From NCBI GenBank assembly GCA_035544955.1, contig DASZZN010000033.1, positions 139,329 to 203,328 of the forward strand: a stretch of DNA of 64,000 nucleotides, in the 5' to 3' direction. The notes below the pieces were generated by a model, which was given only the letters and a program-made list of their open reading frames with translations, ran no database searches and was not told the origin of the DNA. The stretch is from Candidatus Dormiibacterota bacterium. Its GTDB lineage: Bacteria > Chloroflexota > Dormibacteria > CF-121. Each line of letters opens with the position of its first letter. Position 1 is the first letter of the stretch. Below, piece by piece: positions 1 to 64,000 of this stretch. A program made the translations under genes and the position numbers.

Positions 1-247
1 CGTCGACTGGGCCTTCATGACCGACCTGATCCCCAAAGCCGAGGCGGGTCGCTACATGGGTGTCTCGAATATCGCAACCGCCAGCGCGGGCCTGATTGCG
101 CGCCCGATCCTCGGGCCCATCATCGACGCCTTCGACAACAACCGCACGAGCGCGGTCGGCTATCGCGTGATGTTCGGCATCGTCACCGGCTTCTTCTTGA
201 TCGCGCTGCTGACCCTGCAGCCGGTGCGCGAGATCAAGGTCGAGTAG
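1..247 (+). CDS. C-terminal fragment of a membrane transporter (MFS-like), 5' end outside window
   Basis: Open frame enters from window edge; hydrophobic C-terminal TM segment (GIVTGFFLIALLTL) typical of MFS permease ends; stop at 245-247. Confidence 0.45.
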   Translation, partial: VDWAFMTDLIPKAEAGRYMGVSNIATASAGLIARPILGPIIDAFDNNRTSAVGYRVMFGIVTGFFLIALLTLQPVREIKVE

Positions 248-250
248 CGG

Positions 251-1516
251 TCAGTCGAGGGCCGGGAGGCTGACGTCGACCTCGGTGCCCTTGCCTTCGG
301 CGCTCTTCACGTCGATCTCACCCTTGTGCGCGTCCACGATCCATTTGGCGATCGCGAGGCCGAGACCGGTGCCGCCGCTCTCGCGCGTCCGCGCCTTATC
401 CGCCCGGTAGAAGCGCTCGAAGATATGGGGCAGGTCTCCACTGGGGATGCCCTCGCCGGTGTCGCTCACGGTGACATGGGCGCGGCCGTTCTGGCGCACC
501 ACGCCGACCAACACCTCCCCGCCAGCGGGCGTGTGGGTCAGGGCATTGTCGATCAGGATCAGCAAAAGCTGACGAACCCGGACCAGGTCGGCGTCCACGC
601 GAACGCCACCGTTGAGATCCGGGCGAAGCTGGACGCCGCGCTCCTCCGCCAGCGGTGTCGCCTGGACGATCAGCCCCTTGACGACCTCGTTGAGCTCCAT
701 CGGCCGGGGGTCGAGCCGCAGTTGTCTGGCGTCGGCCAGGGCCAGCGTGGTCAGATCGCCCACGATCCGGTTCAACTGTTCGACCTCCTCGACGATGCTC
801 TTGGCATATACGCGGGATGTCCCATTGGAGCGCCGCAGCCAGGCCTCGACGTTGGTCCGGATCAGGGTGAGCGGCGTGCGCAGCTCGTGCGACGCGTCCG
901 CCACGAATTCTCGCTGGCGCTGGAAGGCACGACCGATGGGGCGGAGGGAGCGAGTCGCCATCAGCAACGAGGCGAGCGCGCCTAGCACGATCCCGATGGC
1001 CGACGCCAGCACGAGCTGCCGCACCAGCCGAGAGAGCGCGTCACCAACCCAGGAGTTCGGTTGCGCCACCTGCAAGACGCCGACGACCTTCTTTGACTTC
1101 GCCAGGATGGGGCGGGTATCGACCATGTAGAGCTCGCTGCCGCTGGAGACCTGCGTCTCACTCTGTTGGCCGGCGTTGGCCGCGGCGATCGGCGCCGTGA
1201 GGCTCGGGTTGTTGAAGAGCTTTTTGAGCTCGGCGCGCGGTTGGCTGACTTCCTGGCCCTTGGGGTCGAGCACGCGCACGAACACCTCGGCGACGCTGGG
1301 GGTGAGGAGCGCCTGGGCGGTCACGCTCACCGTGTCCCCGGTGACGGTCACGTTGCTCAGCGCCTGCGTCACGGCCGAGCGGAGATCTTTGTCGGCTTTG
1401 GCGTGCAGGGCCTCTGAGACCGTGACGTAGACGATCAGATCAAAGCATCCAAGGATCAGAATGAGCAGCACGAAATACTGTGCGGCGAGGCGCGCCAGCG
1501 CGCCCCGGAACATCAT
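251..1516 (-). CDS. sensor histidine kinase (TM-HAMP-HisKA-HATPase)
   Basis: N-terminal TM segments, H-box 'ADASHELRTPLT', C-terminal G-box motifs 'DTGEGIP' and 'GGTGLGLAI'; 4-nt overlap with downstream regulator. Confidence 0.85.
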   Translation of the reverse strand: MMFRGALARLAAQYFVLLILILGCFDLIVYVTVSEALHAKADKDLRSAVTQALSNVTVTGDTVSVTAQALLTPSVAEVFVRVLDPKGQEVSQPRAELKKLFNNPSLTAPIAAANAGQQSETQVSSGSELYMVDTRPILAKSKKVVGVLQVAQPNSWVGDALSRLVRQLVLASAIGIVLGALASLLMATRSLRPIGRAFQRQREFVADASHELRTPLTLIRTNVEAWLRRSNGTSRVYAKSIVEEVEQLNRIVGDLTTLALADARQLRLDPRPMELNEVVKGLIVQATPLAEERGVQLRPDLNGGVRVDADLVRVRQLLLILIDNALTHTPAGGEVLVGVVRQNGRAHVTVSDTGEGIPSGDLPHIFERFYRADKARTRESGGTGLGLAIAKWIVDAHKGEIDVKSAEGKGTEVDVSLPALD

Positions 1517-2184
1517 CCCGACAGCCGGTACCCGACCCCATACACCGTCTGGATGAGCTTCGGGGAGCGGCCCTCATCGATCTTGTCGCGCAGGTACGAG
1601 ATGTAGACCGCGACGCGGTTGGTCGTGCCTTCGAAGTTGTAGTCCCAGACGCGCTCCGCGATCTGCGCCTGTGTCAGCACCTGGTTGGGATGGCGCATCA
1701 AGAACTCGAGCAGGGCGAACTCGCGTGCCGTCAACTCGATCGGCGTGTCCCCCCGCCGGACCTGGTGCGTCTTCAGATCGAGCACCAGATCGGCCACCTG
1801 CAACCGATTGGCGTGGCCATTCTTTTGCTCCCTCCGCATGAGGGCCCGCAGTCGGGCGAGGAGTTCCTCGAACGCGAAGGGCTTCGGCAGGTAGTCGTCC
1901 GCACCGGCGTCAAGGCCCGCGACACGGTCATGGATCTGGCTGCGCGCCGTCAGCATGATGACCGGCGTTTGAATGCGGTTCTGGCGCAGCCAGCGGCACA
2001 CCTCGATGCCGTCCTTCTTCGGAATCATCAGATCGAGGATGATGGCGTCGTAACGCGCGGTTTCCGCCAGTTCCTGGGCCCGTTCACCGTCGGCGGCGAT
2101 GTCAACGGCGTACCGCTCGTCCTCCAGGAGCTGCTTGAGCAGCGTCGAGAGCTTGCGCTCGTCCTCGACGAGGAGGAGGTTCAT
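1513..2184 (-). CDS. OmpR-family response regulator (REC + winged-helix)
   Basis: 'LLVEDE...DAIILDLMIPKKDG' receiver motifs, C-terminal 'LTAREFALLEFLMRHPNQVLT...VWDYNF' trans_reg_C; overlaps the kinase gene. Confidence 0.9.
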   Translation of the reverse strand: MNLLLVEDERKLSTLLKQLLEDERYAVDIAADGERAQELAETARYDAIILDLMIPKKDGIEVCRWLRQNRIQTPVIMLTARSQIHDRVAGLDAGADDYLPKPFAFEELLARLRALMRREQKNGHANRLQVADLVLDLKTHQVRRGDTPIELTAREFALLEFLMRHPNQVLTQAQIAERVWDYNFEGTTNRVAVYISYLRDKIDEGRSPKLIQTVYGVGYRLSG

Positions 2185-2256
2185 GGGGATATGTCCCAGT
2201 GTAGCGGGTCGCCAGCCGGATGTAGGCGACCGCCAAACCCCCCGACGAGCGCGAGC

Positions 2257-2559
2257 TTAAACGGCGACCGAGGAGACGGTGGGGACGCGCTGCGCGGCCA
2301 GCTCGGCGGCCGTGAGCAGGTGGTTACCCGAGATCCGGGAGCCGCTGTCGACGAAGCGTCCGAGACTGGCACGGGCCCGGCGGACGTTCCAGCCCAGGAT
2401 GTCGCAGTATTCGACAAAGGTCTCCCCGGCAAAGAATCGCTCCGATTCGCAGCGATAGGTCTCCACGCTGAGGTCCGCGACCGCCTGCCAGATCACCCGG
2501 GTCAAGAGTGACTGGACGGCCTCCAGAGGGATATCCGGTTCCGTTGCGCCCTTTCTCAT
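2257..2559 (-). CDS. hypothetical protein (100 aa)
   Basis: Only ORF with coding-like GC3 in this gap; no recognisable motif; next to AT-rich patch and transposase remnant. Confidence 0.3.
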   Translation of the reverse strand: MRKGATEPDIPLEAVQSLLTRVIWQAVADLSVETYRCESERFFAGETFVEYCDILGWNVRRARASLGRFVDSGSRISGNHLLTAAELAAQRVPTVSSVAV

Positions 2560-2674
2560 CCCTTCCTCCGATCGAACGCCGCCACCACGGCCGCTTGCCG
2601 TGCCATTTGAATGATGGTTTCGCTAATTTAACAAGTGATACCGATAATGTCAATCGCCTAAGGCTGGGGTGTTC

Positions 2675-2818
2675 ATGTGCGGCGGCCTGACGCTGCCCGA
2701 AGGGGCAGCCGTGCTGGGGTTGTCGGTTCGCCAACTGAAGCGATTGAAGCGCCGATATCGGCAACGGGGGCCGGCCAGCCTAAGGCTGGGGTTCTTGCAG
2801 TTCAGGGATCGCCCCTAA
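2675..2818 (+). pseudogene. remnant of a transposase N-terminal helix-turn-helix (47 codons)
   Basis: ATG at 2675; 'LTLPEGAAVLGLSVRQLKRLKRRYRQRG' matches the HTH leader of IS3/IS481/IS630-type transposases; no catalytic domain follows; flanked by 15-bp direct repeats. Confidence 0.3.
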
Positions 2819-3455
2819 CGCTGGGCCACTTCCCTGCAGCGGGATGTCCCAATAGGCCGGCGGCCTTGACGCCACGACTGACGGGTGTCAGTCGCCTGGT
2901 GACACTGGACGGGAGCAACGCCACGTGGGGGATCCGTTCGAGGTGCTCCGCGATCGGCCAGAGGTCGATCTCTGCCGTCATCCAATGGAGCCGGTCGAAG
3001 CGAGTCAGGTTGACGGGGCGTCCGTATCCGCGAAGGGTCCGCTCGCCATCCAGATTGAAGTAGTGCTCGAAATACGACATGGCCAGCTCGCGCAGGGTTC
3101 GGTAGACCGGTTCCCGGTTGCGCAGGCCGGTGAACTTGCTCGTGCCGATCGCGCCCCAGAGCCGGCGCCACCGATAGACCGCAATCACGTGGTCCTCGTC
3201 GTGCACCGCGGTGAGATCCATGATCAGCGGCGGGGCACCCTGGACTCGCAGCGCGGCGGCCGCCAGCACGGCGCCCTCGATGCAGTTGGCCGTCTGGTCG
3301 CGCAGGACGCGCCGCGGCGAGCGGAAGGTTTCCCCGTCGTCTTCGGTGTTGTACGGGATCTCGTCGAGGAACCGCTGGATCTTCGAGGGTGTGTCGAGGC
3401 GCCGGCGGAAGGTCGCCCGCTCCTTCGCCGTCAGCTCAGCGAGGGGACGGGGCAT
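2802..3455 (-). CDS. hypothetical protein, possible transglutaminase-like cysteine-peptidase fold
   Basis: 217-aa ORF with good GC3; 'TANCIEGAVLAAAALRVQGAPPLIMDL...HDEDHVIAVY' resembles the Cys...His core of transglutaminase-like proteins. Confidence 0.45.
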   Translation of the reverse strand: MPRPLAELTAKERATFRRRLDTPSKIQRFLDEIPYNTEDDGETFRSPRRVLRDQTANCIEGAVLAAAALRVQGAPPLIMDLTAVHDEDHVIAVYRWRRLWGAIGTSKFTGLRNREPVYRTLRELAMSYFEHYFNLDGERTLRGYGRPVNLTRFDRLHWMTAEIDLWPIAEHLERIPHVALLPSSVTRRLTPVSRGVKAAGLLGHPAAGKWPSVRGDP

Positions 3456-3512
3456 GGTTGGGGCGGCGGGGTTTCGCTCGCGGGCCGGCTATGGCAGAAT
3501 CTGTAGTTCGAC

Positions 3513-3596
3513 GCGGCTGTGGTGAAATCGGTAAACACGCCAGGTTCAGGGCCTGGTGGGCGCAAGCCCTTGAAGGTTCAAGTCCTTTCAGCCGCA
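3513..3596 (+). tRNA. tRNA-Leu (anticodon CAG), class II with long variable arm
   Basis: Acceptor GCGGCTG/CAGCCGC, 3-bp D-stem, anticodon stem CCAGG/CCTGG with loop TTCAGGG, variable hairpin GGGCGCAAGCCC, T-loop TTCAAGT. Confidence 0.8.
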
Positions 3597-3619
3597 TACC
3601 CCCCAACTTTCGCGCGCGC

Positions 3620-5248
3620 TTATCGCCCCACCTCGCGGTACCAGTCGCTGACGTAGGCGTACCGCTCCTCCGGCTCGATGGCCGAATCAAGGCGTACCCC
3701 ACGGATGCGGCGGTTGACAGCCATCACGTACCGTGGGCTGTAGAGAAAGACCGCCGGAATCTCCTTGGCAAAATCCTCCTGGAACGTGGCATAAGCCTTG
3801 GCCCGGGCCGTCAGGTCGAGTGTGTTACGACCGTCCTCGAGGTCGCCGTCGATGAAGACGTTCTTCTTCATGCCCGCGAAGTTGAAGCCGCCTGGGTGGG
3901 CCTGGGAGGAGTGCCAGAAGGAGTAGACGTCGGGATCAGGTCCATTGTCGAAGGCCGTGAGCGTCATGTCGAAGGTCCGCGGGTTGAGGTAGTCGTGAAT
4001 CAAGGAGGCTGTGGTGACGGGACGCACCTCGGCGACGATCCCCACTTGCGACAGCTGACTGGCCACCTTCTCGGCCACCCGTTCGTAGGGCGGGACGTCG
4101 CTCGACACCGTCAAGCCGAAGCTGAGGCTGGTGGTGCCCTTGGTGCGGATGCCGTTGACCAGGGTCCACCCTGCGTCGTCGAGCAGCTTCGCGGCGGCGA
4201 TCTGGTCGTAGGCGGGCTGCTGGGCCGCGCTGTCATAGGCCCACGTGATCGAACGCGGGATCGGCGAGTCGTCGGGCACGGCCTGGCCGCCGAGGACATC
4301 CCGGATGATCGCAGTCCGGTCGATCGCCTTCGCGATCGCCTGCCTGACCCGGACGTCCTGGAAGTAGGGCTCGTCGGTTTTCAGGTTGAAGATCAGCTCT
4401 GCATATTGATAGGTCGAGCTCGCGAGAACCTTGACCTGCGTGTTCGCCTGCTCCTGGGCGGTACCGGACGGCGTCAGATTGGCCAGACCATCGATCTGGC
4501 CACGGTCGAGCGCATCTAACGCCGCCGCCTGGGACGGGAAGCTGCGGATGGTGACGGATTCGAGCCAGGGCCGGCGCCAGGCAAACGGATTGCGTTCCAA
4601 CTGGATCCGGTCCCCCTGCGTTGACACCATCCGAAAAGGCCCGGTGCCGACCGGGTTCAGATTGGGAGAAGCCGAAGCGAGCTCGGCCATGGCCTTGCCC
4701 GCGAGCAGGTGTGCTGGCACGATGTCGAGCAGCTCGAGGTTTGCCAGGAATCCCGCGTTGTGGCCGGGAAGCGCGAAGCGAACGTGGCCCGGGTCGACCG
4801 CCGTGGCGATGATGTCCTTCCAGCTCTGGTTGAGTAGCGCGCCCGGGAATTGCGGATCCTGGACGGTCCGAACCGTAAAGACGACGTCATCGGCGGTGAG
4901 GGGGGTGCCGTCCGACCAGCGCGCATCCGGGCGCAAGGTGAAGATATAGCTGCGCCCATCCGGGCTGACTTCCCAATGTGAGGCCAGCCGTCCCTGGACC
5001 GTGCCGGTTGGTAAGACGCGGACGAGCGGCTCGAAGAGCAGGGCATCGAGGTCGTTGGGCCCGGCCGTGGCCTCGCCAAAGAGTGGGTTCAGCGATCCGA
5101 CCAGGCCGACCACGCCCTCCACGTAGGTGCCGCCGGGTCGGGGCGCCTCGGGTGACAGGATGACGCCACGAAAAACCAGGACCAGAATCGTCAGCAGCGC
5201 GCTCAGCGGCACGCCCACCCCGAGGGCGAGCAGTCCGCGCCGGATCAA
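3620..5248 (-). CDS. ABC transporter substrate-binding protein, family 5 (peptide/nickel type)
   Basis: 542 aa, N-terminal hydrophobic anchor, SBP_bac_5-like sequence throughout; ATGA overlap with secG stop. Confidence 0.8.
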   Translation of the reverse strand: MIRRGLLALGVGVPLSALLTILVLVFRGVILSPEAPRPGGTYVEGVVGLVGSLNPLFGEATAGPNDLDALLFEPLVRVLPTGTVQGRLASHWEVSPDGRSYIFTLRPDARWSDGTPLTADDVVFTVRTVQDPQFPGALLNQSWKDIIATAVDPGHVRFALPGHNAGFLANLELLDIVPAHLLAGKAMAELASASPNLNPVGTGPFRMVSTQGDRIQLERNPFAWRRPWLESVTIRSFPSQAAALDALDRGQIDGLANLTPSGTAQEQANTQVKVLASSTYQYAELIFNLKTDEPYFQDVRVRQAIAKAIDRTAIIRDVLGGQAVPDDSPIPRSITWAYDSAAQQPAYDQIAAAKLLDDAGWTLVNGIRTKGTTSLSFGLTVSSDVPPYERVAEKVASQLSQVGIVAEVRPVTTASLIHDYLNPRTFDMTLTAFDNGPDPDVYSFWHSSQAHPGGFNFAGMKKNVFIDGDLEDGRNTLDLTARAKAYATFQEDFAKEIPAVFLYSPRYVMAVNRRIRGVRLDSAIEPEERYAYVSDWYREVGR

Positions 5249-5475
5249 CCGACTCGGATGTAGACGACGGAGACCACCACGAAGAGGACGACCAGTCCGA
5301 TCGTGGCATAGAACAGGTTCTTTTCCAGTCCGCGCTTCGTGCGGTAGCCACCGCCCGAATCTCCGCCGCCACCGATGGTGCCGCCCAGCCCGCTCGCCTT
5401 GGGCGTCTGGAGCAACACACCCAGCATGACAAGGAGGGCCAGGACGAGTTCGACGATACCGAGGAAGGATTTCAT
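5245..5475 (-). CDS. secG: preprotein translocase subunit SecG
   Basis: 'MKSFLGIVELVLALLVMLGVLLQ...GGGGDSGGG...LFYATIGLVVLFVVVSVV' two-TM SecG signature; the track ORF is an N-extended artefact. Confidence 0.8.
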   Translation of the reverse strand: MKSFLGIVELVLALLVMLGVLLQTPKASGLGGTIGGGGDSGGGYRTKRGLEKNLFYATIGLVVLFVVVSVVYIRVG

Positions 5476-5563
5476 TGAGGCCGAAGCCGCTGAATTATAC
5501 CGCCAATTCTCCGCCAGCCCGGCCGGATGGCTGGCGTTGACATATACACAAATATGTAGTAGC

Positions 5564-6625
5564 ATGCCGGACGTGTACGGCCCGACCCGCTGCCTCCGGT
5601 TGCCCCTCCTCCTCCTGGCGCTGCTGGCTGCCTCCTGTGCGCCGGGCCGTACCGCCCCTCCGACGGGCGCCGCCCTTGCCCTCCCGGCGGTCCCCGTGGC
5701 GCCGATCAGCAGCGGGGCCGACCGGCTGGTCCCGCTGCCCGACGGCGCAGCCGCCTTTGCGGCGATCATCGAGGCGCTGAGCCACGCGCGCCGCTCGATC
5801 GATCTCGAGCTCTACGAGTTCCAGCGACCGGATCTCGCCCTCATGCTGCTTGACGCCCGCGACCGTGGCGTGACGGTGACCGCCATCAAGGATCCATCGG
5901 AGCGGAGCAGTCGAACCATCTGGGCCCAGCTCGAACAAGGGGGCGTGAGGGTGGTGGCCTTCCCCCTGGAGCGCCTCACGATCGACCACGTAAAGCTGCT
6001 GATCGTCGACAGGACCCGTGCCATCGTCGGCGGTATCAACTGGGGCACGCACTCGTCGACGAACCACGACTTCGATGTGCTGGCGTCCGGCCCCGTCGTG
6101 GACAACCTCGAGCGCGTCTTCACGCAGGACCTTGCGCTGGCGGGTGAGCCGACCATCATTCCATCCCCTGCCGCCGACCGGGCCGTTCAGGTGTTGACGA
6201 CCCGTCCCGGTGACGGGATCAGGGCGGCCGCGCTCGCCGCGATCGGCGCCGCCCACCAGTCGATCGATATCGAGATGTTCGTCTTGAGCGATCGCCTGGT
6301 CCTGGAGGCGCTGGTGGCGGCAGCGCGTCGTGGTGTGCATCTCCGCATCCTGCTGGACCCGACCCAGCCGCAAAATGCCGCCGTCTTCGCGCAATTGCAG
6401 CCGGCGGGCGCCACGGTCCGCTTCTACCGGCAGGCGGGCGATGAGCTGCTGCACGCCAAGCTCGGGATCTTCGACGGCGGGGTGGTTCTCTTCGGTAGCT
6501 GCAACTGGTCACGCTCCGGGTTCACGCGCAACCATGAGCTCGACCTCCTGCTCAGCGAGCCGACGCTGGCGCGGACCTTTCTCAGCCGGCTCGAACAGGA
6601 CTGGGCGGAGTCCCAGCAACCGTGA
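5564..6625 (+). CDS. phospholipase D-family lipoprotein (two HKD motifs)
   Basis: Start at internal ATG with lipobox 'LLALLAASC'; HKD motifs 'HVKLLIVD' and 'HAKLGIFD...GSCNWS'. Confidence 0.8.
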   Translation: MPDVYGPTRCLRLPLLLLALLAASCAPGRTAPPTGAALALPAVPVAPISSGADRLVPLPDGAAAFAAIIEALSHARRSIDLELYEFQRPDLALMLLDARDRGVTVTAIKDPSERSSRTIWAQLEQGGVRVVAFPLERLTIDHVKLLIVDRTRAIVGGINWGTHSSTNHDFDVLASGPVVDNLERVFTQDLALAGEPTIIPSPAADRAVQVLTTRPGDGIRAAALAAIGAAHQSIDIEMFVLSDRLVLEALVAAARRGVHLRILLDPTQPQNAAVFAQLQPAGATVRFYRQAGDELLHAKLGIFDGGVVLFGSCNWSRSGFTRNHELDLLLSEPTLARTFLSRLEQDWAESQQP

Positions 6626-8165
6626 GGTCGTCACCAGACATGGCACGGGGCACGTCGAGCCCGACCAGGGGCAACAGCGTGGGCGCCACATCGCCCAACT
6701 TGCCGCCGTCGCGGAGCCCCTGGACCCCTCGCGCGCCGGCGAGAATGAGCGGCACGGGGCTCGTGGTATGGGCGGTCAGGGGCGCGCCGGTTGCGCGATC
6801 GACCTTCAATTCGGCGTTCCCGTGGTCCGCCGTGATGGCCAGGATGCCGCCACTGCCCAGCACGGGGCCGACGATCCGACCGAGCATGGCATCGACGACC
6901 TCGACCGCCTTCACCGTCGCGGGGAAGACCCCCGTGTGGCCCACCATGTCCGGGTTGGCGAAGTTGACGACCAGGAATCGGTAGTCGCCTTTATCGAGCC
7001 GCCGCAGGAGCTCGTCGGTGACCCCAACCGCACTCATCTCCGGCTGCAGGTCGTAGGTTGCCACCCTCGGCGACGGGACCAGCAGCCGGTCCTCGCCCGA
7101 AAACGCAACCTCACGTCCGCCGTTCAGGAAGTAGGTCACGTGGGCGTACTTCTCGGTCTCGGCGATGTGGAGTTGCCGCCACCCCGCCTGTGAGACGACC
7201 TCGGCCACGACCTGGCGGAGCGGCTCGTCGCGGAACGCTACCTCCGCGGGGAGGCCGGCCTCGTACTCGGTGAACGTCACGAAGTGCGCGAGCTTCGGTC
7301 GACGGTTGCGCTCGAAATGCGGCCAGCGCTCATCCAGGATGGCGTGGCTCAGCTGGCGTGCCCGGTCGGGCCGGAAGTTGAAAAAGATCACGCTGTCGCC
7401 GTCGGCCATCGGCGGAGGCGGGGGCTGGCCGTGGGGCACGATGCGGGTCGGCACGATGAATTCGTCGGTGACGCCGGCGCCGTAGCTCTGCTCGATCAAG
7501 GCCACCGGGTCCGTGGCCGTCGGCCCGGTCGCCTCGACCACGGTTCGATAGGCGCGCTCGGTCCGCTCCCAGCGTTTGTCGCGGTCCATCGCGTAGTAAC
7601 GGCCGCTCACCGAGGCCACCGTGCCGGTGCCGATCGTGCGGACGCGCTCGACAAGCTCCGCCATGTAATCGGCGGCGCTCGTGGGGGGCTCGTCGCGGCC
7701 ATCGGTGAAGGCATGCACGGACACGCGAGGTACACCCAGTGAATGCGCCATCTCGAGCAGCGCATACAGGTGTTGGGTGGAGCTGTGAACGCCGCCAGGA
7801 GAGACGAGCCCCATCAGGTGCAGCGCCGGACCGGCCGCCGCGGACTGCGTCGCAGCGCGCAGCACCGGGTTGGTGAGAAAGCTGCCGTCCTGGATCGCGC
7901 GGTTGATCCGGGTCAGGTCCTGGTAGACGATGCGGCCGGCGCCGATGTTCAGGTGGCCGACCTCCGAGTTGCCCTGCTGGCCCTTTGGCAGCCCAACGGG
8001 CTCGCCGGCCGCCGCAAGCGTCGTGTGCGGCCATCGCGTCCAGAGCGCATCCCAGTTGGGCGTCTTCGCTGCGGCAATCGCGTTCCCGAACGGATCGGTG
8101 CGGTATCCCCAGCCATCGATGATGACGAGCACGAGCGCGCGTCCCGGCGCTCCGTCCGCGCTCAC
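6582..8165 (-). CDS. gpmI: 2,3-bisphosphoglycerate-independent phosphoglycerate mutase
   Basis: 'LVLVIIDGWGYR' N-terminus and iPGM homology along full length; 4-nt overlap with tpiA. Confidence 0.9.
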   Translation of the reverse strand: MSADGAPGRALVLVIIDGWGYRTDPFGNAIAAAKTPNWDALWTRWPHTTLAAAGEPVGLPKGQQGNSEVGHLNIGAGRIVYQDLTRINRAIQDGSFLTNPVLRAATQSAAAGPALHLMGLVSPGGVHSSTQHLYALLEMAHSLGVPRVSVHAFTDGRDEPPTSAADYMAELVERVRTIGTGTVASVSGRYYAMDRDKRWERTERAYRTVVEATGPTATDPVALIEQSYGAGVTDEFIVPTRIVPHGQPPPPPMADGDSVIFFNFRPDRARQLSHAILDERWPHFERNRRPKLAHFVTFTEYEAGLPAEVAFRDEPLRQVVAEVVSQAGWRQLHIAETEKYAHVTYFLNGGREVAFSGEDRLLVPSPRVATYDLQPEMSAVGVTDELLRRLDKGDYRFLVVNFANPDMVGHTGVFPATVKAVEVVDAMLGRIVGPVLGSGGILAITADHGNAELKVDRATGAPLTAHTTSPVPLILAGARGVQGLRDGGKLGDVAPTLLPLVGLDVPRAMSGDDLTVAGTPPSPVRAG

Positions 8166-8932
8166 GCCGACGGCACTACCTCAGCGGCGGCGCGCACGAT
8201 CTCCGTGAAATCGGCCTCCTTCAGGCTGGCGCCTCCCACCAGGGCACCGTCGATCTCGGGCTGTTCCATCAGGGTCCGCGCGTTGGCCGACGTCACGCTG
8301 CCCCCATAGAGGATGCGCATCTCTGCGGCGAGCCGCGGGAACTTGTCGGCAAGCAGGGTGCGAATCAGGCCCATGGTCTCGTTCGCGTATTCCGGTGTGG
8401 CCGCCTTCCCGGTGCCGATCGCCCACACCGGCTCATAGGCGATCGTCAGGTCGGTGGCGCGCTCGACCGTAATGCCGTAGAGCGCAGCGCTCAGCTGACG
8501 CGTGATGACCTCCCGGGTCCGTCCAAGCTCGTGCTCCTCGAGGGTCTCACCCACGGCAAGGATGACCTTCAGCTTGTTGCGCTGCGCCACTTGCAGTTTT
8601 CGGTTGAGCTGTTCATCGGTTTCATTGAACAACTGGCGCCGCTCCGAGTGCCCGATCAGCAGGTAGTGGCACCACCCCGCCAGCATCTTCGGCGAAATCT
8701 CACCGGTGAACGGTCCCTGGTCTTCCCACGACGCGTTCTGTGCGCCGACCTCGATCGGGCAACCGCGAAGCAGGTTCGCGATCTCCCAGAGCATCAGCGA
8801 CGGCGGCAGGACCACGACGTCCTCGCGGTTCGCGAATGGCTCGAGCGCATGCCGAAGACGCAGTGCGTACTCCAGGCCTTCGGGGACGGTGAAATGCATT
8901 TTCCAGTTGCCGGCGATCAGTGGCTTGCGCAT
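8162..8932 (-). CDS. tpiA: triosephosphate isomerase
   Basis: 'MRKPLIAGNWKMH...' with 'AYEPVWAIGTGKAAT' active-site region; start taken at internal ATG. Confidence 0.9.
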   Translation of the reverse strand: MRKPLIAGNWKMHFTVPEGLEYALRLRHALEPFANREDVVVLPPSLMLWEIANLLRGCPIEVGAQNASWEDQGPFTGEISPKMLAGWCHYLLIGHSERRQLFNETDEQLNRKLQVAQRNKLKVILAVGETLEEHELGRTREVITRQLSAALYGITVERATDLTIAYEPVWAIGTGKAATPEYANETMGLIRTLLADKFPRLAAEMRILYGGSVTSANARTLMEQPEIDGALVGGASLKEADFTEIVRAAAEVVPSA

Positions 8933-8936
8933 CGAC

Positions 8937-10091
8937 TCAGACGGCACTCCGGTCCAGTAGCACGGCGATTCCGGGCAGGATCTTGCCTTCGAGGAACTCG
9001 AGGGTGGCGCCGCCCCCCGTCGAGACGAACGACATCCGCTCCGCCAGCTGCTGTTTCTGCAGCGCCGCGACGAGATCCCCGCCACCGACGATGGTTTCGG
9101 CGTCGCTTCCCGCGAGCCCCTGCGCTAAGGCATCGGTGCCGTGATCGAACGGCGGGACCTCATAGACGCCGAGCGGGCCGTTCCAGACGACCGCCGCCGC
9201 GCCGTCGCAGGTCTGCAGGAAGCGCTCGACCGTCATGGGTCCGACATCGAGCACCTTCATATCGGCAGGCACGGCGTCGATCGGGACGGTTTTCACCGTG
9301 ACGCCCGGTTTCGCCTCGGAGGCCACGACGGCGTCGAGCGGCAGGACGAGCGTCGCCCCCGATGCCAGGAGCGAACGCGCGACCTCCAGCTGGTCGTCCT
9401 CGACCAGCGAGCGGCCCATCTCCAGACCTTTCGCTTTTAAGAACGTACAGGCCATCGCGCCACCGATGCAGAGGCGATCGACGCGTCCCAGCAGGCTGCG
9501 GACAACACCGATCTTCGTGGAGATTTTGGAGCCGCCGATGATGGCGACCAGCGGATGGGGCGGGTTCGTCATGATCCGCCCCAGCGTCTTGATCTCGCGC
9601 TCCATCAGCAGCCCGGCCACCGCCGGCAGAAATTGGGCGACACCCACCGTCGAGGCGTGGGCGCGGTGCGCCGTGCCGAAGGCGTCATTGACGTAGAGCT
9701 CGCCGAGGGCGGCCAGCTGCTTCGCGAAGGTCGGGTCATTTTTCGTCTCACCTGCGTGGAAGCGGACATTCTCCAGCATCACGATCTCGCGGTCCTGCAT
9801 CGCCCCCACACCGGCTTCGACCGCCGGGCCAATGCAGTCGTCGAGGTGGCGCACCGGACGAACCATCAGCTCACCGAGCCGCTGCGCCAGCGGGGTGGTC
9901 CGATACGCCTCATCGACCTGGCCGTCCGGCCGGCCGAGGTGCGTAATCAAGATCACACGCGCGCTGCGTTCGACCAGGTTCTGAATGGTCGGGATCGCCT
10001 CCCGGATCCGGGTATCGTCGACGATCTGGCCGGACTCGATCGGGACGTTGAAATCGACTCGCACGAGCACGCGTTTTCCGGCGACGTCCAC
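8937..10091 (-). CDS. pgk: phosphoglycerate kinase
   Basis: 'RVDFNVPI...', 'ITHLGRP', 'IIGGSKISTKIGV', 'VSTGGGA' motifs. Confidence 0.9.
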   Translation of the reverse strand: MDVAGKRVLVRVDFNVPIESGQIVDDTRIREAIPTIQNLVERSARVILITHLGRPDGQVDEAYRTTPLAQRLGELMVRPVRHLDDCIGPAVEAGVGAMQDREIVMLENVRFHAGETKNDPTFAKQLAALGELYVNDAFGTAHRAHASTVGVAQFLPAVAGLLMEREIKTLGRIMTNPPHPLVAIIGGSKISTKIGVVRSLLGRVDRLCIGGAMACTFLKAKGLEMGRSLVEDDQLEVARSLLASGATLVLPLDAVVASEAKPGVTVKTVPIDAVPADMKVLDVGPMTVERFLQTCDGAAAVVWNGPLGVYEVPPFDHGTDALAQGLAGSDAETIVGGGDLVAALQKQQLAERMSFVSTGGGATLEFLEGKILPGIAVLLDRSAV

Positions 10092-10141
10092 GTCGCGAAT
10101 CGTGGCTTTTTGGAGCGTGCCGGCCTGGCTGACGTCGTTAG

Positions 10142-11185
<1,044 letters not shown>

Positions 11186-12073
11186 TCAGGGTTGCGGGAT
11201 GTCCCGCACGTGATCTATTAGACCATTTCGATTCGCGTGCGTCACCAACCGGCGAAGCCGATTGGCGACCGCCGACTTACTGACCTGGGCGAGCTCGGCG
11301 AGTTCGCGCAGGCCGGCCTGCGGGTGCGCCAGGCGGAGTTCGGCCACCTCGCGCAGCGCGGGTGGGAGCAACTGCAGCCGCGTGTCGCGCGCTTTGAGCC
11401 GGCGGATCGCCTCTCGCTGCTGCAGCGCCGCCCGCAGTCGCTTGTCGATGTTCGCGGTCTCGCTGTTGGCGCGGCGGTTCGCCTGGCTGCGCATGTCACG
11501 CAGGATGCGGTCGTTCTCGAAGCGCATGACTGCACGGTTGGCGCCCATCAACCCGAGCAGCCGTGAGATCGGCTCGGCGCCTTTCAAGTAGTAGACCGTC
11601 CGGCCACGGCGTGTGGTGTGTTTCAGCGCGATGCCCGCCCGCGCCGCCCCGGCGGTCACCAGGTAGGCGGCGCCCATGGGCACGGCCATCTCCAGGTGGT
11701 AGGCGTCGGCCGGGTTGCCCAGCACGCCGCGCGCCAGGAAGGCCCCGCGGAGCGTGGCCCGGGCACAGCAGCCGTCCGCCGAGCCCCGCCCGGCCGGTAA
11801 GGTGAGCCGTAGCCGGTAGCTGGGTCGTTTTTCCGTGGCGCCCTTGCGCACGGTCTCCACCCGGCCCCCGGCGACCTTGGCGAGGTGAACGACTTTCCGA
11901 GCCACGGCATTGCGCGGGATGCGCAGCGTCAACGGCGCCCCGTCGACGGAACCCGCCAGCGCCTCGACCATCGCCGTCAGCTCCGCCTCCTGGCAGCACG
12001 GTTTTGCCGGCTGGACGTTGGCCAGCTCAGCTTTGACCTCGTCGGTGAAGGACGCCTTGACCGTCATCCCCAC
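11186..12073 (-). CDS. whiA: DNA-binding protein WhiA
   Basis: LAGLIDADG-like N-domain plus C-terminal HTH 'LRELAELAQVSKSAVANRLRRL'; conserved position upstream of gap. Confidence 0.8.
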   Translation of the reverse strand: MGMTVKASFTDEVKAELANVQPAKPCCQEAELTAMVEALAGSVDGAPLTLRIPRNAVARKVVHLAKVAGGRVETVRKGATEKRPSYRLRLTLPAGRGSADGCCARATLRGAFLARGVLGNPADAYHLEMAVPMGAAYLVTAGAARAGIALKHTTRRGRTVYYLKGAEPISRLLGLMGANRAVMRFENDRILRDMRSQANRRANSETANIDKRLRAALQQREAIRRLKARDTRLQLLPPALREVAELRLAHPQAGLRELAELAQVSKSAVANRLRRLVTHANRNGLIDHVRDIPQP

Positions 12074-12089
12074 ACATTAAACTTGGTCA

Positions 12090-12923
12090 GTGCTAGTTAA
12101 GATCCCCATCGATCCCGTCCTCGTCACGATCGGCGGGCTCAAGATCCACTGGTACGGGATCATGATCGCGATCGGCCTCTACGTCGGGATCCAGGTCGCG
12201 CTTCGCGACTCAGCCCGCCGGGGCATCAGCGGGGAGCAGTTGATGAACGTCGCCCTGCTCGCGGCGGTCCTCGGGATCGCGGGCGGCCGCCTCTACTACG
12301 TCGTCCAGAACGACCCCTCCTTCTTCCTGCACCACCCGGCCCAGATCATCGCCGTCTGGCAGGGCGGCATGGCGTTCTTCGGCGCGATGTTCGGCGGGGC
12401 GCTGGCGGTCGCCATCTCGTCCTGGCGCTGGAAGATCCCATTCTGGAGCCTGCTCGACGTCGGCGCGCTCGGCATGACGATCGGCCAGGCGATCGGCCGC
12501 ATCGGCAACATCATCAACGGGGACATCGTGGGCTACAAGACCAACGGCTGGGGCTTCGAGTACACGAACCCCAACACGTTCGCAACGCCCAATGTCCCGG
12601 TTCAGCCGGCGAGCTTGTACGAGCTCCTCATCAGCCTCGGGCTCTTCCTGCTCCTCTGGAACCTCCGCAAGCGGATTCATCCGGAGGGGATGCTGGCGAT
12701 GCTTTATATCGTGCTCTACTCGGTCAGTCAGTTCTTCATCTTCTTTGTGCGCGATAACGTCGTGGTCCTGGGCGGGCTGAAACAGGCGCAAGTCACGTCC
12801 CTGGTGGTCATCGCCTTGAGCCTGCCGGTGATCGCCTACCTGCTTCGCAAAGAACGCCTCGCGCGCCCATCAGAGACCAAGCCGGCGGAAACGCCGTCGA
12901 CCGCGGGCGAGGTCGCGACCTAA
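12090..12923 (+). CDS. lgt: prolipoprotein diacylglyceryl transferase
   Basis: GTG start; 'IHWYGIMIAIG', 'GGRLYYV', 'GQAIGRIGNIINGD' Lgt signature blocks. Confidence 0.85.
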   Translation: MLVKIPIDPVLVTIGGLKIHWYGIMIAIGLYVGIQVALRDSARRGISGEQLMNVALLAAVLGIAGGRLYYVVQNDPSFFLHHPAQIIAVWQGGMAFFGAMFGGALAVAISSWRWKIPFWSLLDVGALGMTIGQAIGRIGNIINGDIVGYKTNGWGFEYTNPNTFATPNVPVQPASLYELLISLGLFLLLWNLRKRIHPEGMLAMLYIVLYSVSQFFIFFVRDNVVVLGGLKQAQVTSLVVIALSLPVIAYLLRKERLARPSETKPAETPSTAGEVAT

Positions 12924-14638
12924 GCCGCGCGCTTGCGGCGTTCGCCGCGCTTGAGCAGCAACTCGAGGAATCGCTCTGGCTGGAATTCCGCCTTCTCGAC
13001 GATCGACTCGACCTTGCCATCGAGACGCTGCCGATCCTCGGCGGTCAGCACCTTGGCCGTGTGGACGAGGATCGGAATCCGGCCGATGTCCTTGTCGCGG
13101 CGCAGCGCCGCGATGACTTCGAACCCGTCGACCCCCGGCATGACGAGGTCGAGAATGACCAGGTCCGGCTTGTTGCGGAGGGCCTGCTCGATGCCGGTCC
13201 GAGCATTGTCGACGGCACTCACACGGACGTTGAAGGGTTTGAGGACCGCCTTGACCAGGCTGATCGCCTGCAGATCGTCATCGATGACCAGGACATTCGC
13301 CGGCATCTTCTTGGCGCGCTTGCCGTCGGCCATAAGATCGAATCTCACCATCAGCTGGACGAGCTGCTGGCGGTCGACGGGCTTGGTCAGGACGTCAACG
13401 TCCGCCACCGTGACGGGCGGGCCATCGGCGGCCGACATCACCACCAGCGGGATCTCTCGGGTGCGCGGATCCTTCCGCAGTTCCTTGATCAGCGCCGGAG
13501 CGCCGCTGAGCGGCAGGTGGGCGTCGATCAAGATGGCGAGCGGCTGGAGGTGCGTCGCCTTCTCCAGGGCGCGGGGACCGTTCTCGACGTACACCACCTC
13601 GTAACCGGCGCGCTTGAGGAAGGGCTCGATCCGCTGGCGCGAGACCATGTCGTTGTCGGCCACCAGGATGTCCGGCGGTCGACCCTCACGATCCACCACC
13701 GGTGGGTCGGCACTCGCGGCGCGGCTGCCAGTCAGCGACCGCACCGCCTCGCCGAGGGTGACGGCGCTGTCGTGCAGGTACTTGAGATACTCGCGACGCT
13801 CCTCGACCGTTAGCGCGTGGGTATGGTCGTCGAGTAGCACGCTCGAAAACCCGATGAGCGAGTTGAGCCGCGAGTTGATCAGGTGGCTTTGCTCGGGGCT
13901 CAGACCGGCGCTCGGGGTGATCACCGGTCCAGTGCCAACCCCGGGCCGCTCCTGCGCCCTGGTCTCTTCCAGGGCTTTCCGGATCTGCTGCATCTCGTCG
14001 TTCTGGGCCTGGATCTCGGCGGTCAGCGCCTGCCGGCGCGACACCCAGTCCGATGCCAGCCGGTTCGACTGCTCGGCGAGCTCCGCATGACGACCCTGCA
14101 AGGCAAGGTGCTGCTCGCGCTCGCTGCCCAGGTCCCGCTCCAGTCCCGCGGCGTGTTCCTTCAATGGGTTGAGCTCGGCAAGCAGGCGCTCGCGGTCGAG
14201 GCCCCACTGGATCTGGTCGGCCTGGAGCGCATCGCGGTCGCTCGTGACCATACCCAGCTGATCACGCACCCGGTCGCGATCGGCCGCCGCCGCGTCACGA
14301 TCCGCCGCGAGCCGATCGCGCTCTTGCCGCGCGGCGTCCAGGTCGCGCTCGAGCTGCGCCAGGCGCTTACGCTCGCCGGCGATCGTTTCATTGACGGTCC
14401 GGAGCGTCGCGCGGAGCCGGTCCTCTTCGTCCTTGATCGCCTGGCGTTCGGCGGACCACTGACGGGCGGCCTCCTCATGGCGGGCGAGCTCAGCCGTAAG
14501 CGTCTCGGCCATCGATTCGACCCGCGCGAGGAACTGCCGACCCTCGGAAACGGCCTCGCCAAGCGAGCTGGACAGGTCGGGCGAGTCCGGCACGCCCCTA
14601 TAACGGCGGGTGGTGCCGGGGCTGGCGCCTCGGCTCAA
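12920..14638 (-). CDS. atypical two-component protein: coiled-coil + HisKA-like (DHp) segment + two receiver domains, no HATPase
   Basis: N-terminal ~230 aa heptad-rich (LAQLERDLDAARQERDRL...), DHp-like 'SHLINSRLNSLIGFSSVLLDD', then REC1 (ILVADND...LAILIDAHLP) and REC2 (VLVIDDD...LVILDLVMPGVDG); true start may be an internal Met. Confidence 0.7.
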   Translation of the reverse strand: MSRGASPGTTRRYRGVPDSPDLSSSLGEAVSEGRQFLARVESMAETLTAELARHEEAARQWSAERQAIKDEEDRLRATLRTVNETIAGERKRLAQLERDLDAARQERDRLAADRDAAAADRDRVRDQLGMVTSDRDALQADQIQWGLDRERLLAELNPLKEHAAGLERDLGSEREQHLALQGRHAELAEQSNRLASDWVSRRQALTAEIQAQNDEMQQIRKALEETRAQERPGVGTGPVITPSAGLSPEQSHLINSRLNSLIGFSSVLLDDHTHALTVEERREYLKYLHDSAVTLGEAVRSLTGSRAASADPPVVDREGRPPDILVADNDMVSRQRIEPFLKRAGYEVVYVENGPRALEKATHLQPLAILIDAHLPLSGAPALIKELRKDPRTREIPLVVMSAADGPPVTVADVDVLTKPVDRQQLVQLMVRFDLMADGKRAKKMPANVLVIDDDLQAISLVKAVLKPFNVRVSAVDNARTGIEQALRNKPDLVILDLVMPGVDGFEVIAALRRDKDIGRIPILVHTAKVLTAEDRQRLDGKVESIVEKAEFQPERFLELLLKRGERRKRAA

Positions 14639-14674
14639 AGCGGCCTTCGGGCGGCTGGACGACGCATCGGCCCG

Positions 14675-14890
14675 TTAGGAGGAAATGACCTCGGTCCGGA
14701 TCAGCGGGCCCTTCTCGGGGGGCTGGCCGGGCGGGTCGGGCGGCCGGTCCGCCGCCGCCTCCTGGCTGAGGATCTCGTTGCAGAGAGCGACGCAGAGATG
14801 GCAGATGTAGACGTCGGACGGACCGGCGACGAGGCGGACTTCCCCCTGCTTCTTTCCGCAAAACGAGCAGCGGCGCACCGGGCGGTCCAC
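14675..14890 (-). CDS. stand-alone ClpX-type C4 zinc-ribbon protein (71 aa)
   Basis: '[35 protein letters not shown]' closely matches the ClpX N-terminal zinc-binding domain consensus (CSFCGK...VYIC..C..C); no AAA+ module follows. Confidence 0.6.
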
Positions 14891-14903
14891 GATCGTGATT
14901 ATC

Positions 14904-16775
14904 TCAGAGCATTTCCTTGATTGCGACGGCGACGGTCCGGGTGATCCCCTTGACCGCCATCAGTTCGTCCACCGAGGCGCTGCGGATGTTGTCGACGCTG
15001 CCGAACTGGCGGACCAGCGCCCGCCGGCGGACCGGTCCGAGCCCGCTGATCCCGTCGAGCACCGACGCGAAGGCGTCCTTCTTCCGGACGACGCGATGAA
15101 ACGTGATCGCGAAGCGGTGCGCCTCGTCCCGGACACGCTGAACCAGGAAGAGCGCCTCGGAGTCCAGCGGCAGCCGGATCGGTTCGCTCTCACCGGGCCG
15201 GAAAAGCTCCTCCTGCTCCTTGGCCAGGCCGAAGGTCGCCACCGACGCAAGCCCCATCGATTCCAAGACCTCCCTCGCGGCCGACAGCTGGCCCTTGCCC
15301 CCGTCGATCAAGACCAGGTCTGGCAGCCGGCTGAAGCTGGGTTCCTCGGGAGTGCCTTCCTCGGAACGAGCGTGCCGGCTGAAGCGGCGCCGCAGCACTT
15401 CCTGCAGCATGGCGAAATCGTTGGCGCCCTGCACGGTCTTGATTCGAAAGTGCCGATAGTGCGCTGGCTTGGGGCGGCCATCTTCGAAGACGACCATCGA
15501 GCCGACCGGGTACTTGCCCTGGATGTTCGAGATGTCGTAGCACTCGATCCGCACGGGCAGCGCCGGCAGCTCGAGCCGCGCCTGGAGATCGTTCAGCAGC
15601 GAGGCCGTCCGCTCGGCGTCGTAGTCGAGCTTGATCCGCATCTGCCGCATCGTCTCGGCGGCGTTGGCGGCCGCCTGCTCGAGCAGCTCGCGCTGCTTCC
15701 CTCGCTGGGGCACCCGGACGGTCACGATGCTGCCGCGTCGCTCGGTCAGCCATTGCTCGATCAGCTCGCGGTCGGGCAGCGCCTCGGGGACGAAGACTTC
15801 CTTGGGGATGTGCGTGGCGTTCGCGTAGTACTGACTGACAAACGCGTTGAGGATGTCAGCATTCGACTGGTCCTTGCCGAGGCCGACGAGATCGAAGTTC
15901 TCCGAGCCGGAGAGCCTGCCCTCGCGGACGCTGAAGACGCGCACCGATCCCTGGCCGTCGGCTCGCGCCAGGCCAAAGAGATCCTGGTCGTAGCGGCCCA
16001 TCGCCAGCACTTTCTGGCGCTCCGCCATCCGTTGCATCGCGTCCAGGCGATCCCGGTAGCGGGCGGCGGCCTCGTATTCGAGCTTGTCCGCCGCCTCTTG
16101 CATCTGCTGCTTCAGCCGCTTCGCCACGTGGTCGGAGCGGCCGTCGAGGAAGCTTGCGACCTGATTCAGCTGCTCGTGGTAATCCTCGCGGTTGATGAAT
16201 CCCGCGCATGGCGCCGAACAAAGACTCAAGTGATAGTAAAAGCAGGGACGCCCGAGCGCGAACTCCGAGTCTTTGCAACTCCGATACGGGATGACCCGCC
16301 GGACGGTTTTCAACGTGGTGCGTAGCGCGATCGCATGCGTGTAGGGTCCCCAGTAGCGGGCGCCATCGTTGGCGGGCCGGCGCACCAACGTGATGCGCGG
16401 GAAATCCTCGTTCAGAGGCAGTTTTATATACAGATAGTTCTTGTCGTCGCGCAGCCGGATGTTGAAGCGAGGACGATGCCGCTTGATCATCGTCTGCTCG
16501 AGGACCAGCGCCTCTTTTTCAGTCGCCGTCGTGATGACTTCGAATTCGTAGACGCGGGCGACCATGGCGGCGATGTGCTCGGGTAACACGCTCGAGGCCT
16601 GGAAGTAGTTCGGGACACGATTGCGCAGGCTCAACGCCTTGCCCACGTAGATGACGCGCGCCTGGATGTCACGCATCAGATAGACACCTGGCGTCTCGGG
16701 CAGTGCCTTGAGCCGTTCGCGGAGATAGTCCGGCCGCTCCGTCAGGGGAGCCGCCTTTTTGGTCGCCGTGGCCAC
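14904..16775 (-). CDS. uvrC: excinuclease ABC subunit C
   Basis: GIY-YIG N-terminus '[18 protein letters not shown]', UvrBC motif, C-terminal RNase H-like/HhH. Confidence 0.9.
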
Positions 16776-16779
16776 GTGC

Positions 16780-19686
16780 TTAGGCTATCGCGAGCTCCTG
16801 GTCGAGCACACGCTTGAGGTACTGGCCGGTATACGACCGGGGATTTCGGACGATCTCCTCCGGGCTGCCGGCCGCGACCACTTCGCCCCCCTTGTCGCCG
16901 CCTTCGGGACCGAGATCGATGATGTGATCGGCAGTCTTCAAAACGTCCAAATTGTGCTCGATGACGACGACGGTGTTTCCGGCATCGACAAGCCGTTGCA
17001 GGACGTTCAGCAGTCGCTCGATGTCCGCGAAGTGCAGGCCGGTCGTGGGCTCATCAAGAATGTAGAAGGTCTTCCCGGTATCACGCCGGCTGAGTTCTTC
17101 CGTCAGTTTGACGCGCTGCGCCTCGCCGCCCGACAGTTGGGTGGCGGGCTGGCCCAGCCTGATGTAGCCCAAGCCGACTTCGCAGAGCGTCTGCATCTTG
17201 CGCCGGATTCGCGGTATCCGGTCAAAAAATTCCGTCGCCTCCTCGACGCTCATGTCGAGCACATCGGCGATCGTCTTGCCGCGATAGGTGACTTCGAGCG
17301 CTTCCTTGTTGTAGCGCTTGCCTTTGCAAACCTCGCAGGGGACGTAGACATCGGGCAGGAAGTGCATCTCGATCTTGATGATGCCGTCCCCCTCGCAGTT
17401 CTCACATCGGCCGCCCTTCACGTTGAAGCTGAAGCGGCCGGGCTTGTAGCCGCGCACGCGCGCTTCCGGCATCTCGGCGAAGAGCTCGCGGATGTAGGTG
17501 AAGACCCCGGTGTAGGTCGCCGGATTGGATCGCGGCGTGCGGCCGATCGGCGACTGGTCGACGTTGATGACTTTATCGATGAAGTTCAACCCGGAGACCT
17601 CGCGGGCGGCGCCCGGCCGGTCCTTCGCCCGGTAAAAGTGCTGCGCCATGCGCCTGTACAGGATGTCGCTGACGAGCGTGCTCTTGCCGGACCCGCTGAC
17701 GCCGGAAACGCAGATCAATTTGCCCAACGGGAAATAGACGTCGATGTTCTTCAGATTGTTTTCCGTCGCCCCCCGAACGACGATCATCTGGCCATTGCCC
17801 TTGCGGCGTCGCGCAGGTAGCGGAATGGATCGCTCGCCGCGCAGGAACGCCCCGGTGATCGACTCCGGCGATTTCAGGATGTCGTCGAAGCTGCCGGTGG
17901 CAACGATCCGCCCGCCGTGCTCGCCGGCTCCGGGTCCGATGTCCACGATAAAGTCCGCCGTCCGCATCGTTTCCTCGTCATGTTCGATGACGACCACCGT
18001 GTTGCCGATGTCGCGCAGCGCCAGCAGCGTATTGATCAGCTTGCGGTTGTCGCGCTGGTGCAGTCCGATCGACGGCTCGTCGAGGATGTAGAGCACGCCC
18101 ATCAGCTTGGAGCCGATCTGGGTGGCGAGCCGGATTCGCTGCGCCTCCCCACCCGACAACGAGTCGGCCGCCCGGGCCAAGCTCAGGTAATCGAGACCAA
18201 CGTCCACGAGGAACTGGAGCCGTTCGCGGATCTCTTTCAAGATGGCGCGGGCGATCAGCATCTCCCGCTCCGTCAACTTCACCTTCGCAAACCAGTCCTG
18301 TGCGGCCGTGATCGATAGGTCGCAGACGTCCATGATCGAGCGATCGCCCACTGTCACCGCCAGGTACTCCGGTTTGAGCCGCTTGCCTTTGCAGACCGGG
18401 CACGGCCGTGGCGTCATCAGCCGCTCGATCTCCGCGCGGATGAACTCGGATTCGGTCTCGCGGTGGCGCCGCTCGAGATTGGGGATGATGCCTTCGTACG
18501 AGGTCTCGTACCAGCGGCGCTGCCCCTCACTGTTCAAGTACTTCACGCGCAGGGGATCGCCGTTGTTGCCATAGAGAATAATTTGCCGCTCTTTGAGCGC
18601 CAGCTTCCCGAACGGCTTATCCATCGGGATCTTGTAGCGCTGCGCGACGGCCTCGACGAGATCGTTATAGAAGTAGGACGAGCGCCCCAGGGAGCGGATC
18701 GCGCCATCGGCGAGTGGCCGGCTCTTGTCCGGGATGACGAGGTCCGGGTCGATCTCGAGCTTGCTGCCCAGCCCGGTGCACGCGGGGCACGCCCCGTGCG
18801 GATTGTTGAACGAGAAGTTCCGCGGGGCCAGCTCCTCCATTGAGAAGCCGTCGTAGGGGCAGGCAAAATTCTGACTGAAGAGCAGCTCCTCACCCTTGGC
18901 ATCCACCCTCGCCACCAGCACCAGTCCACCCGCCATCTTTGCGGCGGTCTCGACCGACTCGCGCAGGCGGCTGATCCCTTCCCGGTCGATCACCAGCCGG
19001 TCGACGACGATCTCGATGCTGTGCTTCTTGTTCTTGTCCAGCGAGACACGCTCGGTCAGCTCGTAGAGATTGCCGTCGACCCGTGCGCGCACGAACCCGG
19101 CCTTTTTGGCCTCCGAGAGCACGTCATGGTGCTCGCCCTTACGGTCGCGAACCACCGGCGCCAGGATCATCACCCGGCTACCCTGTGGCAGCTCCATGAC
19201 CTTGTCCGCGATTTGCTCGGTGGTCTGGCGGGTGATCTCGTGTCCGCTGATCGGACAGTGGGGATGGCCGATCCGTGCCCACATGAGGCGCATGTAGTCG
19301 TAGATCTCCGTCACGGTCCCGACCGTCGATCGCGGGTTATGGCTGGTCCCCTTCTGGTCGATCGAGATCGCCGGTGACAATCCGTCGATCTGGTCGACGT
19401 CCGGCTTGTCCATCTGGCCGAGGAACTGGCGGGCGTAGGACGACAGCGACTCGACGTAACGGCGCTGCCCCTCGGCGTAGATCGTGTCAAAGGCGAGCGA
19501 CGACTTTCCCGAACCTGACAGCCCGGTGAAGACGACGAGCTTGTCCCGCGGGATGGTCAGATCGATGTCCTTCAGGTTGTGCTCCCGGGCGCCCTTGATG
19601 ACGATCTCGGTGTGCTGCCCACGGGGCCCGGGTGTTTCCCGCCCCCTCTGGGGGAGGCTCGGGGTGGGGGCCTTCTTGTCAGCCAC
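16780..19686 (-). CDS. uvrA: excinuclease ABC subunit A
   Basis: 968 aa, duplicated ABC ATPase with Walker A 'GLSGSGKSS' and 'GVSGSGKST', zinc-finger Cys clusters. Confidence 0.95.
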
Positions 19687-21739
19687 CGACGCGAGCCCTC
19701 ATCCGGCTGGTCTTCGGCTTGCGCCACACGCCCGACTCGGCCGCGGCCGCCGGCGTCAGGGAGTCTCGATACGCCATGGCGTCGCGACGCAGCGCAACCA
19801 GCCGGTCGCGCAGTTCCGCGGCCCGCTCGAACTGCAGGTCGCGGGCCGCCTTCTTCATCTGCCGTTCGAGGTCTTTGATGAGGCGCTCGATCTCGTCCGG
19901 CGGCAATCCGGACGCTAGCGTGGCGATCGTTTCTTCGATCGCTTTCTCCTGGTGCTTCTCGAGGTTGTAGACGGCCTTCACGATGCTGGCCGGTGTGATG
20001 CCGTGCTCCTCGTTGTAGGCGATCTGGATATTGCGACGGCGGTCGGTCTCGTCGATCGCCCTCTGCATCGAGCCGCTGACCGAGTCCGCGTACATGATGA
20101 CGTGCCCCTCAACGTTGCGGGCCGCCCGTCCGGTCGTCTGGATGAGCGAGCGCGCGTCGCGCATGTAGCTCTCCTTGTCCGCGTCGAGGATGGCGATGAG
20201 GGCGACCTCCGGCAGGTCGAGTCCTTCTCGCAGGAGGTTGATGCCGACGAGCACGTCGAAGACGCCGAGCCGCAGGTCGCGCAGAATCTCGACGCGGTCA
20301 AGCGTATCGACGTCCGAGTGCAGGTAGTTCACCTTGATGCCCATCTCGCGTAGGTAGTCGGTCATGTCTTCCGCCATCTTTTTCGTCAGCACGGTGATCA
20401 GCGTTCGCTGCTTCTTATCGACTCGCTTATGGATCTCCCCGATCAGGTCGTCGATCTGGCCCTTGGTCGGGCGGACTTCGACAGTGGGGTCTACCAGGCC
20501 GGTCGGCCGGATGATGACCTCGATCGTCTGCTGGGAGCGCTGTTCCTCGTACGGCCCTGGGGTGGCGGAGACGTAGACAACTTGTTGTACCTTGCGCTCC
20601 CATTCCGCAAACGTCAGCGGCCGGTTATCGAGCGCCGAGGGCAGCCGGAAGCCGTAATCGACCAGGGGGATCTTCCGCGACCGGTCGCCGCCGTACATGC
20701 CGCCGATCTGGGGAACGCCGACGTGTGACTCGTCGACCACAATCAGCGTATCTTCCGGCAGAAAGTCCATCAACGTATACGGCTCCTGGCCGGGGCCGCG
20801 GCCCGTGAGGTGCCGGGAGTAGTTCTCGATGCCGGCGCAGCTGCCGGTCTCCCGCATCATCTCCATGTCGAACATCGTCCGCTGACGGAGGCGCTGCGCT
20901 TCCAGCAGCTTTCCCTGGCTCTCGAACCACGCGACGCGCTCCTCGAGTTCTTCGCTGATGCCATCGAGCGCTCGCAGCAGCTTCTGCCGAGGCGTCACGT
21001 AGTGCGTAGCTGGGAAAACCTGGAACGACTCGACGTCGCCGATGACCTCACCAGTCAGCGGGTCGATCTGGACGATCCGCTCCACCTCGTCGCCGTTGAA
21101 CTGGACCCGAGTGGCGATCTGGTCATACGAGGGCTGCACGTCGACAGTATCGCCGCGCACCCGAAAGCGCGAACGGCCAAAGTCGACGTCGTTGCGTTGG
21201 TATTGCAGGTTCGTCAGCTTGCGAAGAAAAATATCGCGACGGAAACCCTCGCCGGCATGGATCTCGACAGACTCACCCAGGTAGTCCTCGGGCGAACCGA
21301 CGCCGTAGATGCATGACACGCTGGCCACGACGATGACGTCGCGGCGGGTCAGCAGCGCCCGGGTCGCGGACTGCCGCAGCCGGTCGATCTCATCGTTGCG
21401 AGATGAATCTTTCTCGATGTAGGTATCGCTTCGGGGTATGTAGGCTTCCGGCTGGTAGTAGTCGTAGTAGCTGACGAAGTACTCGACGGCGTTGCTGGGA
21501 AAGAAGGAGCGAAACTCGCTGCAGAGCTGAGCGGCCAGCGTCTTGTTAGGCGACATGACAAGCGTCGGCCGCTGGATCTCCTGGATCATCTGGGCGACGA
21601 CCATCGTCTTGCCGGAGCCGGTCACCCCCATCAGGACCTGGTGTTTTTGGCCCTTATCGACCCCTTCGGCTAGCTTCTTGATCGCCTCCGGCTGGCCTCC
21701 CGCGGGCGAAAAACCAGCCGTGAACGCGAAGTTGGGCAT
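19679..21739 (-). CDS. uvrB: excinuclease ABC subunit B
   Basis: 'GVTGSGKT' helicase motif I, DEAH-like 'VDESH', C-terminal UVR domain; 8-nt overlap with uvrA. Confidence 0.95.
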
Positions 21740-21780
21740 CCCTCAATTGTAAGTTTGCGGCGGCGGAAACTTAAAGGGGC

Positions 21781-22476
21781 CTAGTCGAGCTGATGACCGG
21801 GGTTGACGGTGCGTTTGCGTTCCAGATACGCGATCAGCGCAAACAGAAGCGTCAGGCCGAGCAGGAGCCCCCCAAGGGCGTCCGAGAGCCAGTGCCATCC
21901 GAGGTAGACGACGCCGTAGCCGACGAAGAAGACCAGGAGCACCAGCACCGGGCTAAGCCGCGAGCTGTCGCGGCCGAACAGCTCCCAACGCTCCGAGAGG
22001 TACAGCACCAGGCCGTAAGTCATCGTCGCCCGAAGTACGTGGCCGCTGGGAAACGAATAGTGCCCGAACTTGTGAGCCAGCCCCGGCAGGAAGTCCGGGA
22101 ACCGCTGAAACGCCCTACCCGGAGCCGGGCTCGTGATCACCTGCTTCCCAATGAGCTCCAGAAGCGAGCCGGCGAGCACAAAGGCTACGGGTAGCACAGC
22201 CAACAGGCGGAGGCCGCGAAAGAGGGCGATGCCGATGAGGGCGGCGACCAGCAGCGTCGCCTCGATGCTGCCGAGATACGAGAATATTCCGAGCCCGATG
22301 TCCTGCCCGGTGCTGCCCCGGCCCTGTAGGTAGTGTGTCATTCGCAAATTTAGCCGGTCGAACGCACCCAGGTCGACCAACAGCGCTAGAAGGACGAAGG
22401 CGGCGAAGAAGGCCCCGCTCGTGATCAGGAGCCGCCGGCTGAGGACCGGCCAGTGGAGGCGGATCAGTGCTGGCAT
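21781..22476 (-). CDS. PAP2-family membrane phosphatase
   Basis: Six predicted TM helices; PAP2 motifs 'SFPSGH' and 'GWHWLSD'; start placed at internal ATG to limit overlap with mutM. Confidence 0.7.
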   Translation of the reverse strand: MPALIRLHWPVLSRRLLITSGAFFAAFVLLALLVDLGAFDRLNLRMTHYLQGRGSTGQDIGLGIFSYLGSIEATLLVAALIGIALFRGLRLLAVLPVAFVLAGSLLELIGKQVITSPAPGRAFQRFPDFLPGLAHKFGHYSFPSGHVLRATMTYGLVLYLSERWELFGRDSSRLSPVLVLLVFFVGYGVVYLGWHWLSDALGGLLLGLTLLFALIAYLERKRTVNPGHQLD

Positions 22477-23342
22477 TTGCGGCAGTAGACCGTGCCGCGG
22501 CCGGCCATCCGTGTTCCCAGCAATGGCGTCCCGCATCTCAGACAGGGCTCGCCGCTTCGGCCGTAGACGAGCAGCTTCTCCTGATTGCTGCCGCGCAGCC
22601 CAAAGCCGTCGACGTAGTTAATGATCGAAGAGCCTCGCGCAGCAATGCTGTTCTCCAGGACGTACTGAATTGCTTCGTACAGCGCCCGCCGTTCACGAAC
22701 GGTGAGCCGGTGAGTCCACCGGCTAGGACGGATTTCGGCCCGAAAACATGCCTCGTCCGCATAGATATTGCCCACGCCGGCCAGAAAGGACTGATCGAGT
22801 AACGCCGATTTCACCGGCCGGCGGCGGGCCTTGACGAGCCGTTCGAATTCGGCCTCGGTGAGGTCGCCGTGGATCGGCTCTGGACCGAGGCGCCGGGGGA
22901 AGGCGCGGGCCGCGATGAGTTCATCCATGGTGCCGACGACCAGGCGCCCGAACTGCCGGGGATCGTCGTAACGCAGCTCCAGACCACTATCGAGCACGGC
23001 CCGGAAGTGCGTGTGCTTGACCGGCGCTTCTTCCGGCTCGCAGACCCGCAAGTGCCCGGTCATGCCCAAATGGACGATCACCTGGTCACCCAACGCGCCG
23101 TTGGGCGCCAACGTTCCGGTGGGAGCCGGCTCCAGGGGCATCACGATGTATTTGCCCCGACGTAGGACTGTCTTGATCGTCCGGCCGCGTAGGCGACGAA
23201 CGAACTTCGTCGCACTCGGGTAGCGCACGACTCGTGCCCGGACCGCGGGATCGCGCGTTAGTTGCAGCGACTCGATGCGGCGGCCCGTGAGTTGCGGCCG
23301 CAAATCGCGGACGATGGTTTCGACTTCGGGAAGCTCGGGCAT
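22464..23342 (-). CDS. mutM: formamidopyrimidine-DNA glycosylase
   Basis: 'MPELPEVE' catalytic N-terminal Pro, H2TH region, C-terminal zinc finger 'CLRCGTPL...CRKCQ'. Confidence 0.9.
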   Translation of the reverse strand: MPELPEVETIVRDLRPQLTGRRIESLQLTRDPAVRARVVRYPSATKFVRRLRGRTIKTVLRRGKYIVMPLEPAPTGTLAPNGALGDQVIVHLGMTGHLRVCEPEEAPVKHTHFRAVLDSGLELRYDDPRQFGRLVVGTMDELIAARAFPRRLGPEPIHGDLTEAEFERLVKARRRPVKSALLDQSFLAGVGNIYADEACFRAEIRPSRWTHRLTVRERRALYEAIQYVLENSIAARGSSIINYVDGFGLRGSNQEKLLVYGRSGEPCLRCGTPLLGTRMAGRGTVYCRKCQH

Positions 23343-23347
23343 CGCGC

Positions 23348-26215
23348 CTAGGCCCGGGCGGCGACAAGTCGCACGCGCTCCATATCCTGCCAGTTAGGCC
23401 CGACTTTCAGGTCGACTTGAACTGGCACTTTCAAGGGGTAAGCGCGGGCCATCAAGTCCGGCACGACTTCGATCAATCGATCGCGTTCGCCCGGGGTGAC
23501 TTCGAAGACGAGCTCGTCGTGCACGGTGAGGATCATCTGGCTGGCGAGCCGCTGCTCGTGCAGATAGTCTTGTAGCCGGATCATCGCCAGTTTCATGATG
23601 TCGGCCGCGGATCCCTGGATCGGCATGTTGATGGCGATTCGCTCAGCGCCCTGACGAAGCATGCGATTCGGCGAGCGAATGTCCTGGATATAGCGCCGCC
23701 GATGAAGGATTGTCTCGACGTAGCCTTGCTCTCGGGCCTGGATCTTGATGCCTTCGAGAAATTCACGGACCCGGTTGTAGGCGCGGAAGTATGCGTCGAT
23801 GAAAACCCTGGCCTCTTCCGTTGACATGCCCGTGTCGCGGGCGAGCCCGAAATCACTGAGGCCGTAGAACAAGCCGAAGTTAACGACTTTGGCCAGGCGC
23901 CGCTGATTGGCCGTGACGTCGGCCTGCGGAATGCCAAAGACTTCGGCGGCGGTCCGGGCGTGGATGTCTTCGCCGCGCGCAAAGGCATCGACCAGCACCG
24001 GATCGTCCGTCATGTGGGCCAGGACACGCAGCTCGATCTGCGAGTAATCGGCCGATAGCAAAACATCGCCGGGGCGTCCCGGGATGAAGGCGCGACGCAC
24101 TTTCTGGCCGACCTCGGTCCGGATGGGAATGTTCTGTAAGTTTGGGTCAGACGACGAGAGCCGGCCGGTCGCCGCCACGGTCTGATTGAAGCTGGTGTGG
24201 ACGCGATGCGTCTTCGCATCGACCAGTAGCGGCAGGGCATCGACGTAGGTGCCCTTGAGTTTGCTCAATTGTCTGAACTCGAGAATTTTCGAGACGACTG
24301 GATGCTGGTCGCGCAGCCCTTCGAGCACGTTGGCATCGGTCGAGTAGCCGCTTTTTGTCTTGCGGCCGCCAGGTAGGTCGAGATCTTCAAAGAGAAATCT
24401 CGCCAGTTGCTGCGGCGAGTTGACGTTGATCGGCCCGTGGGCGACGTCCGCGATCTCCTGGTCCAGAACTCGTAGTTGTTCGTATAAGTCCCGGGAGACC
24501 TGCTGCAAGTAGGGCAGGTCGACGGACACGCCGGCCAGCTCCATCTCGGCCAGCACGGGGAGCAGCGGCATCTCCAGATCACGAAACAATTCGGCGTTGC
24601 CTAAACGATCCAGTTCGGACTCGAGCCGTGGCGCCAGCTCCAGCATGACGCGCATGCGCTCGCCGAAAAACGCCGCCGCCCGCATGACGTCGACCTGGTC
24701 GCAGGTCATGGCGGCCTTGCCGCTGCCGAAGAGGGCCTCGCGCCCCTCGATGGAACGATGCAAGACATCCGAGGCCAGCGCCTCGAGGCTTGGCGAGCGA
24801 ACACCGGAGTTGAGCAGGTAGGCCGCCACGAGCAGATCCCAGTCGGCCCCACGGAGTTCGATGCCATGCACTCGCAGCGCCAGGTAATCGGCCTTCTGAT
24901 TGAAGCCCAGCTTGGACGGCTTCGCGCTACCGAGGCTGGCGGCGAAGCGGCCAAGGACATCGCGCACCTCGAGGCAACGCTCCTGTTCGTGGGCCAGCGG
25001 CAAGTAAAAAATCTCATGCTCATTGAGGCCGACGACCAGGGCGGCGATCCGGCCGTGACGCGGCACGTCATCCAGCGTGATGACCTGGAACCCGACCCGG
25101 TCGGCTGCCGCAAAAGCGGCAGTCAGCCGCTCGAGCTCGGCCGACTCGCGGACGAGGGTGACAGACTCCGTCGGCGCCGCCTCGAGGGACAGCGTCGATT
25201 GCGCTGGCTGGCGGGTCGCCGGCTGGCGGGCCGCCTCCTGGCGCGCCGGCTCCCCATCCAGAGGAAGGCGCCCCTGCTCTCTGACGGGCGGCGCAAAGAT
25301 CGGCGGGGCGGACATCGCGCTACCGTCGCTCCAGGTGGTTGGGACCCGGGCCGCGAGGCTGCGGAAGCCGAGGTCCGCCAGGATCGTCCGCGCCGCTTCG
25401 GGGCGATAATCCGTGGCAGAGCCGTGGCTCAAGTCGAGCGTAACCCCGGAGACGTCGAGGACGATCGTCGCCATTCTCTTGCTGAGCAGCGCCTGCTCCC
25501 AGTGCTCGTCCAGCAGTTTCTTGATCTTGGGTGGCGCGACCCGCTCGCGGTTCTCAACGAGGCTCTCGACGGACCCGAACTCCTGGATCAGCTTGATCGC
25601 CGTCTTCTCACCGATTCCGCGGATGCCGGGGATATTGTCCGAGACGTCGCCGACCAGGCCCTTGAGATCCACGGTCTGGATCGGCTCCAGGCCATAGCGC
25701 TCGCGCACACGGTCGGGCGTGTACAGAATCGTCTCCGACACGCCGCGCTTGCTCGTCAAGACAAAGACATCGTCATTGACAAGTTGCAAGGCATCCAAAT
25801 CGCCGGTGACGATCGTGCTGTGCAGGCCTTGCTCACGGGCCTGCCGCGCCAGCGTGCCGATGACGTCGTCCGCCTCGACGCCCTGAATTTCGTAGATGGG
25901 AATCCCGAAGGCGCGGACAATGTCGCGCGTCAGCGGAAACTGCGGACTCAGCTCCGGCGGCGTCGGCCGCCGAGTCGCCTTGTACTGGGCCAGCTCCTCG
26001 TGGCGGAAGGTCCGGCCGCCCAGGTCGAAAGACGCGAGCACGTAGTCTGGATGTTCCTGCAGAGCCAGCAAGAGCATCGACGTAAAGCCGTAGGCGGCGT
26101 TGACGATATTGCCTTCGCGGTCGGTTAAGGAGGGCAGCGCAAAGAAGGCGCGGTAGACCAACGAGTGGCCGTCGATAAGGACGAGCCGCTGCTTCTGTTG
26201 GGACTCCGGCACCAC
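23348..26215 (-). CDS. polA: DNA polymerase I
   Basis: 5'-3' exonuclease N-domain 'LVLIDGHSLVYRAFFA', polymerase motifs 'DYSQIELR', 'RRLAKVVNFGLFYG', 'QVHDELV'. Confidence 0.95.
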   Translation of the reverse strand: MVPESQQKQRLVLIDGHSLVYRAFFALPSLTDREGNIVNAAYGFTSMLLLALQEHPDYVLASFDLGGRTFRHEELAQYKATRRPTPPELSPQFPLTRDIVRAFGIPIYEIQGVEADDVIGTLARQAREQGLHSTIVTGDLDALQLVNDDVFVLTSKRGVSETILYTPDRVRERYGLEPIQTVDLKGLVGDVSDNIPGIRGIGEKTAIKLIQEFGSVESLVENRERVAPPKIKKLLDEHWEQALLSKRMATIVLDVSGVTLDLSHGSATDYRPEAARTILADLGFRSLAARVPTTWSDGSAMSAPPIFAPPVREQGRLPLDGEPARQEAARQPATRQPAQSTLSLEAAPTESVTLVRESAELERLTAAFAAADRVGFQVITLDDVPRHGRIAALVVGLNEHEIFYLPLAHEQERCLEVRDVLGRFAASLGSAKPSKLGFNQKADYLALRVHGIELRGADWDLLVAAYLLNSGVRSPSLEALASDVLHRSIEGREALFGSGKAAMTCDQVDVMRAAAFFGERMRVMLELAPRLESELDRLGNAELFRDLEMPLLPVLAEMELAGVSVDLPYLQQVSRDLYEQLRVLDQEIADVAHGPINVNSPQQLARFLFEDLDLPGGRKTKSGYSTDANVLEGLRDQHPVVSKILEFRQLSKLKGTYVDALPLLVDAKTHRVHTSFNQTVAATGRLSSSDPNLQNIPIRTEVGQKVRRAFIPGRPGDVLLSADYSQIELRVLAHMTDDPVLVDAFARGEDIHARTAAEVFGIPQADVTANQRRLAKVVNFGLFYGLSDFGLARDTGMSTEEARVFIDAYFRAYNRVREFLEGIKIQAREQGYVETILHRRRYIQDIRSPNRMLRQGAERIAINMPIQGSAADIMKLAMIRLQDYLHEQRLASQMILTVHDELVFEVTPGERDRLIEVVPDLMARAYPLKVPVQVDLKVGPNWQDMERVRLVAARA

Positions 26216-26294
26216 CAGAGTTTAGTCGTGCCGGAATCTGTTAAACGCTGCCGGTGACTGAAAAACCCGATGATAAGATAGGCTCGAATTCAGG

Positions 26295-26801
26295 ATGGCT
26301 AAATTCGTCGAAATGCAAGTCGACTCCATCCGCGTGCACATGCCCAGCGGGCAGCACGTCGTGATCCTCAAAGAAAAAGAAACAGACCGGTATCTACCGA
26401 TCTGGATCGGCATCTACGAAGCCAACGCGATCGCCCTGAAGATCACGGGCATCACCCCCGAGCGGCCGATCACCCACGACCTGTTGGCCAATATTCTGCA
26501 GAGCGCCGAGATGCGACTCAAGAAAATCCAGGTGACGTCGCTGACAAATGAAGTCTTCTTTGCCAGACTGTTTCTCGCGGTCAACGGCAAGGAAGTCGAG
26601 ATCGACTCGCGACCGAGCGATGCGATCGCGCTCGCGGTCCGGATGACCTGTCCGATCCTTGTCTCACAGGACGTTCTCGACAAGGCCGGCGTGTTCCCCG
26701 AGAAAGAAGAGGAAGAAGAAGACAAACTCTCGATCTTCAAAGAGCTCATCAACAGCATGGACCTGCCGGACCTGGAAGGTCCACCGCCGGAGAAGAGCTA
26801 G
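26295..26801 (+). CDS. bifunctional nuclease family protein (BFN/DUF151)
   Basis: 168 aa; 'HMPSGQHVVILKEKE...RYLPIWIG...EANAIAL' matches the bifunctional DNase/RNase family. Confidence 0.75.
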   Translation: MAKFVEMQVDSIRVHMPSGQHVVILKEKETDRYLPIWIGIYEANAIALKITGITPERPITHDLLANILQSAEMRLKKIQVTSLTNEVFFARLFLAVNGKEVEIDSRPSDAIALAVRMTCPILVSQDVLDKAGVFPEKEEEEEDKLSIFKELINSMDLPDLEGPPPEKS

Positions 26802-27655
26802 CCCGCGATCCGGACCGGGATGCTCGCCTGGAGTACCCGTCCCGACCCGTCGGGAATCAACCAGGTGGCCTCGAGCCGATAATCGCCGGCGCGCGGTGCC
26901 GACAGGGGGAAGCTGGTGAGGTCATACCAACCGCCGAAGATCGGCGTGCCGTTCCAGCTCTCGACGCCGACCGGATTGAGTGCGACGCCCTGACCGTTGC
27001 GGACCAGCGTCAGGGTCAGCCCTTGGTCACCGCTGTTGAGGGACGTCGACGGCGAGCCGATCAACTGGACAGTCACCCGCATCCTGCCATTCGTTGCGTA
27101 GGACGAGCGGTCCGAATCCAGGACCAGGCGCCGCGAGCCATTTGTTGGATCCGAGACAGTCGCGCCATTCGCTGCCGCTCCACTGGACTGCGCGTCAAAC
27201 TGCTGCGTAGACGGAACCGGCGCCGCGAGCGGAGCGATGGCGCCTTTCTGGTTCCGCGTGGCGGAACTGTACGCCGGCGCCGCGGCACCGCCTCCGTTGA
27301 ACGTGCTGGTGCTGGCCGTGCCGGCAGGACCTTGGAAGTGCAACTGCGACACCCCGATGACGACGACGAGCATGGCTGCCGCGCCAGCGCCCAGCCAGCC
27401 GACTGGCGCCCAGCGAAACGACTGGCGGGGCTGCGCCGGGATGCGGAAGGTCCGGGTCGGCGTCTCCATCGGCAGCGCGCGGACGGCATAGACCGTCTCA
27501 CGCAGCCGATCCAGACGCCGCGTGCACTCGGCACAGCCGGCGACGTGTTCCGCGACGCGCGCCTGCGCACGAGCGTCGAGCTCATGGTCGAGATACGCCG
27601 AGAGCTCCTCAAGCGTCGGCTCGGTCGGGATGCGTGGCTCATTCGGCATGGGCAT
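26798..27655 (-). CDS. anti-sigma factor (zf-HC2 N-terminus, single TM)
   Basis: 'HVAGCAECTRRLDRL' zf-HC2 motif, TM 'WLGAGAAAMLVVVIGV', Ala/Ser-rich extracytoplasmic C-domain; overlaps the ECF sigma gene by 17 nt. Confidence 0.7.
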   Translation of the reverse strand: MPMPNEPRIPTEPTLEELSAYLDHELDARAQARVAEHVAGCAECTRRLDRLRETVYAVRALPMETPTRTFRIPAQPRQSFRWAPVGWLGAGAAAMLVVVIGVSQLHFQGPAGTASTSTFNGGGAAAPAYSSATRNQKGAIAPLAAPVPSTQQFDAQSSGAAANGATVSDPTNGSRRLVLDSDRSSYATNGRMRVTVQLIGSPSTSLNSGDQGLTLTLVRNGQGVALNPVGVESWNGTPIFGGWYDLTSFPLSAPRAGDYRLEATWLIPDGSGRVLQASIPVRIAG

Positions 27656-28253
27656 CCTCCCGAGTCGGAAAGAAATCCGGGTGCTGCTGCAGGCGCTCCT
27701 GGACCTGAGCGCGTGCGCGTGCGATCCGCGACTTGACCGTGCCGAGCGGAACGCGAAGCACGGCGGCGATCTCCTCGTACGCCATGCCGTTCACGTCGCG
27801 CAGGACGATCGCGATCCGCATGTCGTGGTCGAGTGCCTGGATGCTGTCACGGACCAGGCGCGTCCGCGCATTCGCCTCGGTTTGCTCCTGCGGATCAGGC
27901 GTCGCGATGCCGAGGCCGACGACGTTACCGGCCTTGGGACTTATCTGATCTTCGTCGGGCATGACGCTGAACCGCCGGCCGCGCCGAAAGTGGTCGTAAC
28001 AGAGATTCGCGGCAATCTGGAACAGCCAGGACTTGAACGGCGCCTCCCGCAGGGTGCGGATCTTTTCCCAGGCGCGGAGAAACGCCTCCTGCGTGATGTC
28101 GGCGGCATCATCCGGTTGGCCGACCATCCGCAGCGCCATGTTGTAGAGCGGGACTTGATATTGCACGATCAATTGGGTAAACGCCTCCCGATCGCCCCGG
28201 CGGGCCCGGCCCACCAGGTCGCGATCGTCGTTCGAGTTGTTAGACGCAACCAT
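27639..28253 (-). CDS. ECF-family RNA polymerase sigma factor
   Basis: Region 2 'DITQEAFLRAWEKI', region 4 'AAVLRVPLGTVKSRIARA'. Confidence 0.85.
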   Translation of the reverse strand: MVASNNSNDDRDLVGRARRGDREAFTQLIVQYQVPLYNMALRMVGQPDDAADITQEAFLRAWEKIRTLREAPFKSWLFQIAANLCYDHFRRGRRFSVMPDEDQISPKAGNVVGLGIATPDPQEQTEANARTRLVRDSIQALDHDMRIAIVLRDVNGMAYEEIAAVLRVPLGTVKSRIARARAQVQERLQQHPDFFPTREDAHAE

Positions 28254-28299
28254 CTCTAATAAGTTCCCAACGAGCGTACTCGGATATACTCGCCGCGCC

Positions 28300-28382
28300 G
28301 CCGGAGTGTCGGAATGGTAGACGAGGGCGCCTCAAAAGCGCCTGGGCGTAAGTCCGTGTGGGTTCGAGTCCCTCCTCCGGCA
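28300..28382 (+). tRNA. tRNA-Leu (anticodon CAA), class II
   Basis: Acceptor GCCGGAG/CTCCGGC, 3-bp D-stem, anticodon stem GGCGC/GCGCC loop CTCAAAA, long variable arm, T-loop TTCGAGT (one T-stem mismatch). Confidence 0.7.
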
Positions 28383-28488
28383 GTAACAAATCGGGAATTC
28401 TGAGCGGCCTGCTGGTCACGCTGCGTCCATTTTCCGAGCCTCCACGGGCCGGCAACCGATTGACGATCGGCCGGCACCCCGCCATACT

Positions 28489-28529
28489 GCCGCCGAAGAG
28501 GCGAGAACGGAACTTTTTCCTTCGGCGGC
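28489..28529 (+). promoter_or_regulatory. stable leader hairpin (10-bp perfect stem GCCGCCGAAG/CTTCGGCGGC, 21-nt loop) 16 nt upstream of the operon start codon
   Basis: Perfect inverted repeat read directly; followed by AAGG Shine-Dalgarno and ATG at 28546. Confidence 0.5.
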
Positions 28530-28545
28530 CGTCTTAAGGCAGTAG

Positions 28546-30993
28546 ATGCGTGTCCAGCGCTCGTTCGGCTTGCCCGCGCGGCTTGCATTGGCATCGCTGC
28601 TCGCCGGAACGACGCTGGCGGGGGCGTCCATCGGCGCCGCGGCCGCCAGCGACGTCACGCTCAGCGTCCTCGTCGGCTACCAGGACGTCGTCAAGCCCGG
28701 CGAGTGGATGCCGATCACGGTCGTCGCCAAGAACGGCGGAGCCGGTATCGATGGCACGCTCGAGCTCCAGGAGACGTTGAACGGCCAACCCGACGTCAGC
28801 GGCTTTCCCGTTTACCACGCGCCGATCAGTCTCGCCAGTGGAGCCAGCAAGCGGATCCGGGCGTACGCCATCATCGACACGAGCGGCGCGACGATCACGG
28901 CGCGAATCGTCCAGAGCGGCCGGGTGATCGTCTCCCAGGACTCCGCGTCGACGAGCACCACGTCGACGATGATCGGCGTCCTCTCCGACCAGGGCACGGC
29001 TCTTGATACCTTCGGGGCCGTTCACCCAGCGAGCGTCGCCGCCCGCGTGGTTCACCTGGCGGCCGGCGACCTCCCGGAGTCGGCGATTCCGCTACGCGCC
29101 TTCGACATCCTCGCGATCGACGACTTCGCCACCGACAGCCTGACCACGGGCCAGCGGACGGCCATCGGCGACTTCGTCCGCGCCGGCGGCGATCTTCTGT
29201 TGGGCACCGGCGCCGCCTGGCACAAGACGCTCGCCGGCCTGCCGACGGCGATCGTGCCGATGACGGTCAGCGGCACCACGAGCGTGACCACCTCCCTGCT
29301 CGGCGGCGCCCCTGTCGAGGTGGCCACCGGGGCCTCGACGCCGGGGCCGGTCTGGCTGGCGACCGGCAGCCAGCCGCTGCTGCTCGAGCGCCAGGTCGGG
29401 GCGGGCATGGTTACGCTTGCCACCTTCGATTGGAATCAGGATCCCGTCGCTGGCTGGAGCGGGACCGCCCCCCTCCTCCGCCAGATCATCGCGCGCTCCG
29501 TGATTGGCGTGGGCAGCTCCAACCAGAACTTCGCCTATGCGATGGGCGTGCCGGGCCCGATGAGCTTCACGTCGCAGCCATCGATCGCCTCCAAGAGCGG
29601 CGCCCTCAGCTCCACGTTAGGGAACCTCCCGGGACTCGACCTGCCATCGCTCCAGCTGACCGGCCTGCTCGTGCTGCTCTACGTCCTGCTCGTGGGTCCC
29701 GTGAACTACATCGTGTTGGGCGCGATGCGGCGCCGAGCGCTTGCCTGGGTCACCGTGCCCCTGATCGCCGTGATCGCCGCCGGCGGCGCCTACGGGGCCG
29801 GGGTCTTCACCAAGGGCCGCTCCGTGCAGGCCAACCAGATCACGATCCTGCATGTGCAGCCGGGCTGGGACCACGCTTACCAGGAAACGTACACCGGGAT
29901 CATGGCGCCGAGTCGCGGTGATTACCAGGCCGTCATCGGCGGAGGGCGGCTCCTGATCAGCCCGATCGTCAACAACAGCGGTTTCGGCCCGGGGGGCTTC
30001 GGAACGGGGTCGCGTGCGGGCAGCCTCCGCATCAACCTGGACAACAACACTGTCACGCTGCCAGGGATGACCGCCTTCGTGCTGGGTGGCTTCGCGACCG
30101 AGTCGATGAGCTCGGCGCCCCAGTTGGGCGCGCACCTCCAGGTGGTGAATGGCAAGCTCACCGGCACGATCGAGAACCACTCGAACCTGGCTTTCACGGA
30201 CGCCGTCCTGATCATGGGCGACAACTTTCAGACCTTTGGCGCGCTGAAACCCGGAGCGACGGCGGCCGTCTCACTGGACCCGAAGCCGTCCAACCTCTTT
30301 GGGCAGCCGACCTACAGCCGCATCTACGGAACCGCATACTTCACCGGCGGCCCGCAGCCGACTCAGCTGAGCGACGCGCAGCGCGAAGATTATGCGAAGG
30401 CGCAGATCCTGGCCGTGCTGCCCACCGGAGGAAGCTTCAAGGGCATTTCGTCCGCGAACACGCCGCTGCTGGTCGCCTGGACGCACGAGTCGTTCCAGGA
30501 CCTCACCGTGAACGGGAATCATCCGCGATCGACGGCCGAAACCGCGGTCGCCCTGTCGCTGTCGCTGGACCAGATTGGTACGGGCTCGTTGCCGGCCGGT
30601 GTCGTCAGCGGCCGCATCGTGGACGTCGTGGGTGACACGCAAGGCCAGGGACCGGTTGGCATGCTGCTGATCCAGAGCGGCAGCGTCACGTACGAATTTT
30701 CGCCCTTGCTGGCGGCCGGCACGCAACTGACCGCCGCCTCGCTCACCACCTCCAACCCGTACGGCGGCAAGTTCATCCCCGCCCCGGGCGGCGGTACAAC
30801 CGCTCCCACGGTCCAGGGACAGGTATGGGACTGGGCACGGTCGACCTGGACCGACGTCGCCTACCAGGACAACGGCACGACCACCCTACCCGACAGCGCC
30901 GTCAATCCCGACAGCGGCCTGGTGCGCCTTCGACTCAGCAGCAGCGGCGGCTTCGTGGCGGGGACCATTACGCTCGCAGGGACGGTCCGATGA
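28546..30993 (+). CDS. large secreted/membrane protein (815 aa): signal peptide, ~370-aa beta-rich domain, internal TM pair, second ~380-aa domain
   Basis: N-terminal signal 'LALASLLAGTTLAGASIGAAAAS'; central hydrophobic pair 'LTGLLVLLYVLLVGPV' and 'WVTVPLIAVIAAGGAYGAGV'; ATGA coupling to the ABC ATPase. Confidence 0.7.
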   Translation: MRVQRSFGLPARLALASLLAGTTLAGASIGAAAASDVTLSVLVGYQDVVKPGEWMPITVVAKNGGAGIDGTLELQETLNGQPDVSGFPVYHAPISLASGASKRIRAYAIIDTSGATITARIVQSGRVIVSQDSASTSTTSTMIGVLSDQGTALDTFGAVHPASVAARVVHLAAGDLPESAIPLRAFDILAIDDFATDSLTTGQRTAIGDFVRAGGDLLLGTGAAWHKTLAGLPTAIVPMTVSGTTSVTTSLLGGAPVEVATGASTPGPVWLATGSQPLLLERQVGAGMVTLATFDWNQDPVAGWSGTAPLLRQIIARSVIGVGSSNQNFAYAMGVPGPMSFTSQPSIASKSGALSSTLGNLPGLDLPSLQLTGLLVLLYVLLVGPVNYIVLGAMRRRALAWVTVPLIAVIAAGGAYGAGVFTKGRSVQANQITILHVQPGWDHAYQETYTGIMAPSRGDYQAVIGGGRLLISPIVNNSGFGPGGFGTGSRAGSLRINLDNNTVTLPGMTAFVLGGFATESMSSAPQLGAHLQVVNGKLTGTIENHSNLAFTDAVLIMGDNFQTFGALKPGATAAVSLDPKPSNLFGQPTYSRIYGTAYFTGGPQPTQLSDAQREDYAKAQILAVLPTGGSFKGISSANTPLLVAWTHESFQDLTVNGNHPRSTAETAVALSLSLDQIGTGSLPAGVVSGRIVDVVGDTQGQGPVGMLLIQSGSVTYEFSPLLAAGTQLTAASLTTSNPYGGKFIPAPGGGTTAPTVQGQVWDWARSTWTDVAYQDNGTTTLPDSAVNPDSGLVRLRLSSSGGFVAGTITLAGTVR

Positions 30994-31907
30994 TTTCGGT
31001 CGAGCAGCTCACCAAGGTCTACGGCAAGCGGACCGCGCTCGACGCGGTCTCATTCGAAGTTCCCAAAGGGGAGATCTTCGGCTTTGTCGGACCGAACGGC
31101 GCCGGGAAGACGACTACGCTGCGCATCCTTGCGGCGCTGCTGGAGCCGACCACGGGACGCGCCTTTGTCGACGGTGCCGACGTGAGCCAGCAGCCGGAGC
31201 GTGTTCACGAACGCCTTGGTTACATGCCGGACTTCTTCGGCGTCTACGATCAGCTCACCGCGGCGGAGTACCTGGATTTCTACGCCGCCTGCTACCGGCA
31301 GCCCAAAGCCCGTCGTACGAAAATCGCGAATGACCTGCTCGAGCTCGTCGGGCTGACCGACCGTCGCGATCAGCCGGTCGACACATTGTCGCGCGGGCTC
31401 AAGCAGCGGCTGTGCCTCGCACGGGCACTGGTGCACGACCCGGCCGTGTTGTTACTCGACGAGCCGGCCTCCGGGCTCGACCCGCGGGCGCGCGTCGAGA
31501 TGCGCGAGATCCTGAGAGAGTTGCAAAAAATGGGCAAGACGATCGTGATCTCGAGCCACATCCTCCCAGAGCTGACGGAGCTCTGCACCATGGTCGGCAT
31601 CATCGATCAGGGTCGGATGCGGGCGACCGGCGCCGTCCAGGACGTCATCCGACAGTTGACCAGCGGGCGACGTCTGCGCATCACGGTGCTCGGTCAGAAG
31701 GAAGAGGCCGCCGCGCTGCTCAGGCCGTTGACGATGATCCACGCGGTCAGCACGGTCAATGGCGCCATCGAGGCCGAGTACGAAGGCGACGACACAACGG
31801 CGGCCAGCATCTTGCAGACGCTGACGGCGGCGGGCATCAAGGTTTCGGGGTTCAGCCAGCTCGAGGGCGGCCTCGAAGACGCGTTCATGAGGGCGACGGA
31901 GGAATGA
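30990..31907 (+). CDS. ABC transporter ATP-binding protein (ABC-2 type)
   Basis: Walker A 'GPNGAGKTT', signature 'LSRGLKQRL', Walker B 'LLLDEPASGLD'. Confidence 0.9.
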   Translation: MISVEQLTKVYGKRTALDAVSFEVPKGEIFGFVGPNGAGKTTTLRILAALLEPTTGRAFVDGADVSQQPERVHERLGYMPDFFGVYDQLTAAEYLDFYAACYRQPKARRTKIANDLLELVGLTDRRDQPVDTLSRGLKQRLCLARALVHDPAVLLLDEPASGLDPRARVEMREILRELQKMGKTIVISSHILPELTELCTMVGIIDQGRMRATGAVQDVIRQLTSGRRLRITVLGQKEEAAALLRPLTMIHAVSTVNGAIEAEYEGDDTTAASILQTLTAAGIKVSGFSQLEGGLEDAFMRATEE

Positions 31908-32950
31908 ACCGCGTCGCGATCGCGCTGTGGAATCCCATCGTCGCCAAGGAGTACCGCTCCCGGATGCGCACCTGGCGCTCACCGCTCGCTATGACGGTTT
32001 ACATCCTCTTGCTGGGCGGCCTGGGCTGGGCGGTCTTTGCGGCGATGGCGTATTCATCGCGCAATTCGTACAACGGTGGGCAGGCCGCCAATTACGGACA
32101 AGGCTTGTTTCTCTATCTGGTGCTGTTTCAAATGGTGTTGCTCGCGTTCATCACCCCGGCCCTGACGGCCGGCGCGATCAGCAGCGAACGCGAGCGCCAG
32201 ACGATCGATTTGCTCTTCGTGACGAAGCTTCCATCGTTTGCGATTCTGTGGGGCAAGCTGCTGGCATCGATGTCCTTCGTGCTCCTGCTCTTGCTGCTCT
32301 CGGTGCCGATTTTCAGTCTGGTGTTCCTTTTCGGCGGGATCGAGCTCGACCAGGTCGCCGCGGCCTTCCTCGTCACGGCGATCAGCGCGTTGACGCTCGG
32401 CATCATCGGGATCGCCTGCTCGACGGCGTTCCGGCGCACGCTGCCGGCGACCGTCACCGCCTACGGGGCGGCCTTCATCCTGCTGGCGGGCAGCCTGCTC
32501 TTTGGGCTCCTCTTCCCGACCGACATCGATCCCAAGGCGACCGCCGCGCCGGCGCCGCCCGCCGTGACATATCTGAGTCCCCTGATTCCCCTGATTACGA
32601 TCGGGACCAACGGGCCCATCACGAATTTCGGGGTGCGCAACGGCGGCCCGCTGTACGGGACCAGTGGCAGCGGCACGACCACGTGCTCCATCACGCCCGG
32701 CGGCATGAAAAGCTGCTACCAGGTCGGCCCGACCGGACCGATCGGAAAAGGCATCATCACGGCCTACCCGGCGCAAGCCACCGGGACGGTCATCCCGAGC
32801 GGGCTCTTCACCGGCTGGCAATACTGGCAGGCGACCGTCACGTTGCAGCTCGCCATCTGTCTCGTCGCCCTCATCGTGGGTGCGATGCTGATCCCACCGA
32901 TTCGCCACCTGCCATGGCGGAGGCGCGCCCCGATAAAGGTCAAGCCATGA
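31904..32950 (+). CDS. ABC-2 family permease
   Basis: 348 aa, six hydrophobic helices, ATGA-coupled to flanking genes. Confidence 0.8.
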   Translation: MNRVAIALWNPIVAKEYRSRMRTWRSPLAMTVYILLLGGLGWAVFAAMAYSSRNSYNGGQAANYGQGLFLYLVLFQMVLLAFITPALTAGAISSERERQTIDLLFVTKLPSFAILWGKLLASMSFVLLLLLLSVPIFSLVFLFGGIELDQVAAAFLVTAISALTLGIIGIACSTAFRRTLPATVTAYGAAFILLAGSLLFGLLFPTDIDPKATAAPAPPAVTYLSPLIPLITIGTNGPITNFGVRNGGPLYGTSGSGTTTCSITPGGMKSCYQVGPTGPIGKGIITAYPAQATGTVIPSGLFTGWQYWQATVTLQLAICLVALIVGAMLIPPIRHLPWRRRAPIKVKP

Positions 32951-34575
32951 ACTCGCTCGACGCGATCATCCGCGAACTCGGACGGGCCGCGGCCCGCGCT
33001 CGAGCCACGCGCTATGGCGTGCACGCGCTGGTCGCGGCGCTCGCCTGGGTCACCCTGGTACTGGCCATCGCCCGACTCACCCCCTTTGAGGGGCGCGCAC
33101 TGGTGGCCGCCGTCGGCATCCCGGTCGTGCTGGCCATCGCGGTGCTCGCCTGGCTGATCCGCCGTCCGAGCGCGGCCGTGCTGATGCGGCTCGCCGATTT
33201 CCGGCTGGGCCTCAAGGAGCGGCTCTCGACGGCCTGGGAGCGGCGGACCGAATCCGGCCCGCTAGACGATGTGCAGCGGGGCGATGCCCTGCGGCAGGCC
33301 GCGGGCGCCCGGCTCGGGACGGCATTTCCCGTGCGGGTGAACCGAGGCGAGGCCTCGCTGATTGCCGTCCTCGCGATCTTTTCGCTGGCGCTCGCGCTGC
33401 TCCCCAACCCGATGGACCAGGTCCTGGCGCAGCGCCAGGCCGACCGCCTGAGCCAGGCGCGCGCCGCCAAGGCCCTGCAGACGGCGCAGAAAAAAATCGC
33501 CGACAGTCCGAAACCGACGCCGGTGGACCCGCAGGTGCAGAAGATCCTCAAGGATGCCGCCGCCAAGATTCAACAGGCCGACAGCCCCCGCAAGGCCCTC
33601 GAATCGATCACGCCGGCCGAACAGCAACTCCAGAGTCTGACCGACCCCGGGACGCCGGCCCTGAGCAGCAGTGCGCAGAACCTCGCCAATGCCTTGAGCG
33701 CGACGGCGGCCGGCAAGAGCGCCGCCCAGGCGATCGCCAGCAGCCCGGCCAAGGGGGCACAGTCCGTGCGCGACCTCGCCTCGCAACTGCAGAACCTCTC
33801 GCCCAAAGATCGCGAGGAGCTGGCGAAGGCGCTCGCGAAGGCCTCCCAGCAGGCGCAAAACAGCCAGATGCGCGACTCGTTGAGCAAGGCCTCGTCCTCG
33901 TTGAAGAGCGGCGACACGACCTCGGCGGCCCAGGCCCTCAATGACGTCGCGAGTCAGCTGGACTCCCTCCAGCAGCAGCAGAACACCGACCAGGCAGTCG
34001 CCTCGGCGATCAACGGGCTGGAGTCCGCCCGTCAGGAGCTCGCCACCCAGGCGGACCGCGACGCGAAAGGCCAGGGGGCGCAGGCGAACGCGGGTAGCAG
34101 CGCATCGCCGGGCGCAAGTCCCGGGGCCGGTGCCAGCGCGAGCGGTAGCGGCACGGGGACGGGCACGGGGACCGGCACGGGCACAGGGACAGGCACCGGG
34201 ACCGGGACCGGCACCGGGACCGGGACCGGCACCGGCACTGGGACGGGCACAGGGACCGGCACCGGCAGCGGTGGGTCCGGCGGTTCCGGCGGCACCGGCT
34301 CCAATGGCTCGGGAACCGGCGGCGGTTCCGGAGCGGCGAGCACCGAGCGCGTCTACGTGCCCGGCCAGCCGGTGCCCGGTCAGTCGCAGAACGATCCCAC
34401 GCCGCTTGGCCCGGGACAGGATGTGCCGCTGAGCCCCTACAGCCAGGTGATCCAGGCCTACCAGCAAGCGGCGCTCGACGCCACGGAGCAGAGCCTGATC
34501 CCCGGCAGTGAGCGCGACCTCGTACGCCAGTATTTCTCGCAGCTCGGTGAGCAGAGTGCGGCCGGCCCCCGGTAA
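32947..34575 (+). CDS. membrane-anchored coiled-coil protein with (Gly-Thr)17 repeat
   Basis: Two N-terminal TM helices, Ala/Gln/Ser-rich low-complexity segment, perfect (GT)17 dipeptide repeat then Gly/Ser linker and a conserved-looking C-terminal ~60 aa. Confidence 0.7.
   Translation: MNSLDAIIRELGRAAARARATRYGVHALVAALAWVTLVLAIARLTPFEGRALVAAVGIPVVLAIAVLAWLIRRPSAAVLMRLADFRLGLKERLSTAWERRTESGPLDDVQRGDALRQAAGARLGTAFPVRVNRGEASLIAVLAIFSLALALLPNPMDQVLAQRQADRLSQARAAKALQTAQKKIADSPKPTPVDPQVQKILKDAAAKIQQADSPRKALESITPAEQQLQSLTDPGTPALSSSAQNLANALSATAAGKSAAQAIASSPAKGAQSVRDLASQLQNLSPKDREELAKALAKASQQAQNSQMRDSLSKASSSLKSGDTTSAAQALNDVASQLDSLQQQQNTDQAVASAINGLESARQELATQADRDAKGQGAQANAGSSASPGASPGAGASASGSGTGTGTGTGTGTGTGTGTGTGTGTGTGTGTGTGTGTGTGSGGSGGSGGTGSNGSGTGGGSGAASTERVYVPGQPVPGQSQNDPTPLGPGQDVPLSPYSQVIQAYQQAALDATEQSLIPGSERDLVRQYFSQLGEQSAAGPR
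34150..34267 (+). repeat. imperfect hexanucleotide tandem repeat (GGSACS)n encoding (Gly-Thr)17
   Basis: ggcacgggg acgggcacg ... accggcacc, read directly; the minus-strand 'PVPVPV' ORF is its mirror image. Confidence 0.85.
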
Positions 34576-34602
34576 GGCGCCGTCGCCGCTCGAGGGAGGA
34601 TC

Positions 34603-35601
34603 ATGATCGCCGAAGAACCGCGCATCGACGCCGCCAGGGTGACCGAACTGGCCCAATCCCTCGAGACCGAGCTGGCCCGTCTCATCGTGGGACAGCAGGC
34701 ACTGCTTCGCGACACCGTCATCGCCCTAATCGCCAACGGCCATGTCCTGCTCGAAGGCGTGCCGGGTCTGGGCAAGACCGTACTCGTCCGATCGCTGGGC
34801 GAGGCGCTCTCGATGAGCTTTTCCCGCGTCCAGTTCACGCCGGACCTGATGCCCGCCGACATCGTGGGGACCAACGTCATCGGCGACGAGGCCGGCCGGC
34901 GGGAGTTCCACTACCAGGCCGGACCCATCTTCGCGAATCTCGTCTTGGCCGACGAGATCAACCGTGCCACGCCGAAGACGCAAAGCGCACTGCTGGAAGC
35001 GATGCAGGAACGCACCGTCACCGTCGGCACCCAGACCCGCCCGTTGCCGTCGCCGTTTTTCGTCCTCGCCACCCAAAACCCGATCGAGCTCGAAGGGACC
35101 TACCCGCTGCCTGAAGCGCAGCTGGATCGGTTTTTCTTCAAGGTCCTGGTGCCCTTCCCCAGCGAGCGCGACCTGCTCGAGATTGCGCGGCGTACCACCG
35201 GCGGGTCGACGCCGAAGCTTCGCCCGGTCGCCGATGCCGAAACCGTCCTTGCGGCACAACGGGTGGCACGCGAGGTGCCGATCGCCGAGCACGTGCTGTT
35301 GTATGCCGCCCGCCTGATCGGCGCAACCCACCCCGACCGTACCGAGCTCGACAGCGTGCGCCGCTACGTCCGCTGGGGCGCCAGCCCCCGCGGCCTGCAG
35401 ACCATGGTGCTTGGCGCCAAGGTGCGGGCGCTGCTCGAGGGACGCTACAACGTCGCCTTCGACGACCTCAGCGCCGTCGCCCAGCCGGCGTTGCGACACC
35501 GGATCTTTCTGCAGTTCGAGGCCGAGGCCGACGGGATGACCGCGGACCGTCTCATCAGCGAGATCCTGGAGCACACCGTCAAGGAACCGGCGAAGGCCTA
35601 G
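34603..35601 (+). CDS. MoxR-family AAA+ ATPase
   Basis: Walker A 'GVPGLGKT', Walker B 'LVLADEINRATPKTQSALLEAMQE', sensor regions. Confidence 0.9.
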   Translation: MIAEEPRIDAARVTELAQSLETELARLIVGQQALLRDTVIALIANGHVLLEGVPGLGKTVLVRSLGEALSMSFSRVQFTPDLMPADIVGTNVIGDEAGRREFHYQAGPIFANLVLADEINRATPKTQSALLEAMQERTVTVGTQTRPLPSPFFVLATQNPIELEGTYPLPEAQLDRFFFKVLVPFPSERDLLEIARRTTGGSTPKLRPVADAETVLAAQRVAREVPIAEHVLLYAARLIGATHPDRTELDSVRRYVRWGASPRGLQTMVLGAKVRALLEGRYNVAFDDLSAVAQPALRHRIFLQFEAEADGMTADRLISEILEHTVKEPAKA

Positions 35602-35603
35602 CC

Positions 35604-36482
35604 GTGACGCCGGCCGTCCTCCTGGAGCCCGCCCTGCTTCGCCGTCTCGAAGGCCTTGCGCTCCAGGTCCGGCGCGCCGTCAGCGGGCAAATGAGTGGCG
35701 AACGGCGCTCACGCCGCCGCGGCCAGTCTGTCGAATTCGCGGATTTTCGCAACTACACCGCCGGCGACGACTTTCGGCTGATCGATTGGAACGCGTATGC
35801 CCGACTCGACCGGTTCATGCTGCGCCTCTTCGTCGCTGAAGAAGAGTTGCCCCTGAGCCTATTCGTCGATCTCAGCGGGTCGATGGACTGGGGCAAACCG
35901 AACAAAGCCGAGGCGGCGAGGCAGCTGGCCGGTGCCATCGCCTACGTCGCCCTGGCGGCGTTGGACCGCGTGCGGCTGACGGTCTTTGCGGACGGCCCGA
36001 CGTCCGGTGGAGCACCCTACCGCGGCCGGCGCGCCGCCGCGGAACTGTTCGCCCGGCTGCAATCGCTGCCGGCGGGCGGCGTCACGAACTATCAGAAGCT
36101 GGTCTGGCCGATTGGCCGGCAGCGGCCGGGCATGAGCGTGCTCATCAGCGACGGCCTCGGCGAGACGTCGATGGATCCGGCGCTGATGGCGTTGCAGCGC
36201 GCACAGCAGGAAGGCGCGGTCCTGCAGCTGCTTGCCCCACAGGAGCTGACGCCGGACTGGTCAGGCGATGCCCGCCTGAAGGACGCCGAGACCGGGCTGG
36301 AGCGGGAGTTTACCGCCACGCCGCTGACCCAGGGCAGCTACCTGCGTGCGCTGGCCCAGCGCACGGATGATATCGAGCGGGCCGCCCGTCGGCGGGGCCT
36401 GCGCTTCGCTCGCCTGTCGACGGCAGAACCCATCGACGAGATGGTGCAGATCACGCTGCGCCGCCTCGGGCTGCTCGGATGA
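35604..36482 (+). CDS. DUF58-domain protein (MoxR partner, VWA-like)
   Basis: 'FADFRNYTAGDDFRLIDWNAYARLDR' DUF58 signature; immediately downstream of MoxR. Confidence 0.8.
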   Translation: MTPAVLLEPALLRRLEGLALQVRRAVSGQMSGERRSRRRGQSVEFADFRNYTAGDDFRLIDWNAYARLDRFMLRLFVAEEELPLSLFVDLSGSMDWGKPNKAEAARQLAGAIAYVALAALDRVRLTVFADGPTSGGAPYRGRRAAAELFARLQSLPAGGVTNYQKLVWPIGRQRPGMSVLISDGLGETSMDPALMALQRAQQEGAVLQLLAPQELTPDWSGDARLKDAETGLEREFTATPLTQGSYLRALAQRTDDIERAARRRGLRFARLSTAEPIDEMVQITLRRLGLLG

Positions 36483-38302
36483 GCTTCCTCGCCCCGGCGG
36501 CCGCGATCCTGGCGCTGACGCTCCCGGCCATCGTCGCGTTGTATTTCTTAAAGATCCGGCGGCCGACGCGGATCGTGCCCGCGCTGCATCTGTGGCCCGA
36601 TCAGATCCGCGACCGCCAGGCCAACGTCCCCTGGCAACGGCTTCGTCCCAGCTGGCTGCTATTTCTCCAGTTGCTCGCCGCCGCGGTCCTGGTGGCGGCG
36701 GCCGTCCAGCCGGCGCTCCCCGCCGGCGCCGCGCTGGCCCGCCACAGCATCGTGCTGCTCGACGCGTCGGCATCGATGCAGGCGACCGACGTCGCGCCGT
36801 CGCGCCTCGAGGAGGCGAAGCACCAGGTCAATGCCATCATCGACCAGCTCGGGCCACAGGACCGAATGACGGTGATCGCCGTCGGGCCCGCCGCCCGCAT
36901 CGTCGCTTCTGTCACTGGCGACCGGGACACGCTGCATCGCGCGGTCAACGCCGTCCCGGCGAGCAATGGCGCGGCGGACTTATCAGCTGCTTTGGCGCTG
37001 GCCGCGGGCCTGGTCCGCGCGGGCGACGACGCCCGCGCCTACCTGTTCGCCGACGGCATCGTCCAGCCGCTGCGCGCGTCGTTCGCGGCCGGCCTGCCGT
37101 TTCCCGTCGAGTACCATCGGGTCGGCGTCTCGGGGGAAAACGTCGGGCTGACGTCGCTAACGGTCCGGACCAGCGCACAGTTGCGAGCCGCCTATCTGCA
37201 CGTGCAGAACTTCGGTCAGCAGCCGCGCTCGGTCACCGTCGAGTGGCGGGCCGACGGCCACCTGCTCGATGTGCGGCCATTGACGCTCGCGGCCGCCCAG
37301 GCGCAGGACCTGGTCCTCCCAGTTCCGAGCGACGCGACGTCGGTCTCCGCGCACCTCGCCGGCAACGACATCTTCGCGCTCGACGACGGCGCGACCGCGG
37401 TCGCCAGCACGCCCCGCGCCTTCCGCGTCCAGCTGGTGACCCCAGGCAACGTCTTCCTCGAGCAGGCGCTCCGCCTGCGCACCGACCTCCAGATCGATGT
37501 CATCGTCCCGGCGGCCTACCGGGCGAGCGCCGCCTATGCTCTGACCGTTTTCGACCGCTTCTCGCCGCCGCTGCTGCCCGACGGCCCGTTCGTCATGGTC
37601 GATCCGCCGTCGGGGTCGGTGCTGGCCGGCGGGCAACCGATCGGCGTCGGGCGCGTCCGTGCCGTCGACGCCGGCGATCCCCTGCTGGCCAATGTCGACC
37701 TGCAGGACGTCCATGTCGCCCGCAGCCAGGACTTGAGCAGCTCGACATTCGGCCGGCCGCTGATCAGCAGCCTGCAGACGCCCCTGGTCCTCGTCCGCGA
37801 CGAGCCGTTTCGTCAGGTGCTGGTCGGTTTCGATCTGCACGAGTCCGACCTCCCGCTGCGCATCGCGTTTCCGATCCTGGTCCAGAACCTGAGTGAGTGG
37901 CTGCTGCCCCCGAGCGTCCCCAGCCACAGCTTCCATCCGGACGAACCCGTCACCATCGTGCCCGAGGCGGGTGCAACGTCGGTGACCGTGGTCCGGCCGG
38001 ACGGCAGCCGCCGGCCCATCGCGACCGCGTCCATTGCGACCTTCGGCGAAACCGACCAGACGGGCCTCTACACCGTCGAACAGGTCGTCGCCGGCAAGGT
38101 GGACCGCTCCTGGTTCAGCGTGAATTTGTTTTCTGATCCGATTTCGCAGCTCAAGCCACCCGACCGGCTGACGCTGCCGCCGACGAGGACGACCGTGGTG
38201 CAGGCGACCCATCGCGGCCAGCTCGAGATCTGGCCGTGGATCGCGCTCGCGGCGCTTGCCGTCGTGACGGCCGAATGGCTGGCCTTCCACCGTGGGCTTT
38301 GA
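36479..38302 (+). CDS. BatA-like membrane protein (BatA N-terminal domain + VWA)
   Basis: 'LTLPAIVALYFLKIRRP' aerotolerance-regulator N-domain, MIDAS 'VLLDASASM', C-terminal TM. Confidence 0.8.
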   Translation: MSFLAPAAAILALTLPAIVALYFLKIRRPTRIVPALHLWPDQIRDRQANVPWQRLRPSWLLFLQLLAAAVLVAAAVQPALPAGAALARHSIVLLDASASMQATDVAPSRLEEAKHQVNAIIDQLGPQDRMTVIAVGPAARIVASVTGDRDTLHRAVNAVPASNGAADLSAALALAAGLVRAGDDARAYLFADGIVQPLRASFAAGLPFPVEYHRVGVSGENVGLTSLTVRTSAQLRAAYLHVQNFGQQPRSVTVEWRADGHLLDVRPLTLAAAQAQDLVLPVPSDATSVSAHLAGNDIFALDDGATAVASTPRAFRVQLVTPGNVFLEQALRLRTDLQIDVIVPAAYRASAAYALTVFDRFSPPLLPDGPFVMVDPPSGSVLAGGQPIGVGRVRAVDAGDPLLANVDLQDVHVARSQDLSSSTFGRPLISSLQTPLVLVRDEPFRQVLVGFDLHESDLPLRIAFPILVQNLSEWLLPPSVPSHSFHPDEPVTIVPEAGATSVTVVRPDGSRRPIATASIATFGETDQTGLYTVEQVVAGKVDRSWFSVNLFSDPISQLKPPDRLTLPPTRTTVVQATHRGQLEIWPWIALAALAVVTAEWLAFHRGL

Positions 38303-40997
38303 TGTAAGCCGCCCCCTGCTGCTGGGGGCGGGCGTGCTGGCGCTGGTCATCATCGTCGCGATCTGGCGCTTCTTTCCGCCGCCATTACCGCCGCGGCGTG
38401 CGCGCATCTCGTTGGGGCTCCGCACCCTGATCGTGCTGCTGCTGACGGCCGCCCTCGCGGGCTTGCAGGTCCAGACGACGCCGGCGGCCCAATCGCTGCT
38501 GGTCGTGGCGGATCTTTCGGCAAGCGTGCAGAGCGCGTTGGACAGCGAAGCCGCCACCGTGCGACGCATCCTGCAACAGCGACAGGGCGACAACCGCGCC
38601 GGGGTCCTGAGCTTCGGTCGCGATCCTCAAGTGGAAGTGAACGTCAGTAAGGACCCGCAGTTCGGCGAGTTCCAGAGCCAACCCAACCCGCATTACACGG
38701 ACATCGCCGCGGCGCTCCAACTCGGCGGATCGATCCTCCCGGATGACAGCCGGCGGCACATCGTGCTGATCAGCGATGGGCGCGCGAACCTCGGCGACGC
38801 GGTCGGCGAGGCGCGCCTGCTCCGTGCGGAGGGGGTTCGGGTCGATACCGTTGCGCTGCCGGTGCCACTCGGCGCCGAGGCCTACGTCGATCGCCTCGAC
38901 GCGCCGCGTACCCTGACCCAGGGCCAGCAGGCCGATGCGCAGGCGCTGATCGTCAGCAACACGGCCACGCCGGCAACCGTCCGCTGGTACCTCGATCGCA
39001 CGCTGGTCAACACGGTGCAGCTCAACCTCCCGGTGGGTGAGACGACGGTCAAACAGACCGTCAAGCCGGCCGAGCCCGGATTCCACGCCGTTCGAATCGT
39101 GATCGATCCGGTGCGCGATACGTACGCCGAGAACAATCTCGGCGAGGCGCTGATCCAGGTGGTCGGACCGCCACGCGTCCTGCTCGTCGAAAACACGCTG
39201 GGCGAGGCAGCCAGCCTCGAGGCGGCGCTGCATTCGACGGGGATCGGCACCGCGGTCGTCACCCCTGACCAGTTGCCCCGCTCGGCCGCGGACCTCGCCG
39301 CCTACCAGGCCGTGGTCCTCGTCAACATTCCGGCGACGAGCCTGGGCGTCGACGGCATGGCGCTCTTGCAGGCATCCGTCCGCGACCTTGGCACGGGCCT
39401 GGTCGTCATCGGCGGCACGGAGAGCTACGGTCCCGGCGGATATGCCGGCACGACGTTGGAAACGGCACTTCCGGTCCAGATCCAGCTCCCGCTGGACATG
39501 CAGAAACCGCCGGTGGCGGTCGTCCTCGTGTTGGAATCAACAGAGAGTGGCCAGGGTGACCAGATTCTGCGTGGGGCGGCCGAGTCCGTCGTCGACCAGC
39601 TCACCCCGCGCGACAGCGTCGGCGTCACCGACGGCGGGATGGGCATGGTCATCCCGCTCGCCCCGCTGACGGACAAGGCCGCGGTCAAGCGCAAGATCGA
39701 GGCGCTGGGCCTCGGCGACCCGATGAGCTACGCCCCCGACCTGGGCGCGGCCGACCAGGCGCTGACCAAGACGAAGGCGGCCATCAAGCACGTCATTCTC
39801 TTTGGCGATGGCGACACCTTCGACCGCAACTATCAATCCGCGATCACCGCGATGTACAGCCGCGGAATCACGGTGTCGACCGTCGCGATCGCGGCCAACG
39901 CGACCGATGCGTCCGCGATGCAGTCGATGGCCGGCTGGGGACACGGCCGCTTCTATCAGAGCAACAGCCTGCAAGACGTGCCGCAGATCTTCTTGAAAGA
40001 GACGCGCGAGGCCCTCAAGCCCTGGATCGTCGAAGGACAAATCGCGCCACAGCTCGCGTCGCTGGCGGACGTGATTCCCGGGGTACCCCTCGACAGTTTT
40101 CCGACGATATCGGGCTACGTAGCGACCACGCCGCGGGCCGCCGCGGACATCGTGCTGAAGAGTCCCCAGGGCGATCCCTTGCTGGCGACCTGGCAGTACG
40201 GCCTGGGCCGGGTGCTGGCCTGGACCAGCGATGCGCAAGGCCGGTGGACGGCGGGCCTGCTGCAATGGCCGTCCGCCAATCGCTTCTTCGGGGATATCGT
40301 CCATGCGAGCCTGCCGCAGGCCGGCGACCCCGCGCTGCAGATCGAGACCCGGGTCCAGGGCGACCACACGCACCTGCTGGTGACCGCGCCGACGACCTCC
40401 GGCGCCACGGTGACGGTCAACGCCGTCACGCCCGACCTCGCCGGTGCCAGCCTGACGCTGTCGCCCACCGGCCCAGGCCGCTTCGAGGGCGACCTGCCCA
40501 CCGACCAGGTTGGCAGCTACCTGCTCCACGTGAGTGAGTCGGCCGGCGGCGTGGTTCGACACACGACGACGAGCGGGCTGGTGGTTCCCTATTCGCCCGA
40601 GTACCGAGACCTTGGCACCAACGTCGCTACGCTGACCGCGATCGCGCAGGCCGGGGGCGGCGTCGTGCTCTCGGACGTTTCGCAGGCATTCCGCCTCCCG
40701 GTACCGAGCGTGCATGCCGCCCAGCCGATCAGCGAGCTCCTGCTCGTGCTCGCGATCCTGCTCTTCCCGATCGACGTCGCCCTGCGGCGGCTCATCTTCC
40801 GGCTGGAAGACATGCCGGCCTGGCGCAAAGCGCTGCAGCGAGCGCCGGCGCCCGCCGTTCCCGCCGAGGCGACCGTGACACGGCTCCGGGAACGCGTCGA
40901 GGGCGTCCGCGCCGCCAGGGCGGCGCAACCCCGACCGCCCAAGAAACCCCCGGATGATCCCACCGGCGAGCTGCTGTCCCGCCGGCGCCGGCGTTGA
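38292..40997 (+). CDS. large VWA-domain membrane protein (BatB-like, 901 aa)
   Basis: N-terminal TM pair, MIDAS 'VVADLSASV', second VWA-like block 'VLVLESTESGQGD', C-terminal TM and basic tail. Confidence 0.8.
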   Translation: MGFDVSRPLLLGAGVLALVIIVAIWRFFPPPLPPRRARISLGLRTLIVLLLTAALAGLQVQTTPAAQSLLVVADLSASVQSALDSEAATVRRILQQRQGDNRAGVLSFGRDPQVEVNVSKDPQFGEFQSQPNPHYTDIAAALQLGGSILPDDSRRHIVLISDGRANLGDAVGEARLLRAEGVRVDTVALPVPLGAEAYVDRLDAPRTLTQGQQADAQALIVSNTATPATVRWYLDRTLVNTVQLNLPVGETTVKQTVKPAEPGFHAVRIVIDPVRDTYAENNLGEALIQVVGPPRVLLVENTLGEAASLEAALHSTGIGTAVVTPDQLPRSAADLAAYQAVVLVNIPATSLGVDGMALLQASVRDLGTGLVVIGGTESYGPGGYAGTTLETALPVQIQLPLDMQKPPVAVVLVLESTESGQGDQILRGAAESVVDQLTPRDSVGVTDGGMGMVIPLAPLTDKAAVKRKIEALGLGDPMSYAPDLGAADQALTKTKAAIKHVILFGDGDTFDRNYQSAITAMYSRGITVSTVAIAANATDASAMQSMAGWGHGRFYQSNSLQDVPQIFLKETREALKPWIVEGQIAPQLASLADVIPGVPLDSFPTISGYVATTPRAAADIVLKSPQGDPLLATWQYGLGRVLAWTSDAQGRWTAGLLQWPSANRFFGDIVHASLPQAGDPALQIETRVQGDHTHLLVTAPTTSGATVTVNAVTPDLAGASLTLSPTGPGRFEGDLPTDQVGSYLLHVSESAGGVVRHTTTSGLVVPYSPEYRDLGTNVATLTAIAQAGGGVVLSDVSQAFRLPVPSVHAAQPISELLLVLAILLFPIDVALRRLIFRLEDMPAWRKALQRAPAPAVPAEATVTRLRERVEGVRAARAAQPRPPKKPPDDPTGELLSRRRRR

Positions 40998-41039
40998 TTC
41001 TTAGGCTGCGTTTATGAGCAGAACGTAAACTAGGCCTCG

Positions 41040-41560
41040 ATGTTTCCTGGTGCCAGCTTGATCCAGATTCTGATCCAGATTCTGATCCTGCTCTTGATCG
41101 TGCGCGCGATCTTCTCCTGGTTCCCGCAGATGCTGTACACCGAGGCCGGGCGGATCGTCGTCATGGCCACCGAGTGGTACCTGGCGCCGCTTCGCCGGGT
41201 CATCCCCCCGGCCGGCGGGCTGGATCTCTCTTTCCTCGTCGGCATCATTCTGCTCTATGCCTTGCAGGCCTTCATCGGCACGGCGAACATCGCGGTCGCC
41301 CTGCTCGTCATCGTCCGCTCTGCCCTTATCTTCTGCATCATCCTGGTGCTGATCCGCGTGTTCTTCGGGTTCTTTCAGATGGATCCCTGGCATCCGATCA
41401 CGCAGATGGTGATGCAGGCGACCGAGCCCTTTGCCCGGCCGTTCCGGCAGTGGTTTCCGAAACGCCCGCGCGAGTTCGATTGGGCGCCGATCGCGGCCTT
41501 CGTCGTTTTGCTGGCCGCCCTGGTCCTGGTCTCGACCCTGGCCAGCTTCTTCGGGATCGG

Positions 41561-41564
<4 letters not shown>
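41040..41564 (+). CDS. YggT-family membrane protein
   Basis: Two YggT repeats ('LLLIVRAIFSWFP' and 'LVLIRVFFGFFQMDPWHP'). Confidence 0.7.
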
Positions 41565-45120
<3,556 letters not shown>

Positions 45121-45124
<4 letters not shown>

Positions 45125-46353
45125 GCGTTCCGTTCGAGCTTGACGACCGCCTCGATGTGGAAGGTCTGGGGAAACATGTCGACGAAAGCCACCTCCACTA
45201 GGGTATAGCGTCCGGCGGCACAAAAACGATTGACATCTCGCGCCAGCGTCGACGGATCACACGAGATGTAGACAATCCGTTCGGCCCGCAAGTTCGCCAT
45301 CGCCTCGACGGCGGCCTCGGCACAACCGGCGCGTGGCGGATCGAGGACCACGACGTCGACGGCCTCATCGACCTGGCTCACGATATCCTCCACCCGGCCG
45401 CGGCGGTAGCGGACATTGCCACAGGCGTTGAGCTGCATGTTGAGCTCACCGAGCCGGACTGCGTAGGGACTCTCTTCTACCGCGATGACATTCGCGGCAT
45501 CACCGGCGAGACGAGCCGTGAGCATCCCGATCCCTGCATACGCGTCGACGACCTGCTCGCGACCACTGAGCTGCGCAAACGCGACCGCGCGCTCGTAGAG
45601 CACGTCGCGCTGCCGCGCGTTGACCTGGACGAACGCCTCAGGACGCACGCGAAAGTGCCGGCCGGCATCGTCCATGCCGATGGAATCGTCGTTGAGATTC
45701 AACTCCGGAATCCAACCCGCGGCCCGGGTGCCGAATCCAGGATCGGCCGTACCCGGTGGATAGGGCGCCCAGAGGAGATCGCTCGTGCCGGGCGCCCAGG
45801 TGAACTGCAGGGCCGTGACCCGAGCCGCCGCCGGATCCTCCGCGGCACGCGCGAATGCTGGGAGCGCCCGCTCGATCGCTTCGGCGTGGATCAGGCAGGC
45901 GTCGATCGGCAGCGTCTGGTACGTGTGCTTGCGGTAGAAGCCAAGGCTGACCGCTCCGCCGCGACGCAGGACGTGGAACTCGCCGCGGAGCCGGTAGCGC
46001 CAGGGATCATCCATCCCCAGGACGTCGATGCGATCGATCGGAAATTCCAGGTGGGCACGCTCGAGCTGGCGATGCAGCACCTGGCGTTTCTGGGCGAGCT
46101 GCTCAGGATAGGCGAGGTACTGCAGCTGACACCCGCCGCATCCCGCCTTGAAGTACGGACAGGGTGGCTCGACGCGCGCGGCTGCGGGGTCCAGCACCGC
46201 GGTGGCCTGGGCGCGCCAGAAGTCCTTGCGCCGATGCGTGACCTCGGCCTCGACCGTCTCGCCGGGGATGGCCCCTTCGACGAACACGACGCGGCCATCG
46301 ATGCGCGCCACCGCCGCCCCGCCGTGGGCGAGCTCGCCAACCGTCAGTTGCAC
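45121..46353 (-). CDS. rlmD: 23S rRNA (uracil-C5)-methyltransferase RlmD/RumA
   Basis: TRAM N-domain '[32 protein letters not shown]', Fe-S Cys cluster 'CPYFKAGCGGCQLQ', SAM-MTase motifs 'VVDAYAGIG' and 'VVLDPPRAG'; GTG start sharing 1 nt with gatB stop. Confidence 0.8.
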
Positions 46354-47804
46354 TATTTGATCTTCTCTCGGAGCGAGGCCTCGAGCCGCTGCGGGTTGGC
46401 CCGGCCTTTGGAGATCTTCATCCCCTGGCCGATGAGGAACTTCAGGGCCTGTTGCTTGCCCGCCTTGAAGTCCGCGACGGACTTGGCATTTTCGGCGATG
46501 ACCTGCTCGGCGATGGCCTCCAGCTCGGCGTCGCCGCTGATCTGGCTCGAGCCCTTCAATGCCGTCAGCGCCGGCGCTGGGTCGGGCGCGCGGTACATCA
46601 CCTCGAAGGTCTCCTTCGCCATCTTGCCGCTGATGACGCCCGAGTCGATCAGCTCGATCAATTGCTGCAGATGGGTGGGCTTGACCGACGCCTCCTCGAT
46701 CTCTTTGTGGTCGGCATTGAGCAGCCGGCTGAAGTCGCTGAGGATCCAGTTCGCCACCGCCTTCGCGGGAGCACCCAGCCGGACGGTTTCCTCGAAGTAG
46801 GCAGCCATCGGCTTCGACGAGGTCAGCAACGAGGCATCGTAGGGAGTCAGGCCGTAGGCGGTGATGAACCGTTCCCGGCGTGCCGCCGGCAGCTCGGGGA
46901 GGCTCGACCGGATCTCCGCCACCCACTCGCGGCTGACTTCGAGCGGCGGCAGGTCCGGCTCTGGAAAGTACCGATAGTCTTCGGCGAACTCCTTGGTGCG
47001 CTGCGACACCGTCAGTCCCCGGGCATCGTTCCAGCCGCGCGTCTCCTGGACCAGGCGGCCCCCCGTGTCGAGCACCTCGGTTTGCCGACCGATCTCGTAC
47101 TCGATCGCGCGGTGAATCGCCCGAAAGGAGTTCATGTTCTTGACCTCGACTTTGGTACCGAACTCCGCCTGGCCGACCGGCCGCAGCGACACGTTCGCGT
47201 CGCAGCGAAGTTGTCCTGACTCCATGTCGCCGTTGTTAACCCCGATGTACTGCAGGATCGCGCGCAAGCGCATGACGTACTCGCGCGCCTCGTCGGCGCT
47301 GCGCAGATCGGGCTCCGAGACGATCTCCATCAAGGGCACCCCGGCGCGGTTGAAGTCGACGAGCGAAGACTGGGACTCCTCAATCGCGCCGGCATGCTGC
47401 AGCTTGCCGGTGTCCTCCTCGAGGTGGACGCGGGTGATGCCGCAGCGCCGCGCCTCGCCTTTCACGTCGAAGTCGAGGTGACCGTTGCGGCTGAACGGCA
47501 GGTCATATTGCGAGATCTGGTAGCCCTTGGGCAGGTCTGGATAGAAGTAGTTCTTGCGATCGAACTTGGAAAATTCGGGAATCTCGCAGTTCAAGGCGAG
47601 CGCGGTGCGGATCGTCGCCTCGACCGCGCGTCGGTTGATCACCGGGAGCGATCCGGGGAGCCCGAGGCAGACCGGGCAGGTGTTCGCGTTGGGCGGCGTG
47701 GTCAGGTAGTCGGTCGAGCAGCCGCAAAACATCTTGCTCTGGGTCAGAACCTGGGCGTGTACCTCCAGGCCGACGACGACTTCGTATCGGGTGGCTACGG
47801 CCAT
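46353..47804 (-). CDS. gatB: Asp/Glu-tRNA amidotransferase subunit B
   Basis: '[24 protein letters not shown]' N-terminus, GatB/YqeY C-domain. Confidence 0.9.
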
Positions 47805-49276
47805 CAGGCCGCCGACCGCATCAGTGGAGACTGCAGCTTGCGGAAGTCGGACGCCGCCTCGAAGGCATAGGCGACCTGCAGCGCGACCTCTTCCCGGAAT
47901 CCGGGCGCGATCACCTGCAGGCCGATCGGCAGGCCGTCGGCAAGGCCGCACGGCACCGAGATGCCGCAGACGTTTCCCAGGTTCGCCGGGATCGTAATGA
48001 TGTCGTTGAGGTACATCGCCACCGGATCCTGCGTCTTCGCTCCCAGAGGGAAAGCGACGGTCGGGGAAGTGGCCCCCAGCAGCGCGTCGACTTTCTGGAA
48101 GGCGGCTTTGAAGTCCTCGATGATCAGGGTGCGGACCTTTTGGGCCTGCAGGTAGTAGGCGTCGTAGTAGCCGGAGCTGAGTGCGTAGGTGCCGAGCACG
48201 ATCCGGCGCTTGACCTCGGGGCCGAAACCCTGCTGACGCGTGAGCATGTACTCCTCGATCAGATTTTTCGCGCCTTCCGCCTGGTAGCCGTATCGGACCC
48301 CGTCGTAGCGCGCAAGATTGGAGCTGGCCTCGGCCGGCGCGATGACGTAGTAGGCGGGCAGGGCGACGTCGCTATGGGGCAGGCTGACTTCCTCGATCGA
48401 CGCCCCCTGCTGCTCGAGGAGGCGTATCGCGTCGCGGACCGCCTGCTCGACCGCCGGCTCCATCCCGGCGACGAAGTATTCCTTCGGCACCCCCAGGCGC
48501 TTGCCCTTGACGCCATTGCGCAGGGTCGCCAGGTAATCGGGCACCGGGCGCGTCGAGCTGGTGGAGTCGCGAGGATCGTGCCCAGCGATCGCCTGCAGCA
48601 GGACGGCGCTGTCGGCGACGTCGCGCGTCATCGGGCCGATCTGATCGAGCGATGAGGCAAACGCGATCAGTCCGTAGCGGCTGACGCGCCCGTACGTCGG
48701 CTTAAAGCCGACGATGCCGGTCAGCGCCGCCGGCTGCCGGATGGAGCCGCCGGTGTCGCTGCCGAGCCCCCCGATGGCTTCGCCGGACGCGACCGCCGCG
48801 GCCGACCCGCCGCTCGAACCGCCCGGGACCCGGTCGAGCGCCCAGGGATTGTGCACCGGCCAATAGCCCGAGTTCTCGTTCGAGGAGCCCATCGCGAACT
48901 CGTCGCAGTTCGTCTTGCCCAAAAAGACGGCCCCTTCGGCCTCGAGACGCTCGACCACGGTCGCGCTGTAGGGCGGCGAAAATCCTTTGAGGATCTTGGA
49001 CCCTGCGGTGGAAACGACGTCCTGTACGCAGAGGACGTCCTTCAGCGCGATCGGGATCCCGGTGAGCGGCTTCACATCGCGTTTGGCGCGTAGCCGCTCG
49101 TCGGCCGCCTTCGCCTGGCGAAGCGCCAGGTCGCGGGTGACGACCAGGTAGGCCTTCGTCTTCTCGCCGACTGCCGCGATCTGGCCGAGCACCGACTCGG
49201 TCAGCTCGACCGACGAGATCTCTCGGTCGACCAGCATCTGGTGCAGCTCGCGGATCGTTCGCTGAAAGAGCGTCAT
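47804..49276 (-). CDS. gatA: Asp/Glu-tRNA amidotransferase subunit A
   Basis: Amidase signature '[14 protein letters not shown]'. Confidence 0.9.
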
Positions 49277-49575
49277 TCCTGGATCGCCTTGACCTTAAAG
49301 TACGGGCCTTCGCGGCTGGGAGCATTTTTCAGCGCCGCCTCGGCCGGGAGCGAGGGTTCCCTTACGTCCTCCCGCATCACGTTCCGCTCTTCGAGCGGGT
49401 GCGCGGTCGCCGGCACCTTCGAGGTATCGGCCCGTTTCAGGGCGTCGATCGCGGTCAGGATGTGGCGCAGCTGATCCCGGTAGCGGACGACTTCTTCTGG
49501 TGTGATCCCCAGTCGCGCCAGGCGGGCAACGTGCTCGACCTCGCGGGACGAAAGCTCAGACTCGGGTTCGGGCAA
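49273..49575 (-). CDS. gatC: Asp/Glu-tRNA amidotransferase subunit C
   Basis: 100 aa, 'VEHVARLARLGITPEE' GatC N-terminus; ATGA-coupled to gatA. Confidence 0.85.
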   Translation of the reverse strand: MPEPESELSSREVEHVARLARLGITPEEVVRYRDQLRHILTAIDALKRADTSKVPATAHPLEERNVMREDVREPSLPAEAALKNAPSREGPYFKVKAIQE

Positions 49576-49585
49576 GACCTATAGG

Positions 49586-49884
49586 TTACCGAAGCAAGCC
49601 GGTCACCTGGAGCAGTAATCCGAGGACGTAAAACCCGACGAGCATGCCGGCGACGATCGACAGCTTCTGGTGGGTCGCATCGGCCGGCCCCTGCGCCGAT
49701 TGGACCAAGCCACCGCCGTCCCGAGCGCCGCGCCGCCCGCCCCAAAAAGACCAACGAAGAACGATTGGTGAAACACCAGCAAGATGACGAACGAAAGCAG
49801 GACGATGAACAAGAAGCCGGCGCCCGCGAACCACCACGGGTGCCGCATCGCGTACGTGTTAATTCGTCGGTTGAGGGTCAGCAC
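49586..49884 (-). pseudogene. small two-TM membrane protein split by an apparent -1 frameshift
   Basis: Two ORFs (49603-49884 and 49586-49837) on same strand; each is hydrophobic and GC3-rich only in one half; switch near 49700-49730 in a GGCGG-rich run. Confidence 0.35.
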
Positions 49885-49917
49885 CCCGCTACTGTCCTGA
49901 ACCGAGGGTACTAAGAA

Positions 49918-52900
49918 CTAGGCGCTGAGCGCGCCGTTCAGGGCAGCACGCGCCCGTAGCCACGGCCCAAGAAGGCCGGCCGCGGCTGGGCGGGCGATGT
50001 GGAAGCCCTGGATGAAGTCACAGCCGTACTCGCGCAGCAGCGCCTCGGTCTCCTCATCCTCGACGCCCTCCGCCACGACTTTCATCCCCAGGTTGTGCCC
50101 GAGATCGATCGTCGAGCGCACGATGGCGGCGCCGTCCCCGTTTGTCGCCATGTCCAGGACGAAGGACTTGTCGATTTTGATCTCCTGTACCGGCAGGCGC
50201 TTGAGGTAGGTCAGCGACGAGTAGCCGGTGCCGAAGTCATCGACCGAGATCCCGACGCCCATGGCGTGCAGTCGCTGCAGCGTTTCCTCCGCCTCAGTCG
50301 ATGCGATGATCGACCGCTCGGTGATTTCGAGGCTGAGCATCTCGGGAGCCACCTGCCACGTGCGTAGCAATTCTGCCACGGCATCGGGAAGCTCCTCGTC
50401 GAGCAGGTTTCGGGCCGAGAGATTCACGGCCACCCCGATGTCGATGCCCGCTCTCGACCAGGCATTAACCTGGCCCAGGGCCTCGTTGAGCACCCACGCG
50501 GTCAGCGGCTTGATCAGGTTGGTCTGCTCCGCGGAGGGGATGAAGTCATCGGGTGGCAGCAACCCGTGGCTGGGATGGCCCCAGCGAACCAGCGCCTCCA
50601 CCTTGATGGGAAGCCCGTCCGTCGCTGACACGATGGGCTGGTAGTGAAGCACGAGCTCGAACTGGTCGATGGCGTAGCGCAGCTTGCCAATCAGCGGCAC
50701 GCGTCCGCCGTTTTCACCGCCCTCCTGGTCGGCCGAGTAAACGCTGAAACCGCTCCGGGCGCGCTTGGCCGCGTACATCGCGACATCCGCCCGGCGCGTC
50801 AGGGCGTCGGCATCGTCGGCGTGCTGCGGGAAGATTGCAATCCCGATGCTCATAGGGACGGTGATGGGCTGGTCGTCGATGGTAAAGGGGTTGTCGACCG
50901 CCTGCAGGATCTTTTCCGCGATCAGTACCGCACGGGTAACATCGGTCGCGCCCCACGGCACGACAGCAAACTCGTCGCCACCATAGCGGGCGATGGTGTC
51001 CGCCCTGCGGAGCACGCCACGCATCCGCTGACCAACCTGCTGCAGCAGCCGGTCGCCTGCCTCGTGTCCGAGGCTGTCGTTCACGCTCTTAAACCCATCA
51101 AGGTCCATCAGCAAGACCGCACACGGTTTCATCTCACGCTCACCGGCGCGAATCGTCTCCTCGAGCCGCTCGCGGAGAAACGTCCGATTAGGCAGGCCCG
51201 TCAAGGGATCGTGCAGCGCGCGGTACTGCAGCGCCTCCGTCTCCGCCTTGCGCTCCGAGAAGTCGCGCAGGCTCCCGATCACCAACCGCTGCGGGCCGAG
51301 CCGGCCGACGTTGAACTCCATTGGGAAAGCGATGCCATCCTTCCGGAGGCCCGACGTCTCGTGGCGGCCCATCATCACCTCGCGCTTGTGCGGGCGCAAG
51401 TAGGCGCGAAGCTGCGGCTTGATTTCTCCGCGGCACGCATCGGCGATCAGACGCGCGAACTCCTTTCCGATCACCTCTTCCGGGGCGTAGCCAAAGAGCC
51501 GCTCCGCCGCCGGGTTATAGGAGCGGATGACCAGGCGCTCGTCGATGGTGATGATGCCGTCGGCAACGTTGTCTAGAATCGCGCGGATCCGGTCGCCGCT
51601 GCGTCGCAATTCCTCCTCGGCCCGACGCCGCTCGATGAAGTGGCCGATCTGGCTGCCGATGTCGGCCATCACCCGGATGGTAGGGCGGTCCAGTGAGTGC
51701 CGCTCGTTGCTGAAGAGGGCAATGACGCCGGTGACCTTCCGCCCATTCGTGACCGCAAAGGCGAACTTGGCGTGCAGCCCGGCGCTCAGCGCCGCCGAAG
51801 TGCGCGGCGAAACGCGGTCGCCGGCGACATCCTCGATCGACGTGGCACGGCCGGTCGCCCACACTCGACCGACCAGTCCGGCCCCGCGGGCGAACGTTAA
51901 CTCGCGGCTGGCGGCTTCGAACGCCGCGACATCCTTGGTCGGCCGGTACCACCCAAACTCCAAGCGCAGGACATTCGCCTCCCGATCCACCGCCCAGAAC
52001 TCGCCGACCGTCCAGCCCAGCGTCTCGCAGATGCCCTGCAGAACTTGGGGTGCCGCCTCCGCCCAGGTTGCGGCGTTGGCCAGCGGCCGGGTGACGGCAA
52101 ACTGCACGCCGCGCAGGCGCTCGGCCATGCGTCGCTGGCTGACATCGCTGACGAACGCAACGAAGGCCACGTTCGCGCCGGAACGCGACGTCGCCGCGAC
52201 CGAGATCTCGACGGGAAATTCATGGCCGTCCCGGTGCAGCCCCGCCAGCTCGACCGTCTTGCCGACCAGCCGGCCGTCGCCGGTTTCAATGAACCGTGCC
52301 AGCCCCCGCTGGTGGGCCTCCCGATAACGACGCGCAATGATCGTGCCCGTCATGGTCCGTCCCATGGCTTCATCGTGCGACCACCCGAAGATCTGTTCCG
52401 CCTTCCGGTTCCAGCCGGTGATGAGGCCGCTTTCGTCCGCCGTGATCACGGCACTTGGTGACGTGTCGATGATGACCTGAAGCCGTTGCTGCGACACCTT
52501 GAGCTGTTCCACGACCCGCAGTTGGACCTCGGCGTCCTGGCGGGCGGCGTTATAGAGACCGACCGTGCCCACCAGGAGGGCGGCGCAGGGAAGCACCGTC
52601 AAGGCATGCCCGACGTACCAGAATCCGTCGTACCGAGCCTGCATGAACATGAAGACCATGGTCTCGATGCAGACGAAGATCAAACCGGCGATCACACTCG
52701 TCGCGATGCGGCGGTCCGGGCCACGCGCGCGGCGATAAGCGAGGGCGACAAAGGCGATGGCGAGAAACGGGCCGCCCTGAAGCAGGGTGTTGAATCCGGT
52801 GAAGCGGCCGTCGACGATCAGCGGAGGCAGGATGGGAGCGAGACCGGCTGTGACGGCGACGGCCGCGAGACTCACACCCAACGCCAGGGCAACGGCCCTG

Positions 52901-53370
52901 ACCAATGACCGCCGCGGTTCGGCCAGCGGACCGGCCCGGTGGAAGAGGATCCAGGCGAAGAGCACCGGTGTGCCGATGTGCGCGACGTGAAAGAGGACGG
53001 GCGCTGTCTGGTTGGTCACGAACGGCATCATGAACGGAGCGACACCCGGGAAGGTCAGCATGTGCTGCAGCCACAACACGCCGAGCACGATGCTGACGAA
53101 CGCCAGGGGAAGCGACCGGCCATGGCGGCGGATCACCACGTCGGTCGACGAGAGAAGGAGGACGACGGCGAGCATGACCACCATGGCGCTGTCGAGCACC
53201 GGCACGTACCAGGTGAGGGGCAGGGTGGCATCGGGCAAGAGGGCTCCGAGGACCGAAACCACCATGATGATGGTGGCCGCCAGCAAGGCGACCAGACCAC
53301 GGGCGCCGATCTTCTTTAGGCGACCGACGGCGCGACCGCCGGGCACCGCCAGGACGGGCGGGATCGACAT
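49918..53370 (-). CDS. membrane-anchored PAS-GAF-PAS-GGDEF-EAL signalling protein
   Basis: ~8 N-terminal TM helices; 'RYGGDEFAV' GGDEF motif; 'EALVRW' and 'ELKIDKSFV' EAL motifs. Confidence 0.9.
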   Translation of the reverse strand: MSIPPVLAVPGGRAVGRLKKIGARGLVALLAATIIMVVSVLGALLPDATLPLTWYVPVLDSAMVVMLAVVLLLSSTDVVIRRHGRSLPLAFVSIVLGVLWLQHMLTFPGVAPFMMPFVTNQTAPVLFHVAHIGTPVLFAWILFHRAGPLAEPRRSLVRAVALALGVSLAAVAVTAGLAPILPPLIVDGRFTGFNTLLQGGPFLAIAFVALAYRRARGPDRRIATSVIAGLIFVCIETMVFMFMQARYDGFWYVGHALTVLPCAALLVGTVGLYNAARQDAEVQLRVVEQLKVSQQRLQVIIDTSPSAVITADESGLITGWNRKAEQIFGWSHDEAMGRTMTGTIIARRYREAHQRGLARFIETGDGRLVGKTVELAGLHRDGHEFPVEISVAATSRSGANVAFVAFVSDVSQRRMAERLRGVQFAVTRPLANAATWAEAAPQVLQGICETLGWTVGEFWAVDREANVLRLEFGWYRPTKDVAAFEAASRELTFARGAGLVGRVWATGRATSIEDVAGDRVSPRTSAALSAGLHAKFAFAVTNGRKVTGVIALFSNERHSLDRPTIRVMADIGSQIGHFIERRRAEEELRRSGDRIRAILDNVADGIITIDERLVIRSYNPAAERLFGYAPEEVIGKEFARLIADACRGEIKPQLRAYLRPHKREVMMGRHETSGLRKDGIAFPMEFNVGRLGPQRLVIGSLRDFSERKAETEALQYRALHDPLTGLPNRTFLRERLEETIRAGEREMKPCAVLLMDLDGFKSVNDSLGHEAGDRLLQQVGQRMRGVLRRADTIARYGGDEFAVVPWGATDVTRAVLIAEKILQAVDNPFTIDDQPITVPMSIGIAIFPQHADDADALTRRADVAMYAAKRARSGFSVYSADQEGGENGGRVPLIGKLRYAIDQFELVLHYQPIVSATDGLPIKVEALVRWGHPSHGLLPPDDFIPSAEQTNLIKPLTAWVLNEALGQVNAWSRAGIDIGVAVNLSARNLLDEELPDAVAELLRTWQVAPEMLSLEITERSIIASTEAEETLQRLHAMGVGISVDDFGTGYSSLTYLKRLPVQEIKIDKSFVLDMATNGDGAAIVRSTIDLGHNLGMKVVAEGVEDEETEALLREYGCDFIQGFHIARPAAAGLLGPWLRARAALNGALSA

Positions 53371-53499
53371 GCCCGCAATATGCGTCGCGCCCCGCGAAAG
53401 AAAGGTTAAGGACCTGTCACGAGTCGTTACAAATTCTGATAGCGTTCACCCAGCGTTATCTGCGATCCCCTGTATCCCCGAGTGACCGTGCCTAGGTTG

Positions 53500-57785
<4,286 letters not shown>

Positions 57786-57833
57786 AGTTAGCGCAGAAAC
57801 GAAAACGCGCGAAAGGGCGGCGCGGCGGACGCG

Positions 57834-59300
57834 CTAGTGGCGGCGGCCGCGACCGCGCATCCGGCCGGCGGCCATGTTGTCCGTGTCGTCGTCGTCCTCG
57901 GCGTTCCTCTTTTGCCTGGACGCCTTGAACGACTCCGAGAAGGTGCTGATGAACTGATCGCGCAGTTCCATCGTCGAGACCTCGAATGCGTCCTTCAGCG
58001 TCCAGTGGTCGTCCGGCGAGTACTTACGCTCGCACGCCCAGAGCAGGAACGTGATCAGTTGCACATTGATGCTCGCCATGAGCTTCGAATCGCCCTTCGT
58101 CTTGGCGGTCTTATCCTTGCCCTTGCGTTTTGGGCCGGCGGCGGCCGGCGGTGGAGCCACGGTACCATCACCTGTTCGGACACCCCAGGTCGGCGCGCTC
58201 GGCGCGGGCGCCACAGCCGGCGCTTGCGCGACCAGGCTGGCGCGCAATGACGCCAGGTCGTCCTTGGGGGCCGTCTTGGCAGGCTCGGGAGCGGCCGGCG
58301 CCGGCATCGGCGCGGCCGGCGGCTGGTACGAGGGGATGGCGTCTCGTTTCTTGGGAATTGCCATCGGCGGCACCGAAAAGCTCTGCGGCGTCAGCGGCCG
58401 AGTCGGCGCCGCGGGCGCAGCCGGCGGTGGAGGCCCTACGGGCGGCATCATTGGCAGCGGCATCCCCTGTGGCGACATCGCTTGCTGGGGCATTGGCTGC
58501 TGCGGCATCGGCTGCTGCGGCATTTGCTGCTGGGGCATCCCCTGCTGCGGCATTTGCTGCTGTTGAGGCATCCCCTGCTGGGGATAGGCCGGGTAGCCAG
58601 GCTGGGGCTGGCCGGGATACCCCTGCTGCTGAGGGTACGGCTGGCCCTGTGGCTGCGCGCCCGGGTATTGGGCGCCCTGCTGATAGGGGGCGGCGGGATA
58701 ACCGGGTTGCTGGGGGTAGCCGCCAGCGCCCCACGAGGGAGCTTGCGGCATTCCGGGCTGCGGAGCCGGCGGCCAGCCCTGAGGGGCTCCCTGGGCAGGT
58801 GCGCCAGGATACTGGCCCGGTGGCGGCCCCTGCTGTGGCCACGGTGGCACCTGGCCTGGCACCGGCTGCGAGTAGGTCCGGTAGACGGGCGCGATCGGCC
58901 GCTGCTGATCGGGCGGGATGTAGGGAGCCGAGGGGCCCTGCAGCACCGCCTGACTGCGTCGGAGCAGGTCCAGCAGGCGGCCCTTATCGATATAGAGGTT
59001 GCCAGCGAGGGTGGGATTGACGCCCGGCGTAAAGGTGAACTCGCCGCTCTGGAACTCCCAGAGGAGATCGAAGGCCTGACGGGCGCCACGGACACGGCCC
59101 CCGCGGGCATGTGTCAGCGCACCGGACTGAAAGGCATAGACCCACTCCCCACGAGGCTCTCGGAGCTCCAGGACGCCAGATTGGCTGTTGTTGACCACCT
59201 GATCGAGGAGTCCGAGCAGCCCAACACGATCGATGGGGCTGAACGCCGGGGCTTTGGACCGGGCAGCCGGCTCCCCTTTGCCCTTGGCGAAGAGCTTCAC
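57834..59300 (-). CDS. DUF4388-domain protein with ~200-aa Pro/Gln-rich repeat region
   Basis: N-terminal 'LLGLLDQVVNNSQSGVLEL...EWVYAFQSGALTHA' DUF4388-like; central PQQ/MPQQ repeats; conserved-looking acidic C-terminal domain. Confidence 0.7.
   Translation of the reverse strand: MKLFAKGKGEPAARSKAPAFSPIDRVGLLGLLDQVVNNSQSGVLELREPRGEWVYAFQSGALTHARGGRVRGARQAFDLLWEFQSGEFTFTPGVNPTLAGNLYIDKGRLLDLLRRSQAVLQGPSAPYIPPDQQRPIAPVYRTYSQPVPGQVPPWPQQGPPPGQYPGAPAQGAPQGWPPAPQPGMPQAPSWGAGGYPQQPGYPAAPYQQGAQYPGAQPQGQPYPQQQGYPGQPQPGYPAYPQQGMPQQQQMPQQGMPQQQMPQQPMPQQPMPQQAMSPQGMPLPMMPPVGPPPPAAPAAPTRPLTPQSFSVPPMAIPKKRDAIPSYQPPAAPMPAPAAPEPAKTAPKDDLASLRASLVAQAPAVAPAPSAPTWGVRTGDGTVAPPPAAAGPKRKGKDKTAKTKGDSKLMASINVQLITFLLWACERKYSPDDHWTLKDAFEVSTMELRDQFISTFSESFKASRQKRNAEDDDDTDNMAAGRMRGRGRRH
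58440..58600 (-). repeat. tandem ~15-18-bp repeats (GGCATYKGCTGCTGC on + strand) encoding M/P-Q-Q-Q-x units
   Basis: Read directly: ggcattggctgctgcggcatcggctgctgcggcatttgctgctggggcatcccctgctgcggcatttgctgctg. Confidence 0.8.
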
Positions 59301-59350
59301 ACCGCTGTAACCGGCGATGGGAGGCTGTCCTTGCCCGTGTAAAACCCCCG

Positions 59351-59989
59351 CTACAACGTGTTACCGGCCAGCAGCAGTGCTCTAACCTCGTCGTCGGTGA
59401 CCTGTGGCCATTCCTCGAAGAAGTTCCCGACCGCGTAGAACGGCTCCGGAGTCGCCAAACAGACGAATTCATCGACCAGCGGATCGAGCCAGGCGGCGGT
59501 ATCCGGCGGCGCGACCGGGGCTGCCAGCACCACCCGCTGAGCGCCACGGCGGCGAACCGTCTGAATACCTGCCTGCGCCGTGTACCCGGTGGCAACGCCA
59601 TCGTCGGTCAGAATCACGGTTCGGCCCTCGAGCGACGGCATCGCCCCCGCGCCCAGCGCCGCCAGCCAGGCGCGCAGTTCCTCGCGCTGGTGAGCAGCCG
59701 CCTGGAAGAGGTCGTCCTCGGTGAGCCCGAGGTGCTGGCTCAGCCGGCGATCGAAGACGAGTACCGCATCATCGTCGACGGCACCGATGGCGAGCTCGGG
59801 ATTGCCGGGCGCGCCAAGCTTTCGAACCGGGCAGATCCCGAGCGGTAGATGGAGATCGACTGCGATCGCCTTTGCCACGACCGTGCCGCCGCGTGGAATG
59901 CCAAGGACGACCGTGCGTCCCTGGTCACGGTAGCGCTGCAGCGCTGCCGCCAGCTGCTCGCCAGCATCGACCCGATCGCGAAAAACCAC
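59351..59989 (-). CDS. phosphoribosyltransferase-domain protein
   Basis: 'VVLGIPRGG' and '[13 protein letters not shown]' PRTase motifs; GTG start chosen to avoid overlap with the divergent peroxiredoxin. Confidence 0.7.
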
Positions 59990-60027
59990 CGAACTACAAT
60001 AAGTCGATGTCGATCGCCACGCCGACC

Positions 60028-60516
60028 ATGCCCGGCGTCGGAGACCTGGCACCCGATTTCACCCTGCCGGGGACGCCCGACGGGGATCCGGTTGCCCTCT
60101 CCTCGTTCAAAGGCAAGAAGCATGTGCTGCTGGCCTTCTACGTTTTCGACTTCAGCCCCGGTTGAACGAATGAGCTCAGCTCCTTGCGAGGTGATTACCC
60201 GCAGTTCGTGAAGGCCGAGACCGAAATACTCGGGCTCAGCGTGGATCACATCTGGGCGCATAAGGCCTATGCGAAGAGCCTGGGCGACCTCCCGTTTCCC
60301 ATCCTCGCGGATTGGGACAAGTCTGTCGCCCGCCGCTACGGCGTCCTCAACGAGGAGCGCGGCGTGGCCCAGCGATCACTGTTCCTCGTCGACTACCGAG
60401 GCTACGTCCGCTGGCGCAACCCGCACTACGACTGGCGCAGCCAGGAGCAGTACGCCCAGGTGACCGAGGCAATGCTGGCGTTGCCCATGATCCCCCGAGC
60501 GAAGGAAGGGAAATAG
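60028..60516 (+). CDS. PrxQ/BCP-type peroxiredoxin with in-frame TGA (probable selenocysteine) at the peroxidatic position
   Basis: Track ORFs 59872-60165 and 60184-60516 are in the same frame, separated only by TGA at 60163-60165. Joined sequence '...[29 protein letters not shown]...' aligns with the PrxQ 'FYPKDFTPGCTTE' motif with TGA at the Cys. The second ORF has no ATG of its own (the track translates a TTG as Met). Confidence 0.65.
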
Positions 60517-60557
60517 AAAAGGCCAGCCCGAAGGCTGGCCGTTCATGGTCGAGTGGG

Positions 60558-60860
60558 TTAGCTCTTGCCGTTGGCGACGACGGCCAGAATGTCCTTCTCG
60601 GAGAGGATCAGGTACTCGGTCTCGTCGAGCTTGATCTCGCTGCCGGCGTACTTGGCGTAGACCACGCGGTCGCCGACTTTGACGTCCAGCGGCTCGCGCT
60701 TGCCGGTCGTCTCGATGAAGCGGCCGTTGCCGACGGCCTCGACCAGGCCTTCCTGCGGCTTCTCCTTGGCGGTGTCGGGCAGCACGATCCCGCTCTTGGT
60801 CTTCTCTTCCCGCTCGACGGGCTTGATTACGACGCGATCGCCCAGTGGACGTAGCTTCAT
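60558..60860 (-). CDS. groES: co-chaperonin GroES
   Basis: '[16 protein letters not shown]...[21 protein letters not shown]' full-length match; 'AAGGAGGG' RBS upstream. Confidence 0.95.
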
Positions 60861-60888
60861 GAAACCCTCCTTAGATGGTGACAGTACA

Positions 60889-60915
60889 TTAGCACTCAGT
60901 GAGCCCGAGTGCTAA
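60889..60915. promoter_or_regulatory. CIRCE operator (HrcA binding site)
   Basis: TTAGCACTC-agtgagccc-GAGTGCTAA, perfect 9-N9-9 match to the CIRCE consensus, 29 nt upstream of the groES start. Confidence 0.9.
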
Positions 60916-60943
60916 TGATACTCGCTTTGGCGAGGCCCTTCAA
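60915..60943 (-). promoter_or_regulatory. sigma-70-like promoter for groES (-35 TTGAAG, 17-bp spacer, -10 TATCAT)
   Basis: Reverse complement reads TTGAAGggcctcgccaaagcgagTATCAT immediately upstream of CIRCE. Confidence 0.5.
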
Positions 60944-60976
60944 GGGGCCCGGCGCTGGCCGGACCCCCTGCTGCGG

Positions 60977-61846
60977 TTAGTCGTCGTCCTCGCGGGTGTA
61001 GCCAGAGGCCTGCCACAGCGTCAGCGCCATTGCGGCATAGCCGGCGTTGGTCGGGTGTGTGTCATGGAGCGATGTGCAGATGGCGGTCAGCAGGCACAGG
61101 GTAGGAACCTCCGCCGGCCCGCTGGGATTGAAGACGGGGAACACATCGGCCACCCGCGCACCCTGGGACGTCGCGGCGAGCTTGATCGTATTGTCGATAA
61201 AGGTGGCGAATTGATCGGACGCGGGAATCGACACCGCCAGGGGATTGTAGAGATCGAGAACGATGATCTCGCTCGTCGGCGATGCGGCATGAAGCGTCGC
61301 GACAATCGTGGCGAGATTGGTGCCGACCTTATTGAGCAGAGCGGGCAAACGCGCCGTGACGCACGCCACGAAGGTGTTCGGGTCGGGGCATGCCTCGATC
61401 AAGTCGTGGGTTGCGTCGTTCGATCCCAGGTCGATCGTGATCGGGCTTACTCGGTTGGGATGGGACCCCAAAAAAGCCAAAGCCGTTGCGAGTTGCGAAG
61501 GTTGCGTGTAGGCGTTGTGGAGGGCAAAGGGATAGGGACAGGGCCCATTGATAAACGAAACCGTCGTCTCACCCGGGCATCCATAGTTGACCGTCTTGAT
61601 GCCCGGCCTCGCGGACTTCAGCAACCGGGCGAAATCATTCGTGTATCCGGTGTGAAAGGCGTCGGGGCGCTCATTTGGGTAGATCCTGTTGAAGGTCGCC
61701 TGTTGGAATCCGAACGCCAGCGAGTCGCCAAGCGAGAGATAGTATTTCCCGGGTTCCGTCTGCTGATTGGATGATGCCGCCGCCGGCATGGCGCCGGCAA
61801 CGACGGCGAGCAAGGCGACCGAAATCGCGGCAAGGCGTAAGCGCAT
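60977..61846 (-). CDS. secreted SGNH/GDSL-family hydrolase
   Basis: Signal peptide 'MRLRLAAISVALLAVVAGAMPAAAS'; block I 'LSLGDSLAFG', block III 'DLGSNDA', block V 'DTHPT'. Confidence 0.8.
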   Translation of the reverse strand: MRLRLAAISVALLAVVAGAMPAAASSNQQTEPGKYYLSLGDSLAFGFQQATFNRIYPNERPDAFHTGYTNDFARLLKSARPGIKTVNYGCPGETTVSFINGPCPYPFALHNAYTQPSQLATALAFLGSHPNRVSPITIDLGSNDATHDLIEACPDPNTFVACVTARLPALLNKVGTNLATIVATLHAASPTSEIIVLDLYNPLAVSIPASDQFATFIDNTIKLAATSQGARVADVFPVFNPSGPAEVPTLCLLTAICTSLHDTHPTNAGYAAMALTLWQASGYTREDDD

Positions 61847-61914
61847 GGGTATCCCTCCTGTTCGGTGGACGCGATCTATTCGATACCACGACAACGCTTC
61901 GGCGTCAACGCAGG

Positions 61915-62901
61915 TTACGTAAAGCCGAGGCCTGGGTCGGCGTCGAAGGGCGCGGGATCGGGTCCTCTCCGGTCCCACTCGATCAATGCCGCGGCGCCGA
62001 TCATCGCCGCGTTGTCGGTGCAGAGCTCCGGCGCGGGGATGACGAGACGAGCAGTCTTCCCCAGACGCGCCTGCGCGGCCTGCCGGAGCCGGCGGTTGCG
62101 CGCGACGCCCCCGCCCAGCACGATGGTCGGCGCAGGGTCGGCGGCCTGGGCGGCCTCGACGCGCTGGAGGAGAGCATCGACGATCGCCTCCTGGTAGCTG
62201 GCGGCCAGATCGGCGCGGTCCTGGTCGGAGATCGACGTCCGTTTACGGACCTCGTAGAGCAGCGCGGTCTTGACGCCGCTGAAGCTGAAGTCGAGGCCGG
62301 GAGCGCGGGGTCGCGGGAATCGGACGGCGCTGGGATCACCGTCGGCCGCCAACTTGTCGATCGCCGGACCGCCTGGGAACGGCAGGCCGAGAATGCGCGC
62401 GCCCTTGTCGAAGGCCTCACCGGCCGCGTCATCGATCGTCCGACCGATCACGGTGATGTTGCCGTCCTCCTGCCAGCGGATCAGGTCACTGTGACCTCCG
62501 GAGACCACCAGCCCGAGTACGGGGGGGCGGACCTCGGGCTCCTCGAGCTGCGCGGCGAAGACGTGGGCGGCGAGATGGCTGACGCCGATCACCGGCAGCT
62601 TGCGGGCCCAGGCAATCGCCTGGGCGAGGTTGACGCCGACCAGCAGGCAGCCAATCAGCCCAGGGCCTTTGGTCACCGCGACGGCGTCGATCTGCTCCCA
62701 GCGGGTAGCCGCGTTCTCTAACGCTCGCTCGATCACCGGGACCAGCGTCTGGAGGTGCGCGCGTGCCGCGATTTCCGGCACGACACCGCCAAAGGGCGCA
62801 TGCAGGGCATCCTGCGAACGAACGACATTCGAGAGCAGCCGCGGCCCGCTGGCGATGACCGCCGCGGCGGTTTCATCACAGGAGGTCTCGATCGCCAGGA
62901 C
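61915..62901 (-). CDS. tsaD: tRNA N6-adenosine threonylcarbamoyltransferase TsaD
   Basis: 'LAIETSCDETAAAV', 'HLAAH' metal-binding His pair, 'GGGVARN' C-terminal motif; start codon uncertain (no ATG/GTG/TTG at conserved N-terminus). Confidence 0.8.
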   Translation of the reverse strand, partial: VLAIETSCDETAAAVIASGPRLLSNVVRSQDALHAPFGGVVPEIAARAHLQTLVPVIERALENAATRWEQIDAVAVTKGPGLIGCLLVGVNLAQAIAWARKLPVIGVSHLAAHVFAAQLEEPEVRPPVLGLVVSGGHSDLIRWQEDGNITVIGRTIDDAAGEAFDKGARILGLPFPGGPAIDKLAADGDPSAVRFPRPRAPGLDFSFSGVKTALLYEVRKRTSISDQDRADLAASYQEAIVDALLQRVEAAQAADPAPTIVLGGGVARNRRLRQAAQARLGKTARLVIPAPELCTDNAAMIGAAALIEWDRRGPDPAPFDADPGLGFT

Positions 62902-62918
62902 GCGCCGGTTCGTGAGCG

Positions 62919-63461
62919 CTACTGCGGTGTGCTGGTGTCGAGCCCTTCGATCTCGAGCGTTTGCAGAATCTCGTTGAACCGCTTCTTGAAACCGGGCGCT
63001 TGGATGGAGTCCGACCACATCACGATGGCATCCTCGTTGTTGTCGGTGTAATAGCCACGGCGGCGACCGATGACCTTGAAGCCGAACTTCTCGTAGAGGC
63101 GGACGGCGACGTCGTTGGACGGCCGCACCTCGAGGGTGAGCCAGCGCGAGCCCAATTGATAGGCGCGCTGGATCAGCGCCGCCATCAGGGCATGGCCGTA
63201 CCCCTTGCCCTGCTGATTGGCGCGCACGCCGACGGTGGTGATATGCGCCTCGTCGCTCATCTTCCAGAGACCCGCATAGCCGACGATCTCCTCGTCGCGG
63301 CGCAACACGAGATAGTAGGCCGAGCGATTGTGATGGAGCTCGCGATAGTAAGCATTGCGCGGCCAGGGGGTCGGAAAGATCTGACGCTCGATCGCCTGCA
63401 CCTCGGGGATGTCCTCCTCGCGCATGGCGTCGACGAGCGTTCGGGACTTCAACTGCATCAT
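62919..63461 (-). CDS. rimI: ribosomal-protein-alanine N-acetyltransferase
   Basis: GNAT motif A 'QQGKGYGHALMAAL'; sits between tsaB and tsaD as in the conserved tsaB-rimI-tsaD arrangement. Confidence 0.85.
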   Translation of the reverse strand: MMQLKSRTLVDAMREEDIPEVQAIERQIFPTPWPRNAYYRELHHNRSAYYLVLRRDEEIVGYAGLWKMSDEAHITTVGVRANQQGKGYGHALMAALIQRAYQLGSRWLTLEVRPSNDVAVRLYEKFGFKVIGRRRGYYTDNNEDAIVMWSDSIQAPGFKKRFNEILQTLEIEGLDTSTPQ

Positions 63462-64000
63462 GGGGCCTTCCTTCTGCGCTCCTCCGCGGCCGCGGGCTGA
63501 ACGTAGAGCGCCTGCACCTCATCATATCGCAGCGGTTTTTGAGAATCGAAGGTCCAATTGGCGGAGTCCAGCAGCGCCGCGCTCAGGGGCCGCCGTTCAG
63601 CCGGGGGCACCTCGAGATGAGCCAGGCCCGGGACCCAGCCAGCCAGGCTGCCGGCGGGCTCGACCATGACCCGGGCGGCGGCGGGCAACCAGCCAGCAAG
63701 CTCATCCACAGGCAGGCGCCGGGCCGCCTCCCCTTCGCGCCAGGCATAGACCTCACGCCGGCCCGCGTCGCGCAGCGCCACGCTGGCCGGATCGCCGGTG
63801 GCTCGGCGGGCGAGGATGGGCAGGCTATCGGCGACGTACAGCGGGATATGCCGGGCGTACGCCAGCCCGGCCGCCAGCGAGAGGCCGACTCGCAGGCCCG
63901 TGAACGACCCCGGGCCACGCGCTGCCACCACCGCGTCGAGGTCGTCAGGCGTGCCGCCGGCCCGTCTCACAACGGCGTCCAGGCGGACCAGCACCGGCGG
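63458..64000 (-). CDS. tsaB: tRNA threonylcarbamoyladenosine biosynthesis protein TsaB (N-terminus beyond window)
   Basis: 'AVVAARGPGSFTGLRVGLSLAAGLAYARHIPLYVADSL' TsaB/YeaZ core; frame stays open to the window edge. Confidence 0.75.
   Translation of the reverse strand, partial: PPVLVRLDAVVRRAGGTPDDLDAVVAARGPGSFTGLRVGLSLAAGLAYARHIPLYVADSLPILARRATGDPASVALRDAGRREVYAWREGEAARRLPVDELAGWLPAAARVMVEPAGSLAGWVPGLAHLEVPPAERRPLSAALLDSANWTFDSQKPLRYDEVQALYVQPAAAEERRRKAP

Follow-up and report, generated by a model that had tools for sequence, protein, structure and literature searches.

Among the bacterial operons still without a mechanism, those in which a MoxR-type ATPase gene is followed by DUF58 and VWA genes (Bat-like cassettes) belong to the most widespread. 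MoxR-vWA remodelling pairs include RavA-ViaA, NorQ-NorD, CbbQ-CbbO and BchI-BchD, and the Bat proteins BatA and BatB are about 330 aa long. The cassettes are widespread without ABC genes (PMC5700661; PMC11834572), and Bat-type phenotypes vary, being described as aerotolerance, as envelope defects or as none (PMC5700661, PMC3557215, PMC11834572). Mutants of the Rhizobium MoxR-DUF58 operon showed envelope and morphology defects, as cited in PMC5700661, and the full bat deletion in Leptospira biflexa gave no growth, morphology or oxidative-stress phenotype (PMC3557215). The closest published idea to the arrangement described here is the archaeal DUF4350 (arCOG01314)-MoxR-vWA complex, which Makarova, Galperin and Koonin (2015) proposed as a novel secretion or membrane remodelling complex (PMC5898192), itself a computational prediction.

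In a 64,000-nucleotide stretch of a Candidatus Dormiibacterota genome (hereafter the window), eight tightly packed + strand genes, g1 to g8, span positions 28546-40997 by measured ORF coordinates (Table 1). All eight were present where an earlier note, made from the DNA letters, had placed them, and its identification of an ABC ATPase, an ABC-2 permease, MoxR, DUF58 and two VWA proteins was borne out by Pfam. The overlaps of 4 nt that it described occur at g1/g2, g2/g3, g3/g4 and g6/g7 (ATGA at 30990, 31904, 32947 and 36479), while the g7/g8 overlap, given there as 8 nt, is 11 nt (GTG start at 38292, stop at 38302); gaps of 27 nt and 2 nt separate g4 from g5 and g5 from g6. We infer that g1 to g8 would form a single transcript. 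The sigma-70-like promoter candidate is weak evidence, since one site was found in the scan and 1.1 would be expected by chance. No riboswitch or leader element was found upstream of g1 with Rfam, and the terminator scan, with 13 hits against a shuffled expectation of 7.7 +/- 3.1, was not above that expectation and is therefore uninformative on internal terminators. The ECF sigma/anti-sigma pair and the YggT gene (Pfam YGGT 9e-29) that the earlier note recorded upstream and downstream are both present, with a tRNA-Leu gene intervening on the upstream side. Both were considered as module members and rejected, because only close relatives keep them.

Table 1. Features of the cluster and its upstream flank, in positions of the window
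Feature	Position	Strand	Evidence or description
tRNA-Leu(CAA)	28300-28382	+	between divergent ECF sigma gene and g1
promoter candidate, sigma-70-like, TTGACG-17-CATACT	28460..28488	+	consensus match only, between tRNA-Leu and g1
g1, 815-aa membrane protein	28546..30993	+	Sec-type signal peptide, β-sandwich, GATase1/GIFT-like domain, TM hairpin, ectodomain
g2, ABC transporter ATPase, DrrA/GldA-like ABC-2 type, 305 aa	30990..31907	+	Pfam, NCBIfam
g3, ABC-2 permease	31904..32950	+	ABC2_membrane_3 4.9e-12; ABC2_membrane_2 8.3e-07
g4, 542 aa	32947..34575	+	no Pfam or NCBIfam match
in-frame hexanucleotide repeat encoding the g4 (GT)19 linker	34149..34271	+	TRF period 6, 20.5 copies
g5, MoxR-type AAA+ ATPase, 332 aa	34603..35601	+	AAA_3 3.6e-63, AAA_lid_2 5.6e-17
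g6, DUF58 protein, vWA-like	35604..36482	+	DUF58 4.2e-28; MIDAS DLSGS at residue 89
g7, BatA-type membrane protein, 607 aa	36479..38302	+	BatA 1e-11, VWA_2 1.7e-17
g8, 901-aa membrane protein	38292..40997	+	VWA_2 9e-16, VWA 6.8e-13, GATase1_like 1.2e-09

The cross-phylum conservation of this arrangement is the main new result of the analysis. The order g1-ABC-permease-g4-MoxR-DUF58-BatA/VWA-VWA2 is shared by Dormibacterota, Chloroflexota and Bacillota, the last represented for instance by Calderihabitans maritimus and Syntrophomonas. It persists at g1 identities as low as 24-30%, and the same order and strand were found in about 60 independent loci from these three phyla. In the distant loci, with g1 less than 35% identical, g1 is followed by the ABC ATPase in 39/39, MoxR in 31/31, DUF58 in 29/30 and BatA/VWA in 29/30 cases, with strand and order identical throughout. 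The flanking genes change from lineage to lineage, and no gene upstream of g1 is common to all distant loci, so that the conservation is a property of the module and not of general synteny. The gene arrangement is beyond chance. The loci form a narrow and biased sample, since they were drawn with a single peptide pattern, Y[IV]LLVGPVN, taken from a 10-sequence g1 alignment, and family members without the MoxR half may therefore be missing from it.

These data bear directly on whether the locus is a pair of unrelated neighbours, one an ordinary ABC-2 exporter for drug, peptide or lipid efflux together with its accessory protein, the other a stress module of the Bat-like MoxR-DUF58-VWA kind. Such a reading is quite unlikely. 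It would agree with the frequency of Bat-like cassettes that lack ABC genes, with the gap instead of an overlap at the g4-g5 junction of the window, and with the ABC proteins scoring highest against generic DrrA-type models; nevertheless, MoxR keeps its adjacency, order and strand in all 31 distant loci while the flanks change, the bridging gene g4 is itself conserved and overlaps MoxR by 4 nt in one relative locus (L088), and the GATase1-like ectodomain of g1 shares its fold and its weak Pfam family (DUF7408, GATase1_like) with domains of g8. The three 4-nt overlaps from g1 through g4 recur in a second relative locus (L046), and overlaps similar to those of the window were also found in two more (L083 and L086). 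The ABC and MoxR parts thus constitute one neighbourhood, as the earlier note had supposed, and its view that the set does not belong to a characterised system also held, in that none of the HMM libraries (Pfam, NCBIfam, PADLOC) placed all members in one. Literature searches linking MoxR, ABC-2 transporter and Chloroflexi found nothing, and those with DUF58 and VWA found nothing relevant.

In g1, a Sec-type signal peptide is followed by a β-sandwich (residues 37-132) and a non-catalytic GATase1/GIFT-like α/β domain (about 141-292). A TM hairpin (369-424), which is conserved, separates these from a β-rich ectodomain (428-815) that is about 390 aa long. Structure prediction, suggested in the earlier note, gave a confident AF2 model with the 52-sequence family alignment, against a pLDDT of 31.6 in the single-sequence run, and the GATase1/GIFT domain is clear at the fold level. 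The best structural neighbours of this domain are annotated merely GATase1-like or ThuA-like, and Foldseek found no whole-chain match for g1 in the PDB (TM about 0.1; generic β-sandwich matches only). The expected DUF4350/GldG-like signal was recovered in part. g1 itself has no Pfam or NCBIfam match, including none to DUF4350 or DUF7408; among the 52 family members, DUF7408 matches 32 and DUF4350 matches 26, a weak signal in which the individually inspected scores lie below the Pfam cut-offs. GldG (TIGR03521 / Pfam ABC_transp_aux) matches neither g1 nor any of the 52 members (NCBIfam E<=0.1; Pfam E<=0.01), and there is no other meaningful NCBIfam match across these members. The possibility that g1 is a catalytic class-I glutamine amidotransferase was rejected since the Cys-His-Glu triad is not conserved, no Cys, His or Glu occupying a (nearly) invariant column of the 52-sequence alignment. 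BLASTP detected no sequence-level paralogy of g1 with g7 or g8, and a profile search yielded Dormibacterota-level relatives only and no annotation. The g1 family comprises about 5600 clusters at 50% identity, so that a large family previously without annotation now has a confident structural model.

The ATPase g2 matches Pfam ABC_tran (9e-32) and DrrA1-3_C, and its Walker A (GPNGAGKT), signature (LSRGLK) and Walker B (VLLLDE) motifs are intact; for the permease g3, six TM segments are predicted, of which TM5 and TM6 are joined by an extracytoplasmic loop of about 107 aa. In NCBIfam, g2 scores 250.8 bits against drrA and, as its second-best match, 228.6 bits against the GldA equivalog (TIGR03522, cut-off 402.6), both under their cut-offs, and the best match of g3 is the GldF equivalog (TIGR03518), at 24.2 bits far under the cut-off of 288.5. 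Gliding occurs in some filamentous Chloroflexota, by a mechanism not yet understood; Dehalococcoidia, Dormibacterota and Syntrophomonas are not known to glide. A gliding or surface-motility apparatus related to the GldA/GldF/GldG proteins of Bacteroidota would fit these two matches and the GIFT/GATase1-like ectodomain of g1, a fold class reported for GldG (PMC5898192), but it appears very unlikely, given that all three equivalogs fail, that further gld or spr genes are lacking, and that the carriers of the cluster include Dehalococcoidia, Dormibacterota and Syntrophomonas MAGs. The GldA/F/G resemblance noticed earlier thus stands for architecture and fold, and is limited to these because none of the three equivalog models recognised its counterpart here.

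The protein encoded by g4 contains a TM hairpin, a short cytoplasmic segment with a GLKERLSTAWE motif and a third TM segment (LLPNPMD), followed by a helical stalk of about 250 aa, the Gly-Thr linker and a conserved motif at the C-terminus, VYVP...DLVRQYFSQL. Three TM segments are therefore predicted instead of the two first reported, and the linker, first read as (GT)17, counts as (GT)19 (aa 402-439). Among relatives, the linker varies in length and composition, with GT/GN/GS or GQ/GE units, and the position and sequence motifs of g4 are conserved in Chloroflexota. All homologues are named 'hypothetical', and a profile search reached only Dormibacterota-level relatives and added no annotation.

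The genes g5 to g8 show the features of MoxR-proper (MRP) systems, namely AAA_3 and AAA_lid_2 domains with Walker A and B motifs, followed by DUF58 and VWA membrane-protein genes, and the MoxR, DUF58, VWA order is conserved in relatives. For g5, AAA_3 scores 211.7 bits (cut-off 27) and AAA_lid_2 61.7 bits, and the Walker A (GVPGLGKT) and Walker B (LVLADE) motifs are intact. g6 is predicted to be cytoplasmic because it has no predicted TM segment or signal peptide, and the DxSxS MIDAS motifs of g6, g7 and g8 are intact. g7 (BatA 45.5 bits, cut-off 25.9; VWA_2 64.4 bits) has a double TM at its N-terminus; the VWA domain behind it (MIDAS DASAS at 95) is extracytoplasmic and is followed by about 400 aa without a domain match and a C-terminal TM; its predicted topology obeys the positive-inside rule, and the orientation agrees with the experimentally mapped BB0173 (PMC5700661). 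In g8, a double TM is followed by two successive pairs of a VWA domain (MIDAS DLSAS at 74 in the first) and a GATase1-like region; after these come a C-terminal TM and about 70 aa of basic tail in the cytoplasm. The protein has PDB sequence matches to 3rht (residues 324-411), 3soz/2gk3 (580-672) and the BatB-like 4jdu/3ibs. Pfam detected no BatC (TPR), BatD or BatE (TPR/SH3) among the eight products or in the clusters of relatives.

Two further readings start from the MoxR half. MoxR-vWA pairs are established maturation factors of metal-containing complexes, and the ABC2_membrane_2 family, which g3 matches, includes NosY; together with the three MIDAS metal sites in the cluster, this could point to metal or cofactor delivery and maturation, in which a NosFY-like ABC-2 transporter and a MoxR resembling NorQ, CoxD or CbbQ load or activate an extracytoplasmic metalloprotein. 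This is unlikely, however, since the conserved module contains no metalloenzyme, chaperone or NosD/NosL-like gene, the flanks vary by lineage, and no Cys, His or Met metal ligands were found among the invariant columns of the 52-sequence g1 alignment. It is highly improbable that the cluster serves anti-phage defence or conflict in the manner of MoxR-vWA systems. The match of g5 to Pfam bpMoxR (7.8e-10), a model derived from MoxR-vWA-β-propeller ternary systems, speaks for it; against it, the PADLOC defence models gave generic P-loop matches to both ATPases and nothing for the other six proteins, the chromosomal setting of the cluster, with polA/fpg on one side and dnaE on the other, is a core one, its composition is uniform with the remainder of the window, its conservation is vertical and syntenic across phyla, and its products are mostly membrane or extracytoplasmic structural proteins.

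The gene order kept across three phyla points to an uncharacterised cell-envelope machine. Our best reading, for which we regard the case as evenly balanced, is that the eight genes are parts of one such machine, anchored in the cytoplasmic membrane, in Dormibacterota, Chloroflexota and some Bacillota. In its favour are the tight packing, the conserved order, the conservation of g4, the intact ATPase and MIDAS motifs, and the published periplasmic orientation of BatA-type VWA domains, Rhizobium mutant defects and archaeal prediction. The parts comprise two cytoplasmic ATPases with intact motifs, the ABC-2 ATPase and the MoxR AAA+ ATPase, which is paired with the cytoplasmic vWA protein DUF58, and five membrane proteins (g1, g3, g4, g7 and g8). 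Of these, g1, g4, g7 and g8 have large domains facing outward in the predicted topology, namely scaffolds of the GATase1/GIFT-like type, VWA domains that bear a MIDAS motif, β-sandwiches and, together with its flexible Gly-X linker, a long helical stalk. By analogy with GldG for GldA/GldF, g1 could serve the ABC-2 transporter as an accessory ectodomain subunit, and its invariant TM hairpin might dock on the permease g3. The pairing of a MoxR-family AAA+ ATPase with a MIDAS-containing vWA adaptor (PMC3893208) would serve as a model for the action of g5 and g6, so that MoxR-DUF58, as with other MoxR-vWA pairs, might act from the cytoplasm to assemble or remodel the VWA proteins in the membrane. 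From gene linkage alone, we infer that the ABC half and the MoxR half could interact physically. The ATP-driven parts would then serve to build, maintain or operate a scaffold outside the cytoplasm by which a component of the cell surface is exported or organised, and the role of the cluster would probably be in envelope integrity, surface assembly or secretion rather than in solute transport or catalysis; no candidate substrate gene was found within the conserved module. This last result counts against the reading, as do the failure of g1 to match GldG, DUF4350 or DUF7408, the inconsistent Bat-type phenotypes of other bacteria and the single-pattern sample of loci.

It is possible, but doubtful, that the cluster constitutes a new secretion/surface-assembly system of Terrabacteria (Chloroflexota, Dormibacterota and some Bacillota), in which an ABC-2 mechanotransducer with g1 as its GldG-like accessory subunit and a MoxR-DUF58 remodeller together drive an extracytoplasmic scaffold of VWA, GATase1-like and stalk components, so as to secrete or assemble a surface component. 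If true, this machine would provide the first mechanistic handle on MoxR-DUF58-VWA (Bat) modules. In three phyla, a Bat-like cassette is here tied to the unannotated membrane families of g1 and g4 as well as to an ABC-2 transporter, which suggests that, in this group at least, an ATP-driven transporter and the cassette act jointly at the envelope. Concrete candidate partners for the cassette are now named, and experiments are feasible since the cluster occurs in the cultured Calderihabitans maritimus.

Compared with known systems, the cluster resembles the archaeal arCOG01314 system in that a protein anchored in the membrane carries an extracellular domain of related, flavodoxin/GATase1-like and GldG-like fold, that its gene adjoins COG0714 MoxR and vWA genes, and that membrane or secreted Ig-like proteins are encoded nearby. 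The topology differs: besides its signal peptide, the arCOG01314 protein contains a single TM at the C-terminus, whereas the TM hairpin of g1 is internal and is followed by a second ectodomain, about 390 aa in length; the ABC transporter, the BatA-type double-TM VWA proteins and a g4-like stalk protein are absent from the archaeal table, and the S-layer-like proteins listed there are absent from the window cluster. With the Bat/MRP operons of Bacteroides fragilis (BatI), Leptospira, Borrelia (BB0170-0176), Riemerella and Rhizobium (RL3499-RL3502), the cluster has in common MoxR, DUF58, a BatA-type double-TM VWA protein and a second membrane VWA protein, as well as the outward VWA domain, which in BatA-type proteins faces the periplasm (PMC5700661). 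It is, however, without the TPR, BatD or SH3 proteins (BatC/D/E), g7 and g8 are much larger than BatA and BatB, g8 adds two GATase1-like domains, and the cassette is preceded by and coupled to the ABC-2 transporter, g1 and g4. RavA-ViaA-type pairs act on soluble or respiratory enzymes, whereas the conserved candidate targets here are the membrane proteins of the cluster itself. GldG carries terminal TM anchors and is not known to have a central hairpin. The GldA/GldF/GldG set of Flavobacterium johnsoniae likewise has three parts, an ABC ATPase, its ABC-2 permease and a large accessory membrane protein whose ectodomain is GIFT/GATase1-like, but the Gld genes are not linked to MoxR-DUF58-VWA and belong to host phyla different from those of the window cluster.

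The eight genes g1–g8 form a strictly conserved, translationally coupled module, in which two unannotated, widespread protein families are tied, in three phyla, to an ABC-2 transporter and to a Bat-like MoxR module. The earlier note had read the ABC-2 exporter and the MoxR–DUF58–VWA genes as one operon, and this interpretation is supported; the finding is real. Eight consecutive plus-strand ORFs were found within 28546-40997 as proposed, and their boundaries were measured directly; of the claimed overlaps of 4 or 8 nt, the 4-nt ones stood, and the 8-nt one (g7/g8) had to be corrected to 11 nt. GC content is uniformly rich across the window (~62-71%). A GGGAGGA ribosome-binding site lies inside the g4–g5 gap, and the terminator scan gave a count not above shuffled expectation and was uninformative.

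Features of the cluster and its surroundings (window coordinates in nt, protein parts in aa)
Feature	Position	Strand	Remark
uvrB, PAP2 membrane protein, fpg/mutM, polA, BFN-domain protein	19679-26801		upstream of cluster
Anti-sigma factor, zf-HC2-type	26798-27655	-	one TM and extracytoplasmic domain
ECF sigma factor	27639-28253	-	divergent, upstream of g1
tRNA-Leu(CAA)	28300-28382	+	between ECF sigma gene and g1
Sigma-70-like site	28460-28488		weak
g1, unannotated	28546-30993	+	4-nt ATGA overlap with g2
g1 signal-peptide helix	N-terminal		AlphaFold2 model
g1 β-sandwich	aa 37-132		AlphaFold2 model
g1 α/β domain	about aa 141-292		AlphaFold2 model
g1 two amphipathic helices	between α/β domain and TM hairpin		AlphaFold2 model
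g1 TM hairpin	aa 369-393 and 397-424		AlphaFold2 model
g1 β-rich region	after hairpin		~390 aa; AlphaFold2 model
g2, ABC ATPase	30990-31907	+	4-nt ATGA overlap with g3
g3, ABC-2 permease	31904-32950	+	4-nt ATGA overlap with g4
g4, unannotated	32947-34575	+	27-nt gap to g5
g4 TM hairpin	first part
g4 cytoplasmic motif	after hairpin		GLKERLSTAWE
g4 third TM			ends LLPNPMD
g4 helical sequence	after third TM		~250 aa
g4 Gly-X dipeptide linker	aa 402-439; 34149-34271		in-frame hexanucleotide repeat
g4 conserved motif	C-terminal		VYVP...PY.EVY..Y...IP...KDYVR.YFSQLEP
g5, MoxR	34603-35601	+	2-nt gap to g6
g6, DUF58	35604-36482	+	4-nt overlap with g7
g7, BatA/VWA	36479-38302	+	11-nt overlap with g8
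g8, VWA and GATase1_like	38292-40997	+	GTG start
YggT-family membrane protein	41040-41564	+	42 nt after g8; converges on dnaE
dnaE (DNA polymerase III alpha)	41561-45223	-

Conservation was scored by tblastn of the window proteins against 80 loci, drawn with one peptide pattern from a survey covering a single genome for each GTDB species (mostly MAGs); about half were from Dormibacterota and the other half from Chloroflexota (Anaerolineae, Dehalococcoidia, 'Chloroflexia' and Limnocylindrales) plus one Bacillota MAG. Wherever the downstream DNA was sufficient in this sample, g1 was followed by the same genes, with order and strand unchanged. Among distant loci, in which g1 is <35% identical, the ABC ATPase came after g1 in 39/39 and the permease in 37/39 (displaced by an insertion in the other two), MoxR in 31/31, and DUF58 and BatA/VWA each in 29/30. 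Two independent neighbouring systems are disfavoured by these linkage statistics, and the outcome that the earlier note had named as refuting its reading, ABC and MoxR halves unlinked in relatives, is rejected for this sample. The genes g1–g8 very probably constitute one co-functional module. Gene calls and precomputed Pfam matches revealed identical architecture in Calderihabitans maritimus and Syntrophomonas, as did gene calls and Pfam in two further lineages and Dormibacterota relatives. Overlapping start and stop codons within the g1–g2–g3–g4 stretch are also found in loci from Dehalococcoidia and Bacillota, and g4 overlaps MoxR by 4 nt in one relative (locus L088).

In some loci from Chloroflexota, a further ORF of ~200 aa that lacks any Pfam match lies between the g4 homologue and MoxR (L041 16309-16944; L055 17076-17690); it is absent from the window and may be a lineage-specific extra component. 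One distant lineage (L085 17431-18354) has an extra 307-aa gene, also with no Pfam match, between MoxR and DUF58. Several contigs (loci L010, L022 and L025; proteins P0284, P0341 and P0438) encode g1/g4 homologues 46-82% identical to those of the window under the labels Candidatus Binatus, Sulfotelmatobacter, Actinomycetes, Ignavibacteria and Actinobacteria; neighbouring genes in the three loci fit the Dormibacterota arrangement, and the labels probably reflect mis-binning or mislabelling of MAG contigs.

The flanking genes vary from lineage to lineage while g1–g8 stay, so the conserved unit is exactly g1 to g8. The divergent ECF sigma/anti-sigma pair was confirmed, with an intervening tRNA-Leu(CAA) gene that was detected by ARAGORN and an Rfam E-value search (50.3 bits) and missed by the whole-window Rfam gathering run, apparently owing to speed filters. 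This pair lies beside the cluster only in Dormibacterota loci with g1 at least 63% identical, and could be a lineage-specific regulator of it. The YggT gene was likewise located downstream of g8 as reported; the succession g8, YggT, dnaE is confined to close relatives, being kept in Ca. Dormibacter sp. (L087), and an aminotransferase stands in its place in L088. The upstream genes are core housekeeping genes, supporting a chromosomal, non-mobile setting, and a role of the cluster in phage defence is disfavoured both by this core-genome setting and by the PADLOC result.

No Pfam or NCBIfam family matches g1 (815 aa) or g4 (542 aa), even when thresholds are relaxed. Close g1 homologues are all annotated 'hypothetical protein' and come from soil MAGs labelled Candidatus Dormibacteraeota or 'Chloroflexi bacterium', and the family extends to Bacillota (Calderihabitans maritimus, WP_088553337.1; Syntrophomonas sp.; Syntrophomonadaceae). 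HMMER against 50%-identity cluster representatives gave 5590 matches at E<=1e-3 and 600 at E<=1e-30, indicating a large, unannotated family; among the best 150 matches listed, the majority are full length (~800 aa). The DUF4350-like hits that the earlier note had proposed to look for are absent from window g1 but present as weak matches in the N-terminal ectodomain of distant members (26/52, and DUF7408 in 32/52), and CARDB and GATase1_like gave single weak matches in the family. Of the two unannotated families, a structural model was obtained for g1, AlphaFold2 with the 52-sequence alignment yielding a confident model (pLDDT 86.9, pTM 0.88) to which Foldseek found no whole-chain relative in the PDB. 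No Cys/His/Glu triad is conserved in this alignment, which rules out the α/β domain as an amidotransferase and marks it as a putative scaffold or binding module. Across the whole family, conservation is highest in the hairpin and the tight, basic turn that it makes on the cytoplasmic side (VGPxNYLVLRRxxRRxxAWVTIP), a pattern that would fit a protein–protein contact inside the membrane. Weak matches of DUF7407 to a g7 homologue (L087 13468-15294), and of DUF7408 to window g8 (aa 602-642) and the g1 family, suggest that domains of Bat-type VWA membrane proteins may be relatives of the GATase1-like ectodomain of g1.

The g4 proteins likewise form a conserved family (alignment A3). In the g4 of the window, three TM segments are predicted instead of the two claimed before, and the linker measures (GT)19 rather than (GT)17. 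Among homologues in L001-L070 both the length and the composition of this linker are hypervariable: other Dormibacterota have mixed GN/GS/GT units, and Chloroflexota have GQ/GE. The linker could serve as a spacer of variable length or be glycosylated.

For the other six of the eight proteins, Pfam agreed with the domain calls made from sequence. Walker A/B and the ABC signature of g2, Walker A/B of g5 and the DxSxS MIDAS motifs of g6, g7 and g8 are intact. Having no TM segments, g5 and g6 are predicted to be cytoplasmic. For g7 and g8, the positive-inside rule gives an extracytoplasmic position to the VWA and GATase1-like domains, in line with the topology determined by experiment for the BatA-like protein BB0173 (PMC5700661). 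The products of the module are two cytoplasmic ATPases with intact motifs, a vWA adaptor that is likewise cytoplasmic and an ABC-2 permease, together with four membrane proteins bearing large outward-facing non-catalytic domains.

MoxR–vWA pairs include RavA-ViaA, NorQD, CbbQO and Mg-chelatase, and in ABC-2 transporters that have a large accessory ectodomain protein, GldAFG among them, hydrolysis of ATP in the cytoplasm is coupled to events beyond the membrane. MoxR ATPases with a vWA/MIDAS partner remodel or assemble specific protein complexes (PMC3893208). Since such remodelling and such coupling are known for these families, we infer that the cluster functions as a single envelope machine, an explanation that we hold to be evenly poised overall. 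Its specific mechanism, drawn by analogy, is offered tentatively: g1 would be an accessory subunit of the g2/g3 transporter, docked via its hairpin, g4 a stalk reaching into the wall or surface layer, and g7 and g8 an extracytoplasmic MIDAS/GATase1-like scaffold that MoxR–DUF58 would assemble or reset from the cytoplasmic side, the output most plausibly being export, anchoring or organisation of a surface component. A system that matures a metal centre is a rival to this envelope machine. The strict ABC–MoxR linkage is informative for work on MoxR/Bat systems and on the envelopes of Chloroflexota and other Terrabacteria, and could be tested in cultured Calderihabitans.

No paper describing this cluster was found in the literature searched, and it is best classed with a known, functionally obscure kind of system. 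A gliding motility apparatus is a further rival; GldAFG shares architecture and fold with the cluster, and the GldA, GldF and GldG equivalog tests were all three negative. Bat/MRP operons have MoxR-DUF58-BatA-VWA in common with it but also contain BatC, BatD and BatE, which it lacks. The closest published concept is archaeal: DUF4350 proteins have been described as GldG-like with a flavodoxin-like ectodomain, and their genes accompany those for a COG0714 MoxR ATPase and a vWA protein, a set predicted to be 'a novel secretion or membrane remodelling complex' (Makarova, Galperin and Koonin 2015, PMC5898192). This core is common to both, whereas g1 differs in topology from the archaeal protein, and the window cluster adds BatA-type VWA membrane proteins, the putative g4 stalk and an ABC-2 transporter, whose presence makes the GldG analogy concrete.

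Follow-up and report, generated by a model that had tools for sequence, protein, structure and literature searches.

The window, i.e. the whole 64-kb stretch of DNA analysed, contains two open reading frames on the forward strand, 59872-60165 and 60184-60516, which share one frame, their offset of 312 nt being equal to 104 codons. Translation of 60007-60516 (+) gives one protein with a single in-frame stop, the TGA at 60163-60165, and this region is predicted to be a complete gene of a selenocysteine (Sec)-containing peroxiredoxin (Prx), comprising 169 codons, of which codon 53, at the position of the peroxidatic Cys, would specify Sec, and a TAG stop. The Pfam query and the search for related proteins were made with the read-through product with Cys put in at the TGA. 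Its single Pfam match, AhpC-TSA (PF00578), covers residues 11-136 and is unbroken across the TGA (E 2.5e-33, 115.1 bits vs a gathering cut-off of 26), and thus the two open reading frames are halves of one thioredoxin-fold domain. An earlier reading of this DNA, made from the sequence only, had proposed one frame broken by a single TGA, and both the translation and the domain match bear this out; it had also taken the TTG at the head of the second open reading frame for a read-through leucine, and TTG 60184-60186 is Leu codon +7 (counted from the TGA) of the continuous protein.

The start, placed at 60028 by the sequence-only reading, is likely to be the ATG at 60007, which leaves the finding unchanged. 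The 60007 start is backed by a −10-like promoter hexamer, TACAAT, at 59995-60000 (+), 6 nt upstream of the ATG. Across the species of the Dormibacterota loci the hexamer varies (TACAAT, TATAGT, TAAAAT, TAGAAT) and the exact 6-nt gap to the ATG or GTG start is kept. No Shine-Dalgarno sequence is present upstream of the Prx start in the Dormibacterota loci, and the Prx mRNA is, judged by these sequences, probably leaderless. At the Chloroflexota-like locus L050, GGAGGAG precedes the Prx ATG.

In public assemblies the gene callers cut the window's locus, at the same coordinates, into a protein of 52 aa and one of 110 aa, and the P0001 loci are called as 52 aa and 110 or 118 aa. With the Cys-substituted read-through as query, each of the ca. 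54 best protein clusters (63-93% identity) is a C-terminal fragment, 104-125 aa long, that spans only ca. 63% of the query; no full-length protein appears above 50% identity. The fragments carry the JGI annotation 'mycoredoxin-dependent peroxiredoxin'. All public assemblies examined annotate the gene wrongly, as two fragments, and peroxide defence is therefore under-described in Dormibacterota, an abundant, uncultured soil phylum.

The gene order phosphoribosyltransferase (−), Prx (+), groES (−), GDSL lipase is kept in all members except the most divergent one, L050. The mechanical open reading frame of the phosphoribosyltransferase, 59351-60052 (−), overlaps the Prx start; in related contigs its start is called at 59989 (212 aa), which leaves 17 nt between the divergent start codons. 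A terminator scan found, in the space that separates Prx from the convergent groES gene, a GC-rich, terminator-like hairpin (60521-60540) whose T-run is on the minus strand, the strand of groES. The groES gene (60558-60860, −) is solitary, convergent with Prx and not followed by groEL, and it is preceded by a sigma-70-like promoter match at 60943-60915. Elsewhere in the window, the long open reading frames 28546-30993, 31927-34575, and 57834-59300 (815, 882, and 488 aa) have a good coding signature and no Pfam match at E <= 1e-5; the second of them is located just upstream of a MoxR/DUF58/BatA-VWA cluster (34603-40997).

Conservation of the TGA codon

TGA terminates 22 of the 45 predicted genes of the window, including the full-length genes of PGK, GAPDH, UvrB, and UvrC, hence the genetic code is not reassigned; a genome-wide reassignment of TGA was rejected on the ground that the codon is an ordinary stop for about half of the window's genes. 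A recoding scan of the 64 kb in six frames, in which a TGA had to be flanked on either side by in-frame sequence of strongly coding character (high GC3 and low GC2), returned 60163-60165 as its sole match.

The column of the TGA is a cysteine column in homologues, as the sequence-only reading had supposed. Cys is found there in all 40 full-length homologues aligned (37-46% identity) and TGC or TGT in all 37 distant genomic loci, and the peroxidatic Cys of the best-matching Prx structures in the PDB aligns to the same column. In orthologues, with 59-97% protein identity, the codon is TGA in 129 of the 129 loci containing the region (ca. 43 species-level MAGs from a scan of one genome per species, and 80 soil metagenome contigs), within the motif FYVFDFSP[GT]-TGA-T[NK]E[LF]. 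Neither TGC nor TGT ever occupies the Sec position within this clade of 129 loci. The MAGs, from soil, are nearly all labelled Candidatus Dormibacterota or 'Chloroflexi bacterium CF_xx', with a few labelled Limnocylindria or other. The metagenome scan returned close relatives only (81-97% identity), and so it added no covariation to the analysis of the hairpin described below. Four contigs binned as Eisenbacteria, Thermoanaerobaculia, Acidoferrum, and Binatus (L017, L018, L021, and L043) carry a Prx 82-96% identical to that of the window and are probably mis-binned Dormibacterota contigs.

An exhaustive search with the C-terminal half of the protein gave many C-terminal-only proteins of ca. 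100 aa. For five of these, 38-57% identical and originating from samples including soil and TARA ocean, the DNA was retrieved, and a TGA is found in frame at the same column in all five (FTPG*IREL, FTGG*GHEL, FTPG*THQL, FSGG*QNEL, and FTGG*THEL). It is worth adding that the loci L174-L181, which comprise metagenome contigs, some of them from TARA ocean, and NCBI assembly GCA_016210245.1, represent at least five clades, other than the main one, that are split at the TGA and called as 44 aa and ca. 100 aa; the splitting of short peroxiredoxins at a peroxidatic TGA looks widespread.

The hairpin downstream of the TGA

A SECIS-like hairpin is located at 60172-60198 (+), in which 60176-60182 and 60188-60194 form the core stem and 60183-60187 the apical loop, CUUGC. 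When the U of UGA is numbered 1, U14-C20 pairs with G26-A32 around the loop C21-U-U-G-C25; the 7-bp stem with its 5-nt loop begins 10 nt past the UGA, and the UGA-to-loop spacing is 17 nt. The loop holds the TTG taken by ORF finders as a start codon.

Codons +4 to +11, which encompass this structure, are nearly frozen synonymously among 44 unique genomic sequences: CTC is found in 38/40, ACC in 38/38, TCC in 44/44, TTG in 44/44, CGA in 38/43, GGT in 35/38, GAT in 43/44, and CAC in 39/40. Four of these codons, TTG, CGA, GGT, and GAT, are minority codons in the rest of the gene. In a set of 101 unique sequences the normalised codon entropy is 0.108 in the block +4 to +11 vs 0.568 elsewhere (Mann-Whitney p = 5e-6), and the block has the lowest entropy among 104 sliding windows. 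Such freezing of synonymous sites beside an in-frame TGA is a sensitive detector of SECIS elements, even where the canonical loop rule fails.

The proposed pairing holds in 95.7% of the alignment cells of the hairpin, vs 30-56% in controls with the partners slid, and the consensus 27-mer folds with −10.2 kcal/mol (z −2.6). Covariation in the main clade comprises a change of A16-U30 to U16-A30 in four sequences and several changes of G-C to G-U and of U-A to U-G; it is slight because the stem hardly varies, which was counted against the SECIS reading. The distant Cys loci fold less stably (a mean of −3.9 vs −9.1 kcal/mol), which is a weak control given that their GC content is lower too.

The window's own copy is weaker, at −6.1 kcal/mol. 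The codon at 60178-60180 is AGC (Ser) only in the window and in its own Logan contig, L001; at this position 120 of the 127 other loci have ACC (Thr) and the seven most divergent ones TCC. The change from ACC to AGC weakens the stem by a G17·G29 mismatch and creates a competing GAGC/GCUC mini-hairpin. The minimum free energy (MFE) fold computed for the 68 nt that follow this TGA in the window (z = −0.43, with a structure unlike the conserved hairpin) is misleading, since the AGC variant is unique to this genome. For the same region the sequence-only reading had described a hairpin starting 7 nt after the TGA and composed of GAGCUCAGCUC and CCUUGCGAGG. A conserved RNA element at SECIS spacing does lie there, the actual element being the pairing of U14-C20 with G26-A32 around CUUGC at 60176-60194. 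The GAGCUCAGCUC palindrome, found solely in the AGC variant of this genome and hence only in the window and its Logan contig, was rejected as a conserved element; CCUUGCGAGG corresponds to another register of the same conserved hairpin. A longer lower stem, ACGAA (4-8) with UUCGU (43-47), was also rejected, as G6 is free to vary (ACG/ACC/ACA) and C45 shows no compensation.

In every lineage the hairpin apex lies 17-22 nt after the UGA (nt 21-25 for the five distant clades), the stems being different. The hairpins are GUCCUCCU-UUA-AGGAGGAC in L174, GCCUUCU-UGA-AGAAGGC in L175, CUGC-CUUGC-GCGG in L176, and CCUCC-UUGAA-GGAGG in L050, and the distance of the apex from the UGA is constant across nine sequence types with different stems. 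Compensatory pairs are seen in L175, with U20-A28 vs C20-G28 (C-G in L174 and L050), and in L176, with G19-C27 in place of the main clade's U19-A27. That the structure stays in position relative to the UGA although its sequence drifts is the behaviour expected of a SECIS, and this comparison of sequences gives the structural support that the main clade lacks.

The consensus 5' arm together with the loop, UCACCUCCUU, is identical to the canonical 3' tail of 16S rRNA (anti-SD), and the consensus 3' arm, GAGGUGAUC, resembles an extended Shine-Dalgarno sequence; the CCUCC/GGAGG pairing is kept in L050 and L174. These two arms distinguish the Prx hairpin from the canonical bacterial SECIS (bSECIS) of the E. 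coli fdhF type, with which it shares the character of a stem-loop that lies inside the ORF and immediately 3' of the UGA. The anti-SD/SD likeness of the arms may be a coincidence or may be mechanistically relevant. Rfam at the gathering threshold gave no match but one tRNA.

The reference for bSECIS was Zhang and Gladyshev's consensus model, taken from the summary of it in PMC13188914, with a loop of 3-9 nt, an upper stem of at least 4 bp, a UGA-to-loop distance of 16-37 nt, an MFE of −7.5 kcal/mol or lower, and a G within the first two positions of the apical loop (PMC13188914). The Prx hairpin agrees with it in loop size (5 nt), stem (7 bp), and spacing (17 nt), and the MFE limit of −7.5 kcal/mol stands between the −10.2 of the consensus and the −6.1 of the window's copy. 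The loop departs from the rule, as the main-clade loop C-U-U-G-C has its G in the fourth position, within a conserved apical U-U-G which the canonical bSECIS does not have. A U-G-A triloop, in which the G is second, is possible in L050 and L175, and the UUA of L174 has no G. About 13% of the bacterial selenoprotein genes in BSepDB are without a canonical SECIS (PMC13326102), and therefore the deviation of the loop weakens the Sec claim and is not fatal to it. The set of non-canonical hairpins could help to widen bSECIS models.

Decoding of the UGA

The UGA at codon 53 is very probably decoded as Sec, which would make 60007-60516 the gene of a hitherto unannotated Sec-peroxiredoxin. The sequence-only reading, which had called the gene a probable unannotated selenoprotein, is supported by the Cys column, the conservation of the TGA, and the RNA element at SECIS spacing. 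In the proposed mechanism, the UGA would be read as selenocysteine during translation, and the hairpin most likely acts as a bacterial SECIS, recruiting SelB·GTP·Sec-tRNA(Sec) to the ribosome; we infer that the residue inserted is Sec and that its insertion proceeds via SelB.

It is decidedly unlikely that the UGA is read through without Sec, either by insertion of Cys or Trp by a near-cognate or suppressor tRNA or by hairpin-stimulated read-through without SelB. The comparative data, which prove translation in frame and not the identity of the inserted residue, are compatible with such read-through, as is the deviation of the loop from the canonical bSECIS G rule (PMC13188914). The same applies to the Sec machinery, as none of selA, selB, selD, and tRNA-Sec was found in the 64-kb window or in related loci totalling 0.97 Mb. 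The searches comprised ARAGORN for tRNA-Sec in the window and 44 loci, Pfam for the sel genes among ca. 48 proteins of the window and L050, and tblastn for SelD and SelB in the DNA of the window and related loci, with E. coli queries; all of them were negative. An AIRS-family gene located ca. 4 kb away in relatives was considered as selD and rejected, because it adjoins thiE and thiS-thiG and is thus thiL. Against read-through without Sec stands the invariant UGA (129/129) at a redox-active Cys column, the classic Sec/Cys signature; TGC or TGT would be a cheaper way to Cys, yet it never occurs in the clade. Moreover, the hairpin spacing fits bSECIS, and TGA is an ordinary stop in the same window.

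A stop at the TGA followed by re-initiation at the TTG 18 nt downstream, giving proteins of 52 aa and 110 aa that act jointly or separately, is highly improbable. TTG 60184 is a legal start codon, invariant in the orthologous loci, and the gene callers predict exactly this split; however, the invariance of the TTG is explained by its place in the hairpin loop, and one distant clade has UUU in its stead. Just upstream of the TTG there is the anti-SD-like CACCUCC and no Shine-Dalgarno sequence, and the products would be parts of one split thioredoxin-fold domain without the catalytic residue. The six codons between the TGA and the TTG keep their amino acids and vary at third positions, which means that they are translated. 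In a per-codon analysis of the 44 unique genomic sequences, amino acids are conserved and synonymous change is free on both sides of the TGA. Codons +1 to +3, situated within the 18-nt gap separating the two called ORFs, vary at the third position only (ACG 22, ACC 18, ACA 3; AAT 21, AAC 17; GAG 40, GAA 3), hence the 'gap' is translated, which speaks against both termination with re-initiation at the TTG and a pseudogene. Judged by this pattern of substitution, both halves are under purifying selection at the protein level, and the comparison shows them to be made as one protein in this frame.

A pseudogene or a sequencing or assembly error (a TGC/TGT to TGA miscall), a risk raised already by the sequence-only reading and favoured by nothing more than the bare presence of the stop codon, can be practically discounted, given that 129 loci assembled independently of one another have the TGA, as do five more distant clades, and that both halves are under purifying selection amid abundant synonymous change.

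The Sec reading may be extended by assuming that the hairpin represents a distinct, non-canonical class of bSECIS, with an apical U-U-G and a stem composed of the anti-SD mimic UCACCUCCUU and the SD-like GAGGUGAUC, in which the SD-like arm, once unwound, would bind the 16S rRNA tail or pause the ribosome, and that Dormibacterota are an unrecognised Sec-using phylum with SelB-SECIS rules of their own. This extension is unlikely. No link between Dormibacterota and selenocysteine was found in the literature searched, a point counted against the Sec reading as a whole, and the use of selenium by Dormibacterota appears to be unreported there.

Type of peroxiredoxin and its proposed action

Sec-containing peroxiredoxins (pfam00578, TxxU) are a known bacterial selenoprotein family, as the sequence-only reading had maintained (PMC13188914, PMC2398784, PMC5029168); the GOS data contained 253 such sequences (PMC2398784), a survey of 2016 gave 78 organisms (PMC5029168), and a 2026 review lists the family as experimentally supported (PMC13188914). 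What is new here would be a phylum-wide Dormibacterota lineage of this family with a somewhat atypical SECIS loop. The finding leaves the mechanism of selenoproteins in general unchanged, Sec-peroxiredoxins being among the commonest bacterial selenoproteins.

By homology, Sec53 would occupy the peroxidatic position of the motif V-x-x-x-S-x-x-U, the equivalent of PxxxTxxC, and together with the conserved Arg123 would attack peroxides, being converted to a selenenic acid. Arg123 shows no variation in the Sec clade, and its conservation in the Cys homologues is at least 90%. The read-through protein contains no cysteine, and position +5, which is the resolving Cys in many Cys homologues, is Thr or Ser in the Sec clade. 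As there is no resolving Cys, Sec53 would have to be recycled by an external thiol reductase resembling thioredoxin, glutaredoxin or mycoredoxin, as in 1-Cys Prx enzymes such as AhpE.

None of the NCBIfam Prx equivalogs reaches its cut-off: PrxU (NF040737) scores 74 bits against 270, BCP (PRK09437) 56.6 against 140, and PrxQ (NF053650) 45.8 against 260. Among PDB structures the protein matches best Prx1/AhpC-type enzymes (residues 8-136) and Mycobacterium tuberculosis AhpE (residues 8-148, E ca. 1e-20). The PrxQ/BCP label given by the sequence-only reading is thus right only loosely, considering the below-cut-off scores of the BCP and PrxQ models, the Prx1/AhpC and AhpE structures as best matches, and the Thr or Ser at +5. 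On its sequence, the protein is best described as a 1-Sec, AhpE/BCP-like member of AhpC/TSA, not placed in one subfamily.

The Dormibacterota protein resembles PrxU of Eubacterium acidaminophilum (NF040737) in the AhpC/TSA fold, the predicted Sec in place of the peroxidatic Cys, and the hairpin in the coding region after the UGA, and it shares with the Sec-Prx family the existence of many Cys-containing homologues. It is, however, not a PrxU equivalog, being 169 aa long vs ca. 233, and it differs from PrxU and the Sec-Prx family in its VxxxSxxU motif (PxxxTxxU in the latter), in having no Cys, and in its Dormibacterota/soil Chloroflexota-like source. With AhpE (Rv2238c) it has in common a similar length, an alignment over the full length, and the one-cysteine mechanism without a resolving Cys, but AhpE has Cys instead of Sec, and the similarity to it is no higher than that to Prx1/AhpC-type enzymes. 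The likeness to BCP/PrxQ consists in the 'PG-C/U-T' context of the active site and in the BCP-type CxxxxC pair of many of the nearest Cys homologues, whose +5 resolving Cys is replaced by Thr or Ser in the Sec clade. The active-site motif itself, V-F-D-F-S-P-G-U, differs from PxxxTxxC by Val for Pro, Ser for Thr, and the predicted Sec for Cys. The same V...S variant is present in the closest Cys homologue, P0055, and the distant Sec clades keep the canonical P/T (FFPLAFTPG*).
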